Notes: a model not told the origin generated them from the letters alone. Shown: positions 1 through 64,000, counted from the stretch's first letter. The stretch is DNA of 64,000 nucleotides from Chloroflexota bacterium (GCA_965221905.1 OZ244922.1:3424001-3488000), one strand, 5' to 3'. Translations and numbers: made by a program.

Positions 1-190
1 TGCCGCTGCTGACCAAATCTCAAGAATCGTTAACGAACTCTATCAAGCTCTAGCAGTTCCGCAAGAGTTTTCTGCAGCGCATCTACGGGCAGCAACCACT
101 TTCAAGCCAGAAGCGGCGCGCGCGCTCGGGACACTCTTACAGGACTTGAATGAAGCGCTTCTGAAGGAAACTGAACATGGCTCTGCGTAG
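1..190 (+). CDS. 3' end of probable XRE-family HTH regulator (partial)
   Basis: Frame 2 is open from the window edge: AAADQISRIVNELYQALA...AHLRAATTFKPEAARALG...HGSA*; stop overlaps the start of the downstream HExxH peptidase. Confidence 0.55.
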   Translation, partial: AAADQISRIVNELYQALAVPQEFSAAHLRAATTFKPEAARALGTLLQDLNEALLKETEHGSA

Positions 191-731
191 AGGGTTTAAG
201 TCTGAGGCGGAGAGAATTGCGGAGGGCATCCGAAGAGAACTCGGACTGAGTTCCGCTGAATCGGTTTCGCCCGATGCAATTGCCGAACTTCAGGGTGTAC
301 AAATCGTGGCAGGCGACGAATTGATCCCCCGTCAACGATTTGTTGAGCTTGAAAATATACAAACAGGAGCCTTTTCAGCATGCACATTACGACCTTCTCC
401 CGATCGCGTTGTCATTGTGTTCAACCCTCTATCAGCCGAGTCCCGCCGCAAAAGCGATCTAGCCCATGAACTTGCACACCTACTCCTCAACCACAAGTTG
501 AGTCGGATTGAGAGGCTCGGTGAGATTTCCTTTCTAACATGCGATTCGGTTCAAGAGGCGGAGGCTTCCTGGCTATCAGGCTGCTTACTGCTACCTCGAG
601 CGTTGCTATTGTCGGAGGTCCGCAGGGGTTTGAGTTCTGTTGAAATTGCCGAGAAATGTGGTGTGAGTGAACAGATGGTGCGTTACAGAACTAATGTTAC
701 TGGTGTGCTAAGGCAGAGCCAGGCCCGCTGA
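177..731 (+). CDS. ImmA/IrrE family metallo-endopeptidase
   Basis: HELAH zinc motif, later E-x-EA motif, C-terminal HTH-like segment. Confidence 0.85.
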   Translation: MALRRGFKSEAERIAEGIRRELGLSSAESVSPDAIAELQGVQIVAGDELIPRQRFVELENIQTGAFSACTLRPSPDRVVIVFNPLSAESRRKSDLAHELAHLLLNHKLSRIERLGEISFLTCDSVQEAEASWLSGCLLLPRALLLSEVRRGLSSVEIAEKCGVSEQMVRYRTNVTGVLRQSQAR

Positions 732-1121
732 AAGTTGAGGCGCGCCACGGTTTAATGTAAGTGGCTTCGGCTAAAGCATGCGTTGTACCGTGAAAGTCAA
801 CGACTATTCTTGATCCTAGATTCTGGTTGGCTGGTCAATAAAGGGGGAGCTAATTCCTATGACAGGCTTCTGTGTACGCCGCCAGGGTGGGTTCGGCGAT
901 GCGGAGCCATGAGAAGCCGCGGGCGAAGCGTAGGGCGTCGCCGTAAGCCCACCTATGGATTAGATGGTCACGTTACCCCATTCTTGAAATCGCATCCCGC
1001 GCTCCGTTATAGTGAAGTATGGAAGAAAACGTGATCTTCCTCAAATACATTTTCTCAATTGCGTGCCAAGCGCCGGTCATAGCAGCTTGTCCGAGTAACA
1101 CGTAGCGGACAGGGTTAGTAT

Positions 1122-1286
1122 TTGGTGACTAGCACATGCTGTTTCAGTGAATCGATATTTTCGTGAAACAGCGCCTGTGTGAAACAGCATCTGCGTTTCA
1201 GCGAGATAGCATCTTCGTTTCAAGGAAACGGCGACTTTGTTTCAGGGAAACAGCATCTTCGTGAAACGGCATCTGCTAGTCACTAA
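1122..1286 (+). promoter_or_regulatory. long stem-loop upstream of pnp with internal short repeats
   Basis: 1122-1146 matches the reverse complement of 1262-1286 at 22/25; five GAAACRGC and four GTTTCA motifs. Confidence 0.5.
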
Positions 1287-1333
1287 CCACACGGCGGGCC
1301 GGGTGTGGGGCACGGGAAGGATTTTTCCGTCGT

Positions 1334-3676
1334 ATGATTCACAAGGTAGAGGCAGACCATGCCGGTCGTGCGTATAGCATCGAGACCGGGCGGTTTGCCG
1401 AGCAGGCCAGTGGTGCGGTAACGATCCGTTGCGGCGACGCGATACTTCTGGTCACGGTCACGGGCTCTAAGCCTCGCGAGGGGATCGATTTCTTTCCTCT
1501 TTCCGTTGACGTGGAAGAGAAGTACTACGCCGTAGGCAGGATTCCCGGTGGGTATTTGCGGCGCGAGGGCAGGCCGAGCGACGATTGCGTGCTGGCGGCG
1601 CGGCTTTGCGACCGCCCGTTGCGTCCGCTCTTCCCCAAGGACTATCGTAATGAAGTCCAGGTTATCATCACCATTCTCAGCGCCGACCAAGAGAATTCCA
1701 CCGACGTGATGGGCATTGTTGGGGCATCGGCGGCGCTCTGCATCTCGGATATCCCCTTTGGCGGACCGATTGGCGCGGTGCGCGTGGGGCGCATCAACGG
1801 TGAGTTCGTCATCAATCCGCTCATGTCGCAATTCGCGGAGAGCGATCTTGATTTGGTCATCGTGGGCACCCGCGACGCCGTGATGATGGTGGAAGCCGAG
1901 GCAGGCCAGCTACCCGAGACGGAGATGGTCGCCGCGCTGGAGCGCGGTCACGAGGCCTTGCAGGAGACCATCGCCATGCAGGAAGAGCTCATCAGCAAGG
2001 TGAGCAAAGCGAAGCATGAATACGTCCCCCACGGCCCGTCGGACGATCTCGTCGCGCAGGTTCACGAGCGCGTCGCAGAGCCCTTGGCCGCGGCATTTGG
2101 GGCACCGGATAAGGCCGCGCGCGAGGCGCAATTGGCCGAGATTACGGCAAAAACCGTGGAAGATCTCGGCGAACAGTTTGACGAATCGCACGTAAAAGAC
2201 GCCGTGCAGTCCGCCGTCAAAGCGCATGTGCGAAACGAAATCTTGCATGAGAACAAGCGGCCCGATGGACGCGGAAAAGCGGAAATTCGCTCGTTGTCCG
2301 CGGAAGTCGGCGTATTGCCGCGCACCCACGGCACCGGTCTCTTCCAGCGCGGACAGACCCAGGTGCTGAGCATCACCACCCTCGGCTCTGCCGGCGACGC
2401 GCAGCCGCTCTACGGACTTGAAATCGCCGACTCTAAGCCGTTTATTCACCACTACAACTTTCCGCCCTTCAGCACCGGTGAAACCGGACGGCTGGGGTCG
2501 CCCCGCAGGCGGGAGATCGGCCACGGCCGTCTCGCCGAGCGCGCCGTCGCGCAGGTGCTGCCCACCCGGGAGGAGTTTCCTTACACCATTCGGATAGTCT
2601 CCGAAGTGCTCTCTTCTAACGGCTCCACCAGCATGGCATCGGCCTGTGGGAGTTCGCTGGCGCTCATGGATGCCGGCGTACCGATCAAAGCGCCGGTGGG
2701 CGGTATTGCGATGGGTTTGGTGATGGGCGATGAAGGCGAGTACGCGATACTCACCGACATTCAGGGCATCGAGGACGCCCTGGGCGATATGGACTTCAAG
2801 GTGGCGGGCACCACGAAGGGCATCACCGCGTTGCAGATGGATATCAAGGTCAAGGGAATTACGTTCTCCATCATGGAACAGGCGCTCGCACAGGCGCGCG
2901 ACGCCCGCATGGCAGTGCTGGACGTGATGGTAGACGCGATTGCCGAGCCTCGTACCGAGCTATCCGACTTTGCGCCGCGGCTTGTTTCCGTCAAGATCAA
3001 TCCGGAAAAGATTGGCGAGGTAATCGGCCCCGGCGGCAAGATAATCCGCAAGATTCAGGAAGAAACTGAATCGAAGATTGATATCTCCGATGACGGCACC
3101 ATCGTCATAACCGGCGAGTCCAAGGATGGTGTCGAAAAGGCTGCAGAGACTATTCGCGCTATGACGACGGAACTCGAGGTCGGCGCGATCTTTACCGGCA
3201 CAGTATCCCGCATTATGAATGCCGGCGTATTCGTGAACCTGCCGGATGGACGGCGTGAGGGCCTGGTGCGCATGGGCGAACTGGCGGAAGACTACGTCGA
3301 ACGCGCCGAAGACGTTGCGGATGTGGGCGATGAGGTCATGGTCATGGTCATCGAGATCGACTACCAAGGCCGTGTGAACCTCTCTCGACGCGCGGTTTTG
3401 GAGGGATCGAGTCCTGCCGATCGAGCCGGATCGGGACGCGGCGAGCGCAGCGAGCGCGGCGGTTACAACCGCGGACGCGGTCCTTCATCGGATCGTCGCA
3501 GCGGCCCGCCTCGGGGCGGCCGGGGACCTCGGCGTGACGACCGCGACCGCGCGCCTGTGGCGTCCGACCGCGCGCCCGCGGCGACCGAAACAGACGGCGA
3601 CCGGAGCAGCCAGCCCGATTCGTCGCAAGATGATAGTCAAGGTAAGACGCCTGAAAGCTCTGGCAGAAAGTGGTAA
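1334..3676 (+). CDS. pnp: polyribonucleotide nucleotidyltransferase (PNPase)
   Basis: FFPLSVD, RREIGHG, SNGSTSMAS, GDMDFKVAG, KH (IGPGGK) and S1 domains, RG-rich tail. Confidence 0.98.
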   Translation: MIHKVEADHAGRAYSIETGRFAEQASGAVTIRCGDAILLVTVTGSKPREGIDFFPLSVDVEEKYYAVGRIPGGYLRREGRPSDDCVLAARLCDRPLRPLFPKDYRNEVQVIITILSADQENSTDVMGIVGASAALCISDIPFGGPIGAVRVGRINGEFVINPLMSQFAESDLDLVIVGTRDAVMMVEAEAGQLPETEMVAALERGHEALQETIAMQEELISKVSKAKHEYVPHGPSDDLVAQVHERVAEPLAAAFGAPDKAAREAQLAEITAKTVEDLGEQFDESHVKDAVQSAVKAHVRNEILHENKRPDGRGKAEIRSLSAEVGVLPRTHGTGLFQRGQTQVLSITTLGSAGDAQPLYGLEIADSKPFIHHYNFPPFSTGETGRLGSPRRREIGHGRLAERAVAQVLPTREEFPYTIRIVSEVLSSNGSTSMASACGSSLALMDAGVPIKAPVGGIAMGLVMGDEGEYAILTDIQGIEDALGDMDFKVAGTTKGITALQMDIKVKGITFSIMEQALAQARDARMAVLDVMVDAIAEPRTELSDFAPRLVSVKINPEKIGEVIGPGGKIIRKIQEETESKIDISDDGTIVITGESKDGVEKAAETIRAMTTELEVGAIFTGTVSRIMNAGVFVNLPDGRREGLVRMGELAEDYVERAEDVADVGDEVMVMVIEIDYQGRVNLSRRAVLEGSSPADRAGSGRGERSERGGYNRGRGPSSDRRSGPPRGGRGPRRDDRDRAPVASDRAPAATETDGDRSSQPDSSQDDSQGKTPESSGRKW

Positions 3677-3682
3677 GGAGCC

Positions 3683-4495
3683 ATGGCAGCAACGCGGGCA
3701 GAACCCCTCCGTGTCGCAGTGTGCGGCATCTTCGGGCGCGTGGGCACGACAGTCGCAAACGCAGTAGCGCGTGAGGATGACCTCACGCTCGTCGGCGGCG
3801 CTGACATTATCGCCTCAAGCGACGGCTTTGCCGCGGCTACCGGCCAATCGGTAGTCACTGAGACCGATTTGCCGACGTTGCTGGCAGATACGAAGCCTGA
3901 GGTCCTGATTGACTTTACTCGTGCCGATGCCGCCCGGGTGAACGTGCGCACTGCACTTGAAAACGGGGTGCATGCCGTGGTTGGCACGACGGGGATGGAA
4001 TTGGCGGAGATCGAAGCGCTGGGAGCGGTTGCGGCGCGCCACGACGTCGGTCTAGTCGTGGCGCCGAACTTTGCGCTCAGCGCGGTACTCATGGTCCATG
4101 TAAGCAAAATTGTCGGTAAGTACATGGACTACTGCGATATCGTAGAGTATCACCACGAGCGCAAGATCGATGCCCCTTCCGGCACCGCGTTGCAAAGCGC
4201 CCTCGACATTCGGGAGGCGCGGGGCAGCGACTTCATCTCCGTCCCCACGGAGAAGGAGACGCTCGTCGGCACCCGCGGCGGCGTGCATGGGGGTATCAAC
4301 GTCCATGCCGTGCGGCTGCCGGGGATGGTGGCCCATCAGCAGATTGTGTTTGGTGGTTTGGGGCAAACCCTCACCATCCGCCAGGACTCCACTAGCACGG
4401 AATCCTTCATACCCGGCGTGCTCATGGCCGCGCGCGCAGTACCGGAGCTCAAAGGCCTCACCCACGGCCTGGACGCCCTGCTCGGCCTGAATTAG
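3683..4495 (+). CDS. dapB: 4-hydroxy-tetrahydrodipicolinate reductase
   Basis: IDFT, VVGTTG, APNF, EYHHERKIDAPSGTA. Confidence 0.96.
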   Translation: MAATRAEPLRVAVCGIFGRVGTTVANAVAREDDLTLVGGADIIASSDGFAAATGQSVVTETDLPTLLADTKPEVLIDFTRADAARVNVRTALENGVHAVVGTTGMELAEIEALGAVAARHDVGLVVAPNFALSAVLMVHVSKIVGKYMDYCDIVEYHHERKIDAPSGTALQSALDIREARGSDFISVPTEKETLVGTRGGVHGGINVHAVRLPGMVAHQQIVFGGLGQTLTIRQDSTSTESFIPGVLMAARAVPELKGLTHGLDALLGLN

Positions 4496-4706
4496 ACGCA
4501 CAGTAAGTTTGGGCGAACTGGTAGCACAGGTTGCAAACCTGTGCTACTTTGTTATTGACAGCGTGTTCTGACATGGGGGTGCTTGGCTTCAATCGCTGCA
4601 TTCGCTGATAAGACCAACAGCGGAGGGGGCACACGGCCCTCCGAAGCGAAGTATCTTTCTGGGATAAACGCCTTGCGTACAGTAGGGATTGTAGAGGAGC
4701 ACACAC

Positions 4707-5318
4707 GTGGCGACGCTTGTAGAACCGCCCGTCGGACAAATCGCATTACGTCCCTTTAGTCTTGAAGACTACCACTGGCTGATTGAACATGGATTCTTCC
4801 ATGAAGATGAGCGCGTGGAGCTTATCCAAGGAGTCCTGCATCAAATGAGTCCTAAAGGTCTGCGCCACGCTGCCTGTCTTACGCGCGGCCTACGCATCTT
4901 CAATGCCGCCTTAAGCGATCGTGCTTGTATGAGAGCGCAGGACCCTATCACTCTGCCAGGCAGCAACTCAGAACCGGAACCCGATCTTGTTGTGGCCCAG
5001 TGGCGGGAAGATGATTATGCCACCCATCATCCGCTCCCGGAAGACGTGCTCCTTGTGATTGAAATTGCTGATTCAAGTTTGGATTATGACCGGCGCGTCA
5101 AAGTTCCTCTTTATGCGGCTTCAGGAATTTCCGAATTCTGGCTGGTAAACTTGCAAGAAGACAAGATAGAGGTGTATCGAGAGCCAACCAGTCCGGCCGT
5201 AGGTACGCCATACTATCGCCAGCACCAGATTACTTCCGTACAAGACACTGTTACTCCCACTCGTTTCCCCGATTGCGCTATTTCGGTGGAGGGCCTGCTC
5301 CCCCCGAAGCGTGACTAG
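4707..5318 (+). CDS. Uma2 family endonuclease
   Basis: RVELIQG, SEPEPD, VIEIADSSLDYDR, KVPLYA, EFWLVNL. Confidence 0.9.
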   Translation: MATLVEPPVGQIALRPFSLEDYHWLIEHGFFHEDERVELIQGVLHQMSPKGLRHAACLTRGLRIFNAALSDRACMRAQDPITLPGSNSEPEPDLVVAQWREDDYATHHPLPEDVLLVIEIADSSLDYDRRVKVPLYAASGISEFWLVNLQEDKIEVYREPTSPAVGTPYYRQHQITSVQDTVTPTRFPDCAISVEGLLPPKRD

Positions 5319-5558
5319 CATCGCGCCCCTACCACTTGTTCTGCACTTCGTTTGCCGCAACAGGTAGCGGTATCGGACACATGGCAGTTGCTCCGGCCGG
5401 CAAAGTGCTCCCACGCCTAACGCAGCGTTTCAAGACTGCAATACCGCCCTCCATAACCGCGCTTGATGGCCCGTAAGCCAATGGTCTTGGTATGATGGTG
5501 AGAGTACTCTCTAATTGAGCAGTCACGAGCAACGGCTAGTAAGACGTAGGACAAAGGC

Positions 5559-6626
5559 ATGGCAAATAGCGGCGGTTACAACGTAGGTGTTCTCGGCGCC
5601 ACCGGCATGGTGGGGCGTCTCCTTCTCGATATCCTTGTAGAGCGGGCATTCCCATTGAAGGACCTGCGCCTCTTCGCTTCAGCAAACTCGCAGGGAAAGA
5701 AAATACAGTTTGGCGGCCAGTCGTATACCGTTGAGGAGACGACGGAGGATTCGTTCGAGGGCTTGGACATTCTCTTTGCCTCCGCCGCCACCGGTGCCAA
5801 CCGCCACTTCTCGCCAATCGCCGCCCGCGCGGGCGCCACGGTTGTGGATGACTCTGCGGCATTCCGCATGGATCCTGACGTGCCTTTGGTCATCGCGGGC
5901 GTAAACGACGACGATTTACTTCAGCACAATGGCATCATCGCCGGGCCGAATTGCTCCACGATACAGCTCGTGCTGGCGATCAATCCCATTCATCAGGTCA
6001 ATCCCATCTGCCGCATGGTGGTTGATACCTACCAAGCGGTATCCGGCTGGGGGCGAGACGCCATGGTGGAGTTGGACGACCAGATCAAGGCCAAGGCTGC
6101 CGGCAATCATGATGAGCTCCCGCGGCAAATCTTCCGCCACGAGATTCTGGGCAATGTGCTGCCGGAAGTCGATTCGTTCCTCGAGGATGGGTACACCAAA
6201 GAGGAATGGAAAGTCATCCACGAGACTCGCAAGATCATGCACGCGCCGGAGATGATGATTACGTGCACTGCGGTGCGGGTTCCCGTGGCCGTCGGCCACT
6301 CCGAGGCCGTGCATATGGAGCTCACCCGACCCATGACCGCCGACGCTGTCCGCGAGGTGCTCGCAGGCGCGCCGGACGTGCGCGTGGTGGATGATCCCAG
6401 CCGGGGGCTCTACCCGGTTGCCACCGACGCGGCCGGCACGGACGACGTGCTGATCGGCCGCATCCGCAACGACGTCTCCCACGAGAACGGTATCGCCCTG
6501 TGGGTGGTGGCCGATAACTTGCGCTGCGGCGCGGCTACAAATGCGGTGCGTATTGCCGAGATGCTGATCGAGCGCGACCTGCTGCACGGCTCGGCTGCAA
6601 CGGCGGCAAGCAGAAGTAGCGATTGA
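5559..6626 (+). CDS. asd: aspartate-semialdehyde dehydrogenase
   Basis: GATGMVG, PNCST, TYQAVSG, VRVPVAVGHSE, DNLRCGAA. Confidence 0.96.
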   Translation: MANSGGYNVGVLGATGMVGRLLLDILVERAFPLKDLRLFASANSQGKKIQFGGQSYTVEETTEDSFEGLDILFASAATGANRHFSPIAARAGATVVDDSAAFRMDPDVPLVIAGVNDDDLLQHNGIIAGPNCSTIQLVLAINPIHQVNPICRMVVDTYQAVSGWGRDAMVELDDQIKAKAAGNHDELPRQIFRHEILGNVLPEVDSFLEDGYTKEEWKVIHETRKIMHAPEMMITCTAVRVPVAVGHSEAVHMELTRPMTADAVREVLAGAPDVRVVDDPSRGLYPVATDAAGTDDVLIGRIRNDVSHENGIALWVVADNLRCGAATNAVRIAEMLIERDLLHGSAATAASRSSD

Positions 6627-6908
6627 CCTCAAGTGCCTCAGCGACATGCCGACTGCGCCAAATGAGCATTATCCGACTTTCTGTCGAGCATGGTATCCAC
6701 TTCAAGGCCGGTCTGATTGACTTTGGTCCTGAGGTTGCAGGGCCGATCAGCCGTGCCGGTACCGTCGGACTCCAATTCTGCGTGCACGGGTAATCTACCC
6801 ACAAGTGCTTGGACACTCGCTCTGTTTGTAGCTCGGCGCGTGCCTGCAAAGGGCACAGCGACAACAGTCCTCCAATCAGGACCTCAGGTCTTAGACGACG
6901 CACACCGC

Positions 6909-7157
6909 CTACTCATATACTGCGACGAGTACGGCGTCGTGAGGGTTCTGTAAATCGTTGAAGACGACGATGCAGCGTTTGCTCACCGTGATGGCTGTGG
7001 CGTTGAGGCCGCGATTTACGGCAATGCCGTTGAGGAAGGTGGGAAACGAGCCGGTAATCTGCACGTCCGCCAGCCAATTCGGGGCGTCGAATGCCCTGAT
7101 GATGCCGCTCAAGGCATAGCCGGGCGCGATCCCGCCGGAGAACTCTGATTGTGCCAT
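6909..7157 (-). CDS. small beta-rich virion protein, possibly spike or baseplate OB-fold-like
   Basis: 82 aa, last gene of the cluster, AAGGA-type RBS; beta-strand pattern (GIIRAFD..WLADVQITG..CIVVFND..DAVLVAVY). Confidence 0.5.
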   Translation of the reverse strand: MAQSEFSGGIAPGYALSGIIRAFDAPNWLADVQITGSFPTFLNGIAVNRGLNATAITVSKRCIVVFNDLQNPHDAVLVAVYE

Positions 7158-7311
7158 GGTTTCTTGTTCCTTCGGATAAGGGCAGTTTTCTTGCCCTATG
7201 ACAAATGTGCGTCTGCCCTACGAACAATCGACTCTATAGGGTGTGGGACTTCCGGTCAGTTTTGCATGGACAAGCCCCCGCGCTAGGATTGCTTGCAATG
7301 ACGCGAGTCTC

Positions 7312-9280
7312 TTAGGCCTCATCCAGGTCCCCACACTGCAGAACCATCGTGTAGTCCGCGTCGTGGGGTGTGTAGCGGTGGCTGATCCGCGCAATGCGCA
7401 GCTTGCCGTGGGCAAAGCCCGTGGTTTGAAAGTCGACCACGTCGCCGATTTGGAGCGTGGGATTGTAGGGCACGTCTACGGCATACGCGTTGCTATCGCG
7501 GCGGACGCCCGCCAGCACCGCTTCCGCGCGGCCCTGGCAGTCTGCGGCCTGCGTCAATTGGGTGTCGGTGACAAGGACTGTTTGCTCGCTGCCGTGCGTT
7601 CGCACTGCATCCCAATCCCAGGCCTCGCCCAACACACCCTTGCCCTGCACCAACACGTGATTTATTCCGTTGCGCTGCTGCCATGCGCCGACGAATTCCT
7701 GGCCGGTGTACGTCCACGTCGTCTCATCCGTCTGTGGAAACTCACAATGTACCGTACCGTCCGCTTCCACCCGCCACTGGAGCGCATTGAGCGCCACCAG
7801 GCGGTCTATCATCGTTTGCCACGGTTGACCGGCATGCAGGGCAAAAGCAGGCAAGGCGCGGTCAAAGCGGCTATCGCCGTCGTCGGTCATACGCAGCGCT
7901 CCGGCGCGGTACCACGCCTCGGCAAGCAACGCGCGCACAGTATACCCATTGTACGACCACGTCTGCGAGACGCGGCGGCGCGCCTGCACGCTCACGTCGG
8001 CGGCCTCCACACGCACCGTGCGATTCGGTAAGAGCGTAATGCCCTGCACAACGAGCTCGGCCATCGGCGCCGTTTCGATACCACCATCGGTTACATATCC
8101 GGCGCGCACATCAAGGGTCGCGCCCGCCCGCAATGTCTTGCCAAGCCTGCCATTGAGCGCGTCGTCCGCGTTGTCCAGGAGCAGGCGTGCTGTGCTCGTC
8201 TCGTTCGTTTGCTCTTCCCACTGGAATTCCAGCACGCGGCTGGATACGTCTTGGAACTGGTCCGGGTTTGTGGCCGCATAGCCCTCGTAGCGGTGAGCGG
8301 TCTCATGGTTTAACAGCCAGTAGTGGCGGGCATCCTGCCGCAGCCACGAGAATCCGGCGTAAGACTCATCTTCCACCGGCGTCCCCTCGGCAAAAGTGCC
8401 CCAGGCGTGGGCCGTACAGTAACGCCAGCGCCCGAAGTTGAGACCGGAGACCACGCCGTAGTCCCGTTCCAGGTATGCCACGCGAAACGCCTGCTCAAAC
8501 CCACTGTTCTACCGTGGGTTTGAGCAGGTCTCGCTGCGCCGTGCTGTCATCCACCCGTGCGACGGGCGTGAGCGGCTCCCAGATCGCGCCGTCGGTGCGG
8601 CAGCCCATAATAGAGGTACCGGTCGTGCCCGGCACGCCGCCCCATAACGACAGGGCAAGATGCCACGCCGTGCCGTCCCACGTGCCGCCAATACCGCCGC
8701 ATGCCGAAAAGGCGCCGTGGGACCATTCGTCTGCCTGCCAGCCTTGACCGGAGTCATAGAGCCGGAAGACGGTCACGCCACCGCCGGACTTATCAACCGC
8801 CAAGAAGATGCTGCCGTTGCCGCCGTAGCAGAGCGCGCGCACGATCTGACGGGCATTCCAAAGAGTCTCCGGGCTGCCCCACGTGGCTCCGCCGTCGGAG
8901 CTCGTCCGGCGATAGACTGTGGTGAACGTGACATAGACCGCCATCACGTCGCCATTGGGCAACACACCCGCGGCAACGCCCGCAGCGCCGGTGACGCGGG
9001 TTTGCAGAGTTGACCAAGCGGTCCATTGGCTTGCCTGGCTGGGGTCGGCAATGCGCTGATACGAAACGGTGGCTGAACGCACGCCCCGCTCCGGCGAGAC
9101 GTCCACGCGCCAGAGCGCGCCGCCGGTGTCTACGAAACAGGCGCTGGCGGCAGCGGAGCGCGGGTCGGTACGATAGAGTTCGTAGTGGTGCTCACCATCG
9201 CGCAATGTAAACTGCATTGCCGGTTGCCGTGCCGGTGCGTCTACGGCTGCGGCCAGGGTGTCGGATAACGTGCGTGCCAT
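7312..9280 (-). pseudogene. large tail/baseplate hub-like protein split by a +1 frameshift near 8500
   Basis: ORFs 8495-9280 and 7312-8481 join into ~655 aa if one base is removed; N-half has BNR-like RTSSDGGATW; C-end VPYNPTLQIGDVV is typical of tail hub proteins. Confidence 0.65.
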
Positions 9281-9282
9281 TG

Positions 9283-9720
9283 CTAGACCTCCCGCAACAC
9301 TACGTGCGTTTCCCACTCCAGCAGCCATAGCCGCTCTTTACCAAAGGGAATTACCCGATCCTCGCAGGCAGCGAAACGCACCGTATAACTATCCTCCAAG
9401 GGATCGACGAACGCATGGTCCTCGTTCAACTGTCGATAGAATTCCCAGAGCCAGTCGTGCCACTGCCGCGCCTTGGTGGCGTTCGTCGTGCCGTCGAGAT
9501 TACGCACGTTACTGCGGCACATGACGACGAAACCAAACTCGCGCTTTCCTAAGCCGCTCTCGACGTACGAAATCGAGCCTGCCGCTGTCCGACGCGCCTG
9601 CGCGAGACGCGGTTGGGTCATAGTAAATGTGCCGGGCTTTACGAAGAATCCCACCGGCACGCCGCCGTTCACGTTGGCGTTGGCCAGCGTCACGTTGCAG
9701 TCCATCCCTATGGTTGCCAT
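9283..9720 (-). CDS. putative tail protein, paralog of 10293-10700
   Basis: Shared motifs MxTxGxDCxVxL, FVKPG, GxGKxxxxFxV, FxDxLxxxxxV, EWExxVxLxE. Confidence 0.6.
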   Translation of the reverse strand: MATIGMDCNVTLANANVNGGVPVGFFVKPGTFTMTQPRLAQARRTAAGSISYVESGLGKREFGFVVMCRSNVRNLDGTTNATKARQWHDWLWEFYRQLNEDHAFVDPLEDSYTVRFAACEDRVIPFGKERLWLLEWETHVVLREV

Positions 9721-9847
9721 ATGGTCAATACTCCCCTCTCATGTCGGTATTCCAAGAGAACTTCAAAAGGATGCACAATCGGAACTCCGGCGATGCAATC
9801 CCAAAACTCGCGATGCAATCGGAAATCTCACAAGGACGCCACTCTTC

Positions 9848-10220
9848 CCGTTCGCCCTGAGCCTGTCGAAGGGCTCTTCATGGCGCGAACCTCTTTTCCG
9901 TTCGCCCTGAGCTTGTCGAAGGGTCGTTGGGTCGAAGAGCCCTCCTTGGCGCGGACCCTTTATTCCGTTCGCCCTGAGCCTGTCGAAGGGCCGATGGGCC
10001 CTCCACGGCGCGAACCCTCTTTCCGTTCGCCCTGAGCTTGTCGAAGGGTCGAAGGGCCCTCCACGGCTCCAACCCTCTTTTCCGTTCGCCCTGAGCTTGT
10101 CGAAGGGTCGATGGGCCCTCCACGGCGCGAACCCTCTTTCCGTTCGCCCTGAGCTTGTCGAAGGGCCGATGGGCCCTCCACGACGCGATCCTCTTTTCCG
10201 TTCGCCCTGAGCTTGTCGAA
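9848..10220. repeat. tandem array of 7 REP-like units (ccgttcgccctgagcYtgtcgaa), period ~50-67 bp
   Basis: Copies at 9848, 9898, 9965, 10023, 10082, 10140, 10198; same motif dispersed at ~16819, 19955, 20017, 31021, 47617. Confidence 0.9.
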
Positions 10221-10292
10221 CGGCAGGCATCCGGTACAAACACCTATTTACCCTCGCCATGACGACCCGTTTGCGCTACCGGCCCACGCCCT

Positions 10293-10700
10293 TCACGCCT
10301 CGACCAGCGATACCGCGATCTCCCACTCCGGCTGCTCCCAGAATCCCGCTGCCTCCGACACGCGTTCTTCCAGACTCAACGTGTGTACGCTGTGCTCTGT
10401 ACCCAGCCGGTCCGTAAAGCGCAGCGCCTCGGCCTTGGCGTAGGACGCCCGCAGGCGTGTACGGAAGGCAGCGGCAGCAGTAGGGTTAATTGTGCCGTTG
10501 CGGTTGAGGTGGTTGGCGAATGCGAGAACGGTGAAGTGCCAGACCTGCTTGCCCGCGCCAAGGTCAACTGCCGCGGGACCGGCCGCTGCCTCCGGCGCCG
10601 CGGCCAGAACTTTAGGAATCTCTACGCGATAGGACCCGGGCTTAACGAAATAGCCGTGTCCGTCCAGAATCACCGAGCAATCCTCACCAACGGTTGGCAT
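10293..10700 (-). CDS. putative tail protein, paralog of 9283-9720
   Basis: 135 aa, 6 bp downstream of the previous gene, motifs shared with 9283-9720. Confidence 0.6.
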   Translation of the reverse strand: MPTVGEDCSVILDGHGYFVKPGSYRVEIPKVLAAAPEAAAGPAAVDLGAGKQVWHFTVLAFANHLNRNGTINPTAAAAFRTRLRASYAKAEALRFTDRLGTEHSVHTLSLEERVSEAAGFWEQPEWEIAVSLVEA

Positions 10701-10706
10701 GGGTCA

Positions 10707-11081
10707 TTACCTTATCTCTACGAGTTTGACGACAATGCGGTTGGGCATGCCGGTCAACCCCAAACTGAGGCGTTCCTGCACGCGGTACGTGCGGACGCTC
10801 GCGACTTGTGCGCTGTCCGGCGTATCGGCAATCGCAACCACACCGGATAGGTCTACGTCCGGAGCGAACTCTGCCGTGGCATCCGGCCCATGACTGCGCC
10901 TGCGATTGCCGGGGTTTGCCGCGCCGGAGGATTCGTTTCGCTCCTCCTTCCACGTACACTGCGCCGCCGCGTACGCGGTGGCGCCGCCGTCATTCCGGAT
11001 CAGAGTGACCGTACGCAGCCGCCCGTGGCGGATCTGCTCACGGTTTGCCAACACCTGCGCGGCCTGCTTGCTATCGAGCAT
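10707..11081 (-). CDS. putative head-closure or head-tail joining protein
   Basis: 124 aa from ATG 11081 with GGAG RBS; position after the adaptor; beta-rich. Confidence 0.45.
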   Translation of the reverse strand: MLDSKQAAQVLANREQIRHGRLRTVTLIRNDGGATAYAAAQCTWKEERNESSGAANPGNRRRSHGPDATAEFAPDVDLSGVVAIADTPDSAQVASVRTYRVQERLSLGLTGMPNRIVVKLVEIR

Positions 11082-11260
11082 TGCAATTCTCCGTTCGTTC
11101 TTTGCACGTTGCTTTCTGCTGTTCCGCTGTGGCCTTGGACGCAGCACCAGAGTTAGTGCAGGGGAAAGTCGTCTGGCGGGCACCCGTTTCGACGCTTACT
11201 CAGAGCCTCGCCCATTCGCGATTCCGGCCAACAAAACTATGCGAATAGGCGCGATCCAAT

Positions 11261-11313
11261 CCGTCATTCCCGCGGAAAGCTTGCCCCGTACCTGATACGG
11301 GGCGGGAATCCAT
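11261..11313. repeat. REP-like palindrome family (gtcattcccgc...gcgggaatcc)
   Basis: Related copies at ~15293, 16983, 17160, 29795, 33310, 35471, 37450, 47477. Confidence 0.85.
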
Positions 11314-11422
11314 CTTCTCTGCGCAACCTGCCCACTTCCCCAGGCCGGGGACAAGCCCCCGTGCTACGGTCTAGCGCGAATGCAGGGCTTGCCAGGGCGG
11401 CCATGCGGAACGACTTTCGCAA

Positions 11423-12091
11423 TCATCGCGCCATGTCCGCGCCATCTACCGTCCACGCTACGCTCCCCCGCGTTTGCTGCGCCCGTTCCTGCCGCAGCAC
11501 GTCAAGCTCCTTCTCAAACGATTCACGCGCCGTGCTGCCCTTCTCCCACCACGCTCCGCTCACCATGCTCGTATCCACGCCGGCCCCTTGTTGGCCGTCT
11601 TGGTAGCGGAAGTTATCTGACTTTGGGGTCGCGTAGGCCAAGCACGCGTGAGCGTACGCGCCGGTCGTCAGCAGACCGGTATACGGGCCAGGCAGCGTCC
11701 ACAGGCTGTCGCTGGCGACGTGCTTGGTGCCCCAGCGCACACGCACCGCATCGGCGGCGCTAGGCGCTTCCGGCACGAGCAGAAAGACGAATCCCGGCGC
11801 GCCCTCGCTCGTAGGCAGCACCATGAAGGTGCAAAGCTTCGGAGGGTAGCAACCCGTGGGCCACTCCACCTCCTCCACGCTCCACACCTCCACGAGGCTG
11901 CTCAAGTCCACCAGCCGCGAATCCGCACTGGTGCTCAACGTGGCGTCGCGCGACCAGGGCAAAGCCCGCGATAGCTCGGCCAGGGCGCGGTCGATGGCGT
12001 GATCGAGGGCCGCGTCGCTGAAACGCGGTTCGGCGTCCGCCGGATCGAACAACTCGTTGCGCAACGAGCTGCGAAATTCGCTCAGTGTCAT
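11423..12091 (-). CDS. putative head-tail adaptor protein
   Basis: MTLSEFRSSLRNELFD...FSDAALDHAIDRAL helical N-terminus typical of adaptors; directly after the capsid gene. Confidence 0.6.
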   Translation of the reverse strand: MTLSEFRSSLRNELFDPADAEPRFSDAALDHAIDRALAELSRALPWSRDATLSTSADSRLVDLSSLVEVWSVEEVEWPTGCYPPKLCTFMVLPTSEGAPGFVFLLVPEAPSAADAVRVRWGTKHVASDSLWTLPGPYTGLLTTGAYAHACLAYATPKSDNFRYQDGQQGAGVDTSMVSGAWWEKGSTARESFEKELDVLRQERAQQTRGSVAWTVDGADMAR

Positions 12092-12260
12092 AGGTAATCC
12101 TCAAGTGTCAGTTGCTACGATGATGTCCGGCGCAACGAGATGCCGCGCTCAATTGAAGCTCATTACTAGAAGGCTCCCGTGGCGCGGCGAACTCAGGCCG
12201 CGCCAAGGCTTTGTTGAACATTAATGGTCAAACGGGGAACGTGATCCCCTCTTTCAGGGC

Positions 12261-12288
12261 GTAGGGGCACGACTTGTCGTGCCCCTAC
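12261..12288. repeat. GTAG-type REP palindrome (gtaggggcacgac-gtcgtgcccctac)
   Basis: Further copies at ~20968, 24822, 26215; related GTAG families at ~16942, 17118, 27465, 32774, 47568. Confidence 0.8.
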
Positions 12289-12390
12289 AGGAACATCCCT
12301 TTTCCCACCGGGGGGAGGGCTGGGGTGGGGGTCTCCCCTCACCCCGCAACGATGCATCAAGCACCCCATTGCCCCCAGCACACACAGGAC

Positions 12391-14385
12391 CTACGCTACT
12401 TCAGCCCAGTAAGCGCCCCGGTAGTCCAGCCAGCCGCCGCCAAACTCCCAGCGCATCTTGTAGCTGATCGCGTCGTTGGTAAAGACCGATCCGGCGGTTG
12501 GGTTATCCTGCACCAGCAGTTCCGGCGTCTCCTGACCGTTGATGAAACCGACCTCCAGGCTCTCGATCTGCGCCGGGTCCGCCATCAGGTAGTAGTCCTT
12601 GGCATCGCTGAACTGCGGCACCACGATCGGCTCCAGCATGCCTTGCAGCGGATTAGCGTCGTTATTCTGGCTGCCGGGCAGCAGCGTGCTGTTGAGAATC
12701 GTCACAGCCGTCCAATACAGATCCGGCGGCAGCAAGAGTTACCGGGGCTTGATGCCCAGGCGCTTATCCGCGCTATTGGTCTGCTTCATCATCCGCGTAA
12801 TCGCAGACTGTAGCGCCGTGGCCGCCAGCGCCGCGGTGCCGCGATTCTTGTGCGAGGTCTGGGTGCCGTCGTCGAAGACCTTCGTGCTGTCGGCGAGCGC
12901 AGGATTGCTTGTAAAGAGGCCGTACACGAACTCATTGATGGTCGTGGCCGCCGCGATCGCGAGCTTGGTAGGAATGCGTCGGATAGCTTCCAGGTCGTCG
13001 TTGAGTATCGCCTCGCGGGTGACCACCACCAGGTTGCCACGCTTGGCGGGCGTGTAGGTCTCTCGCGTGTCGTCCCACGCAAGGTTCGTGTAGGCCGCGT
13101 TCTCGTTGACCGTGCCAAGTGCCCCGAAATCATGCAGCAGCACCCGGTACTGGGGCTTGTAGTCGCGAATCGAGCGGATCGCGCAGAATTTCTTCCAGTC
13201 CTGGGGCTGCGCGCCGTAGTCCTGGACGAGACGCTTCGTAATGGCGTTGGCGAGCGCGTGGTTGAGCACGCTCGTGGTGACCTCGTTGGCCTCGCGCACG
13301 GTCGAGAGCTCCAGATTCAGGGTGCCCCGGATTTCGGTATCGCCCGTGATCTGCACGTATGCCTCTCGAATGCTGGACCACGCAGGAATAGGCTCTTCAG
13401 AGGCAACGTCCCGCACGCCCAAGAGTCGCGCCAAGCCGGCCTCGGCCGCGGCTAAACCCCAGCTTGCTCCGGCGCCGCCCATGCTGATGCGCGCCTTCTC
13501 CGCGCCCACGCCCCGCACGGCGTGCGCAGAACCCGTGAGCGCGCGCACGGTCTCTACCTCTTCCTGAACGGCCTGTTCCAAGACGGCAGTGGTAAAGGTC
13601 TGCCCTTCAAAGCGGCGGCGCAGCTTGCCCTTGATCGCGGCGGGCAGAGCCACGGTATCGAGCCGCTCGTGGAGAGCGGTCATGCAGGCGAGTTTCCCTT
13701 CTGCCTCGGCGAGACGGGCATCTACCGTCATCGTGGCAGTATCTTCCATGAGTACCTCCTCGGTATGTGGTGAATCTGTTGACTCCGCCCCGGCATGGGG
13801 CTCGACGTTTGCTGTGTCGGTACGTTGGTCTCCTTGCATAGCGTTCTCCTTGTCTGTGCTGAAAATCTCTTGCGCTGCCAAGACGCGCTCGAACGCGCCG
13901 CCGGCCGCGGCCCGCGTGACCACGTCGCAGGAGCGCAACACCGGGATGCGTTCCACTACTTGGATGCTCTTGCCGTTCTGCTGCTGGGTGCGCACCGACG
14001 CCAGAGAGTCAATCGAGAGACCCAGCACGTCAGGGCGTCCCATTTCCACAGCTTCCTGCACCAAACTCCAGAGCCAGTCGGCGCTGCTAAAGATATGGAG
14101 GGTGGCCCGCACGCGGTCACCCTCCAGCCGGGGTTCGCGATAGAACCCCACCACGTCGCGGACGCTCCGTGGCTTGTGGATGCTGTCGCCGGCGGGCGAC
14201 GGATGGTCGGCAAAGGCTTTGAGGCCGTCGATCTGCTGCGCCACGTCCTGCAACGCTTGGGGCGTGAAGTAGCGGCCGTTCCGCGACATGCCTTGCCGGA
14301 GCACGGTTACGGCTACATCGCGTTGCGGCGCGTCGAGCTGCGCCTCCTGTAACGGTACGAGCAGCGCCAGGTGTTCGGGTTTCAA
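12391..14385 (-). pseudogene. prohead protease-scaffold-major capsid fusion (Mu gpT-like C-terminus) with in-frame TAA at 12739-12741
   Basis: N-terminal SRNGRYF, FADHP, GLSI, SCDVVTRAAAGG; capsid motifs LGIKPR*LLLPPDL, YYLMADP, EVGFING, DYRGAY in the same frame across the stop. Confidence 0.8.
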
Positions 14386-14591
14386 TGCGTCATCCTCCCT
14401 TCGATGTAATGCGATATTTCTTGTCCTGCTTCAACGACCCGTTGGGCGGGTTTGCAACCTGCGTCCACCCGCCTGCGCATGGCACAACCGGATAGATGTC
14501 TTTGTGAAATCCTCTTTCCAAACAGTGAAAGGGCCCTCCTGAATGCGCTGACGTCTCATGCCGGTGCGTGGACATTGGTACAATAGCCAGC

Positions 14592-15173
14592 ATGAACCTA
14601 CACAAACCCCCTTCCCCCACTGCGTCGCTCACCGTTGTCGTCGCGCCTTCTCAAGCCGGCGGCTACTGGGCAGACCTGCCGACTCTCCCCGGCTGCGTCG
14701 TACAGGGGGAAACCGTTGACGCCGTGATTGCCGACCTCACGATGACGGCGGAGATGCACTTGGCGCAGGAAGACCCGCCCGCCGACACCCTCGCTTTGCA
14801 CAACGTCGCCGTTGACATGGCCGATGTGACGTACCGCCTTACGGCCGTTACCTGGCACGGCGAGCGACGAGCTTGTGCGGTTGCGATACCCCTCCACGAC
14901 CGGGTGGCGCACGGAGAGACCGTGGAAGAGGCCCTGGCGCAACTCCGCCGGCTGCTCCCAACCTGGATCGTCGCCGATCTCGCCGAAGGCGAGCCCGTGC
15001 CGATAGTCGCGGTCGCGGAGACGGCAATTATTCATCCGCGTGTGGGCCAAGCCACCGGCGCGCCCCTTTCCCAATCCGAGGCCCTCAAGCCTGAAGTCGT
15101 CCTGGTTCTGCTCCGCGCGGCGGGTATGACCAAAGAGCAACTGAGCGAGATGCTGGATTACGACCCAGAGTGA
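14592..15173 (+). CDS. tandem HicB-like domain protein with HicA-like C-terminal helices
   Basis: GGYWADLPTLPGCVVQGETVDA and AHGETVEEALAQL..GEPVP; tail LKPEVVLVLLRAAGMTKEQLSEML. Confidence 0.7.
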   Translation: MNLHKPPSPTASLTVVVAPSQAGGYWADLPTLPGCVVQGETVDAVIADLTMTAEMHLAQEDPPADTLALHNVAVDMADVTYRLTAVTWHGERRACAVAIPLHDRVAHGETVEEALAQLRRLLPTWIVADLAEGEPVPIVAVAETAIIHPRVGQATGAPLSQSEALKPEVVLVLLRAAGMTKEQLSEMLDYDPE

Positions 15174-15504
15174 CTGAATCTGCTCGGCAACCCCCTCTCC
15201 CTCGAGGGAGAGGGCCGGGGTGAGGGGGAATCTTGTCAGCCCAGCCTCGCCTTTTTGGCATGACTGCAACCCTTTGGAATGCAACTGTGATCCGTCATTC
15301 CCGCGAAAGCGGGAATCCATCTTCTCCGTTTGCACCTTGAACACCGGCCCCGTACTCGATACGGCGCATCGACGCGATACGGCGCCGGAATTCATCCGAC
15401 CAGCCCCCGTATACTCCCGCTTTCGCGGGAGTGACGGATTGAGTTCCCATTCAAGTGACCTGAGATTCGGCAGATAGCACGTGGCAGTCCAGTGGCGCAT
15501 CCCT

Positions 15505-16743
15505 TTACTCCTCTTCAGCCAAGAAGCGACGGAAGAGACGCGCGGCGTCCTCAGCTTCCAACCAGCCCTCTGTTTGAGCGAGTTGCAGCGACCGCGCGAA
15601 CGACTCGGCGTGCGGGCCCGCCACGTGGGCAACGTCCGGCTGGAGTTCCTGAAAGACCACGCGAAAGGCCGTATCAACATTCGCATCGAGCGCTCCGGCG
15701 TCTTGTTTCCCCTGAATCGCTCGTGCTACGAGACGACGCAGGTAGCGGCCGAAGAGTTCCTGGCGGCGTTGGAAGCGCCGCAGCGTCGGCAGGCCCATCT
15801 CGGCCGCCGTCGCCCGGTTGACGTGCCCGCCTTCGGCGAGGTAGTGCTCCGGCAAGCCTGCGCCCGCCGCTATCATCAGCTTGAGCGCGCGACCGTCTGC
15901 GGCGACGTCATCAGCGCCAATGGAGGGCTGCACCGGCTGCCAGTTCTCCGCTTCGTTATGGAAAACCACGGTGCCGGGCGCCGGCGGCTGGGCGTAGGCC
16001 GCCATCTTGGCCAGCAGGTCGTTCCGCGTTGCGCCCCGTACGGTCACGTCGTAGATGAAGCTGCCTTTGAGGCGGTTAATCCGCGCACGGTCCACCAGCC
16101 AATCTCGATAGCGTTTGAGCCACGGCAGCAGCGCTGCCAAGTCGCTGCGCCCGCGCAACGCGTTTGACACTCGATTGATGGTAAGGTGCTCCATTTCCGC
16201 TGCCGCTACCCAGTAGCCCGGGTCATTGCCGACTCCTCGCACGCGGTACCGGTGCACCTGCTCGATGTCTTCTGCCGCGGTCTCAATGCGTTCGATGAGC
16301 AGCGGATCGAGCTGTCGCAGCCTGATTTCGCCCGTAAGCGGATCGGTGAATACGCGCACGAACTGCTCGCCGTAGAGGGAAAGCTCCGTGTAGAGGCTAT
16401 AGATGCGCGTGTCCATGGTGTTGTCCGGGTGCCGCCAGAAGGCATCCACCACCTCCTGCACCGCCGCACTCGCGCACGCGATGCGCACGCCCCCGCCCAG
16501 CACGAAATTGGCCTGAATGTCGATCACGGCATACGCCAATGGGTTGGTGACGTAGGCTTCGTAGACCTCCCGCAGCAGTCGCTGGTGGTCCCAGAGCGCG
16601 TCGTCCCGCGTCTCCGAGGCCCCGGTCACCTGGCGGTAGCCGATGTCTTCAGCCGCCACCGCCTCCTGCACGCGCGTCTGGATGAGATCGCCAAAGAGGC
16701 GCTCGCCCAGGCGTTGCCACCACTCACTAGTCTGTATTGCCAT
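15505..16743 (-). CDS. phage portal protein
   Basis: NPLAYAVI, ELSLYGEQF, RGRSDL, GAGLPEHYL, NRATA; position after the terminase. Confidence 0.85.
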   Translation of the reverse strand: MAIQTSEWWQRLGERLFGDLIQTRVQEAVAAEDIGYRQVTGASETRDDALWDHQRLLREVYEAYVTNPLAYAVIDIQANFVLGGGVRIACASAAVQEVVDAFWRHPDNTMDTRIYSLYTELSLYGEQFVRVFTDPLTGEIRLRQLDPLLIERIETAAEDIEQVHRYRVRGVGNDPGYWVAAAEMEHLTINRVSNALRGRSDLAALLPWLKRYRDWLVDRARINRLKGSFIYDVTVRGATRNDLLAKMAAYAQPPAPGTVVFHNEAENWQPVQPSIGADDVAADGRALKLMIAAGAGLPEHYLAEGGHVNRATAAEMGLPTLRRFQRRQELFGRYLRRLVARAIQGKQDAGALDANVDTAFRVVFQELQPDVAHVAGPHAESFARSLQLAQTEGWLEAEDAARLFRRFLAEEE

Positions 16744-17296
16744 TGCGCTCGCTTTCTGTGTGTTGTCATGGCTCTTGTCGCATCGGGAAGCTTGATTGAA
16801 CGGCAAGCATCCGACTCACCGTTCGCCCTGAGCCTGCCTATCCTGAGCTTGTCGAAGGGTCAAAGGGCGCCCGTTCATGGTTCGACAGAGCCTGTGCAGA
16901 GCCTGCCGAAGTGCTCACCACGAACGGATTTGCAAACATTCGGTAGCGCAGGTTTGCAACCTGCGATCCTAGCCCATCTAGCCCGTCATTCCCGCAAGTG
17001 CGGGAATCCATCTTGGCTGTGTCAACAATCCCTCCCCTACAGGGCACAAGTCCCCGCACTGCGTCGCAATTCGTAGTCTTTCTCTTTGGCTGCGTGGAAA
17101 ACCGGTGGCCCTCTTCCGGTAGCGCAGGTTTGTAACCTGCGTTTCTAGCCCGTCTAGCCCGTCATTCCCGCGCAAGCGGGAATCCATCTTCTACGCGCAC
17201 ATCCTGGACTCCGGCTTTCGCCGGTGTGACGGATGGTAGTCCGACGGACCGATGGCAACACGGTCTGTGCGGAACCAGAAGAAAGCAGATTCATCA

Positions 17297-18875
17297 TCAG
17301 TACCCCTCCGTTTGCAATTCCTGCGGCGGAAGCGCGACCGAAACGGCTGGCGGCGCGCCGCCCTCCACGGTGCGTGTGAGCAGGGCCAGAGCCATCACAT
17401 AATCATCGTGTCCCTGACTGGCGGGCACATGGAAGGCGATCCGATTGCCCGGATGCAATGCCATTCGGCACCGCCGCACCTGCCGCCAGCACTCCCGGTA
17501 CTCCGGCGACCCGTCGTCCGCCCACAGTTGCAGGCGTCCGCCGCCGACCAAGGCGCGCACGTCGTAGCCCAGCGCGCTCTTCGACTGCGCCGTGAAGGTA
17601 AACGGTTCGATGCGGTCGTGGCCCAACCGCGCGCTCAAGAAACGCGCGAGCGCGTCGCCCATGCCGGTGGCGTCTATGCTTGCTCTTTGGACTCGCCACT
17701 CCTCGCCCAGCAGGCGCACGAGGCGCGCGTATTGCTCGGTGGTGGGCATAACCGGTCCACTGGTAGGCGTTTACGATCGCGACCGCGGGCAGGGCAAAGC
17801 CGAGCACCGGGTCGTGCCGCCAGACCCGCTCGCCGATCAAGACCACCGTGCTATCGCGCCGGGACCGACCGGCTTCCCGGTTACCGGCGGCGGTCTCTTC
17901 GCCGGCCACGTCCACGGCTGCGACGTAATGCGCATCCGAGCGGGGTTGCTGCTGCCGGACGTGTGTGCCCTGCAACGCCGCTTGCAACGGCGGCGTGAAG
18001 AAGCCGGTGGCGTCGTCCACCTCTTCCAAGCGGTACTGGGTACGGATGACCAAGTCATCCTCGCCGCGCTGGCGAATCTGCGCCTTTACCGCCGCTCCGT
18101 AGCGCTGGTTTACCTGTGCCCCCACCTGCCACGGAAAGGAGAAGTGCCGCTGCTCGCCGGTGCGTTCCGCATGCACGAGATTCAGCGCCTTGTACTTAGC
18201 AAGCAGCGTGTCTTTCGTCCACGGCGTACCGTAGAGCACGATGGTGGCGTTCTGCGCCGCCGCCATCGGCAGAAACTCTTTGGCGAACTTTTCCTCATCC
18301 ACGTCCTGGGCTTCGTCTACCTCCAGCAGCAAATCGGCGGTAGCGCCGACCACGTTGGACTGCTCGTGCGCCGAGAGGAACATCACGCGCGCGTTGCCTA
18401 CGGTCACCATGCTGCCCTGGGTACGTTTCCAATACGGCGCCAGCCAGGGATGGTCCAGCAGCGATTCGAGGCGCAGGCGGGAGATGAGGGTCTGCGGGGT
18501 CAGCGTGGGGGCGCACTTCACAATCGTGCCACCGCGCCGTTGATAGCGGTACAGGAGATAGGCTTCGAGATGCGCCGAAAGCTCATTCTTGCCCATCTGC
18601 CGCGCCATCTCCACGGTGAAAATAGCCCCTTGCCGCCGCCGCACACTCGCGAGCACCGGCCGCGCCACCGCCAACTGGTAGGACCGCAGCGGACGCCCCA
18701 CAAGCACACGCGAAAAGTGCGCAATGTCGTTGAGGGTATAGCGGAAGAAGGTGCGGGCGATTTCATTCCCGTCTTCCCCGTGCGGGACGGGCGACAAGTG
18801 AGAAGCGCCGGTCTCCGCGTCTCTCTTCTGTGTGTCTGCAACGTTCGTTTTCATTGAATGCTCGTTACTACTCAT
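17297..18875 (-). pseudogene. terminase large subunit with +1 frameshift near 17750
   Basis: LRSYQ, ARQMGKN (Walker A), LEVDEAQ (Walker B), YGTP, AVDVAG; nuclease motifs IDATGMG and HDDYVMALAL continue in another frame; joined length ~525 aa. Confidence 0.85.
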
Positions 18876-18924
18876 TCCGGCAGGTCATCGGAGGCGCATG
18901 CGATTCTGCGCCCCGTGTTCCCAT

Positions 18925-19167
18925 CTACTGCCCCGGCACGATGCGCAGGAGGCCGTTGAGGAAAGCGGCGGCAAACGGCGAAGCGAAGATGCCGATCAGG
19001 ATGACGTTGATCTTCGCTTCCAGCCGGGCGTAGTCCTCCCGCGTGTTCTCGGCCAACTCGCGCGTCACCTGACCGAAGGCGCAACCGTGTTGCGCCAGGC
19101 GGTCCGCCAGGTCTTGGTGGCGCGCGTCGTGCTTCCTCGGCGTGTGCGTGTTTGATTCATTCAGCAT
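18925..19167 (-). CDS. small coiled-coil plus single-TM protein (possibly holin-like)
   Basis: 80 aa; REDYARLEAKIN followed by hydrophobic VILIGIFASPFAAAFLNGLL; start overlaps the upstream gene. Confidence 0.55.
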   Translation of the reverse strand: MLNESNTHTPRKHDARHQDLADRLAQHGCAFGQVTRELAENTREDYARLEAKINVILIGIFASPFAAAFLNGLLRIVPGQ

Positions 19168-19564
19168 GGTGTTTTTCCTGAGTGCTTTCTTCCTGCTGCT
19201 CCCGCACCTCGATCTCCGCAATCACCTGGCGCATCGCCTCGGTCAGGTTGTCTTCGGCTCGGGGCGAAAGTTGAGCGCGCGCTTTCAGGGCGTTGAGAAG
19301 AATGTCCGTCAGGTCCTTTACCGCCTTGATCTTGTCCGCCGGTGCGCGCTCGTCGTCTTCGGCATTGAGCATCTGGGCTGCGATGCGGCGAATGAGCATG
19401 CGCAGCAGTCCGATCTCGTCCTGGAGCAGCGGATTATCGGCGGTCCGCTCCAACGCCGACAGCTCATGTTCGGCGAAGAGGTCGGCGTAGAGACTTCTAG
19501 GTTGCTTCTTGCGTTGGGTCACTGGGTTGTTTTCCTTTTCGTCATGGCTATGCGCTTCGTGCAT
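19157..19564 (-). CDS. putative terminase small subunit
   Basis: Helical LYADLF..LQDEIGLLRMLIRRI; two genes upstream of the large terminase; start codon uncertain. Confidence 0.55.
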   Translation of the reverse strand: MHEAHSHDEKENNPVTQRKKQPRSLYADLFAEHELSALERTADNPLLQDEIGLLRMLIRRIAAQMLNAEDDERAPADKIKAVKDLTDILLNALKARAQLSPRAEDNLTEAMRQVIAEIEVREQQEESTQEKHHAE

Positions 19565-19781
19565 GGCAGGAATAGTGTTCTGTGCAGTGCCTTTCCCGCC
19601 GTTCCTCCTGTTTTTGGTCGGCGCGCCGTAGAGTTACAGCGGGGACACCTCGCGGCATGGCGCGGCCTTTGCCAAGCGTTACAGGGAGGGCATCGATGGC
19701 ACTGTGTGGTACTCGTCCATAGTTTTGGGGCTGCATAAAGGTACATTCAAAAATAATATAAAACTTAAGGGGTAAAAGGGG

Positions 19782-19810
19782 TTGTATTTTTACTAAATAT
19801 TTACTATACT
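19782..19810 (+). promoter_or_regulatory. sigma70-type promoter facing lexA
   Basis: TTGTAT-N17-TATACT with AT-rich upstream tract; palindrome TAAATATTTA in the spacer. Confidence 0.65.
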
Positions 19811-20309
19811 GGGAAAAACACGGTGCAGAGTATGAGAACACAGGAGGTTTAGCAGGTGCCGTGGCTGTGCGAACAGACTGGATCGCTGCGCCAACAGACT
19901 GGATTGGCACTGACGAAGAGGGGTCTTTTGATTACTTGGCCGGCGCCAATTTTACCGTTCGCCCTGAGCCTGTCGAAGGGTGAACGGATGTGCTGAGCAC
20001 AGGTGGTGTTCCTTTACCGTTCGCCCTGAGCCTGTCGAAGGGTGAACGGATGTGGCACTGAGAGAACCGCAGTACATGCGCACACTGTCGTTCATACTTC
20101 GACCCTTCGACAGGCTCAGGGCAGGCAGGCTCAGCACGAACGGTTTTCACAGACTGCACAAACACCCAAGAAGAGAAAGAAAGCGCCGGGTTGCGGTTTA
20201 CGAATGGGTCTTCATTTAAGCAGCAAGCACGGCGACAGACCCTGCACGCAAGAAGCCCGGTGGCAGATTTACCGCTTAGTAGCGTCTAGCGACGGAGAGG
20301 AAGGCGCAC

Positions 20310-20948
20310 ATGAAAGAAACACCTATGGGTAAGAAACTTACCAGTAAGCTGCTTACCCATAAGCAACGGCAGGTGCTGACGTTTCTCACGCGCGTACAGC
20401 AAGAGGGACGCTGGCCCACCTTGGAAGAGATTGCCCGGTGCATCGGCGCGCGCTCACCGGCGGCGGCGCACCACCATCTGAAGCGCTTGGAAATCAAAGG
20501 GCACCTGCGCCGCACGGCCTGGGGCACCTACGAGCTTACGCCCCAGGTGCAGATGTTGGAGGGCTTGGGAGTAGCGCGCGTACCGGTGCGCGGCACGATT
20601 GCCGCCGGTACCGGCGTGGAGGCGGTGGAGGCAGTGGAAGACTGGCTCACCGTGGATAGCGTCTTCGCGCGTCATCCCGATGTCTACGCGCTGCGCGTGC
20701 AGGGCGACAGCATGGTGGATGCCTGCGTCTGCAACGGCGACCACGTGCTCATTCGCCCCCAGCCCGCTGCGGAGAACGGCGAGATGGTGGCGGCCTTGCG
20801 CGAAGACGGCACCGCCACGCTGAAGTACCTCCGCCGCGACGACGGGCAAGTATTCCTTGTACCCGCCAACCCGTATTACCCTACGCTCCCCGGCAACAAC
20901 ATCACCATTCTCGGCAAGGTGGTCGGCGTGATCCGCGTATTCGCATGA
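20310..20948 (+). CDS. lexA: LexA family repressor
   Basis: LTHKQ..PTLEEIA winged HTH, IAAG cleavage site, GDSM catalytic Ser, TLK catalytic Lys, ILGKVVG. Confidence 0.9.
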   Translation: MKETPMGKKLTSKLLTHKQRQVLTFLTRVQQEGRWPTLEEIARCIGARSPAAAHHHLKRLEIKGHLRRTAWGTYELTPQVQMLEGLGVARVPVRGTIAAGTGVEAVEAVEDWLTVDSVFARHPDVYALRVQGDSMVDACVCNGDHVLIRPQPAAENGEMVAALREDGTATLKYLRRDDGQVFLVPANPYYPTLPGNNITILGKVVGVIRVFA

Positions 20949-21060
20949 GAACTGTAGGGGCGCTTGCTGTAGGGGCGCTTCGCGAAGCGCCCCTACGTAA
21001 AAAACGACCCAACGTTACATACCAGATACCGTTCCAGCTAACGAAGGAGAGGAAAGAGCA

Positions 21061-21729
21061 ATGGCAGCAACAATGCCCTTAATGAATGCGACGCCGTTGG
21101 CGAAAGCAACGCCTGTGGCGAAAGAGCCGACGCCCGCACGGCCGCCTGACGAACTGCTCGTCACGGTGCAGGCGGCAAAGCAGGGCAATACCACCGCCCA
21201 GATGCTGCTCATGGACCGCTTGCGCCTGCCGATGGAGCGTCAGATACGGCGTCTCAGGCGGAGCTTCCGGCCTTCGGAGGCTGAAGACGCCCGCCAAGAG
21301 GTGCAGCGCCTCTTTCTGGAGCTGCTCTACGAGTATGACTATACGCGCAACGGCAACTTCGAAGCCTACATGTGCACCATGCTCAAGTGGCGCGTACACA
21401 ACTTCGGCCGCACCTCCCGGCGTACTGCGCCGCCGGACCCCGCCCATAATCAGTCGCTCAGCAATGAGATTACGGCCTATCTCGCCGAGCAGCGCTTGCG
21501 CGCAGGCACGCCCACGGCGGAACCGGCAGTCCACGTCGAGCTCGATCAAGCCCTGCGGATGCTCACGCCCAAGCAGAAGACGGTGCTCTACGCGATCTAC
21601 TGGCAAGACCGTCGTGTGGTGGACATCGCCGCGCGCATGGGCGTAAGCCCGCAAGCTGTGCGCGCTATCCGCCAACGGGCGGAAAAAATCCTCCGCCAGC
21701 GCCTGGAAGCCTCCGGCGCCGCGCCTTAG
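21061..21729 (+). CDS. sigma-70 family alternative sigma factor
   Basis: Region 2 AEDARQE..YDYTRNGNFEAY; region 4 LTPKQK..IAARMGVSPQAV. Confidence 0.85.
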   Translation: MAATMPLMNATPLAKATPVAKEPTPARPPDELLVTVQAAKQGNTTAQMLLMDRLRLPMERQIRRLRRSFRPSEAEDARQEVQRLFLELLYEYDYTRNGNFEAYMCTMLKWRVHNFGRTSRRTAPPDPAHNQSLSNEITAYLAEQRLRAGTPTAEPAVHVELDQALRMLTPKQKTVLYAIYWQDRRVVDIAARMGVSPQAVRAIRQRAEKILRQRLEASGAAP

Positions 21730-22021
21730 ACCGATTCACAGTCACGGACGCCGCAACACAGCTAACAATCTGGTGAAGGAGCGTGAACGCATAGCGAACC
21801 GAGGACACAGTACCGCGCCTAAAGTGGCTGAGAGCAGGCTCGTACTGCGGACAATCTAAAACAGAAAACCAATCTGCTCGACACGACAGACAATATTGTG
21901 TAACATCCTCCCAAACCAGTATGAACTGCGACATCTACTCAAATTATGACGCCGTGTAGGATGCGCCTTCGCGCCCACCACCGACGGTAGTCGCAACGTT
22001 ACCAAGAAACGATACAATGGC

Positions 22022-22780
22022 ATGCAGGGGAAGGAGCAACGCATGACCGCAACTACCGTGCTAAATGTATCTGAAGAGCGGACACGAACCAAGAAGCCAC
22101 ATCGCATGGTGCAAAACGGTTTGCCAACCAATGAGCTTGTATTCAGCGCCCATGTTGGGGGAAATGAGGACATTTTCCCGCAGATTCTATCCCTATACGT
22201 ACCGAAGTCGAGCGTCATTGCAGATGTAACGTATGGCGAGGGCGTATTTTGGCGCAACATTCCTGAAAATCAATATAAAGTTCTCGGCACTGACATTCAG
22301 AATGGAGTCGATTGCCGCGAATTGCCCTATCCTGACGGTGAGATCGATTGCGTAGTTCTTGACCCACCGTATATGCATTCCCCAGGCGGCACTGCCCATC
22401 GCAGCCAAAGCGCGTTCGAGAAGCACTATCGAAATAACGGAACAGGCAATAGAACTACAAAGAAGTACCATGATGCAGTATTGGCACTGTATGAAGAGGC
22501 CGGTGTAGAGGCTCACAGAATTCTTCGAGATCGAGGAGTCTTTATCGTCAAGTGCCAAGATGAAGTGTGCTCCAATCGTCAACACTTCACTCATGTAGAG
22601 ATCATGCAGTCGTACATTGGACTAGGCTTCGTCGCGGAAGATATGTTCGTCGTAGTAAGAAACAACCGACCCGGTGTGAGTCGTACTGTCAGGCAAGTCC
22701 ACGCGAGAAAGAATCATTCCTATTTCCTTGTATTTTGGAAACAAGGTGCTACTGGAAAGATTTGGGAGCCCCCCAAGTGA
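22022..22780 (+). CDS. amino (N6A/N4C) DNA methyltransferase
   Basis: Motif I ADVTYGEG, motif IV VLDPPY, RILRDRGVFIVK. Confidence 0.85.
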   Translation: MQGKEQRMTATTVLNVSEERTRTKKPHRMVQNGLPTNELVFSAHVGGNEDIFPQILSLYVPKSSVIADVTYGEGVFWRNIPENQYKVLGTDIQNGVDCRELPYPDGEIDCVVLDPPYMHSPGGTAHRSQSAFEKHYRNNGTGNRTTKKYHDAVLALYEEAGVEAHRILRDRGVFIVKCQDEVCSNRQHFTHVEIMQSYIGLGFVAEDMFVVVRNNRPGVSRTVRQVHARKNHSYFLVFWKQGATGKIWEPPK

Positions 22781-23280
22781 ACGCCGTGGGCTTGTTGGTC
22801 ACCATCATTCGAGAACACGCGCCAAAAGACATCTGGCAAGACTCTCCGCTTATAGGCTATCGAATGCTAGGCAATACGAATAGAGGCGAAATAGGTGAGA
22901 CGTTTATTCGGCGTTACTTGGAACTGAACAATATCCCGGTTGGAAACGGAAGTCGAACATCCCAGACCGATCTCCGCATTGGAACTTTGCAATTCGAAGT
23001 CAAAACAGCATCACTTGGAGCGAACCGTACATTTCAATTCAATCATGTTCGCTTGGATCGAGGCTATGACTACCTCCTCTGCCTAGGAATCTGTCCCCAT
23101 CACGTCGTGTTCAATATGTGGCGCAAAGGCGCGGTTGCTGAAAACCGGGCGGGAACACTGGTCCGAATGGCAGAAGGCCAAGCTGTGACGTACAAACTTA
23201 CCAAGAAACTCGACGGCATGGTAGATATCGCCAAGTTACCAGGATTGGTGAGAACCAGCCTCGACGCTGAGCAAAATTGA
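22777..23280 (+). CDS. putative type II restriction endonuclease (PD-(D/E)xK)
   Basis: GTGA overlap with the MTase; GEIGE, TDLRI, EVKTA, FQFNHVR. Confidence 0.7.
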   Translation: MNAVGLLVTIIREHAPKDIWQDSPLIGYRMLGNTNRGEIGETFIRRYLELNNIPVGNGSRTSQTDLRIGTLQFEVKTASLGANRTFQFNHVRLDRGYDYLLCLGICPHHVVFNMWRKGAVAENRAGTLVRMAEGQAVTYKLTKKLDGMVDIAKLPGLVRTSLDAEQN

Positions 23281-23483
23281 ATGATCGTGAGTCTCGCCAA
23301 GGTGATTTTGGCTGCGCTGTTACGTCACACCACCATCCGAAGTATACGGAGATGGAGCAGAGAATCAGAGGCGTAACTTGGGAATCCTCCCGTGATTCCG
23401 AATACGATTCCTTGCTTCTTCTCAAGCAAGGAATACGCCCTCGTGCTACCGATGGTTGGAGCTGACCTGACCTGTATCGCCTA

Positions 23484-24659
23484 TTAAGAGAAAATCGCCT
23501 CAGCAGCGGCTTTGCCGGAATCTGCATCCACGGTGCAGCCTTGGGCGGTCAGGATTTGCGCAAAGGCATCCAGGAACGTGTGCACGTTCTCCGGTCGCGC
23601 CGCGTAGCCCATCAGGCCGATGCGCCAGATCTGGCCCATCAACGGTCCCAGTCCGCCCGCGATTTCGATACCGTGATCAGCCAGGAGGGCTTTACGCACG
23701 TCCAGGTCGGCGGCCCCATCGGGGATTCTGACCGTCGTCAGCATCGGCAGGCGGTGACCCGCCGCCGCGACCAGCGAGAGACCCATGGCCTCGAGACCGG
23801 CCTTCAGCGCGTCGCCGCATTGTTGGTGGCGCGCAAAGCGGTTCTCTATACCTTCCTCGTCCATCAGGTCCAGCGCCGATTTCAGTCCGTAGACCAGCGT
23901 GCTGGAGCAGGTGTGGTGGTAGAAGCCCTGCGCCGACCAGTATTGATGCAAGGCCTCGACATCGTGGTACCAGGTCGGCAGCGCAGCAGCACGCTCGGCC
24001 AGGCGCTCACGTGCGCGGGCGCTGAACGTGAGCGGCGCGAGACCCGATATGGTACCGACGCACTTCTGGCTGGCGCTATAGGCGGCATCCACGCCCCAGG
24101 CATCGACCATCACCGGCAGTCCGCCCAGCGTGGTCACCGCATCCATGAGCACCAACGCGCCGTGCGCGTGCGCGGCGGCGGCAATCTCCTCGATCGGCTG
24201 GCGCACGCCGGTGGACGTTTCCCCATGCACGATGCCGACGACCTTGATCGACGGGTTGTCCTGCAGGGCGTTTTCCACGTCGGCGGCGGCAACCGGCTCA
24301 CCCCACGTCGCAGTGACCTCCACCACCTCCGCTCCAAAACGTTTGGCGAAGTCTGCCATGCGCATGCCGAAAAACCCGTTCACGCCCACGAGCATTGTGT
24401 CTCCCGGCTCAATGAGATTCGCCAGGCACGACTCCATGCCGGAGAATCCGGTGCCGGTTACGGCGAGTGTGAGTTCATTCTCTGTGCCGAAGAGGCCTCG
24501 CAACTGCCCGGCGGTCTCCACCAAGATCTCCTGAAAGACCGGGTCCAGGTGCCCCAGCACCGGCTGCTGGAGCGATTCCATGATCTGCGGATGCACATTG
24601 GCCGGCCCCGGGCCGAGGAGCAGGCGGTTGGGTAGCGTTCGTTGCGCCAAGGTTGCCAT
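23484..24659 (-). CDS. alanine-glyoxylate/serine-pyruvate aminotransferase (class V)
   Basis: LLGPGP, HGETSTG, DAVTTLGG, SASQKC, WRIGLMG. Confidence 0.93.
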   Translation of the reverse strand: MATLAQRTLPNRLLLGPGPANVHPQIMESLQQPVLGHLDPVFQEILVETAGQLRGLFGTENELTLAVTGTGFSGMESCLANLIEPGDTMLVGVNGFFGMRMADFAKRFGAEVVEVTATWGEPVAAADVENALQDNPSIKVVGIVHGETSTGVRQPIEEIAAAAHAHGALVLMDAVTTLGGLPVMVDAWGVDAAYSASQKCVGTISGLAPLTFSARARERLAERAAALPTWYHDVEALHQYWSAQGFYHHTCSSTLVYGLKSALDLMDEEGIENRFARHQQCGDALKAGLEAMGLSLVAAAGHRLPMLTTVRIPDGAADLDVRKALLADHGIEIAGGLGPLMGQIWRIGLMGYAARPENVHTFLDAFAQILTAQGCTVDADSGKAAAEAIFS

Positions 24660-24958
24660 TGGATTCTGTCCTTCCCTTCATTTTGGTCTGCAGTATTCTA
24701 TGCGGTTCGCACCAAAGATATAGTAGCCTAAATCCCTTTACAAGCCCTTAACTCCCAACGTGCAATTCTGCCAAACAAGCCCTAAGACTGACGGTAGAAC
24801 TGTAGGGGCACGACATGTCGTGCCCCTACTCCGTAGCCCTTGCAAGAGAGGGAGAATATCCCTCGGCCCGTATCAAATAACGGGCAGCTCTAACCCTCAA
24901 CCACTGGAGACCCTTGTGAAACTTTCGCCAGAGGCTCCGTTATTACTCCCTCTCCCTG

Positions 24959-25172
24959 GAGGCTGTCTCATAATTGCCCTTACCGAGGTATACTGCCGTG
25001 CAGAGAAGCTAAGTGAGGTCTTGAGATAGACTTGTGTTGCTTTCTGGGCGTCGCATCAAGCCTTCAAAATACCGTTTCCATCACTTTTACCACTCTGTCA
25101 ATACAATCCGCCACTTGGCTGCGTTCCTCATTTGACCTATCGTGCTCTGTAGCGGAATTATGAGACACCCTC
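24959..25172. mobile_element. MITE with IS1182/IS5-like terminal inverted repeats
   Basis: gaggctgtctcataatt ... aattatgagacaccctc; flanks cctg/actg; splits a ccctctccc-gggaga palindrome. Confidence 0.55.
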
Positions 25173-25510
25173 ACTGAGGGAGAAGGCCGGGGTGAGGGGT
25201 TTCTTGCTTATCCGGTTCCCACGCCCTGCGGAACCCGTGCGAAACCTCTTCCCCTTTGACGGGTGAAGGTCGGGATGGGGGTGAAAACGGCTTCGCGGCA
25301 AGTTTCCGCACACTTCCCATCCCCCTGGTTTCCGGCCCCGTATCGAGTACGGGGCCGGCTTTTCGCCGGAATAACGGACTTTCGCAAATATCTCCTCAAT
25401 GGAGGTGGGAGACTCTATCGCTTTGGCGAGGACTTCGCAAAGTTCGCCACAGGGAGAGGGGACGATTGTTTCCTCCGGAGAGTTGAGCTATCGTCCCATA
25501 AACGTGATTG

Positions 25511-26095
25511 TTACTCTTCCTCCAAGGCTCCCGCGCGTCTCAGGATAGTCCAATAGGCATGGTCTGCCAGATGCACAATCGTGTTCTCCAGGCTGCGCTC
25601 CACGTTCTCGCCCTCGGCGGAGTGCGCGCCGGCCGTATGCACAATGGCTTCCGGCAGACCCACCGTAAGCGCCACGTGCACACCATAGGCCGGATGGCGC
25701 ACCGAGGGGTAGCCCACTTTCGCGGGATCAGCGCGCCAGCGGGCCTGATTGGCCGGACTAAACTCAAACGGCTTGCCGAGATCGTGGCAGAGCGCGGCGG
25801 CGCACAACAGGTCGCGGTCGATGCCCACCGGCCCCACCACCTGCTCCAGGGCATCGGCCATCGCCAAGGCAATGCGCGCCACGCCGCGCAGGTGCTCTGC
25901 TTGGGTACCCACCTTCATGGCGGGCGTCGTCGGATTGCCGGACGCGCGCATTTGTTCAATAGCCGTGAATTCGGTCTCGGACAGAGCGAATGCCCACGCT
26001 TCTACCACCTTTTCCCGCAGGGTTTCATCGGATATGTCGGCCAACTCCGGAAAACTCTGGCGCACGCTCTCCCGCAATTCTTCCTTACTCGCCAT
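25511..26095 (-). CDS. HD domain protein
   Basis: EH..LCHDLGK..RH..HS..HLAD. Confidence 0.85.
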   Translation of the reverse strand: MASKEELRESVRQSFPELADISDETLREKVVEAWAFALSETEFTAIEQMRASGNPTTPAMKVGTQAEHLRGVARIALAMADALEQVVGPVGIDRDLLCAAALCHDLGKPFEFSPANQARWRADPAKVGYPSVRHPAYGVHVALTVGLPEAIVHTAGAHSAEGENVERSLENTIVHLADHAYWTILRRAGALEEE

Positions 26096-26382
26096 GCTAT
26101 TGCTCCTTTAGTGGAAGTTTCTTGCATGAACCGGCAAAGGTTTAAGCAATGAGGACGAGATTAGTGGGTCCACCCTCATGTTTGTGTCTTTCCTTCCCAA
26201 GAGAAGATTTACCCGTAGGGGCACGACATGTCGTGCCCCTACACCCGTATGCCCTTGGAAAAGTCATCACCCTCGCCCGAACCCTTTTTCACCTGGCTAG
26301 GGAATTAACCGCAATTGACCGTGACCGTGCCAGGGACTCCAGAGTGTGACGAGAACCTGCCTGCAGCACCGAACCCACCGGC

Positions 26383-27360
26383 TTAGTTATGTACCACTGC
26401 GCCGTTCCGGTAACTTAGCCAGAGGCGCACCAGATGACGCCGCTTTTCCGGTTCCGGAAAGTCCTCGAAAGAGGTGCGGTTGTGCAGCAGCCAGTGGTTG
26501 CTGGTGAAAAGCATCTGGCCGGGCTCCAGCAGCAGCTCCACATGGAGGTCCTGGCGGCGCAGCGTGTCTTCCACCGCCTCCAGCGCCCGCGCCTGGGCCG
26601 GGCTGAACGATTCTTCCATCCGCTCTTGACCGACTTGGATGTAGTAGTACAGGTACCGAATATGCAAGCCCTGCGCGTCCCAGCGAAAGATCGGCGCTTC
26701 GAAGACCGGCTTCTCGCCCTCTTTGAACTGGCCCCGCCGGTCGAAGTAGAAGGGCTCGTAGAGGGTTGCAACTTCCTGCGGGTACCGGGTGAGCAATTCG
26801 TTATGGAGCGTATACGCGCTCAGGAACTGGCTCCTGCCGCCGGACTTCGCTCCCTGCAAGCTGAGCAACCCCAGGATATCGGGAATTGGATCGCCGAAGC
26901 AGTGGTCCATGTGGAAGCTGCTCTCCACGTTGCTCACGGAGAAGCGCGCCCCTTTCGTCGGGTCTTGGCCGGTATCGCGCACGTCATAGAGCAACGTACC
27001 TTTCACGTCCTGGGCAAAGGGCACGCCGAGGAGCTGGCCGATCACCCAGTAGACCATCTGCGCTTCGTCACGGGTGTAGCGCTCGAACGACAGCCGCTCG
27101 ACGATGGCGAAACCTCGCCCTCTTTCCAACGCGTCGAGCGCACCTTCCAGAACTGCGGCACAGGCAGGAAAGTCCGCGCTTTCCACGCGCGTCCCCGTAA
27201 TTGGCTGAGACTGGCGGCGCCATTGGGCCAGAAAGCTGTCTAGCTCCACAAAGCATTCCGGTGTCAACGCATAGCGCCACGACTCACCCGAATCGATCGT
27301 TTGCGCGGTCCACGCCCGCTGATCGGCAATAATTTCTGACAGAATCTGCGTGCCGGCCAT
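26383..27360 (-). CDS. TauD/TfdA family Fe(II)/2OG dioxygenase
   Basis: FHMD, LLHNRTSFED, RRHLVRLWL. Confidence 0.88.
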   Translation of the reverse strand: MAGTQILSEIIADQRAWTAQTIDSGESWRYALTPECFVELDSFLAQWRRQSQPITGTRVESADFPACAAVLEGALDALERGRGFAIVERLSFERYTRDEAQMVYWVIGQLLGVPFAQDVKGTLLYDVRDTGQDPTKGARFSVSNVESSFHMDHCFGDPIPDILGLLSLQGAKSGGRSQFLSAYTLHNELLTRYPQEVATLYEPFYFDRRGQFKEGEKPVFEAPIFRWDAQGLHIRYLYYYIQVGQERMEESFSPAQARALEAVEDTLRRQDLHVELLLEPGQMLFTSNHWLLHNRTSFEDFPEPEKRRHLVRLWLSYRNGAVVHN

Positions 27361-27819
27361 AGTGAATCTCCTCCTGCGTTTGTTGCAACGCACCGCCGAG
27401 GCGCATGATCTTGATTACGGACAATGCACTCTTGCTACTAAATATCCGGTGATCATGGTATACCGTAGCGCGGGGGCTTGTCCCCCGCCTCTTGAATCGA
27501 AAGGGAGACTTGCTCGACTCATCCCATCCGTGACCATCCGAACGATTTTTAGGGTTCCACGAACACTGATGCCATTTTACACCACTGCGCTCAGCTCATT
27601 CCTGGCTTGACCAACCCCACTCTTGCTTCCTCAGATCTTAGAATTTCACTTTCTTGAGATCGCAGGGGCGGTTTTGCGGCCCACGATACACTACTGCAAC
27701 ATTGACCACTCCTTGAATCCCCCTTCCTGCCGCGCTAGAATCGGTAAGTCCGAATAGGCGGCCAATTGACTTGTACAGCCCTTCCGCGTTTCTCCATGGT
27801 GACGGCACTGGCGTAGGTT

Positions 27820-29268
27820 GTGGAGCACGATGAACTGCGGCTGAGCACAGCAAAGATGAGCGCATCAACTGAAAGTCGGCAGACGCAAGAACCGTCCGCT
27901 GGGGTAGCTGCCAGCGAGTACGTCCGGCGGCTGCGCGAGCGGCAGAACGCGTACCTGGCACGCATGGCGCCGCTGTGGGCGCAGGCACACCCCTACGCGC
28001 GACGGGTGTTGCGGGAGCGCGGGCTGACTCCTGAGGACATCAGGACAGTCGCTGACATCCGCAAGCTGCCGCCCATGACCAAGCAGGACTACATACGCGA
28101 CCCGGAGCGATTTCGACTAGATCCGTCCCAAGCAACCGGACTGAGCTTGGAAGAGCGGACTATTGCCGACATCATCTATACGGCGGGTTCTTCCGGCGAG
28201 CCGACGCCCTTCTACGACACGGTGCACGATCGCTACGCACGCATCGATCTGATGGCGCGCGCCACGCGCATCGCGGGCATCGGGCCTGCCGACACCGTGA
28301 TGAACCTCTTTCCCCTGAGCGCCGTGCCCCATCAGGGCTTTCTCAGCGCGACGTGGGGGCCGATGGCAGCCGGCAGCAAGCTGCTCAGCGGCCTCACCGG
28401 CCGGTCCTATGCCGGTTTTCCCGTGCACCGGCGCATGGACGAAGCCATCGATCTCATCGAAAGCCAGCGCGCCACAGTGCTGTGGGGCATCACTAGCTAC
28501 GTCCGGCGTGTCATCATGCGCGCCGAAACGCTCGGCAAAGACTTCAGCGCGGTGCGCCTGGTGATGGCAATGGGCGAGCCCTGCCCCACGGCCATGCGCG
28601 ACGACATGCGCACACGGCTCACGCGCATGGGCAGCCCGCATGTTACAGTGAACAACGGCTACGGCATGACTGAGCTGATGGGACCGTCCACCGAGTGCCG
28701 CGAAAACGGCGGCGCCCACCTGCCCGCCCCGGAACAATTCTACTTCGAGGTGGTTGACCCGCAGACGCATGCGCCCGTGCCCGACGGCGCGCGGGGCTTG
28801 TTGCTCCTCACCCACCTCAACCGCCGGGGCACAGTGCTACTGCGCTACGTGGCGGGAGACGTGGTGGCGCTGACACACGAGCAATGCCCCCACTGCAGCC
28901 GCTGGGAGCCGCGCTTCCTGGGCAGCCCTTATCGGGTTGACGGCCTGACAAAGGTCAAAGGCACGCTAATCAATCCGGCAGTGATACTGGATGGGCTATC
29001 CGGGTTGCTCAGCCGTGGGGTGCGAGAATACCAGGTCGTCATCAGCCGGGAGAATCCCCACGATCCGCTTTCCGCTGACGTGCTGCGGGTGCGCGCCGCC
29101 TGTGCTGCTGCCGACCACACGCGCCTGCGGCAAGAAATCGAGGCAACCGTCCGCGCCGAAACGGAGATCAGTCCCAAAATCGACTTTCTGCCGGCAGACG
29201 GCTTCGGCGAGATCGCAGGCGGCTACAAGTTCAAGCGCTTTATCGACGAACGGTCGGAAACAATGTAG
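27820..29268 (+). CDS. phenylacetate-CoA ligase-like acyl-CoA synthetase
   Basis: LPPMTK, YTAGSSGEP, YGMTE, LLRYVAGD, KVKGTLINP. Confidence 0.8.
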   Translation: MEHDELRLSTAKMSASTESRQTQEPSAGVAASEYVRRLRERQNAYLARMAPLWAQAHPYARRVLRERGLTPEDIRTVADIRKLPPMTKQDYIRDPERFRLDPSQATGLSLEERTIADIIYTAGSSGEPTPFYDTVHDRYARIDLMARATRIAGIGPADTVMNLFPLSAVPHQGFLSATWGPMAAGSKLLSGLTGRSYAGFPVHRRMDEAIDLIESQRATVLWGITSYVRRVIMRAETLGKDFSAVRLVMAMGEPCPTAMRDDMRTRLTRMGSPHVTVNNGYGMTELMGPSTECRENGGAHLPAPEQFYFEVVDPQTHAPVPDGARGLLLLTHLNRRGTVLLRYVAGDVVALTHEQCPHCSRWEPRFLGSPYRVDGLTKVKGTLINPAVILDGLSGLLSRGVREYQVVISRENPHDPLSADVLRVRAACAAADHTRLRQEIEATVRAETEISPKIDFLPADGFGEIAGGYKFKRFIDERSETM

Positions 29269-29309
29269 CGCCAAGAGATTCGGGAAACATCGTATAATCA
29301 CGTCGGTAC

Positions 29310-29762
29310 ATGAGCGAGGAAGGAAACAACTCTGTGGGGGAACCGAAACGCACCGACATGCTTGTGGCCGGTGAAGAACTGGCCCCGTTCACGTTCCAAG
29401 TGACGGAAGAATTCAATGAAAATTTCCTGCATTCAATGGAGGACTTTCACACACGCTACATGGAGGGCGTCGGCGATGCGGCCCCCATCATTCACGCCGG
29501 CCTGCTCTTCAACTTCAGCAATCTCACGCGCAGTCCCTCGTTCTCCCTGTCCGCCGGAGTCGCGGCCATTCACACCCACGAGGAAGCGACCTTCTCTGAG
29601 CCAGCGCCTGTTGGGAGCACGCTGACCGTCTCCTGGAAGATTATTGACACCTATGAAAAACGGGAACGACTCTACCAGGTCGTCGAAGCACTGATTACGA
29701 CCGAAACAGGGAGTCAGGTGCTCCGCCGCGTCTCGACGAATATCTACATGGGCGAAGGGTGA
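29310..29762 (+). CDS. MaoC-like hotdog-fold protein
   Basis: APIIHAG, AIHTHEE.TF..PAPVG, YEKRER. Confidence 0.7.
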   Translation: MSEEGNNSVGEPKRTDMLVAGEELAPFTFQVTEEFNENFLHSMEDFHTRYMEGVGDAAPIIHAGLLFNFSNLTRSPSFSLSAGVAAIHTHEEATFSEPAPVGSTLTVSWKIIDTYEKRERLYQVVEALITTETGSQVLRRVSTNIYMGEG

Positions 29763-29856
29763 TGGCGGTTGCATTAGAAGGTGACGGAGGTAGCGTCACT
29801 CCGGCGGAAGCCGGAGTCCAGGGCCGGTCCAAAGATGGATTCCGGCTTGCGCCGGA

Positions 29857-30339
29857 ATGACGGATCAAATGCAAAATGACCTAGAAGCCGACAAGGACTC
29901 CTTGATGCTACCACTGTCACCGGATACGCCCGTAGGTCACACCGTAACGGGCCGCAAGAAGAAGGTCACGTCGTATCGCACGTGGCTTTTCTCGGGCGGC
30001 TGGCCGCGCTTCAACGGCTGGCCCGCCAAGAACGTGCACACCGACCTGGCCGCCGCCCGGCAGAGCGGACTGCCCACCAGAGCGGCCTCGGGCGCCATGT
30101 GCCTCGGCTACCTGTCGGAACTCTTGGTCGACCTCTTTGGCGACCGGTGGCTGACCTACGGCGAGCTTTCGTCCAAGTTTATCGGCATAATTGACGCCGG
30201 TGACGATATTGTTTCCAAGGCACGGGTGACCGACGTAGCAGAAACAGAATCGGGCGTCCAAGTCTCGCTCGACGTGTGGTGCGAGAACCAGGACGGTACG
30301 CCGGTCGTCGTCGGTACGGCCAGCGGCCGGGTGGACTGA
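29857..30339 (+). CDS. MaoC family dehydratase-like hotdog protein
   Basis: NVHTD..AARQSGLP..ASG, LDVWCENQDG..VVVGTAS; start uncertain because the first ATG lies inside a REP. Confidence 0.8.
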   Translation: MTDQMQNDLEADKDSLMLPLSPDTPVGHTVTGRKKKVTSYRTWLFSGGWPRFNGWPAKNVHTDLAAARQSGLPTRAASGAMCLGYLSELLVDLFGDRWLTYGELSSKFIGIIDAGDDIVSKARVTDVAETESGVQVSLDVWCENQDGTPVVVGTASGRVD

Positions 30340-30480
30340 TGCTCGTTCTCTATGCGGCGGCCCGTGACCTGGGGAGCGTGGCGGCTCGCTCGTCACTCAG
30401 GCGAATAGCTTGCCCCGTACTTGATACGGGGCCGGAGACCGGAAGTCGATTGAAAAATGGATTCCGGCTTTCGCCGGAAT

Positions 30481-30722
30481 TGTAAATGTTGAGTAATTCG
30501 TTGACAGAATTCGCTTTCCACCAGGGAGTGTTGACCGATTATGTCATTCCGAGCGAAGAGAGGAATCTGGAGTCCATGTTGCAACAAGTCCAATAGGCTC
30601 AGCACTCTAGATTCCTCTCTTCGCTGCGCTCCGTTCGGAATGACATGTGTACAAGGCATGCACGACGCGTCGCTTATCTTCTCTTTATTGAAGATCTGTC
30701 AACGAATTACCTGACACTTACA
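30481..30722. mobile_element. MITE with ~27-bp TGTAARTG terminal inverted repeats and GGAAT target duplication
   Basis: tgtaaatgttgagtaattcgttgacag ... ctgtcaacgaattacctgacacttaca; GGAAT at 30476-30480 and 30723-30727. Confidence 0.75.
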
Positions 30723-30873
30723 GGAATGACGGACGGATGCAGGTTGTTCGCACTGCAATAACGGGGCTGACGGATCAAATTCTATGCTACTGAATTCAGA
30801 AGTATCACTGAGCACATAGTGTTGCAGGTGCTGTTCGGACTTCGACAGGCTCAGTACGAACGGGAACAACACT

Positions 30874-31029
30874 GCCTACGCGAAACACAACCGTTCGCCG
30901 CCTATGCGCAACACAACCGTTCGCCGCCTATGCGCAACACAACCGTTCGCCGCCTACGCGAAACACAACCGTTCGCCGCCTATGCGAATCACAACCGTTC
31001 GCCGCCTATGCGCAACACAACCGTTCGCC
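30874..31029. repeat. 6 x 26-bp tandem repeat between two inverted REPs
   Basis: Unit gcctaYgcgMaWcacaaccgttcgcc at 30874, 30900, 30926, 30952, 30978, 31004. Confidence 0.9.
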
Positions 31030-31114
31030 CTGAGCCTGTCGAAGGGTCAAAGGGTAGATTCCCGAAGAGCAAAGTCTTGATGCGACGAATACCAGCCATT
31101 AAGGAGCACAACGG

Positions 31115-32728
31115 ATGCCCGGAATTGTAGCCTGCGTCCATCCCCGTGCCGCCGAGGAAGGCGCGAAAATTCTGGAAGCGGGCGGCAACGCGTTCGACGC
31201 CGCCCTCGCCACCGCCTTCGTGCAGATGATTGTGACCCCCTTCAGTTGCGGTATCGGGGGCATGGTTTCAGCGCACGTTCTCTCCCGCGACCATGACACC
31301 CACGCAGTCGTGGACGGCTGCCTGCGCGCCGGATCGCGCGTGACGCCGGACATGTGGGTCGCAGACTACCGCGGTGAAGGCGACTTCAGCGGCGAAAGCC
31401 TCTTCGATGACTTTCGCAGCACCATGGGCTACACCTCCATCTGCACGCCAGGCGCGGTGGAGGCTTTAGGAGAGGTGCAGCGCCGGTTCTGCACCATGCC
31501 GTGGCGCGATCTCCTGCAACCGGCTATTCGCATCGCGCGGCAGGGCTTCCCCGTGCTGCCGGGCATGACGCAAGTATCTGTCGAGCAACCGGAACCCTAC
31601 AAGCCGAGCCGTATCGAACGTTTGAACGCCACACCGGACTGCGCCGCCCTCTACCTGCGGCCCGACGGCTCGCCGTTTCTGCCGGACGACCGACTGCGGA
31701 ATCCGGCATATGCCGACACGCTGGAGCAGCTTGCCGCGCGGGGCGCGGATGACTTCTACCACGGCCAGTTGGCGGAGAGAATTAGTGCAGACCTGGCGGC
31801 GAACGGCGCTTTCGTGACCCGCGACGACCTGGCCGCCTACGAGCCGGTGACCTACGCTCCCCGCGCTGCCACCTACCGCGACTGTACGGTGTATAGCAAC
31901 GGCGCGCCGGGAGGCGGCCCTTTGCTCCTGGAAGCGCTCAACGTGCTCGCCGGATTCGATCTTGCCGGGCTGGGACATGGCAGCGCAGAGTATTTCGCCC
32001 ACCTGGGATCAACCTTGCAACTCGTCAACCAGGACCGGCGCGACTACTTGGGCGATCCGGATTTTTTGCCCCGCTCACCGGAGTCTGAGCTACTTTCGCA
32101 CGAACGCACGGCGCAACTCCGGGCGGCGGTGGCTGCCGGTACCGTCGGCGGCGCGACGCCGCCCCAAGAGCATGGGGATACTACTCACCTCACCGTGGTG
32201 GATGAAGCCGGCAACATCGCATGCATTACCCACAGCAACGGCAACTACTCCGGCGTTATTACCCCCGGCACGGGGTTCGTCTACAACAACGGCATGAATC
32301 GCTTCGATCCCCGTCCGGGCCGCGCCAGTTCCTTTGCCCCGCGCAAGGCGCGGCTGCACCTGATGATGCCGGCCATTGCGACGCGCGCGGGCAAGCCCGT
32401 CATGGCCTGGGGTGCGCCTGGCGGCAACGCCATCCTGAGCGCCCTCGTGCAGGCGTTCACCAATGTGGTAGATTTCGAAATGAGCGCCACGGAAGCAGTG
32501 GTCGCGCCGCGCATCCACGCTGAAGGTGACACGATCTGGTGCGACGCCCGCATGCGCACGGATACGTGCGACGCGCTGCGCGCCCGGGGATTCACCGTCG
32601 AACAGGACCCAATCAGCTATCCTTCCCGGTTCGCTCTCTGTCAGCTTGTCACGTTGGGGCCGGATGGCACGTTGGACGGCGGCTCCGACCCACGTGGAGA
32701 GGGGGCAGTGTTCATCGCGCGCACCTGA
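31115..32728 (+). CDS. ggt: gamma-glutamyltransferase family protein
   Basis: GGNAFDAA, CGIGG, DTTHLTVVD nucleophile Thr, GAPGG, PRIH, SDPRGEG. Confidence 0.9.
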   Translation: MPGIVACVHPRAAEEGAKILEAGGNAFDAALATAFVQMIVTPFSCGIGGMVSAHVLSRDHDTHAVVDGCLRAGSRVTPDMWVADYRGEGDFSGESLFDDFRSTMGYTSICTPGAVEALGEVQRRFCTMPWRDLLQPAIRIARQGFPVLPGMTQVSVEQPEPYKPSRIERLNATPDCAALYLRPDGSPFLPDDRLRNPAYADTLEQLAARGADDFYHGQLAERISADLAANGAFVTRDDLAAYEPVTYAPRAATYRDCTVYSNGAPGGGPLLLEALNVLAGFDLAGLGHGSAEYFAHLGSTLQLVNQDRRDYLGDPDFLPRSPESELLSHERTAQLRAAVAAGTVGGATPPQEHGDTTHLTVVDEAGNIACITHSNGNYSGVITPGTGFVYNNGMNRFDPRPGRASSFAPRKARLHLMMPAIATRAGKPVMAWGAPGGNAILSALVQAFTNVVDFEMSATEAVVAPRIHAEGDTIWCDARMRTDTCDALRARGFTVEQDPISYPSRFALCQLVTLGPDGTLDGGSDPRGEGAVFIART

Positions 32729-32827
32729 TATTCCCGCACCGTAGTCACAGCGCCGAACTCTTGCATATAGGCCGTAGCGCGGGGGCTTGTCCCCCGCTCC
32801 TGGATACAAGTGAAAACAGGGTTTTTA

Positions 32828-33154
32828 CCATGGGCACCGCATTGGAGAAGAGGGTACACAAGGATTGACCTCATAACAGACGCAGGTTACAAACCTGCGC
32901 TACCGGGCATGGGCGTCGCTTTGAGCGCCATGTTCCGCACTTTAGTGGCAATTGCAACGCCATTGAAGCTTGTCCCCCGCCGGATTGGGCGGCACAGGGG
33001 GTTATCCCCATGGGCACTGCATCGGAGAAGAGGGTACACAAGGATCGACCCTATAGCAGACGCAGGTTACAAACCTGCGCTACCAGGGATGTGGGGCCTT
33101 GTGAGCGCCATGTTCCGGGCTATAGTGGCAGATTCGACACCATTGAGGCTTGTC
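32828..33154. repeat. diverged tandem duplication, 180-bp period
   Basis: ccatgggcac...ggagaagagggtacacaagg...cgcaggttacaaacctgcgctacc...gcttgtc at 32828 and 33008. Confidence 0.8.
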
Positions 33155-33159
33155 ATTCC

Positions 33160-33477
33160 TGTAAGTGTTAGGTATTTCGTTGACAGAATGGGAACATGAA
33201 ACAACAAGAGATGATGCCCTCGTATCGGCTGCCATACACATTGGGTTGCTGCATCACGAGCAATGACAGTTCATGCATCAAAGACTAATATCGCAGACGG
33301 CACGAGAATCGTCACTCCGGCGAAAAGCCTGCCCTGTACTTGATACGGGGCCGGAGTCCAGGGGGTGCAGTGAAGATGGATTCCGGCTTGCGCCGGAATG
33401 ACGGAGTTGAACGTCTTCTACTTGTCATGGTTTCAATTGGACTGATGAAACTGTCAACGGATTAGTCAACACTTACA
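33160..33477. mobile_element. MITE, same TIR family as 30481
   Basis: tgtaagtgttaggtatttcgttgacag ... ctgtcaacggattagtcaacacttaca; flanks attcc/cttcc. Confidence 0.7.
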
Positions 33478-33568
33478 CTTCCGCTGCTTGACGCAAGAAG
33501 CAACAACCAACTTGAATCAGGCGGTTTGTACGCCCGCGCGGCCATCCCAGCACAAGAAGGAGGCACCA

Positions 33569-36052
33569 TTGGCTAGTCCGGATATTTCAGAAAGCCGTTG
33601 GACCGTCCGCCGTGCGGCCGTAATCGGCGCGGGCACTATGGGCGCGCAGATCGCGGCGCTGCTTGCCGGATTCGGCATCGAGTGCGAGTTGCTCGACTTA
33701 CCGGAAACCGAGGGGCGCGACCGGCGCGCTGAAGCTGCTCTAGAGAAACTCGCCGCCATGCGTCCGTCGCCGCTCTTTGAGCGCGGCGACCTGGCCCGCA
33801 TCCGCCCCGGCAACGTGGAGGACCACTGCGAGCGGTTAACCGAGTGCGATTGGGTGATCGAAGCAGTCTTTGAAGACCTTGCAGTCAAACAACGCCTCTG
33901 GACGACACTGGCGCCGCACGTGCGTCACGACGCCATTGCTAGTACCAACACGTCCAGCATCCCAATAAAGTACATAGCCAAAGTACTGCCTCCAGAGGTG
34001 AGGCGAAGATTTCTGGGCGCGCACTTCTTCAATCCGCCCCGCTACCTGCGGCTATTCGAGCTAATTCCGACCCAGGAGACCGATCCCGCCGTTACCGCGG
34101 CATTGCAGCGCTTCGGCGGCGAGACGCTGGGCAAGGGCTGCATCCTCGCCCACGACGTGCCCGGCTTCGTAGGCAATCGCATTGGGCTCTACGTCTTCGC
34201 GGATATCCTGCGTGCGCTGCAGGAGTCGGGCTTGGGTCCTGATGAGATAGACAGCATTACCGGGCCGCCGCTGGGTCGTCCGCGCAGCGCCACGTTCCGC
34301 ACGCTCGACCTGATAGGCATCGACGTTTACGTGGACATCTGCGACAAGCTGCAGGCCTCGGTGCCGGAATCTTGGGAGCAAGCCGCGTTTGCCGTGCCCC
34401 CATTCGTCCGCACGATGGTTGAGCGCGGCTGGCTGGGCGAAAAGAGCGGCCAAGGCTTTTATAAGCGCGAGCAAGTTGACGGTCGCAGGGAAATCCTGGT
34501 GCTCGACCCGGAAACTTTGGAGTACCGATCGCAGCGTAGTTTGGACGCGCCGTCACTGGCTGCGGTGCGCAGAGTGGAAGATAGCGGCGCGCGCATTGCC
34601 GCCCTCGCCCACGCTGACGATGCTGCCGGACGGCTCGCCTGGCGCAGTCTCTCGCGGCTCTTTGCCTTTGCCGCCGCCAAGATACCCGAGGTCGCCGACG
34701 AAATCGCCAGCATCGATAACGCTATACGCTGGGGTTTTGCCTGGGAGCTGGGCCCCTTTGAGACCTGGGAAGCCATGGGCAAAGCGGAGACGGCAGACCG
34801 CATGGAACGCGACGGTCTTGCCGTACCGCCGTGGGTGACGGCGCTCGCACAGCGGGACAAGCCCTTCTATCGCTACACCGCAAATGGAACAGAACAAGCG
34901 ACGCCCCAGTCCACGTACAGGCCGGTAGCTGGGAGCGAGCGGACGCTATCGTTACCGTGGCTGCGCGCACAGGCAAAACCGGTGGTCGCGCGCGCCGGAG
35001 CAACCCTCAGTGATCTGGGCGACGGCATTGCCTTCCTGGACGTGCATGGGCCGAAGCAGACGATTGACACGAACGTGCTCGACATGCTCGAGGTTGCCGC
35101 AGAGCAGGTACCGCCTGCGTTCCGGGGCCTCGTGCTCAGCAGCCACGTGCAGCCCAATATCTGCCTCGGCGCGAACCTCGCCGTGATCCTTCAGGCCGCG
35201 CAAGAGCAGCAGTGGGACGTGATCGAATCCTTCATTCACAAGCTGCAATACTCGCTGCTGGCGCTCAAGCGCATGCCGGTGCCCTTTGTGACCGCCCTTT
35301 ACGGGCGCGTGCTCGGCGGCGGGCTTGAATTGGGGCTATCGGCGCATCGCGTCGTGGCGGCGCGAGAGAGCTACGTGGGTCTGGTGGAGACCGCCGTGGG
35401 ACTGGTGCCCGCCGGCGGCGGCTGCAAGGAACTGCTGCTGCGGATGCTTGACGGGCTACCCAACGAGCAGATGGATTTCCGCCCCGTATCAAGTTCGGGG
35501 CAAGCTTTCAGCGGGAATGACGGGAAGGAGAGCGAGACCGGCCAATCTTCCAAGACAATTTCGTCCATCGACGCGGCACAAGCCGTACAGCGAGCATTCG
35601 AAACGATCCGCATGGCGAAAGTGTCGCAGCATGCGCCCGACGCGCTGGAAATCGGCTATCTTCGTGAGAGCGACATCATAGAGTCGAACCCTGATCACTT
35701 GCTTTTTCGGGCTAAGACGGAAGCGCTGGCCCTAAGTAAAGTAAGTAAAGACGGTGGTTCTGTTCACGCCGATCCGGTGCAACTCCCCGTGTTGGGGGAA
35801 AGCGGGCGCGCCGCTCTGGTTGCGCCGGTGGCAGACCTTATGCAAGCGGGCAAAACCACCGACCACGACCTGACTATCGCGCGGAAACTCGCCTACATTC
35901 TCTCCGGCGGCGACGCAGAAGCCGGCACCCAGCAAGACGAATCCCACTTCATCGACCTGGAGCGCGAGGCCTTCGTCAGCCTCTGCGGCGAACCCAAGAC
36001 CCAAGACCGCATCGCCCATATCCTCAAGACCGGTAAGCCTCTACAGAACTAA
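33569..36052 (+). CDS. fadN: 3-hydroxyacyl-CoA dehydrogenase/enoyl-CoA hydratase (FadN-like)
   Basis: GAGTMG, STNTSS, HFFNPPRY, PGFVGNRIG, GRVLGGGLE, GLVPAGGG, LKTGKPLQN; TTG start after AAGGAGG. Confidence 0.9.
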   Translation: MASPDISESRWTVRRAAVIGAGTMGAQIAALLAGFGIECELLDLPETEGRDRRAEAALEKLAAMRPSPLFERGDLARIRPGNVEDHCERLTECDWVIEAVFEDLAVKQRLWTTLAPHVRHDAIASTNTSSIPIKYIAKVLPPEVRRRFLGAHFFNPPRYLRLFELIPTQETDPAVTAALQRFGGETLGKGCILAHDVPGFVGNRIGLYVFADILRALQESGLGPDEIDSITGPPLGRPRSATFRTLDLIGIDVYVDICDKLQASVPESWEQAAFAVPPFVRTMVERGWLGEKSGQGFYKREQVDGRREILVLDPETLEYRSQRSLDAPSLAAVRRVEDSGARIAALAHADDAAGRLAWRSLSRLFAFAAAKIPEVADEIASIDNAIRWGFAWELGPFETWEAMGKAETADRMERDGLAVPPWVTALAQRDKPFYRYTANGTEQATPQSTYRPVAGSERTLSLPWLRAQAKPVVARAGATLSDLGDGIAFLDVHGPKQTIDTNVLDMLEVAAEQVPPAFRGLVLSSHVQPNICLGANLAVILQAAQEQQWDVIESFIHKLQYSLLALKRMPVPFVTALYGRVLGGGLELGLSAHRVVAARESYVGLVETAVGLVPAGGGCKELLLRMLDGLPNEQMDFRPVSSSGQAFSGNDGKESETGQSSKTISSIDAAQAVQRAFETIRMAKVSQHAPDALEIGYLRESDIIESNPDHLLFRAKTEALALSKVSKDGGSVHADPVQLPVLGESGRAALVAPVADLMQAGKTTDHDLTIARKLAYILSGGDAEAGTQQDESHFIDLEREAFVSLCGEPKTQDRIAHILKTGKPLQN

Positions 36053-36097
36053 CGAAGCTATATTGGAATTACTAACTATGGATAAGGAGAGGAACTG

Positions 36098-36394
36098 ATA
36101 AATTCAACTGCTGCTCCAATCCATCCTGGAGAACACCTGGCAGAGATTCTCGATGAACTCGGTATTAGCCAGTATCGTCTGGCGAAAACGATAGGCGTGC
36201 CGCCGATACGCATCAACCAGATCGTGCACGGCCGACGCGCCATTACGGCGGATACCGCTCTGCGAATCGGCAGGGCACTCAACATGACGCCGGACTTCTG
36301 GCTGAATCTCCAGCGGATGTACGATCTGGACGTAGCGCGTGCCTCTGCGGATGTCAGCGGCATTGAGCCGCTCGTTACGGCAGAGCGACCATGA
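36098..36394 (+). CDS. higA: HigA family antitoxin with non-canonical start (ATA or CTG)
   Basis: PIHPGEHL..ISQYRLA..RINQIVHGRRAITADTALR..FWLNLQ; strong RBS but no ATG. Confidence 0.8.
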   Translation: MNSTAAPIHPGEHLAEILDELGISQYRLAKTIGVPPIRINQIVHGRRAITADTALRIGRALNMTPDFWLNLQRMYDLDVARASADVSGIEPLVTAERP

Positions 36395-36531
36395 CGCTGC
36401 GCCGTGGGTGTGGCAGTCTGTCGCTGCAAAACGCTGGCGCACACTCATTCCGAGGTTACTATGGTTTGTAGGCACGTGGCCTGGACGAAGTAGGCCGCGT
36501 CCGTATCTCACTGGATATGAAAGGAATCGCA

Positions 36532-37296
36532 ATGTCGTTTATTGAATACACCGTCACCGATAGAATCGCGCGCATTACGCTGAACCGGCCGGATAAGCTC
36601 AACGCCATCAACCGTGCCATGCGGGAAGAGCTCTTTGCCGTGTTCGCGGATTTCGCCGCGCGGGATGATGCCTGGGTAGCCGTCATTACCGGCACGGGAC
36701 GGGCCTTCTCCGTCGGTCATGACCTGGAAGAGATGGGCGGTCCGTCGGGTGACGAAGCGCCGGGCACGTCAATCGAGGACCTCTACGTGATGCAGACGCG
36801 TATCTGGAAGCCCATCATCGCGGCAATCAACGGCTACTGTTTGGCGCAAGGCGGCGGCATCGCGCTGGCCTCAGACATTAGAATCGCCGCCGACACTGCC
36901 CAATTCGGCTGGCCGCAAGCCAAGCGCGGCATCAGCTCCATCAGCGGCCCCTCGATGCTCGCCAACCGCATCCCGCTAAATTACGCGCTCGAATTCCTGC
37001 TCACCGGCGAGTTTATCAGCGCGCAGGAGGCGCACCGGCTGCACCTCGTGAATAAGGTCGTGCCGCTGGACGCGCTCGCAGACACGGCGGGCGAGTATGC
37101 GCAGACCATCGCGCAGAACGCGCCGCTGGCAACCCGCGGCATGAAGGAAGCCGCCGTGCGCGGTCAATACCTGGGCCTGGAAGAGCGGGTGAACCTGGCG
37201 AGTCTCTTGTTCGACCGCGTGCGCGCCTCGGCTGACGCCGAAGAGGGGCTGCGGGCCTTCGTGGAGAAGCGCGAGCCGGAATTTAGGGGAGAATGA
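36532..37296 (+). CDS. enoyl-CoA hydratase/isomerase family protein
   Basis: TLNRPDKLNA, AFSVGHDL, KPIIAAING, EGLRAFVEKREP. Confidence 0.92.
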   Translation: MSFIEYTVTDRIARITLNRPDKLNAINRAMREELFAVFADFAARDDAWVAVITGTGRAFSVGHDLEEMGGPSGDEAPGTSIEDLYVMQTRIWKPIIAAINGYCLAQGGGIALASDIRIAADTAQFGWPQAKRGISSISGPSMLANRIPLNYALEFLLTGEFISAQEAHRLHLVNKVVPLDALADTAGEYAQTIAQNAPLATRGMKEAAVRGQYLGLEERVNLASLLFDRVRASADAEEGLRAFVEKREPEFRGE

Positions 37297-37376
37297 GCGC
37301 AGTGAGAACGGTAGGAAGGCGCGCTCTACCAAGCCTCTTGCACAGAGCGGAATACATTCACGGGCAAGCAGATATT

Positions 37377-37669
37377 TGTAAGTGTTGACCAATTCGTTGG
37401 AAGATTCGTAAATCCAGTTAATGCACTGGAAAGTTGAAGACGGTCATCTCCGTCATTCCGGCGCAAGCCGGAATCCATCTTCGCCGCACCCCCTGGACTC
37501 CGGCATTCGCCGGAGTGACGGTTTTCCTGCCGCCTACGTCTTTCATCTTTGATGCATGAGCTATCACTGCTTGTGACAGAACTCCTGGTGGGTAAGGCAG
37601 CCGACAGGTAGCTACTACCTCCTGCCGATTCATGCCCGCATTCTGTCAGCTAGTTACCTGACACTTACA
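37377..37669. mobile_element. MITE, same TIR family as 30481
   Basis: tgtaagtgttgaccaattcgttg ... ctgtcagctagttacctgacacttaca followed by ggaat; interior homologous to 33160-33477 in reverse. Confidence 0.65.
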
Positions 37670-37796
37670 GGAATTACGGTTATCGCCGTGCGTCTCTTCC
37701 TACAGCTCATGAGGGAAGTCCGTCCTCCGAGTGACCACGTGATGCTGCGAGGGCTGTCTCGCCATTCCGGTAGCGGAATATCCGCTCAGTCTGAGG

Positions 37797-38414
37797 TCAT
37801 TCTGAAGTACTCGCGGTCGGTGTAGCAGTGGGCGCAGCGCGTTCTAGAGTGAATGTGCCCCCAATGAGGCCAATCCTAAAACCGCCCGTAATCACACCAT
37901 CTTCCAGCTTGCCGTCGAAGGTCAGGTCGCTACCCTCTTGCGGGATCACGAAACGAATCCCTCCATCCGCTTGAAGCTCGGCTTTGAAGGCAAGGTCCTC
38001 GATCCTACGCGTAGAAATGTCCATCGTGCCCCAGAGTTCGCCGTCCACAAGCTGAAGCGAAGCGCTTATCGGGACTTCAGACCGCAGAACCTCTAGTACT
38101 CCCTCCCAGTTTCCAATCAGCGCCGCTTCAGGGCCGTCCGGCGTTGGCGTCGGCGATGGGACTACGGTCGGAGTCGGCGTAGGAACGGGAGACGCCAGCG
38201 GACTCGGCGACGAAAGCACAGTCGGCGTCGGCACGGGTGTTGCAATTGGTGTTGGCGAGGGCATCACCGTTGGCGATACCTGGCTGGGTGTCGGCAGTGT
38301 CGGCGAAGGAACCGCAGTTGGAGTCGGTGGTGCGGGACTCGGGGCAAACAATCCGCACGTGCTGAGCAAGACCACGGCCAAACCCAGCACCACCGGGAGC
38401 AAAATAGCCAGCAA
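37797..38414 (-). CDS. membrane-anchored Pro/Thr-rich protein with C-terminal beta domain
   Basis: N-terminal hydrophobic segment plus Cys, PTP repeats, LIGNWEG..FTLER; start uncertain. Confidence 0.65.
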
Positions 38415-38672
38415 GAGCGCCCGAAAATACCGGGAGAGCGCGCTGCAAGGCCTAGACGTAGATGACCGTGAAGGTAGTTTCAGATTGATGCTGCTATGAA
38501 GGATTGAGAGCGTTACTGGGTACTATTTCACTATAGCGCACTTACGCACGGTCGTCCCATAACCCCGAACGCCATGGCGCAGTTGCTACCTCTCCACTAA
38601 TAGGGAAAGAGCCGGCCGCAGCCGACTCTTTCCCATAGACCGTCTCTGAAGGCGTGCGCCCTCTCTGCGTCT

Positions 38673-40085
38673 CTACTGAGCGAGCGCCTCGTCGACCAAG
38701 GCTTGTATGGGCTCCTTCATATTGCGCAGGGCTTCTCGCACCGTCACCTTGCCTGCGAAAAGGTCCGCAAAGGTCGGGTTGGAGATATCCTTGCGAATCT
38801 GACCGAAGGCAACAGTGCGGAAGATCCGTCCGTTCGGCACTCCGTACTGCAGGGCATCGCGGTAGATCTCCAAGCGCAACTCGCTCTGGAAGTCCTTATC
38901 GCCGTAGATATTCTGCGCCCATTCGTCGAAGAAGTCCACGCGGTGGAAGCCGGTGCCGCGCGAGATCGCCCAATTGATGGTGCGGCTACCCCATTTGAGC
39001 AGTTCCCAGCCGGCATCGGGTTGCTGGGCGCCGACGACGATGCCGTTGCCGTCCAGGTTGAGGTGCGAGACCGGCCGCGCGCTCGTGCCGCGTACGACGG
39101 GGCTGAAGACGAACGGCGCGCCGCGCTGGATCGCCTCCAGCACCGGGAAGAAGCCGCCGGGCGCGCTGCGCAGCATGGCCCCCTTCTCCTCCACGAAGGC
39201 CGTCCTGGAATTAGTGCCGAACAGCTCTTGCACCTGCCCCGGCTTATCCACGGACCGGTCCTCGTGCACCATTGTGAAGTAGCGCTCGTAGGCGTCCACC
39301 AGCGCGGGATCTTCTGAGATTACCGTGCGGTTGTCGTCGGCCAGCCATTCCGCATCGAAAAGAGCAGGCCAGTTAAGGAAAAGGTAGTTGGCGTTCGCGC
39401 CCACCATGCCGAACTGAACGGTCTTGCCGCCCTCTTCCTTGGTCAGCTGTTTCATTTCAGCGGTGAAGCGGTCGAAGGTCCAATCGGGATCCTCCCAGTT
39501 ATTGGGAGGCAGGTTCAGACCGGCCTCTTCGTACATGCGCTTGTTGATGGGCGCAATGGGCCAGTTACCGCCCGACTGATTTGGTAGTGCAAACAGCTTG
39601 CCGTCACGGCGGAACCAGGCGTCCATCGCCGTTTTGGGGAAGGGGCTCAAGTCTATCTGGTCTTTGGCGACCCGGTCGTCAATGGCCTCCACAGCGCCAA
39701 GCGCCGTGAGCGCCGGGTCGGTGAGCCAGGATACATCGGGCGCTTGACCGCCTGCCACAAGCGTCAGCAAGAACTGGCGGCGGTCGCCGGACCAGATGAT
39801 CCAATTCAACGTGATGCCGGGGTTGTCGGCCTCAAACGGCTCCTTGACCAGCGAATCCACGTTATCCGCTTGGCGGCTGTTGTGGTTGGTGAGCCAATGC
39901 ACATCCACCGGCTCCGCCATAGCGGGCTTCTTGGTCTCTTCTTTTGGCATCTCCTCCTTGGCCGTCTCATCGCTCGGGGCCATGGCGGCCGGCTGGCCGC
40001 AGGCCCCGAGCATGACGCCGCCAAGGGAAACAGCGCCTACACCACCCAGCAGGTGTCGCCGGGTAAATCGTTCCCGGATATTCAT
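38673..40085 (-). CDS. Tat-exported extracellular solute-binding lipoprotein (family 1-like)
   Basis: TRRHLL, LGAC lipobox, AGGQAPDV, DGKLFALP, NKRMYEEAGL. Confidence 0.85.
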   Translation of the reverse strand: MNIRERFTRRHLLGGVGAVSLGGVMLGACGQPAAMAPSDETAKEEMPKEETKKPAMAEPVDVHWLTNHNSRQADNVDSLVKEPFEADNPGITLNWIIWSGDRRQFLLTLVAGGQAPDVSWLTDPALTALGAVEAIDDRVAKDQIDLSPFPKTAMDAWFRRDGKLFALPNQSGGNWPIAPINKRMYEEAGLNLPPNNWEDPDWTFDRFTAEMKQLTKEEGGKTVQFGMVGANANYLFLNWPALFDAEWLADDNRTVISEDPALVDAYERYFTMVHEDRSVDKPGQVQELFGTNSRTAFVEEKGAMLRSAPGGFFPVLEAIQRGAPFVFSPVVRGTSARPVSHLNLDGNGIVVGAQQPDAGWELLKWGSRTINWAISRGTGFHRVDFFDEWAQNIYGDKDFQSELRLEIYRDALQYGVPNGRIFRTVAFGQIRKDISNPTFADLFAGKVTVREALRNMKEPIQALVDEALAQ

Positions 40086-40153
40086 TTTGCGCCCTCCTTG
40101 TTTGAAGTGTCACGCAAACCCTTCTCCTATGAAGTGTGCCTCATCAGGCTCCC

Positions 40154-41566
40154 CTACTGAGCGAGTGCCTCGTCAATCAGCGCCTGCATCGGCTGTTTCA
40201 TGCCGCGCAGGGCCTCTTGCACCGTAACGTTGCCCTCGAAGAGGTCCGCGAAGATCGGATTGATGAGCTGGTCGCGGATCTGATTATAGGCGGCAGAGCG
40301 GAAGGAACGTCCCGCCGGTACCGCGTACTGCAGCGCGTCGCGGTAGACCTCCAAGCGCACTTCTGCCTGGAAGTCCGCATCGCCGTAGATATTCTGGGCC
40401 CATTCATCGAAGAAATCGACACGGTGGAAGCCGGTACCGCGCGAGATCGCCCAGTTGATAGTTTGGCTGCCCCACTTGATGAGTTCCCAGCCGGCGTCGG
40501 GCTGCTTGGAGCCGATCACGATGCCGTTGCCGTCCAGGTTCAAGTGCGAGACCGGTTGCGCGCTGGTGCCGCGCACAACGGGGCTAAACACGAACGGCGC
40601 GCCGCGCTGGATGGCCTCCAGCACATTGAAGAAGCCGCCGGGCGCGCTGCGGAGCATGGCGCCTCTTTCCTCGACGAACGCCGTCCTGGTATTAGTGCCA
40701 AAGAGATCGTTCACCTGCCCCGGCTTATCTACAGAACGGTCTTGGATCGCCATGGTGAAGAAGCGCTCGTACGCATCCACCAATGCGGGATCGTCCGAGA
40801 CCACGGTACGGTTGTCATCGGCGATCCATTCCGTATCGAAAAGGTTCGGCCAGTCGATGAAGAGGAAGACCGGACTCGCGCCCAGCAAGCCGAACTGGAC
40901 CGTTTGACCACCCTCTTCCTTGGTCAGCCTCTTCATTTCAGTGGTGAAGCGGTCGAAGGTCCAATCGGGGTCCTGCCAATCGGTGGGCGGCAGGTTCAGA
41001 CCGGCTTCTTCGTACATGCGCTTATTGGTAGGAGCCACGGGCCAGTCGCCGCCGGACTGGTTAGGCAGCGCAAAGAGCTTGCCGTCGCGCCGGAACCAGG
41101 CGTCCATCGCCGCTTCCGGGAAGGGGCTGAGGTCGATCTGGTCCTTGGCTACCCGGTCGTCAATAGCCTCCACCGCGCCGAGCGCCGTGAGCGCCGGGTC
41201 GGTGAGCCATGCAACGTCAGGCGCTTGGCCGCCGGCTACCAACGTCTGCAAAAACTCGCGGCGGTCGCCGGTCCAGATGATCCATTTGAGCGTGATGCCG
41301 GGGTTATCGTTCTCAAACGGCTCCTTGACCAGCCCGTCAACGTTATCCAGTTGGCGGCTGTTGTGGTGGGTAAGCCATGACACCTCTACGGGCTCCGCCA
41401 TTGCGGGCTTTTCAGCCTCTTCTTGGGCCATCTCCTCTTTGGCCATCTCCCCGCCAGACTCCATAGTCGTCGCCTGGCCGCACGCCGCGAGTATGACACC
41501 TCCGACGGAAACGGCGCCTATTCCTCCCAACAATTGACGTCGCGTAACGCTCTCTCGTAAGTCCAT
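40154..41566 (-). CDS. Tat-exported solute-binding lipoprotein, close paralog of 38673-40085
   Basis: TRRQLL, LAAC; long identical stretches with its neighbour. Confidence 0.85.
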   Translation of the reverse strand: MDLRESVTRRQLLGGIGAVSVGGVILAACGQATTMESGGEMAKEEMAQEEAEKPAMAEPVEVSWLTHHNSRQLDNVDGLVKEPFENDNPGITLKWIIWTGDRREFLQTLVAGGQAPDVAWLTDPALTALGAVEAIDDRVAKDQIDLSPFPEAAMDAWFRRDGKLFALPNQSGGDWPVAPTNKRMYEEAGLNLPPTDWQDPDWTFDRFTTEMKRLTKEEGGQTVQFGLLGASPVFLFIDWPNLFDTEWIADDNRTVVSDDPALVDAYERFFTMAIQDRSVDKPGQVNDLFGTNTRTAFVEERGAMLRSAPGGFFNVLEAIQRGAPFVFSPVVRGTSAQPVSHLNLDGNGIVIGSKQPDAGWELIKWGSQTINWAISRGTGFHRVDFFDEWAQNIYGDADFQAEVRLEVYRDALQYAVPAGRSFRSAAYNQIRDQLINPIFADLFEGNVTVQEALRGMKQPMQALIDEALAQ

Positions 41567-41830
41567 TGTGATTCCTTCCTGTTCGGAGTACGTGAGAAAA
41601 GACACAGGCTCCTTGCCTCGTTCATTCGGACAGTTTGCGTCCTCCTTTCAATAGGCAATTTAGTTACTGGCTTAAATCTATGCAAGTCAATGATAATCTG
41701 TCAAGCTCCCTGAAGTCCGGACGCACAGATAATTCCGCTCCCGTGTGCGAAAAGACTCCTGCGGCTACAATATGCGTGTATGAACGTTCGAGAATTTCAG
41801 CAATACACAGTGTAGTAAGGAGCATGCCCG

Positions 41831-42709
41831 GTGAATGAGCGTTCCGCCCAACTACGGGCGCTGTTAGAAAGACCCGGAATCGTCGTCCTGCCCGGCGCGT
41901 ATGATTGCCTGAGCGCGCGCCTCGCGGAGCAAGCGGGTTTCGAGACCGTCTTCACAACCGGTTTCGGCTTCGCGGCCAGCGCCCTTGGCGTACCGGACCT
42001 CGGCCTGATGACTGCCAGCGAAATCTTGGACCGCGTGCACAACATCGTGCAGAGTGTGCAAGTGCCCCTTGTCGCAGACATGGATACCGGCTACGGCAAC
42101 CCGCTCAACGTGATCCGCACCGTCAGCGAATGCGTGGGGCTGGGTGTAGCCGGGATCATTCTGGAAGACCAGGAATGGCCCAAGAAGTGCGGGCACTTGG
42201 AAGGCAAGCGCGTGATTCCCATGGAAGACCATGTGCAGAAGTTGCGTGCCGCCGTGGATGCTCGGGGTGATTCCGGTCTGGTGATCATCGCCCGCACCGA
42301 TGCGCGCGCGGTGCTGGGTATGGACGATGCCCTTGAACGCGGCCGGGCGTATTACGAGGCTGGCGCCGACGTGGTCTTTATCGAAGCGCCCCAGTCGCTC
42401 GACGAACTGCACGCCATCGCCAAAGCCTTCCCCACGGCGCCGCTTTTCGCAAACATGATCGAGGGCGGCAAGACACCCGTGCTCTCGCCCGATGCCCTCG
42501 CCGAGATTGGCTTCAAGATCGTGGTCTATCCGCTTTCGAGTCTCTTCTCCGCGGCGCGCGCCATGCAGCACGTGTACAAGGCGCTCAAAGAGCACGGCAC
42601 GACTGACACCATTACCGACATGGCCACCCTGGATGAGTTTACCCAATGCGTGAACGTAGACCAGTTTCGCGCCTGGGAGCAGCAGTACGCAACACCGGAA
42701 CGCAGTTGA
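41831..42709 (+). CDS. isocitrate lyase/PEP mutase family (methylisocitrate lyase-like)
   Basis: ADMDTGYG, EDQEWPKKCGH, IARTDA, ANMIEGGKTP. Confidence 0.9.
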   Translation: MNERSAQLRALLERPGIVVLPGAYDCLSARLAEQAGFETVFTTGFGFAASALGVPDLGLMTASEILDRVHNIVQSVQVPLVADMDTGYGNPLNVIRTVSECVGLGVAGIILEDQEWPKKCGHLEGKRVIPMEDHVQKLRAAVDARGDSGLVIIARTDARAVLGMDDALERGRAYYEAGADVVFIEAPQSLDELHAIAKAFPTAPLFANMIEGGKTPVLSPDALAEIGFKIVVYPLSSLFSAARAMQHVYKALKEHGTTDTITDMATLDEFTQCVNVDQFRAWEQQYATPERS

Positions 42710-43342
42710 CATCGGCTCCTCGCCGTTCACTCCGCGCCGATGCCCTGCTTGATTGCTAACGTCCATTTGAGATGACGGATGCGTGAGAGTCCGGTACGCC
42801 CGTCTGTGCGGAGAGGCAACGGCGCATCCTTTATCGCAGGGAACGAGTGAGGAATGACTATGCAGGCGCGAGTTGAAATCGGTCTGTACCGGTTTGCTAT
42901 CATGGAGAAACAGGCTGGAATGGGGCCTCCATACGGCAGCTACACGCCGTGCCGGTACCTATGGTAGACTCATACCTCAGAAAGTAGTGGCATCCTGCCG
43001 TTACGATCTCGGCTTAGTGCAGTTTTTCGCTGTGTTCTAACCTCGCACCGGTAGCGGCCCCCCAGTTTAGTAAGTCATTCTTCCCGGCGTCTAATTCGTT
43101 GCAGACAAGACTGGTCGCGCCAAACCGGCAATGAAACGCGGTACGTGTTGCCATGCTCTCGGCGAACGTCTATGAACGCAGTTCCTTTGCTGCCAGGCAG
43201 TCCGTTTTGCATTCGCACTCGCTGCATAGGCACATGATACGTGCGTGCAGCGTAATGAAGCGCGACTACGCTTCCGTAAACTAGGTGACACCGAACGGTT
43301 CACTCGGCAACCCATTTCAAAGTCCCCGCGAAACCATAGGCC

Positions 43343-43771
43343 ATGCGTATCCCGAACGACAAGACACCGGCGCGCGTAACGAAATACGTGCTCCTCGTTG
43401 CGGGTTTGGTAATAGCAGCCACACTTACCGGCATTCCGGCGCGGGTACTGAACAGTTATGAAGTCAATCAGCGGGTGCTGGTATTGGAGCAGCGTCTCGC
43501 CACGCGCCAAGCCGAGAATTACGCCCTCCAGCAAGAGCTCGCGCGCCGGGGCAGGGAGGCGTATATCCGCACCGTGGCGAAAGAGCGTCTCGGGTTGGTG
43601 GAACCTGGAGAAGAGCTGGTGCTGCTGCCACTCGATGGGGAACGCTCCCAGTCGAGATTGGAGAGAACCAGCGTCCCTCTCAAAGATCTGCAGGTAACCG
43701 ATACACCCTACGATGCGGAATGGGGATACTTTCTGGAATGGCTGACACTGCTCAAGAGCTCGTTCGTATGA
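43343..43771 (+). CDS. septum formation initiator (FtsB/DivIC family)
   Basis: TM plus coiled coil, YIRTVAKERLGLVEPGE. Confidence 0.8.
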   Translation: MRIPNDKTPARVTKYVLLVAGLVIAATLTGIPARVLNSYEVNQRVLVLEQRLATRQAENYALQQELARRGREAYIRTVAKERLGLVEPGEELVLLPLDGERSQSRLERTSVPLKDLQVTDTPYDAEWGYFLEWLTLLKSSFV

Positions 43772-44220
43772 ACGTACCAAACCGTAATGTGAACGTGCGC
43801 ATCAAGCGTATCGATCCCACTCTCCCACTGCCTCGCTATGCCACTGCCGGCGCCGTTGCTTTCGATCTGAGCGCCCGCACGAGCGTGACGATTGCGCCGC
43901 ACGAGACCGCGCGCGTGCCGTGCAATGTGGTGATCGAGGTTCCTCCCGGTTACGCACTCATTGTGGCGAGCCGCAGCAGCACGCCGGTGCGCAAAGGTCT
44001 GCTGAAAGCCAACGGCATCGGCATCATCGACCGGGACTACTGCGGCGACACGGACGAAATCCAAGCGCTCTTCTATAACGTAACCGGCGCGCCGGTAATC
44101 GTCGAGCGTGGTGAACGCATCGCTCAGGCGCTCCTCGTGCCGGCGCCGCGCATCAGGTGGGAGGAAGTAACGAGTCTTGAGGCCGACGATCGCGGCGGAT
44201 TCGGCAGCACCGGCGTCTGA
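43768..44220 (+). CDS. dut: dUTP diphosphatase
   Basis: AFDL, SRSS, GIIDRDYCG, GERIAQ, RGGFGSTG; ATGA overlap. Confidence 0.95.
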   Translation: MNVPNRNVNVRIKRIDPTLPLPRYATAGAVAFDLSARTSVTIAPHETARVPCNVVIEVPPGYALIVASRSSTPVRKGLLKANGIGIIDRDYCGDTDEIQALFYNVTGAPVIVERGERIAQALLVPAPRIRWEEVTSLEADDRGGFGSTGV

Positions 44221-44650
44221 CTATGCTTCCATGCAAACTTGAGCTAGCGGTCTGCCGACGAGCAGCGTGATCTGAATTGAGCTAAAGCGCTTTGCTCTTT
44301 GCCAATGTCCGTTCGTGGTGAACACTTCGGCAACCTCAGCGCAAACTCTGTCGAACCGAAATTAGAGGCGCAGTTAATGGAGACCACGCCAGTTCCGTTC
44401 AGCCTTCGACAGGCTCAGGCCGAATGGGTCTATTCCCTAGATGTTCCCTGAGTACCGTCACTGAGGTCTTTCCTCATCCCTGTGTGCCGACCTCGCGCGC
44501 TTTCGGTATACCGCATAGTGCAACGGCCCCGAATATGACCGCCTGCTACCAGCACCTCCCATTTCTAGACTGTTTTTGCTCACGCTGAAAAGTGGCTCAC
44601 CTGGGGTACCATGAAGGCATGGAAATCAACATCGCAATTCAGGGACAGCC

Positions 44651-46183
44651 GTGAACGCGATCGACAATTCAATTCAACCGCACGATTCACTGGTGGAGTC
44701 AATCGCTCAGACGATTGCAACCCATAACTTGCTGCCAGCGGGCAGCAGAGTCTTGGTAGCGGTATCCGGCGGGGCGGATTCCGTCGCCTTGATCGATGCC
44801 CTGCACCGGCTTGCGCCGCTGCACCGGTGGCAGCTCCACGTCGGTCACGTGAACCACCAACTGCGCGGCGCAGAATCCGAAGCAGACGCCGCGTTTGTCG
44901 CGCAACTCGCCGCAGGAGCGGGACTGCCCTGCTCCCTACGCACCGTAGATGTCGCGCGCGCACAGCAAGACAACGCCTCCCCGGAAAATACCGCCCGGCG
45001 GCTGCGCTACCGGTTGCTTGCCGGGATCGCCCACGAGGCGGGAGCGCGCTGCATCGCCCTTGCTCACCATCAGGACGACCAGGCCGAGACCGTGCTGCTC
45101 CATCTCCTGCGCGGCAGTGGACTCGGCGGGCTGACCGGCATGCGTTACGCGAGCCCGCTGCTGGTTGCGGATGATGCAGAGACGAGTCCGCGCCTCGCAG
45201 CAAGCACTGCAACCGTTTGCGGTGCGGCGTACAAGCAAGCAGACCAAACCATCACCTTGATACGTCCGCTCCTGAACGTCTCACGCGCCGATATTCGCGC
45301 CTATTGCGCCCGCCGCGGCCTGCAGTTTCGCGAAGACAGTACTAATGATACGACCGCCCCACAGCGGAACTGGCTGCGCCACAAGGTACTGCCGTTGCTG
45401 GAAACGCGGTACCCCGCGGCGGCGCGCACGCTGGCTCGCGCCGCGCACGTGCTCGAGGAGGACTATGCCTACCTAACCGAGTTGGCGGAAGACTGGTTGC
45501 GCCGGCACGCACGGCAGTGCACCGACGGGTTGCTCCTTTCCCATGCCGACTGGCGCACTCTGTCGGCTTCCTTACAAACAGCAGTGCTGCGCTGCGCCAT
45601 AGGCCGGGTAGCCGGACACATCCAAGGGCTGGAGCACGCACATATCGCGCAGGCGCGCGACATCCTGCGAGAGGGTCGCATCGGGGTTTCGCCTTCGCTG
45701 CCCGGCGGTCTGGTGTGCCGTGCTGAACAAGACGGTATCTGGATCGGCCGTAGGTCCCTGCAAAAGCCATTCGCGCCAATCGCGCTCTCCGTACCCGGCC
45801 GCACGGCCATCGCGCCGCTCGGATGCAGCATTTACGCCGCGCTGGTAGATTCGTGTGAGGAAGACTTCATTCGAGCATCAGCCGATGGAGACGCCTGGCT
45901 CGACTCCGCGCAGGTTCAAGGACCGCTCAGCGTGCGTACGCGCCTCCCGGGAGATCGTTTCATTCCATTGGGCATGACCGGCGCGAAGAAGCTCCAGGAT
46001 TTTCTGGTGGATGCCCGTGTGCCGGCGCGCTTGCGGGACCGCGTGCCGCTGGTAGTTTCGGAGAAAAAAACAATCGTGTGGGTCGCAGGCCACCGTATCG
46101 ACGCACGCTACCGCGTCACTGCTCAGACGCGGCAGGTGATTCACTTGCGCCTGGAAACATCCCCGGGGGAGGATTTGCCGTGA
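44651..46183 (+). CDS. tilS: tRNA(Ile)-lysidine synthetase
   Basis: AVSGGADS, HVNHQLRG, ARRLRY, AHHQDDQAET, RPLL, RNWLR. Confidence 0.95.
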   Translation: MNAIDNSIQPHDSLVESIAQTIATHNLLPAGSRVLVAVSGGADSVALIDALHRLAPLHRWQLHVGHVNHQLRGAESEADAAFVAQLAAGAGLPCSLRTVDVARAQQDNASPENTARRLRYRLLAGIAHEAGARCIALAHHQDDQAETVLLHLLRGSGLGGLTGMRYASPLLVADDAETSPRLAASTATVCGAAYKQADQTITLIRPLLNVSRADIRAYCARRGLQFREDSTNDTTAPQRNWLRHKVLPLLETRYPAAARTLARAAHVLEEDYAYLTELAEDWLRRHARQCTDGLLLSHADWRTLSASLQTAVLRCAIGRVAGHIQGLEHAHIAQARDILREGRIGVSPSLPGGLVCRAEQDGIWIGRRSLQKPFAPIALSVPGRTAIAPLGCSIYAALVDSCEEDFIRASADGDAWLDSAQVQGPLSVRTRLPGDRFIPLGMTGAKKLQDFLVDARVPARLRDRVPLVVSEKKTIVWVAGHRIDARYRVTAQTRQVIHLRLETSPGEDLP

Positions 46184-47211
46184 GCGGCGATTTCTCCCCC
46201 GAAGGCGTGGGGCCCGCTCAGCGGAGCGGCGACCGGGCGCAACCGTCAGCCAAGGCCTTGCCGGAGGAATCCACCCGCACCGGGTCAGCAGACGCGCCGC
46301 CCGTCGCAGCCGATCGGACGCTCTTCTCTATCGCCGGTGCGCTGCTGCGCTCCACTCGACCGCAACAGTGGGTCAAGAATGCCCTCGTCTTTGCGGGCGT
46401 GATCTTCTCCCAGCAGTTCACAGACCTGAACGCCGTGCAGTCCAGCGTGATTGCTTGCGTTCTTTTTGTGCTCGCCAGCGGCGGCATCTACCTGGTAAAC
46501 GACATGCTCGATGTTGACGCAGACCGCGCCCACCCGCTCAAACGAGAACGCCCGCTGGCGGCGGGTGAACTGCCGCTGTGGCTGGCGCTCATTGCCGCCG
46601 CCGTTCTGCTCGGCAGCGCCCTCGTCGGCGCGTTCTTCATGCAGCTTGCGCTCGGCGCAATCGTCGCGCTCTACGTGGGCGCGAATCTCGCCTATAGCGC
46701 GTGGCTGAAGCACGTGGTGCTGCTGGACGTGCTTTTGATAGCCTCCGGCTTCCTGCTGCGTGCCGCCGCTGGCGCCGTTGCCGTACTCACGCCGATTTCG
46801 CCCTGGCTCTACTTGTGCACGCTGCTGCTGGCGTTGCTAATCATCCTGGGTAAGCGCCGCAGCGAACTGGCACTGCTCGGTCCCGGGGCCGCTGCCCACC
46901 GTCGCAACCTGGCGCGCTACACCGCTCCGTCGCTCGACCGCTGGCTCCTGTTGGCAGCCGCAACCACCGTTGCCGCCTACGTGCTCTATACGCTCTTTTC
47001 GCCCGCTACGTACGGCAGCCCGATTCTTATCGTCACCGTGCCGTTCGTTGTTCTCGGCCTGGTGCGGTATTTGCGCGCCACACGTACGCCCTCTGGCGCG
47101 GAGAGCCCCGAAGCGCTGCTCTTCCGCGACCCGTGGCTGTTCGCCAGCGTAGCGCTCTGGGGCCTAACTGTGCTGGTGTTGCTGTATGTGGTGGATGTTC
47201 TTCCAACGTAG
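46180..47211 (+). CDS. UbiA family decaprenyl-phosphate phosphoribosyltransferase-like protein
   Basis: RPQQWVKN, YLVNDMLDVDADRAHPLKRERPLAAG, KRRSEL; GTGA overlap with tilS. Confidence 0.88.
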   Translation: MSGDFSPEGVGPAQRSGDRAQPSAKALPEESTRTGSADAPPVAADRTLFSIAGALLRSTRPQQWVKNALVFAGVIFSQQFTDLNAVQSSVIACVLFVLASGGIYLVNDMLDVDADRAHPLKRERPLAAGELPLWLALIAAAVLLGSALVGAFFMQLALGAIVALYVGANLAYSAWLKHVVLLDVLLIASGFLLRAAAGAVAVLTPISPWLYLCTLLLALLIILGKRRSELALLGPGAAAHRRNLARYTAPSLDRWLLLAAATTVAAYVLYTLFSPATYGSPILIVTVPFVVLGLVRYLRATRTPSGAESPEALLFRDPWLFASVALWGLTVLVLLYVVDVLPT

Positions 47212-47758
47212 CTGCCAAACGCGAAAACGGATTCTGTGATATTGAAAACGAACAACTCACGGAAAACCCGAATTCTTCGGCGCGTGGGAATCCAGTCGGC
47301 TTGATCTAGTTACCGGAGGCTACGACGCCTTCCTGGCCGTGCAAAGCCTTTCCCGTACCTGATTCGAGGCAGGATTTCAGCCGACTAAGCCGACGGACCC
47401 GTGCATAGCCAATTCCGTAACGCGTACGGGGCAGGAATCCAACCGAGTCGACCGACGTACCGGAGCCTGCAACTCCGTCACTCCCGTGAAAACGGGAATC
47501 CATCTTCGATGCCACAGCGCGAACGACCAGCCATTAGAAAGAACGTAGACCAGCCAAAAGAATAAACGTAGCGCGGGGGCTTGTCCCCCGCTCCTATTCA
47601 GATGATCGCCTGCGTGCCGTTCGCCCTGAGCCTGTCGAAGGGCGAACGGCTGAGGAAACAAATTTCTATTGTCACATCTTCTTGCGCAATCACCTAGGGG
47701 CGTTTGCCTCGCAAAATCGACCCAACAGCCACATGCCATCGGAAAGGGATTCCAAACC

Positions 47759-48151
47759 ATGCTCGCCAACGCCCGCACACCCGCCGCGATCCTGGAGCAC
47801 CAGACCGCCGCCTGGAACGCTGCGGACTTTGACGCCATTCTGCAAGACTTCGCGCCGGATGCCGTCCTCACCAGCGCTTCCGGCCAGACGCTCAGCGGCA
47901 TACCCGCCATTCGCCAATCGCTCACATCGTTCTTCACTGCCTTTGCAGAGATCCGCCTTACGCTGCGCTCGCTCGTGGCGCAGGACGACACAGCAGCCTG
48001 CGAGTGGGAGTTTTCCTGCCGCCACCGCCTCACCGGCAACACCGCCCGCCTCCCCGCCACCGTCTTCATCACCTGCAAGAATGGCACAATCACCCACTGG
48101 CGCGAATACTACGACACCGCCCAATTCAAAGCGCAATTAAGTCAGCACTAG
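47759..48151 (+). CDS. SnoaL/NTF2-like protein
   Basis: AWNAADFDAI..FAPDAV..NGTITHWREYYD. Confidence 0.85.
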   Translation: MLANARTPAAILEHQTAAWNAADFDAILQDFAPDAVLTSASGQTLSGIPAIRQSLTSFFTAFAEIRLTLRSLVAQDDTAACEWEFSCRHRLTGNTARLPATVFITCKNGTITHWREYYDTAQFKAQLSQH

Positions 48152-48355
48152 GGATGCAAACATAGTGACTTCATACTTGGCTTGAGTACATACCTGAGTT
48201 TATGTTTGCGTCCGAGAACTGTCACATGGAGCCATCGGAGTTCAACGTATAGGTATGGGCGGCAAAAGACACTCAGATTGAATGCAGCCAAGCCATGGTA
48301 TCCTGAATAGAAGCTGACGCCAGCACGCCGAATCCTCTCTTATCGAGGTAAGTCC

Positions 48356-50371
48356 ATGCAGCGAAATTCCAAGAAATACACCATGCGAATTTCCCGGCTG
48401 ACCATCGACAAGTTGGGCATTCAGATGTACGACAGGGTCTCCGCCGTCTTAGCAGAGCTGATTGCCAACGCCTATGACGCTGATGCCGAGCACGTCAAGA
48501 TCACACTCCCCTTCGGCACATACCTGGCACTAAAGAAAGAGGGACAGATCGAAGACCAAGGATTTGAGATTGTTATCGAGGATGACGGTAGTGGAATGAC
48601 GTTGGAAGAGGTGAATGCCTACTACCTAAACGTTGGTTACAACCGAAGAGTTGGACGCAGAGATCGAACGCCAAAGCATGACCGCCGGGTCATGGGAAGA
48701 AAAGGGATCGGAAAGCTGGCGCCTTTCGGTATATGTCACGAAGTCGAGGTCGTGACTGCTGGAGGCGAGCAGACGAATAGTGGATATCAAGTGTCCAACC
48801 TAATACTCAACTTTAATGCCATCCTGGCGGAGGAAAAGGACGATTCTGGGAATGTCGTACCTTATTATCCGGACGAGGGCCCTAAAGATGGAAGCTTTGC
48901 AGACTCCACCGGAACAACACTCATCCTGAGAAAGTTTGACCGTCGGCGTGTTCCCACCGGGGAGCAATTGGACCGCCAGCTTGCGGCTCGGTTCGGGCTT
49001 AGTCAGGAAAACTGGAGTGTCCAACTTACGGACAACTTTGGGAAGAATAAGCAAGTTGAGCTCGGAACACTGAACGTAGACATTATGGAAGGCACTCGCA
49101 TAGATGTCTGTAACAGGCCCGTGAATGTGGAAGGTCGATTTTACCCTGTTTCCGGGTGGGTTGCATATGCAAAGGACCCCTACAAGGACGAAGTGATGGC
49201 CGGAGTACGAATTTACGCCAGAGGGAAAATTGTAGCTCAAACCAGGGACTTTGACATTGAGGCGGGCTTCACTGGCGAATTCAAAATGAGAAGCTATCTG
49301 ACGGGTGCCATCTACGCGGAGTGGCTCGATGATACTGAAGATCTCGTGCAGACTGACAGACAAGACATAATTTGGAACTCCGACGCGGGAACCGCGCTTC
49401 GGGAATGGGGCCAAGACCTGTTACGGGAACTCGCTAAAACTTCCGAGGTGAGTGCAGGCCAGCGGGTCTGGGACATTTTTCAGGAGAAGTCGCTGCTCCG
49501 AGAACGACTGGAAAGAGCCTTGCCGAAAGACACTGCCGTCCGCGACTCAGTTATGAGAGCGGCGAAATCACTTGTCACTCGAGCAGACAGGGGTGCTCTG
49601 GAAGATCCACGCTACATTGAACGCATGGTTCGCCTGGCATATGCGATTGGACCTCATACTACGTTGCTCACTGCACTAGATCAGGTTGCATCTTCGCCCA
49701 GCACCACTATCGATATAGTTCTTGACCTTTTTGAGAAGTCTAGGCTTGTCGAGATGTACTCTCTGGGGCAAGTTGCTCAAGAGCGAGTAGGTGCCATAGA
49801 GCAGCTCCAAAGGCTTGTGAAGGCCCCCTCGACAGTGGAAAGACAGTTGCAGAAGCTTATCGAAGACGCGCCATGGATACTCTATCCTGACTGGACACCG
49901 CTAAGCTTTAACCAGTCGCTGGCATCAACTCGATCGAATTTCCAGAATTGGTACCATGCAAAGAACAGAGTGGAGATTGTCACTTCAACTATTGGTAATC
50001 TTAAGAAAATACCAGACTTCGTTATGCTCAACCACGAAGGCCGGTTAGAGATTATCGAGATCAAGCGTCCCCAGCACCATCTAACAGACACGGAATTCAA
50101 TAGGGCGTTCGGCTACTTAACGGCGGTCAGGGACTTTATCGAGGATACACCCTCAGTCAAAGAATCATTCCCCGGAGCCAGACTGACTATTGTGTGTGAC
50201 CACCTGAATTTAGGCGCATTGGGGCTGAACACTATTCGAACGGATTCTGAAGTAACTTACAAGACGTGGCACGAAGTCCTTCAAGCAACCAATCGAAGCC
50301 ACGAAGATTTCCTCAAAGTGGTTCGGGAAATGCAAGGAGAACTGCCAGAATTGCCTGTCGAGGAAGAGTAG
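48356..50371 (+). CDS. GHKL (MORC/Hsp90-like) ATPase with C-terminal PD-(D/E)xK nuclease
   Basis: ELIANAYDADA, DDGSGM, GRKGIGK; IPDFVML..IIEIKRP. Confidence 0.8.
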   Translation: MQRNSKKYTMRISRLTIDKLGIQMYDRVSAVLAELIANAYDADAEHVKITLPFGTYLALKKEGQIEDQGFEIVIEDDGSGMTLEEVNAYYLNVGYNRRVGRRDRTPKHDRRVMGRKGIGKLAPFGICHEVEVVTAGGEQTNSGYQVSNLILNFNAILAEEKDDSGNVVPYYPDEGPKDGSFADSTGTTLILRKFDRRRVPTGEQLDRQLAARFGLSQENWSVQLTDNFGKNKQVELGTLNVDIMEGTRIDVCNRPVNVEGRFYPVSGWVAYAKDPYKDEVMAGVRIYARGKIVAQTRDFDIEAGFTGEFKMRSYLTGAIYAEWLDDTEDLVQTDRQDIIWNSDAGTALREWGQDLLRELAKTSEVSAGQRVWDIFQEKSLLRERLERALPKDTAVRDSVMRAAKSLVTRADRGALEDPRYIERMVRLAYAIGPHTTLLTALDQVASSPSTTIDIVLDLFEKSRLVEMYSLGQVAQERVGAIEQLQRLVKAPSTVERQLQKLIEDAPWILYPDWTPLSFNQSLASTRSNFQNWYHAKNRVEIVTSTIGNLKKIPDFVMLNHEGRLEIIEIKRPQHHLTDTEFNRAFGYLTAVRDFIEDTPSVKESFPGARLTIVCDHLNLGALGLNTIRTDSEVTYKTWHEVLQATNRSHEDFLKVVREMQGELPELPVEEE

Positions 50372-50374
50372 AGC

Positions 50375-50854
50375 TTGCGCACAGACGTGATGACACCCAT
50401 TCAGCGGTACCGCGCCATGGCGCACAATCGGGGAAGAACGCAGCCCGAGCGTACCTTGGCGTCGGCTTTGTGGCGTCGCGGACTCCGATACCTGACGCAT
50501 GAAGGTTACAAGTCCCTTACAGGCACACGTCTTCAGGGAAACCCCGACTTGATATTCTCTCGCAGGAAACTGGTGATCTTCGTTGACGGGTGCTTCTGGC
50601 ACGGCTGTCAGATGTGCCGCAAACACTCGGGGCTGAGAGGCGACTTTTGGGTGGAAAAAATCAACGCTACCCAAGAACGAGACCGGCGTGTTACCACGGC
50701 ACTTGAAAAAGAGGGGTGGACAGTTCTCCGCGTTCCTGAACACGACGTACGCACTAAGGCCCCGCTAGCACGAACAATCGACAGCCTAGTACCGCGAATT
50801 CGTGCAGCGTCCACAAGTGTTGCTGCTTTCACGGGTGGAGAAGGAAGTGTCTAA
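50375..50854 (+). CDS. vsr: very short patch repair endonuclease
   Basis: TQPE, GNPDL, FVDGCFWHGC, FWVEKI..ERD. Confidence 0.92.
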   Translation: MRTDVMTPIQRYRAMAHNRGRTQPERTLASALWRRGLRYLTHEGYKSLTGTRLQGNPDLIFSRRKLVIFVDGCFWHGCQMCRKHSGLRGDFWVEKINATQERDRRVTTALEKEGWTVLRVPEHDVRTKAPLARTIDSLVPRIRAASTSVAAFTGGEGSV

Positions 50855-52160
50855 CCTGGCAATCCGCGACTTCGTAGAGCAGGTTAAGCCGCCGTTAAAC
50901 CCACAGAGAACTGCTGTCTCATTGTTCTCGGGCGCTGGTTTGAGCGACCTTGGCTACGAGATTGCTGGTTTCCAGTTCCTCGTCCAAGTCGAGGTAGAGG
51001 AGAGACGGGCCGCCATTGGATCCGACAACTTCCCCGCGTCAACGTGGATCGCTCAGGACGTACGCACGAGCAGAAACCAGATTGTCGCGGCCTACCGCGC
51101 AGCCACGTCACGGCGACTCGACTTGCTGGTGGCGACGCCCCCGTGTCAGGGAATGAGCAGCTCTAATCCCAGCAGAGGTAAGCGTCAAACTCCAAGAGCA
51201 AGAGCGCAAGAGGAGAAGAACCGCCTCCTACTGGAGGTAGTTCCACTGGCTCAGTCACTGAATCCCCGACTAATTGTCATTGAGAACGTACGTCAGATCT
51301 TAACCCTTGAAGTAGAGTACGAAGGAATAAGAAGCCAGCTCATTGATCTGCTCCACGCCGGACTCCCAGACTATCAAGTGTTTTCCGGAGTGGTGAACGT
51401 GGCCGACTTTGGAATTCCTCAGATCAGAAGACGTGCTTTGATCGTTGCAATACACAGGGACGAGTTGTGGCTTGATGCAGCGCCCTTGCCGGCCAGCAAG
51501 CCGTGGCCACACCCGACTCATTCCGAACGATCAACCAATGGTGAGCGGCCGTGGGTGGGCATACGTGAGTGGCTAGAGGCAATGGAGTACGAACCCTTGG
51601 ACGCAAGCTCCAAGGAATCTGCGCGTGGGATGCACGCATTACACTTCGTACCGACGTACGGGCCGGACCGATACCTGCAGATCAGCGATATCCCTCCGTA
51701 CTCTGGACGCAGCGCTTACCAAAACGACACCTGTCCATCGTGCGGCCATCAGCAGGTGCAGGAGGGCACAATCACTTGCCCATCCTGCCACCGCTTGATG
51801 CGCAACAGGCCGTATGTTGAAAGGAATGGTCGAACGTCCTTGATTAGGGGCTTCCACTCTAGCTACCGACGAATAAGCGCAGATCGACCTGCATACACCA
51901 TAACCACTAATTCAAGCCATGTCGGTAGCGACTTCAAGATTCATCCTTGGGAGAATAGGGTTCTTAGCATATTGGAGTGCGCTGACCTGCAGACAGTTCC
52001 TAGATTCTACGACTGGACGCGTGCAGAGAAGAATCATACGCTCTACCTTGTCCGCAACTTAATCGGCGAGGCCTTCCCTACCTACTTCACCTACCTCCAC
52101 GGTCGGGTCCTAAGTGATCTCTTGGCGCAAGTGGGTAAAGCACGACAGACTTCCCTATAG
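50847..52160 (+). CDS. DNA (cytosine-5)-methyltransferase
   Basis: SLFSGAG, PPCQG, ENV, PQIRRR; two CPSC motifs in the variable region. Confidence 0.92.
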   Translation: MSNLAIRDFVEQVKPPLNPQRTAVSLFSGAGLSDLGYEIAGFQFLVQVEVEERRAAIGSDNFPASTWIAQDVRTSRNQIVAAYRAATSRRLDLLVATPPCQGMSSSNPSRGKRQTPRARAQEEKNRLLLEVVPLAQSLNPRLIVIENVRQILTLEVEYEGIRSQLIDLLHAGLPDYQVFSGVVNVADFGIPQIRRRALIVAIHRDELWLDAAPLPASKPWPHPTHSERSTNGERPWVGIREWLEAMEYEPLDASSKESARGMHALHFVPTYGPDRYLQISDIPPYSGRSAYQNDTCPSCGHQQVQEGTITCPSCHRLMRNRPYVERNGRTSLIRGFHSSYRRISADRPAYTITTNSSHVGSDFKIHPWENRVLSILECADLQTVPRFYDWTRAEKNHTLYLVRNLIGEAFPTYFTYLHGRVLSDLLAQVGKARQTSL

Positions 52161-52228
52161 AACGACAAATCGTCCTAGCAGCGTTTTCACTTTCCCACCT
52201 CTTTCCCGCTCCGCGCCACTGGCGGCAA

Positions 52229-53476
52229 TCAGCCCAGGGCAGCCGCATGGGACTCTTGCAGAACCTCGTCGTAAATCTCCAACACGCGGTCAGCTTGTTG
52301 TTGTAGGGTGAAGCGTTCTCGCACCCTTGCTTGGCCGGCGGCGCCGAAGGCGTGGCGGCGGGATGGGTCTCTCAGCAGGTCGGTGATGGCTTGGGCGAGG
52401 GCGCGCGTGTCGAGGGGGTTTATGACGAGCCCGGTCTCGCCGTCCGCAACGATCTCGGACGCCGCGCCAAAAGCGCTGCCGATCACCGGCTTGCCGCAGG
52501 CCATGCCCTCGATGAGGGTGAGATTGAACGGATCGGGGTAGGTGGACGGCGCCACCACGAGGTCGCTGGCGAAGTAGGCCAGTTTCACCGCAGGCGGGGT
52601 CAGCCAGCCGAGAAAGCGCACCCGCTCCGCGATACCAAGCTGGGCAGCTTGCTGGGCGAGCTTCTCCTGGTAAGCGGGATTGTGGCCTAATAGCACGGCA
52701 GTCGCGTCGCCCGGCACGTGCGCCATGGCATCCACCAGTCGGCCGGCGCCCTTGCTCCCGCTCAGCCGCGCCGCCAGCAGCACGATAGGCCGATCTCCCA
52801 GTCCGTGCTCTTCGCGAAACGCCGCCACCGCTGCCGGGTCCGGCGGCGCGTACTCATCGGGATCTACGCCGTTATGCACGGGGGTAACGCCGGGATAGCC
52901 GTTGTGCGCCAGCGCCGTCGCCAGCGCCTGACTGATGCCGACGATGCGGGTCACGTGTTCCTGCACCACACCCCGAATACCGCGATTGCGCAGCGGATTG
53001 TAGCGCGTGCGCTGGCAGGGAACGCAGTCGAACGGCTTGTGCGTATACGCCACCTCACCGTCCGCGCAGATGAATTTGGTGCAGCAAAAGAGAAAGTAGT
53101 CGTGGGCGTGGAGAATAACCGGCCGACCGCCTTGAGCGGCGAGTTTCAGGCTCTCGAATGAGAGGTGCGTGTGCACGTTGTGGGCATGCACCACGTCCGC
53201 CGCAATGCCGGGCAAGACCTCGCGTATTTTACCCAGCGTGAATGGGTTGGCGGGCGTGAGGAAGTTGCGAAAGCGCTCCGGATAGCGCGAATAGAGCCGG
53301 TGCACCGCTAGGCCGTCTTCCTCGCTCAGGCCCTCGCGGGCGCGCTCCGCCGTGGTCGTTACCACCGTGACGCTGTGCCCCATGCGGACATGCTGCCGCG
53401 CCAGCCGCCACGCGACCACGTCTGCGCCGCCTGCGCTCTCGGGAGGAAATGTATCGGAAAGTACGAGTATGTTCAT
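52229..53476 (-). CDS. glycosyltransferase family 4
   Basis: FPPESAGGA, VHAHN, NGVD, KG, DPFNLTLIEGMACGKPV. Confidence 0.92.
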   Translation of the reverse strand: MNILVLSDTFPPESAGGADVVAWRLARQHVRMGHSVTVVTTTAERAREGLSEEDGLAVHRLYSRYPERFRNFLTPANPFTLGKIREVLPGIAADVVHAHNVHTHLSFESLKLAAQGGRPVILHAHDYFLFCCTKFICADGEVAYTHKPFDCVPCQRTRYNPLRNRGIRGVVQEHVTRIVGISQALATALAHNGYPGVTPVHNGVDPDEYAPPDPAAVAAFREEHGLGDRPIVLLAARLSGSKGAGRLVDAMAHVPGDATAVLLGHNPAYQEKLAQQAAQLGIAERVRFLGWLTPPAVKLAYFASDLVVAPSTYPDPFNLTLIEGMACGKPVIGSAFGAASEIVADGETGLVINPLDTRALAQAITDLLRDPSRRHAFGAAGQARVRERFTLQQQADRVLEIYDEVLQESHAAALG

Positions 53477-53964
53477 GGCTTGACGGTAAGGGACTGACGC
53501 AAGCACCGGCGCGCTTCAACGAGTACCGGACCGGACAAAGGCTTCATATCATGATGGTAGCACAGCATGTGTTAGTACCTATTCGGTCTTGCTTCTTTAT
53601 CTAATGACTTCCTTTCCAACTGATGCATTCTGTCGCGGAGAAGAGCACGTGCACTTGGCCCGTTCTCTTCTGGCTAGTAGGTGCTGATGGGAAATCACCA
53701 TTGGTAGAATGACTACCAAGTTCTTTGCCAGCCGTTCATGCTTCGACAAGCTCAGCACGAACGGTCGGCGTTGCAGCGTATTCAAGGTACGCATTGCGGC
53801 ACATTTAAGGTTAGCGTTGCAGCATGTTCAAGGTAACCGTTGAAGCTCGCGCCTGCCGTCCGACGAAAGACCGCGTGTGCTAAATGTGTTACCAGAGTCC
53901 CGAATTCTGGCAGTATGGTGAGAGGAAGTACCCCACGTAGAGCAGCCGAGCCGTGAGGAATACC

Positions 53965-54585
53965 ATGAGCGCTGCGCAACCGAGAATTTCCGATGCCGCC
54001 GTGCGGAAAGCGACCGGCAAGGACTGGGATGAGTGGTTTGCGGTGCTGGATAGCGAAGGGGCGGACGCGCTCCCGCACAAGCAGATCGCGCGTCTGCTCA
54101 ACGACAAGGGCTACATCGCGAGCAGTTGGTGGTGCCAAACGGTGACCGTGGCATACGAATATGCCCGCGGCAAGCGCGTTGTCGGTCGAACAGAGAGCGC
54201 CGGTTTCGAAATCGGTGTGCAGAAGACCTTGCCGCTCACGCCGGCACAAGCCTGGGACCTACTCACGCAGCCGGAGGGCCTTGCGCTGTGGCTCGGTACC
54301 GTCCCGTGCCTGCGCTGGGAAAAGGGCGCGGCCTTTGCAACGGCGGAGGGCACACGCGGTGAGATTCGCAGCTTCACCCCTGGTAAGCACCTACGCTTGA
54401 CTTGGCAGCCCCCGCACTTCGCGACTCCTTCAACCCTACAAGTGTCTCTGACCCCCGGCGGGAAGAAGACCGCCCTGCGCTTTCATCAGGAGAACCTTCC
54501 CAGCGCCGAGGCGCGCGAGCAGATGCGTGCGCATTGGCGGGACGTATTTCAGAAACTAGCGGAGCTTGCTAAAGGCATGGTGTGA
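53965..54585 (+). CDS. SRPBCC/AHSA1-like domain protein
   Basis: DAAVRKATGKDWDEW N-terminal domain; LRLTW, LRFHQENLP..REQMRAHW. Confidence 0.75.
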   Translation: MSAAQPRISDAAVRKATGKDWDEWFAVLDSEGADALPHKQIARLLNDKGYIASSWWCQTVTVAYEYARGKRVVGRTESAGFEIGVQKTLPLTPAQAWDLLTQPEGLALWLGTVPCLRWEKGAAFATAEGTRGEIRSFTPGKHLRLTWQPPHFATPSTLQVSLTPGGKKTALRFHQENLPSAEAREQMRAHWRDVFQKLAELAKGMV

Positions 54586-54706
54586 GTGCGCGGCGGCGCG
54601 CCTGCCGCGCCGCCAGTCAGAACGAGAAGGGATCGGAACGGGGTGTCCCCAGGCTGCCAATCCCGCATTCTGCTTGGCGTACACAGTCCGCCATGTGCAA
54701 TGCGGC

Positions 54707-56656
54707 TCAGGCCGGATCGGAGACGGCGTCGGGCTGTTGTGCAACCCGAGGCTGATGGACGTGCGGCGGTAACTTGCTCGGCGCGGCCACGTAGCGGGCG
54801 GCGTTCACCACCACTGCGACAGAGCCGAGGTTGTGCGCCAGGGCGGCGGCAATCGGGCCCAGCACGCCGGTGGCCGCCAGCGCAATGCCGAGGAGGTTCC
54901 AGACCAGCGCAAAGAGCAGGTTTTGCTTGATGCCGCGCAGGGTCATCTGGCTAACCGCAATTGCCGTGGGCAGTTGGCCGATATCGCCTTGCATGAGGGC
55001 AATGTCGGCAGTTTCCGCCGCCACCGCCGTACCCGTTCCCCCCATGACGATGCCCAGATCGGCGGCCGCCAGCGCCGGCGCATCGTTCACGCCGTCGCCG
55101 GCCATGGCCACGCGTTTGCCTTCAGAGCGGGCGTTGCGAATCCAATCAACCTTGTCCTCGGGCAGCAGGCGCGCGTGCCATTCGTCAATACCCACCATAT
55201 CCGCCAAGCGTTTGGCCTCCTGTTGCCGGTCGCCGGTGAGCATCACAATCTGCCGGATGCCAAGTGCATGGAGGTGCTCCACAGCCTGCGCTGCTGCGGG
55301 CCGCACGGTATCCGCAAACTGCACCCAGCCGCAGAATTTTCCTTCCACTGCTACTAACAGCAGGCTGCCATCATGCGGTGCAGCCTCCTGCGGCGGTACA
55401 CCGGTCACGTCGTGCGCGTGGAGCAGTTCATGAGTACCGACCAGGACATGCTGTTGTGCGACGCGCGCGCCCACGCCCCGTCCTGGATAAGCGCGAAAGT
55501 CTGCCGCGGGCTGCAAGGAGAGCGCTTTTTCAGCCGCATGGCGCACGAGCGCCTTGCCGAGTGGGTGTTCGGAGAAGCGTTCCACTGCCGCCGCGACAGA
55601 TAGCAGCTTTTCAGATGTCATGCCGTCAACCGGTATCACCTGCTGCACCACGGGCGTGCCGAGGGTGAGGGTGCCGGTTTTGTCAACCGCGATGGTGTCC
55701 ACGGCGCCGGCGGCCTCGAAGCGCGCGCCGCCCTTGACGAGAATCCCCTGCCGCGCCGCGTTGGCTACCCCGGCAACGATAGCGGTTGGTGCCGCCAGCA
55801 CCAGCGCGCACGGACAGGCAATGATCAATACCGCCAGCGCCGCGCTCAAATCGCCGGATAGCAGCCACGTAGCGCCGGAGACAATGAGGATTGCCGGCGT
55901 GAAGTACTTGGCGTAGCGGTCCGCCACGCGCACAATCGGCGCGCGTTCCTCTTCCAGCGTATCCAACAGACGGCTAATCTGGCCCACGTAGGCGTGCTCA
56001 CCCACGGCCTCCGTGCGGATCGTGAGCGCGCCTTCTTGATTGAGCGTGCCCGCATACACCTGTTGTCCGGGCCCCTTGTGCACGGGGAGCGACTCGCCGG
56101 TGACCAGCGTTTCGTCCACTGCGCTCATGCCCGAAATCACCACGCCGTCCACCGGCAGCCGCTCGCCCGGTTTCGTCACCACGGTCTCACCGGGGCTAAG
56201 GTCGTCCACGTCAACCTCTTGCATTTCGTCGCCCACCATACGGTGGGCGCGGTCGGGCTGGAGTTCCGCCAGATGTTCGAGCGCGGCGGTCGCCCGCTGG
56301 CTGGTTGCCTCTTCGAGCAGTTGGCCGAAGATCATCATGAAGACGACGAGACCGGCGGAGAGGTACTCACCGGCGAGCACCGAGGCGATCACGGCAATGC
56401 TCACGAGCTCGTCCACGTTCACCTGCCGCTGCCGCAAGCCCTGCAGCGCGCCCCACACGATGCCAAGCCCACCAATGCCGACTGCCGCCAGGGCGAGACC
56501 CTCGGCAAGGTACGGCACGTCAACACCCGCCAGCGAAACCAGCCACGCCACGATGATCAAGACACCCGTGGCGGCCACAGTGCGAAAATGCGATGACCGC
56601 ACCAAGGGCCGATACGTCTGCCAGAGACTGGGGAAAGACATTGGCAACTTTCTCAT
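54707..56656 (-). CDS. heavy-metal translocating P1B-type ATPase
   Basis: TGES, CPC, DKTGT, SEHP, MLTGD, GDGVNDAPALA. Confidence 0.95.
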   Translation of the reverse strand: MRKLPMSFPSLWQTYRPLVRSSHFRTVAATGVLIIVAWLVSLAGVDVPYLAEGLALAAVGIGGLGIVWGALQGLRQRQVNVDELVSIAVIASVLAGEYLSAGLVVFMMIFGQLLEEATSQRATAALEHLAELQPDRAHRMVGDEMQEVDVDDLSPGETVVTKPGERLPVDGVVISGMSAVDETLVTGESLPVHKGPGQQVYAGTLNQEGALTIRTEAVGEHAYVGQISRLLDTLEEERAPIVRVADRYAKYFTPAILIVSGATWLLSGDLSAALAVLIIACPCALVLAAPTAIVAGVANAARQGILVKGGARFEAAGAVDTIAVDKTGTLTLGTPVVQQVIPVDGMTSEKLLSVAAAVERFSEHPLGKALVRHAAEKALSLQPAADFRAYPGRGVGARVAQQHVLVGTHELLHAHDVTGVPPQEAAPHDGSLLLVAVEGKFCGWVQFADTVRPAAAQAVEHLHALGIRQIVMLTGDRQQEAKRLADMVGIDEWHARLLPEDKVDWIRNARSEGKRVAMAGDGVNDAPALAAADLGIVMGGTGTAVAAETADIALMQGDIGQLPTAIAVSQMTLRGIKQNLLFALVWNLLGIALAATGVLGPIAAALAHNLGSVAVVVNAARYVAAPSKLPPHVHQPRVAQQPDAVSDPA

Positions 56657-57123
56657 GCTTTATTCAGCGCATCCATTAGAGATGTGCCGCACTTCACACG
56701 CTTTATTTGTCTCTCCTGGCTGCGAAAACGAACGCGACTACTCTTTAATCGCTTTTGCTCGGCGCGGTGAATTCTTCGCCGATAGGCGACAACTGGACGA
56801 AACCGAGTCCGCGCTGCGGAGGGCAAGATGTGATCAGCCACTCGCGCTCCCGATTGGAGTTGCTCAACGACTTCACTGGCTTTAAACTTTCCGCCCTTCA
56901 GTTCCAACGGCGCTACCCAAACTGCATCGTCCTTATCTCCAATGAAGATATAGTCGCACTTCTTTTCTTCCTCGCTTAGTGTTGGCGCCTTCTTGTGGTC
57001 CATGTCCACTAAGATAAATAGGTCTGGAAGATCATCCAACGTCAATGAGCAGTTTTTCTTTCTGCACCTTTGAGCGAGGCAATCTCCATTGACTTTCTGC
57101 AATACCTGGCTAACGAGACTCAT
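56653..57123 (-). CDS. hypothetical protein with PD-(D/E)xK-like motifs
   Basis: KCDYIFI..PLELKGG..EQL; ATGA overlap with the upstream ATPase. Confidence 0.55.
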   Translation of the reverse strand: MSLVSQVLQKVNGDCLAQRCRKKNCSLTLDDLPDLFILVDMDHKKAPTLSEEEKKCDYIFIGDKDDAVWVAPLELKGGKFKASEVVEQLQSGARVADHILPSAARTRFRPVVAYRRRIHRAEQKRLKSSRVRFRSQERQIKRVKCGTSLMDALNKA

Positions 57124-58742
57124 TTTCTGGGTTTGTTATCTTGAATTCGACTGTCGACTTCAACCCACTTGTTATAGAGCGCCTCGGTTACGTCGTCGTA
57201 CCCCGCCGGGAAGGTACCCGCGTCTTTGTCCAGTTTAATCTCTTTGACAACCGTGCCTTTGGGCCGCTTTTTCGGTTCGAATAGCCATACGCCCACTTCA
57301 TCCGAGCTGAGGGCAACGTCTGCTCCCTTGAGGTCCTCTCGCTGCGCTTCCGGTAATTCGGACATACGCACGAGGTTAGCCAGTTCTTCCAGCACATAGT
57401 CGCTATGCGTTGTCAACATGACCCTGACGCCTGCGCGCACAGCCGCCACAAGCTGTCTGGTGAATGATGCCTGCATGCCCGGATGCAAGTGCGACTCTGG
57501 CTCCTCAATGATCAGCACATCACCCGGCTGCACAACGTGGCGCAGATATAGGACCACCGGTGCCAATTCCGAAACCATGGATGAGGCTTGCAACAGCGGA
57601 ATCTCCTCCTTGCGTCCTGCTGGCTGAAAAGTGAAGATCGGCAAGCCAGTAGCTGACTGTTTCTCACGCACCGAGCCGCCTAAGAGTTTCTTCTCGATTG
57701 CAATGTCAAGAATCCAGTCGCCGTTATGCGCTCTCCGCGCCGAATCCCCAAATGCAACGAGTTGCTGAAGAAAGTCTGCAAGCACGCCAGAGAGCGCAGG
57801 CAAGGATTTTTCCCGCTGGTAGAATGCGCGCGTCGACCTTTGAATCAAGGAGTCCACAACCACCCAGCGCGCGTGCATCAATCCAGTACGGCTAGCAGGA
57901 AGATAGTGCGCCACGCGATCCAGCGGACTAACGGTGTAAGGAGCGACAAAGTCAACTAGCTCGTTTCGCAGTGACTCCACGACTCGCGGCCGACTAGATT
58001 GCTGGTAACTCGATATGTTAATGCGTGAGCCGAGTTGTCGTATTTTCTCCCGATACCAGGGGTCCACGTCGTTGCTCTCAATTAGTAGAGGTGTCTTGTC
58101 AGGGATCGAAGCGGTGAGCACGGGCCCATCTCCATTTACAAAGAATCCATACGTAAACGGATCCGCTGCAGAATAGGTGCTAGAGACGTGTCGCTTCAGA
58201 ATCACGCTTGAACCAGTTCTGCTGCCGTGTCGAATTAGCCGCGACAAGTCTTCGCTGCCAAAGCAGCGTGCGATTTCCCATTCCAAGAGATTGGCCAACG
58301 TACTTACGTGCTCAAAGAGAGGCACGAAGAGTGCCGTGACACCACACGGTACAGACGCACGAAAGTCCTCTGGGAAACCTTCTTCTTGGGCGCGCGCGAG
58401 CATTTGGGTAACCCAGTCAATCAGAGTGTGACACTCTTCCTTGGACATCTCCTTGTTGTTCATCCGGGACCGGGCCTGAGACTGAACACGGCTTGACCAG
58501 GCACTGCTAAGGAGACGGGGATAGGAGCGGGGGCTTAGTGCCATGCTACTCAAATCCGGGTTAGTCGTATCGCCGCCAAAGAATCTATGCAGCGCGTAGA
58601 TCAGCATCGCCAGGTAGGACTTGCCCGTATTACTCGGGCCGACGAAGACGGTTAGCGGGCGCAAGTCGAGTTTGGCCTTGGCGATTGGGCCGAAGTCGGT
58701 CACCTCGATTTCGAGGGGTTTGTAGGTCGGCGCCGCTGACAT
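57120..58742 (-). CDS. ABC-type (AAA_15/AAA_21-like) ATPase
   Basis: DFGPI, GPSNTGKS, SSMVSEL, IIEEPESHLHP, TTHS. Confidence 0.88.
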   Translation of the reverse strand: MSAAPTYKPLEIEVTDFGPIAKAKLDLRPLTVFVGPSNTGKSYLAMLIYALHRFFGGDTTNPDLSSMALSPRSYPRLLSSAWSSRVQSQARSRMNNKEMSKEECHTLIDWVTQMLARAQEEGFPEDFRASVPCGVTALFVPLFEHVSTLANLLEWEIARCFGSEDLSRLIRHGSRTGSSVILKRHVSSTYSAADPFTYGFFVNGDGPVLTASIPDKTPLLIESNDVDPWYREKIRQLGSRINISSYQQSSRPRVVESLRNELVDFVAPYTVSPLDRVAHYLPASRTGLMHARWVVVDSLIQRSTRAFYQREKSLPALSGVLADFLQQLVAFGDSARRAHNGDWILDIAIEKKLLGGSVREKQSATGLPIFTFQPAGRKEEIPLLQASSMVSELAPVVLYLRHVVQPGDVLIIEEPESHLHPGMQASFTRQLVAAVRAGVRVMLTTHSDYVLEELANLVRMSELPEAQREDLKGADVALSSDEVGVWLFEPKKRPKGTVVKEIKLDKDAGTFPAGYDDVTEALYNKWVEVDSRIQDNKPRK

Positions 58743-58950
58743 GCTGAATCCTTATCCGCCATGCTCGATCAAGCGCGACACTGGAGCACACTCGATCTTC
58801 TTATCTAGTATATCAAGATAGCAAGTCTCAATCGCCTTGTAAGGAGTCCGGTCGGCGCGCGCACTGCCGCCAGACTGTCAAGTGAATACCTGCGCGATCA
58901 TCTCCATTCCCTGTCTCATGCAAAGGGCAAAGGGTATCCGGCCAGCACTT

Positions 58951-58979
58951 TTGACACGCGCGGCCAACATCGCTATACT
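58951..58979 (+). promoter_or_regulatory. sigma70-type promoter for pheST
   Basis: TTGACA-N17-TATACT. Confidence 0.8.
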
Positions 58980-59051
58980 GTTATTTCGCAAAGCGATATT
59001 GCCTATGCCCAAAAGGGCATCCCCGCAACGATACTTGGGACGAGGGGCATC

Positions 59052-59123
59052 ATGCATTCGTGGGTATGGCACTTTACAAGCCCGGAGGGCCGGGCCGCGT
59101 CTAGGCGTATCACGGAAACGTAG
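59052..59123 (+). CDS. candidate leader peptide MHSWVWHFTSPEGRAASRRITET
   Basis: GAGGGG RBS, ATG 59052, TAG 59121-59123, lying between promoter and terminator. Confidence 0.35.
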   Translation: MHSWVWHFTSPEGRAASRRITET

Positions 59124-59151
59124 CCTAGCAGGACACTCGCCCCTCTGGCAG

Positions 59152-59187
59152 AGCAGAAAGTGTTTACCCGCTTTCTGCTTTTTGTTT
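59152..59187 (+). terminator. intrinsic terminator or attenuator upstream of pheS
   Basis: agcagaaagtg-tttacc-cgctttctgct followed by a T-tract. Confidence 0.75.
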
Positions 59188-59209
59188 CTGAAGTGAAGGA
59201 CAGCAACCG

Positions 59210-60280
59210 ATGGCAGACGACACCACAGCACTGGACATACCGGCCCAGCTTGAAGCCCTGGAGCGCGAAGCGCAAGCGCAGCTTGGAGAATGCGCCGTAG
59301 AGGCAGAATTCACCGCTTGGCACACCACATACCTGGGCCGCAGCGGCAAAGTTACCCAGCTTCTGCGCGGTCTGGGCGGCCTGCCGAAAGAGGAGCGGCC
59401 CCGCATCGGGCAGTTGGCCAACACGGTCAAAGCACGCTTGGCGGAGGCGTTGGATGCGCAACAAGCACAACTCAGGCGCGGCCAGCAAGCCGATTCGCTC
59501 AAGGCGGAAGCCCTCGACGTCACGCTTCCCGGCGAGCCGGTTCGCATGGGACAGCTCCATCCGATAACGCAGACACTCAATGAGATTCTCGGCATATTCG
59601 AGAACATGGGCTTTCACGTAGTAGAAGGCCCGGAGGTGGAGTGGGACCGCTATAACTTCGCCATGCTCAACATTCCCGCCGACCACCCCGCGCGCGACAT
59701 GTGGGACACGTTTTATGTGGATGCGGAACCTGCGAGCAATCTGGGCTCAATGCTGTTGCGCACCCATACCTCGCCGGTGCAAATAAGGGTCATGGAGGAA
59801 ACACCCCCGCCGGTGCGCATTGTGGCACCGGGCAGAGTCTACCGCAATGAAGCCACCGACGCCAGCCACGAGGCTATCTTCTATCAGGTCGAAGGTCTCG
59901 CCGTGGATGATCAGATGAACATGGGCGACCTAAAGGGCGTGCTCACCGCATTTGCCCATGATCTCTTCGGCGGCAAAACGAGGGTGCGGTTCAACTGCTC
60001 CTACTTTCCCTTTGTCGAACCGGGCGCGGAAGTCTCCATTAGCTGTCACGTCTGCGGCGGTGACGGTTGCCGCGTGTGCAAGCACACCGGTTGGCTGGAG
60101 ATTCTTGGCTGCGGCATGGTGCATCCTAGCGTGCTCCAGGCCGTAAACTACGATCCGGCGCAGTATTCCGGCTTTGCTTTCGGCATGGGCGTAGAGCGTA
60201 TTGCTATGTTGAAGTACGGCATTGACGACATCCGCTACTTCTACAACAACGACATCCGATTCCTACAGCAGTTCCGCTGA
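59210..60280 (+). CDS. pheS: phenylalanine-tRNA ligase alpha subunit
   Basis: HPARDMWDTFY, LLRTHTSPVQ, FYQVEG, YFPFVEP, GFAFGMG. Confidence 0.98.
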   Translation: MADDTTALDIPAQLEALEREAQAQLGECAVEAEFTAWHTTYLGRSGKVTQLLRGLGGLPKEERPRIGQLANTVKARLAEALDAQQAQLRRGQQADSLKAEALDVTLPGEPVRMGQLHPITQTLNEILGIFENMGFHVVEGPEVEWDRYNFAMLNIPADHPARDMWDTFYVDAEPASNLGSMLLRTHTSPVQIRVMEETPPPVRIVAPGRVYRNEATDASHEAIFYQVEGLAVDDQMNMGDLKGVLTAFAHDLFGGKTRVRFNCSYFPFVEPGAEVSISCHVCGGDGCRVCKHTGWLEILGCGMVHPSVLQAVNYDPAQYSGFAFGMGVERIAMLKYGIDDIRYFYNNDIRFLQQFR

Positions 60281-60485
60281 GGTCATACAACAATTCCGTT
60301 GAGGTCGTACGATAGTTTGGCTGACCGCTGAGGGCATCGCTCCCACTGCCGTGCCAAGCAGAATGGCGGTCGTAGTAAGAACAAGGGTGCCATTACCAAG
60401 CATCTTGAGCATGAAAGGCGCCTAACAGTATTCGTGGAGAGAGGAGCCCGTTGGTGCGGGCGCTCCGCGGGAGGTTATCGATCGA

Positions 60486-62951
60486 ATGCGTGTATCACTC
60501 AACTGGCTCGAAGAGTACGTGCCGGTGAAGCTGCCGGCCGAAGAGTTGGCGCATCAATTGACCATGGCTGGGATTGAGGTCGCACAGGTTAATGCAATCG
60601 GTGACTTCTGGCAGAATACCTATGTCGGCAGGATCGTGGACCTCAAGCCGCATCCAAATGCCGATCGCTTGCAGCTTGCCACCGTAGACTACGGGCAGGC
60701 AGAGCAACCCGTGTTCGTGACCGGCGCTATGAACATTGCCAAAGGCGATAGGGTGCCGGTGGCGTTGCTCGGCGCCGTGCTCAACGACGCATACAGCGAT
60801 ACACCCCAGCGCATAGAACTCAAGCCGGTAGTCCTGCGGGGCATCAAGTCCGAGGGCATGGTCTGCTCTGCCAGAGAGCTTGGTATGGGCGAAGACCACG
60901 AAGGCATCCTGATCCTCGACTCCGAAGCGCCGGTAGGCACAACGCTCAAGGACTATCTGGGCGATACGATCCTGGAGCTTGACCTTAAGCCCAACCGGAG
61001 CGACTGTCTCGCCATGATCAACGTGGCGCGGGAAGTAGCTGCGCTCACGGGCGAACGTCTGCGCCAGCCGGCCACCCACCGCATAGATGCGCCAACCCTA
61101 CCCGTGGTGCGCGTGGACATCAAGGAGCCGAAGCTCTGCGCGCGCTATGCCGCAGGCGTCGTGATCGACGTCACTATCGGCCCGTCGCCGCGCTGGATGC
61201 AGGATCGACTCTCGGCGGCGGGCATGCGCCCCATCAATAACATCGTGGACATTACAAACTATGTGATGCTGGAGTATGGGCAGCCGCTTCACGCCTTCGA
61301 CTACGACAAGGTAACGGACGGCAATATCATCGTCCGGCGCGCCCACCTCGGCGAGCGCTTGATTACGCTGGACGGCGAAGAACGCACATTGAGCGCCGGT
61401 ATGCTCGTAATCGCCGATCCCAACGGCCCGATTGCGCTGGCAGGCGTGATGGGCGGCTTGGAGACGGAAGTCACGGAACGGACCACGCGCATCCTGCTGG
61501 AGGCCGCCAGCTTCCACCCGACCTCGATTCGCCGCACGCGGCAAGCGCTCACCTTGCCCAGCGAGGCTTCCCGGCGCTTCGAACAGGGCGTGCCGCCGGA
61601 ACTGGCCCCATTGGCGCGCGACCGCGCCATCGAACTCATCGTGGAAATCGCCGGTGGGCGCGCCCGCAGCCACGCCGCCGATTCTTACGTCCAACCGCAA
61701 CAACGCCCCGAGATCGAGCTTACGGAAGATGACCTTTCGCGGCTGCTCGGCATGGACATTCCAATGACGAAGGCTGCCGAAAAGCTTCGGCCCCTGGGCT
61801 TCACCTATCGCATGCAGAATAGTCGGCTTCAGGTCACCGCGCCCTTGCACAGGCTGGACGTGACCTGTTCCGCCGACCTCGTCGAGGAAGTCGCTCGCAT
61901 GGTGGGCTATGACAACATTCCCACCTCATTGCCTTCCGGTCCCTTGCCCGAGGCCGAACCCTCGCCGCTGCGCGCGTGGACCGACCGTGCAAAGCAGGTG
62001 ATGGTTGGCGCGGGCTTTGCGGAAGCTATCACCTACACGCTGACAAATGTGTCGCGTGTGGGCCGCCTCTTGCCGAAGGGGGTTGCGGCGGAGCTGCCCG
62101 AAGGCCTGGCGCGCGACGTGGCCCAGGCGGTGTTGCCGCTCCACACTGATCCGCTGCACCTCAAGAATCCGCTCACATCCGAGGCGAGCACGCTGCGCAC
62201 CGTAACGCTGGCCGGCATGCTGGAAACGCTCGCCGGCAACCTGCGCCGCCAGACGAGCGACGTGCACTTCTTCGAGATTGCGCCCGTGTTCTTGCCCGTG
62301 CGCGCGAAACTCCCGATTGAACGCCGCCTCCTCACCGCCGTGATGGGAGAATTCCGCACCGAGCAATGGGGCGCGCGCGCAGAAAACACCTTCTATACGG
62401 TCAAGGGTGTGGCAGAACACGTCCTGCACCGGTTCGGCATTGCTGACTACGGCTTTGCGCCGGTGGAGCACCCGACGTTCCACCCCTACCGGACGGCTGC
62501 GGTGACCCTACGCCGCGGCGAGGAAGAGCGCGTGGTGGGAATCGTGGGCGAGATCAACGCCGAGGTGAGCGCCGCGTTCGACATCGACCAGCGGGTGATG
62601 GCCCTGGTGCTCAATCTTCACGATCTGGTGGCTCAGGCCCGCGCCACGCCGGAGTTCGCGCCGCCGTCCCGCCACCCGGCTGTGGTGCAAGACCTGGCGA
62701 TTGTGCTGGATGCCGAGATTCCCGCCGAGCGCGTGGTGGAGGAAGTGCGCGAGGCAGGCGGCGATCTGCTGGAAAGCATCAATCTCTTCGATGTCTACCA
62801 GGGACCGCAAGTCCCCGACGGCAAGCGCAGCCTGGCCTACACCCTCACCTTCCGCGCCCCCGACCGCACCCTCAACGACGCCGAAGTAACCACCATCCGC
62901 AACCGCATCATCGCCAAGCTCCAGGTGTCACTCGAGGCTACACTGAGGTAA
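60486..62951 (+). CDS. pheT: phenylalanine-tRNA ligase beta subunit
   Basis: HPNADRL, SEGMVCS, PNRSDC, NNIVDITNY, DLVEEVAR, LFDVY..KRSLAY. Confidence 0.98.
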   Translation: MRVSLNWLEEYVPVKLPAEELAHQLTMAGIEVAQVNAIGDFWQNTYVGRIVDLKPHPNADRLQLATVDYGQAEQPVFVTGAMNIAKGDRVPVALLGAVLNDAYSDTPQRIELKPVVLRGIKSEGMVCSARELGMGEDHEGILILDSEAPVGTTLKDYLGDTILELDLKPNRSDCLAMINVAREVAALTGERLRQPATHRIDAPTLPVVRVDIKEPKLCARYAAGVVIDVTIGPSPRWMQDRLSAAGMRPINNIVDITNYVMLEYGQPLHAFDYDKVTDGNIIVRRAHLGERLITLDGEERTLSAGMLVIADPNGPIALAGVMGGLETEVTERTTRILLEAASFHPTSIRRTRQALTLPSEASRRFEQGVPPELAPLARDRAIELIVEIAGGRARSHAADSYVQPQQRPEIELTEDDLSRLLGMDIPMTKAAEKLRPLGFTYRMQNSRLQVTAPLHRLDVTCSADLVEEVARMVGYDNIPTSLPSGPLPEAEPSPLRAWTDRAKQVMVGAGFAEAITYTLTNVSRVGRLLPKGVAAELPEGLARDVAQAVLPLHTDPLHLKNPLTSEASTLRTVTLAGMLETLAGNLRRQTSDVHFFEIAPVFLPVRAKLPIERRLLTAVMGEFRTEQWGARAENTFYTVKGVAEHVLHRFGIADYGFAPVEHPTFHPYRTAAVTLRRGEEERVVGIVGEINAEVSAAFDIDQRVMALVLNLHDLVAQARATPEFAPPSRHPAVVQDLAIVLDAEIPAERVVEEVREAGGDLLESINLFDVYQGPQVPDGKRSLAYTLTFRAPDRTLNDAEVTTIRNRIIAKLQVSLEATLR

Positions 62952-63010
62952 ATCGGGGTCGAGAGGGCGCCGGGTTCAAACCCTGATGCGCGTCTTGGCC
63001 GCGGGGGACT

Positions 63011-63664
63011 TCATTTGATGTCCGCGAGTCTCTTTACGCCGTCGCGAAACACTTGGAAGCTCTTGGATTGGTTCCCATTTACGTCCAAATGCGGGGCGAT
63101 TTTGCGGGCCCAATCGCACTTGGCTATTCCGACCTCTGGGTAACCGACTTTCTTAAGACGCTTCGACCCTTTTGGATTGACTGCATCCGACAAGACTTCC
63201 CAAGTACCGCAGATGCTGTCTTGCTTGTAGTCAATAAGGACCAAATCCCTTGCACAGGGATACGCGGCCTTCACAGCGTTGCGGTCTCCTAGCAGCCAGG
63301 CTTCACTCTCCTCAATGGCTATTCTGAAGAATGTCTTTGGCTGAGGATTGCACTCTGCAAGCACGCCAAGCAACTCTTGCTTGAAGGCCCTGCAATCCCG
63401 TTTGTCTAAATCCACTACCACGATAACTGCTGCCAAATCTGGGAGGCTTTTTCCATAGCCCTGCAGTATGCGTGGCAACCGATCCAGCAGGATTCTTTTC
63501 TGCGGATCCGTTGTACCGCGCAAGTCCTTCGGTATTCGGCCTAATCCTCTATAAGAACGTGTCTTCCAAGAATGATGCTTGTAGTTTACGCCAAGAATCT
63601 TCTCCAGAAGTTGCTCAAGGGCGATTTTGCCCGATAAATCCTCGACCAGCACCTCAAAGTGCAT
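63011..63664 (-). CDS. DUF4276-like (TOPRIM-like) protein
   Basis: EVLVED, VVDLD, AIEESEAWLLGD, SKSFQVF. Confidence 0.7.
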   Translation of the reverse strand: MHFEVLVEDLSGKIALEQLLEKILGVNYKHHSWKTRSYRGLGRIPKDLRGTTDPQKRILLDRLPRILQGYGKSLPDLAAVIVVVDLDKRDCRAFKQELLGVLAECNPQPKTFFRIAIEESEAWLLGDRNAVKAAYPCARDLVLIDYKQDSICGTWEVLSDAVNPKGSKRLKKVGYPEVGIAKCDWARKIAPHLDVNGNQSKSFQVFRDGVKRLADIK

Positions 63665-64000
63665 TGGCCTCTGTCCGCTCTAGGTAGTCGCTGTACCAGA
63701 GACCGCCGAGCGGAAGTCCCTCGTCCACCATGGCTTTAACGATTGGGTCGTCACTGGCGCGGCGAATGCTGGCAAAGCCGTCTGCCTCTTTCTCCAGCAG
63801 CCAGGTTTCTTCCGGCTTTAGCGCGTCAACGAAGTAAGGTTGATGGGTGGTGACGAAGATCTGAGAGGAGTTATCTTTCCCCGTGGCGTGACGGCGAAAC
63901 TCAGCAGCTAACACCTCCAGTAGCTTGTGGTAGAGTCCGTTTTCCGGCTCTTCTATGCAAATGAACGGCGGCGGTTCCGGGTCTTCCAACATAAGCAGGT
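63654..64000 (-). CDS. ABC-type (AAA_21-like) ATPase, 3' part
   Basis: CIEEPENGLY, IFVTTHQP, LGGLWYS; runs off the window edge. Confidence 0.85.
   Translation of the reverse strand, partial: LLMLEDPEPPPFICIEEPENGLYHKLLEVLAAEFRRHATGKDNSSQIFVTTHQPYFVDALKPEETWLLEKEADGFASIRRASDDPIVKAMVDEGLPLGGLWYSDYLERTEANAL

Follow-up and report, generated by a model that had tools for sequence, protein, structure and literature searches.

Gene content of the cluster

The window, the whole 64,000-nucleotide stretch of Chloroflexota DNA analysed here, carries a compact, co-oriented cluster of virion genes on its minus strand (6909-19564), with all the parts foreseen in the original prediction at their places (Table 1). 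In order, these are a terS-like gene, a gene for a membrane-anchored protein, the large terminase gene terL, the portal, a protease-capsid fusion, an adaptor, three small genes, a large tail gene and a gene for an 82-aa protein. As expected, the cluster ends near asd (5559-6626), and lexA and a gene for an ECF-type sigma factor flank it in divergent orientation. REP repeats, also anticipated, occupy most of the larger gaps; two families were found, one of them forming the array between p145 and p135. Read depth over these repeats is 2000-19000 against ~60-70 elsewhere, with means of ~7,000-12,000 in two bins spanning 9470-10457. No tRNA gene is present in the window.

Table 1. Positions of the cluster genes, lesions and flanking features, counted from the first nucleotide of the window
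Feature	Position	Strand	Basis or remark
82-aa gene, last of the cluster	6909-7157	-	one match each in 15 of the 16 congeners (68-96% identical)
Large tail gene, split	7312-9328	-	277-aa piece 8495-9328 and 389-aa piece 7312-8481
Lesion 1, tail gene	8497-8500	-	4-nt insertion, alignment with 4 congeners
p145, predicted tail-tube fold (Dit/tube-initiator-like)	9283-9720	-	structure model and Foldseek
REP-type repeat array, 7 copies	9844-10235		between p145 and p135
p135, paralog of p145	10293-10700	-	31-34% identity to p145
p158, small protein	10707-11183	-	congeners 59-95%, G017 32%
Head-to-tail adaptor, SU10 type	11423-12091	-	PF24175
Prohead protease/scaffold/major capsid fusion gene, interrupted	12391-14385	-	Phage_capsid_4, phrog_4523
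Lesion 2, capsid gene	12739-12741	-	in-frame TAA
HicB-like/UPF0150 gene inside the cluster, opposite strand	14568-15173	+	family matches
Portal	15505-16806	-	phrog_10963
terL, split	17297-18875	-	ATPase part (frame of 17403-18875) and nuclease part (17297-17749)
Lesion 3, terL	17749-17751	-	1-nt insertion, alignment with 4 congeners
Small protein, hydrophobic C-terminal segment	18925-19221	-	congeners 70-96%
First gene, terS candidate by position	19157-19564	-
AT-rich block, ~100 nt	19723-19829		nearly invariant in 8 genomes (alignment)
lexA	20310-20948	+	TIGR00498
ECF-type sigma-70 family factor, downstream of lexA	21061-21729	+	TIGR02937

The caudovirus-like structural parts identified are terL, the portal, the HK97-type capsid fusion, the SU10 adaptor and the tube-fold proteins. 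In profile searches the N-terminal part of TerL matched phrog_675 (E-value 4.9e-5) and its C-terminal part Terminase_6C (22.9 bits, cut-off 22.6); phrog_5909 was a further match of terL. The portal was assigned with an E-value of 8.5e-39. The protease-capsid fusion matched Phage_capsid_4 in two segments (E-values 3.5e-23 and 8.8e-13), profile positions 7-149 lying before a TAA stop and 158-261 after it, and it also matched phrog_4523 and NF045541 (E-value 8.7e-73, below the NF045541 cut-off). The adaptor belongs to the SU10_adaptor family (29.1 bits, cut-off 27). The tail gene has matches to phrog_1887 (E-value 1.1e-6) and phrog_196 (E-value 0.001). It had been read as separate hub-like and spike-like genes, but these are the halves of a single gene, which is one frame of 654-690 aa in relatives.

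A structure model of p145 (pLDDT 80.9, pTM 0.72) gave as a Foldseek match in the PDB the phiCD508 baseplate chain 9gb2_S (E-value 1.7e-5, TMq 0.65), with further matches to diffocin, pyocin, AFP and lambda gpV, the chains of RcGTA being weaker (TM 0.37-0.42). Its matches in BFVD carry names such as Dit-like, tube or tail proteins, and two of the three small genes (p145 and p135) are tail-tube-fold paralogs. The third, p158, may by its position encode a neck or head-completion protein; Pfam and PHROG-type family searches gave no match for it. The model of the tail protein has an overall pLDDT of 49.7, with block means mostly of 62-87 over residues 60-260, a region resembling sialidase and lectin propellers (TMq 0.2-0.25). 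The predicted protein would thus have an N-terminal beta-propeller-like domain and a C-terminal tail/hub-like part.

Family searches were without a match for the 82-aa protein, which follows the tail gene after ~150-300 nt in the two other loci where it was placed (G004 and G010), and for the protein with the hydrophobic segment, which has 64% identity to G017 over residues 38-92. A gene is indeed present where a terS-like one had been announced, but its identity comes from its position: Pfam and PHROG returned no match, and the leads from a protein atlas were weak (0.81-0.82; T5 small terminase, DUF1804). No recognisable small terminase or lysis genes were identified for the system, and profile searches of the cluster genes matched no tape-measure, lysin, replication, toxin or defence family. 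The only two tyrosine recombinases (PF00589) in the whole genome lie ~1 Mb from the cluster, and the repeats found at the locus are of the REP type. In these searches the predicted lack of integrase, att repeats, replication, endolysin and tape-measure genes was confirmed, and the locus does not have the contiguous integrase, replication and lysis modules with att repeats that characterise a functional temperate prophage.

Interruptions in the window copy and conservation in the genus

Three genes of the window copy are interrupted. In the tail gene an additional 4 nt (GTTT, coding strand) shift the frame into a TGA at 8495-8497; read-derived contigs of three sequencing runs (X1, X2, X3) span this site with 0 differences. 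In the capsid fusion, one frame of 664 aa in relatives, a TAC codon has become TAA where all 25 other loci have Tyr or Phe, and among congeners the capsid profile search flags this stop in the window genome (G000) only. The third lesion adds 1 nt to terL, which is a single frame of 525 aa in congeners. Contigs of X1 and X2 cover the regions of the second and third lesions (11289-15317 and 17163-19979), again with 0 differences. The lesions are considered real: the congener alignments reveal them and the read-derived contigs reproduce them. Thus the protease-capsid fusion and terL are both present as predicted, though each is broken here, and the window copy, with terL, capsid and tail gene all affected, does not have the intact structural genes of a working member. 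It has recently been inactivated by three independent mutations in these genes.

The cluster is otherwise well kept. One syntenic copy, in the same order and with the same lexA flank, occurs in 15 of the 16 congeners; the one exception, a genome of 69% completeness, likewise gave no match to lexA, the sigma gene or PNPase. Even the HicB-like gene holds its position in 15/15 (74-99% identity). Ten of the 15 have 0 frameshifts across 11 genes. Lesions in the others are sporadic, affecting p135 in G005, the capsid (frameshifted, in two pieces) in G013 and the adaptor in G006, and a further two congeners have insertions or rearrangement. Neither terL nor the capsid gene has an internal stop in the 12 congeners checked, the capsid of G013 excepted. 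A TAG was flagged in six portal matches and is absent from the profile matches, which begin further in.

The portal, single-copy in 15 of the 16 congeners, has identities of 88-97%, compared with 82-97% for asd and 89-98% for PNPase; it is at least as conserved as asd in all 15 and at the level of PNPase. Between G000 and G010 it has 190 differences in 1251 nt, distributed as 28, 16 and 146 over codon positions 1, 2 and 3 (77% at the third), a split counted by hand from the invariant-column list of the alignment. The genomes indicate that the cluster is under purifying selection. Synteny, copy number, identity ranks parallel to those of the two housekeeping genes asd and PNPase, and clade-wise presence together show vertical inheritance and co-diversification with the host, as measured by these comparisons.

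The lexA-sigma flank and other lineages

The original prediction gave the cluster its own LexA and sigma factor as a switch, which the data do not support. LexA (154.9 bits against the TIGR00498 cut-off of 110.95; PF01726 and PF00717) is the only one in the genome, with one tblastn match here and one per congener. The sigma gene (51.4 bits, TIGR02937 cut-off 42.9) adjoins lexA in 15/15 congeners and also in genome G028, where the two lie side by side and no portal match is present, and the adjacency of the pair to the cluster is restricted to this genus. The AT-rich block contains a sigma-70-like promoter directed toward lexA (TTGTAT at 19782-19787, a spacer of 17 nt, TATACT at 19805-19810), read by eye from the alignment; a consensus scan did not report it in this genome. 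An inverted repeat in this promoter is unique in the genome, and searches for a shared operator motif found none. The motif GAAC-N4-GTTC, which may differ from that of this lineage, has 0 sites in the window against 0.93 expected.

Among 401 Chloroflexota genomes, portal matches were found in 79, capsid matches in 79 and both in 74, all 74 of which also have terL, as counted by comparing the three match lists. Presence is clade-wise (12/12 genomes in group f1 and 30-32/35 in f25, against 0/28, 0/27, 0/26, 0/18 and 0/17 in other groups), and carriers span the class of the window and the Ktedonobacteria. In four complete genomes of another family of the class (f5), terL lies 0.9-1.8 Mb from the portal-capsid pair and the adaptor-tube pair 32-183 kb away, all genes being single-copy and intact. 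Five cultured Ktedonobacteria have single-copy, open capsid, terL, adaptor and tube genes up to ~840 kb apart or on separate contigs; cultured carriers include Thermogemmatispora, Ktedonobacter and Tengunoibacter. In f5 and most Ktedonobacteria isolates examined the genes thus occupy at least three loci among housekeeping genes; the terL of G020, for example, sits amid guaA, an M50B peptidase and a peroxiredoxin. Single-copy adaptor homologs were found in f5, f2 and Ktedonobacteria, and in other families the single-copy homologs of p145 adjoin the adaptor gene. Only this genus has the tail gene, so the tail of the particle may differ or be missing elsewhere. Some copies are interrupted, with a TAA in the capsid of G192 and one or two internal stops in terL-family matches of G131, G075, G286, G223, G164 and G182.

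IMG/VR holds 39 relatives (28-57% identity) which it classes as viral. Of five long records inspected, four have a tyrosine recombinase, within ~0.8 kb of the portal in three. The wider family may therefore include members that are integrative elements, or were until recently. In these records the distance between terL and the portal or capsid gene is 8-22 kb, and where strand information exists (G422) terL is the downstream one.

Comparison with known systems and possible role

Features of gene transfer agents (GTAs) given by Kogay et al. 2022 (PMC9662315) include caudovirus-like structural proteins, endogenised genes often in multiple loci, mostly vertical inheritance, packaging of mostly random host DNA, a head too small for all the encoding genes and delivery to cells. 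The genes described here have caudovirus-like parts, are fully endogenised and are vertically inherited. Like the RcGTA type (Rhodogtaviriformidae) and other GTAs as described there, the locus has head, packaging and tail genes of caudovirus origin without integrase or replication genes, and is chromosomally fixed, with several loci in some hosts (PMC9662315). It differs from RcGTA in having a capsid-protease fusion and no tape measure or long tube, and in its phylum, and searches revealed no sequence relationship between the two. Neither the capsid profile (at E <= 0.01) nor the tail gene had a sequence match in the PDB, a database that includes the RcGTA virion entries 6tba and 6toa; the likeness of p145 is at the level of fold only. 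The expected distinctness from RcGTA is thereby upheld.

The closest capsid from a cultured phage is that of Microcystis phage Mae-JY22 (PP438414.1), at 30% identity. This phage likewise has a protease-capsid fusion, comparable in length and location, which precedes small genes of neck size; its 41-kb genome, however, is annotated with a protein like a tape measure and with additional tail genes, which are absent from the cluster here. The cf-PICI satellites also combine genes for terminase, portal, protease, capsid and connector in a compact set; they occur sporadically and have genes for integrase and replication, whereas the locus has no integrase, is vertically inherited and includes tail-fold genes. 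PBSX of Bacillus subtilis is a structural-only remnant kept by its host, SOS-inducible and with a sigma-like late activator, a design like that first proposed here. PBSX, however, forms a single contiguous, myovirus-like cluster that includes a sheath; the present locus has neither sheath nor tape measure and its link to LexA and sigma is an adjacency in one genus.

No description of this system was found in the literature searched. On genomic grounds the proposed domesticated, structural-only and long-resident lineage of DNA-packaging particles stands, its LexA/sigma switch apart. From sequence, the family comprises terL, portal, capsid-protease fusion, adaptor and tail-tube-fold ring proteins, joined in this genus by the propeller-bearing tail gene; the parts are of phage ancestry, fixed in single copy and elsewhere dispersed over several loci. 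The reading favoured, with a fair degree of confidence, is that these phage-derived genes, fixed in Chloroflexota chromosomes and vertically inherited, make DNA-filled particles with GTA-like delivery, their role probably being the transfer of DNA from cell to cell. In response to some signal, capsids would be made, and the terminase would fill them with DNA through the portal. The fused protease would mature the shell, and the particle would be closed by a short tail that has no tape measure and consists of the adaptor, two tube-fold rings and the hub/propeller protein. We infer that such particles are then released and deliver their DNA to neighbouring cells, as GTAs do. In f5 the loci are separated by over 0.9 Mb, which rules out packaging of all the genes in one piece.

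Domesticated particles with another role, such as a PBSX-like killer, a decoy or interference against phages, or capsids borrowing foreign phage tails, are rather unlikely. The core shared outside the genus is one of head and neck (terL, portal, capsid, adaptor, tube-fold protein), lysis and uptake genes were not found, and the place beside lexA in this genus is reminiscent of SOS-induced defective prophages; against this, the profile searches of the cluster matched no toxin or defence family, and the ATPase and nuclease parts of terL stay intact even where it is alone among housekeeping genes, which points to selection on DNA packaging. It is quite improbable that the genes are an old cryptic prophage without function, decaying and widespread through slow loss. 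The lesions of the window genome and of the five affected congeners and the REP elements that have invaded the gaps would fit such decay, but not the conservation of the portal, its excess of third-position differences, or genes that remain open at up to 1.8 Mb from one another and co-occur in every portal- and capsid-bearing genome. An active temperate phage or capsid-forming satellite repeatedly inserting at the same site, as the IMG/VR classification and recombinases might suggest, is very improbable given the missing mobility modules, the one copy per genome, the identity ranks, the scattered genes in f5 and Ktedonobacteria and a terL placement in IMG/VR unlike a virion-gene layout.

Within the favoured reading of a GTA-like agent, it is conceivable, and suggested here tentatively, that this is an ancient GTA of the Chloroflexota, whose exaptation, from a phage carrying a protease-capsid fusion, predates the divergence of major classes, with the genes later scattered over the chromosome and only a few rings left of the tail, which has no tape measure. 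If true, no such agent would have been described in the Chloroflexota before, and few outside the Alphaproteobacteria would be inherited as widely.

Gene content of the cluster and lesions in the window's copy

Eleven co-oriented genes lie on the minus strand between asd and the divergent lexA, in the order terS candidate, 98-aa gene, terL, portal, prohead protease/capsid fusion, adaptor, p158, the pair p135 and p145, large tail gene and 82-aa gene. Family searches bear out terL, portal, capsid fusion, adaptor and tail gene, in line with the structural gene cluster first described. For terS, the membrane protein, p158, p135, the 82-aa protein and four small proteins of G017 (a genome of family group f2), Pfam and PHROG gave nothing below an E-value of 0.02, and the protein atlas yielded only leads (0.81-0.82) for the terS candidate.

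Features of the cluster and its surroundings in window positions, from the sigma-factor side towards dapB
Feature	Position	Strand	Size	Assignment or remark
N4/N6 DNA methyltransferase gene and overlapping 237-aa gene	22022-23280			Lower-GC patch (53%); methyltransferase phrog_24333, E 1.9e-63; 237-aa gene without assigned family
lexA	20310-20948			Divergent from the cluster
First gene		minus	135 aa	terS candidate by position only
98-aa protein		minus	98 aa	C-terminus hydrophobic
terL		minus		phrog_675; Terminase_6C, 22.9 bits against a cut-off of 22.6
Insertion in terL	near 17750		1 nt	Splits the gene
Portal		minus		phrog_10963, E 8.5e-39
HicB/UPF0150-like gene, two-domain	14568-15173	plus		Between portal and capsid
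Prohead protease/capsid fusion		minus		Phage_capsid_4; phrog_4523; NF045541, E 8.7e-73, below the NF045541 cut-off
TAA in capsid gene	12739-12741		3 nt	Tyr or Phe in 25 of 25 other loci
Adaptor, SU10-type		minus		PF24175, 29.1 bits against 27
Large tail gene		minus		phrog_1887 and phrog_196
Insertion in tail gene	8497-8500		4 nt	Divides the gene into two ORFs
asd	5559-6626
Uma2-family putative endonuclease gene	4707-5318			Between dapB and asd; PF05685, E 6.5e-33

No tRNA was found within the window, the only two PF00589 recombinases genome-wide are ~1 Mb from the cluster, and family searches of the cluster genes gave no match to tape-measure, lysin or replication families, which confirms the first reading of a cluster devoid of integrase, tape-measure, endolysin and replication genes. 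Rfam returned zero families within 6600-22000. The REP repeats reported for the larger intergenic gaps were also located there, these being filled by two REP families over which read depth is thousands-fold.

The p135 and p145 proteins are paralogs. A confident model of p145 (pLDDT 80.9) has a tail-tube fold, its best PDB matches being baseplate tube-initiator/Dit-like chains of phiCD508, phi812, diffocin and pyocin R2 (TMq up to 0.66), with weaker structural matches to lambda gpV and RcGTA chains. Its viral matches that bear names are Dit-like, tube or tail proteins, and its protein-atlas matches are hypothetical proteins of Chloroflexota and viruses, DUF6711 being found on one third of one cluster. 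For the tail gene the model as a whole is of low confidence (pLDDT 49.7), and its only usable part, residues 60-260, is predicted to be a beta-propeller of sialidase/lectin-like type. The C-terminal half of this protein has weak PHROG matches only, and PDB sequence searches gave zero matches, both for the tail gene and for the profile of the capsid.

Three lesions mark the window's copy, one each in terL, the capsid gene and the tail gene. The original prediction had taken the last of these as separate hub-like and spike-like genes; it is one gene, a single frame in relatives. Logan contigs from two runs of one study, which may include the source sample, show 0 differences over 7000-9872, 11289-15317 and 17163-19979 at a depth of ~57-73, and the tail lesion is also covered by a run of another study (the public runs X3 and X20 cover parts of the window only). 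As the lesions are reproduced in these contigs, an assembler artefact is ruled out. The copy in the window lost its function recently.

Conservation within the genus and the lexA-sigma flank

The portal gene is present as one copy in 15 of the 16 congeners (88-97% identity); the genome with no portal match is 69% complete and is also without lexA, sigma and PNPase matches. All 15 have the whole cluster with the same lexA-sigma flank, the asd flank being retained in G005 only. Each of terL (525 aa), capsid fusion (664 aa) and tail gene (654-690 aa) forms one frame in these congeners. No frameshift occurs across the 11 genes in 10 of the 15, three have one lesion each (p135 in G005, capsid in G013, adaptor in G006) and the G008 cluster is rearranged near a contig end. 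Insertions of 2.8 kb and 1.7 kb were observed within the cluster of G007 (locus L021). A check of 12 congeners for internal stops in portal, terL and capsid found none in terL and none in capsid except in the frameshifted G013 copy; a TAG flagged in six portal matches is absent from the profile matches, which begin further in.

The portal is as conserved as asd (82-97%) or more so in 15/15 congeners, and its identity lies within 2 points of that of PNPase (89-98%) in 13/15, the exceptions being G003 and G002. Between the window's genome and G010, 190 of 1251 portal sites differ, distributed by hand count as 28, 16 and 146 over codon positions 1, 2 and 3, a third-position excess that is the signature of purifying selection.

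The HicB-like gene occupies the same spot in 15/15 congeners (74-99% identity); it was not found at the locus of G017, nor was a HicA partner observed. The methyltransferase and the 237-aa gene, probably a restriction-modification pair, trail the sigma gene in 9/15 congeners (70-98%; tblastn of 20-kb stretches).

The lexA gene scores above the equivalog cut-off and is the sole copy in the window's genome and in each congener, and the sigma factor is ECF-type. The pair lies beside the cluster in 15/15 congeners and nowhere else among the loci examined. A genome without a portal match has lexA and an ECF-type sigma gene adjacent and co-oriented (G028:C15:210570-211997), so that lexA-sigma looks like an independent module of the host. 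In the alignment, the interval from terS to lexA has a block of 100 nt that is nearly invariant in 8 genomes, and this block contains, as read by eye, a putative promoter toward lexA. A consensus promoter/terminator scan gave chance-level counts which did not include this promoter. The LexA operator motif GAAC-N4-GTTC, which may not be that of this lineage, has 0 sites in the window. The inverted repeat of the lexA promoter, GTAAAA-N10-TTTTAC, occurs once genome-wide along with one 1-mismatch site, no more than in the reversed control; no operator common to lexA and other loci was found and no regulon motif was obtained. With adjacency restricted to the genus, the G028 pair and no shared operator, the proposal that the lexA-sigma pair switches on the cluster is thus unsupported, though it may yet hold.

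Short contigs of the metatranscriptome X20, mostly ~92-97% identical to the window over 8679-19681 at a depth of 2-7, correspond to parts of a relative's cluster and match its tail gene, p145, adaptor, capsid/hicB, terL and terS; they cannot show transcription, and DNA carry-over is possible.

Distribution in the Chloroflexota and relation to viral records

Elsewhere in the class, portal matches occur in family groups f2 (1/1), f5 (6/6) and f3 (3/6), whereas none was found in f4 (0/4) or f6 (0/7). The cluster of the f2 genome, G017, is compact and lacks the tail gene, lexA and sigma. Four complete f5 genomes have the portal adjoining the capsid gene, a sole intact terL 0.9-1.8 Mb off and the adaptor and tube-fold pair 32-183 kb away. 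The terL of genome G020 is neighboured by guaA and genes for a glycosyltransferase, an M50B peptidase, a peroxiredoxin and a solute-binding protein.

Species-representative genomes contained 173 portal relatives, nearly all titled Chloroflexota and including cultured Ktedonobacteria, in agreement with the lineage originally thought probable. Three relatives with 41-43% identity are titled otherwise, one as a Proteobacteria MAG and two as 'uncultured bacterium' (L070, L099, L113), which may reflect mis-binning, mislabelling or transfer. Five of the cultured Ktedonobacteria have one open copy each of the capsid, terL, adaptor and tube-fold genes, at dispersed positions. The terL of T. tikiterensis and T. 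aurantia is ~0.39 Mb from portal and capsid, Ktedonobacter sp. SOSP1-85 has four loci 0.13-0.84 Mb apart, the loci of Ktedonospora formicarum are on three contigs and those of Tengunoibacter are all within ~16 kb. The portal neighbours in T. tikiterensis include no informative family except an ABC transporter. The synteny search proposed for the phylum accordingly gave identical order in 15/15 congeners and dispersed genes in f5 and in most of the five Ktedonobacteria isolates.

Of 401 evenly sampled Chloroflexota genomes, all 90% complete or better, 79 had the portal, 79 the capsid and 74 both, with terL in each of those 74 (hand comparison of lists); these phylum tallies take in two genomes flagged unpublished (G064, G284), and no statement rests on either alone. 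The 10 genomes discordant for portal and capsid are draft assemblies, nine with 90-710 contigs and one (G199) with 7. Presence is clade-wise, at 12/12 in f1 and 30-32/35 in f25 against 0/28, 0/27, 0/26, 0/18 and 0/17 elsewhere. Copy number is almost always one, double matches being mostly split halves, and G333 has two full-length matches. Insertions inside the system are also shown by G140 (terL in two pieces, 20 kb apart) and G117 (portal in two pieces, 42 kb apart). The terL profile matches 58 further genomes without portal or capsid matches; such terL-only genomes include 10/10 from a family whose genomes measure 1.4-2.1 Mb, in most cases as a single copy with E-values of 1e-113 to 1e-139.

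The nearest cultured-phage capsid, at 30% identity, is that of Microcystis phage Mae-JY22, a 41-kb phage genome which is annotated with a tape-measure-like protein. An IMG/VR scan with a single portal protein gave no relatives, while a portal profile search gave 39 (28-57% identity). Of five long records inspected, four contain terL, and three of these (G422, G423, G424) have it full-length, at a distance of 8-22 kb to portal or capsid and downstream of them in G422, where strands are known; G426 has a partial terL match only, near the portal. Such spacing does not resemble the arrangement of virion genes, and the inspected records have the look of host fragments of this same type. A tyrosine recombinase is found in 4/5 long records, within ~0.8 kb of the portal in three (L130, L135, L132), and the wider family may include integrative members.

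Domestication and possible function

Judged by the genomic criteria for gene transfer agents as set out in PMC9662315, the system is a candidate for such an agent; the definition also has experimental criteria, namely random host DNA in particles, head capacity and delivery. Its parts are phage-derived, there are no mobility genes, each genome has one copy and synteny holds across the genus; to these are added housekeeping-level conservation, the third-position excess and co-occurring, unlinked intact genes situated among housekeeping genes. On such genomic grounds the predicted domesticated, gene transfer agent-like system is supported. That the cluster genes have been domesticated is, in our view, highly probable. 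Gene transfer as the selected role is a plausible reading to which we give slightly less than even chances, the main rival being that the particles have functions other than gene transfer. The titles and abstracts of the literature searched on gene transfer agents, domesticated prophages and Ktedonobacteria capsids gave no description of such a system.

The Chloroflexota are a large, environmentally dominant and little-studied phylum, and the known cases of independent domestication of gene transfer agents number no more than a handful. As the genes are carried by named cultured strains, the claim is open to bench testing, and the broken copy of the window beside the intact copies of sister species is a natural loss-of-function comparison. 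The 39 relatives in IMG/VR also serve as a warning that virus-prediction pipelines class host genes of this sort as viral. The candidate lineage bears on the frequency with which bacteria domesticate phages to exchange DNA, and its genomic signatures of domestication (single copy, housekeeping-level conservation and co-occurring unlinked intact genes) are as clear as those by which the known agents are defined.
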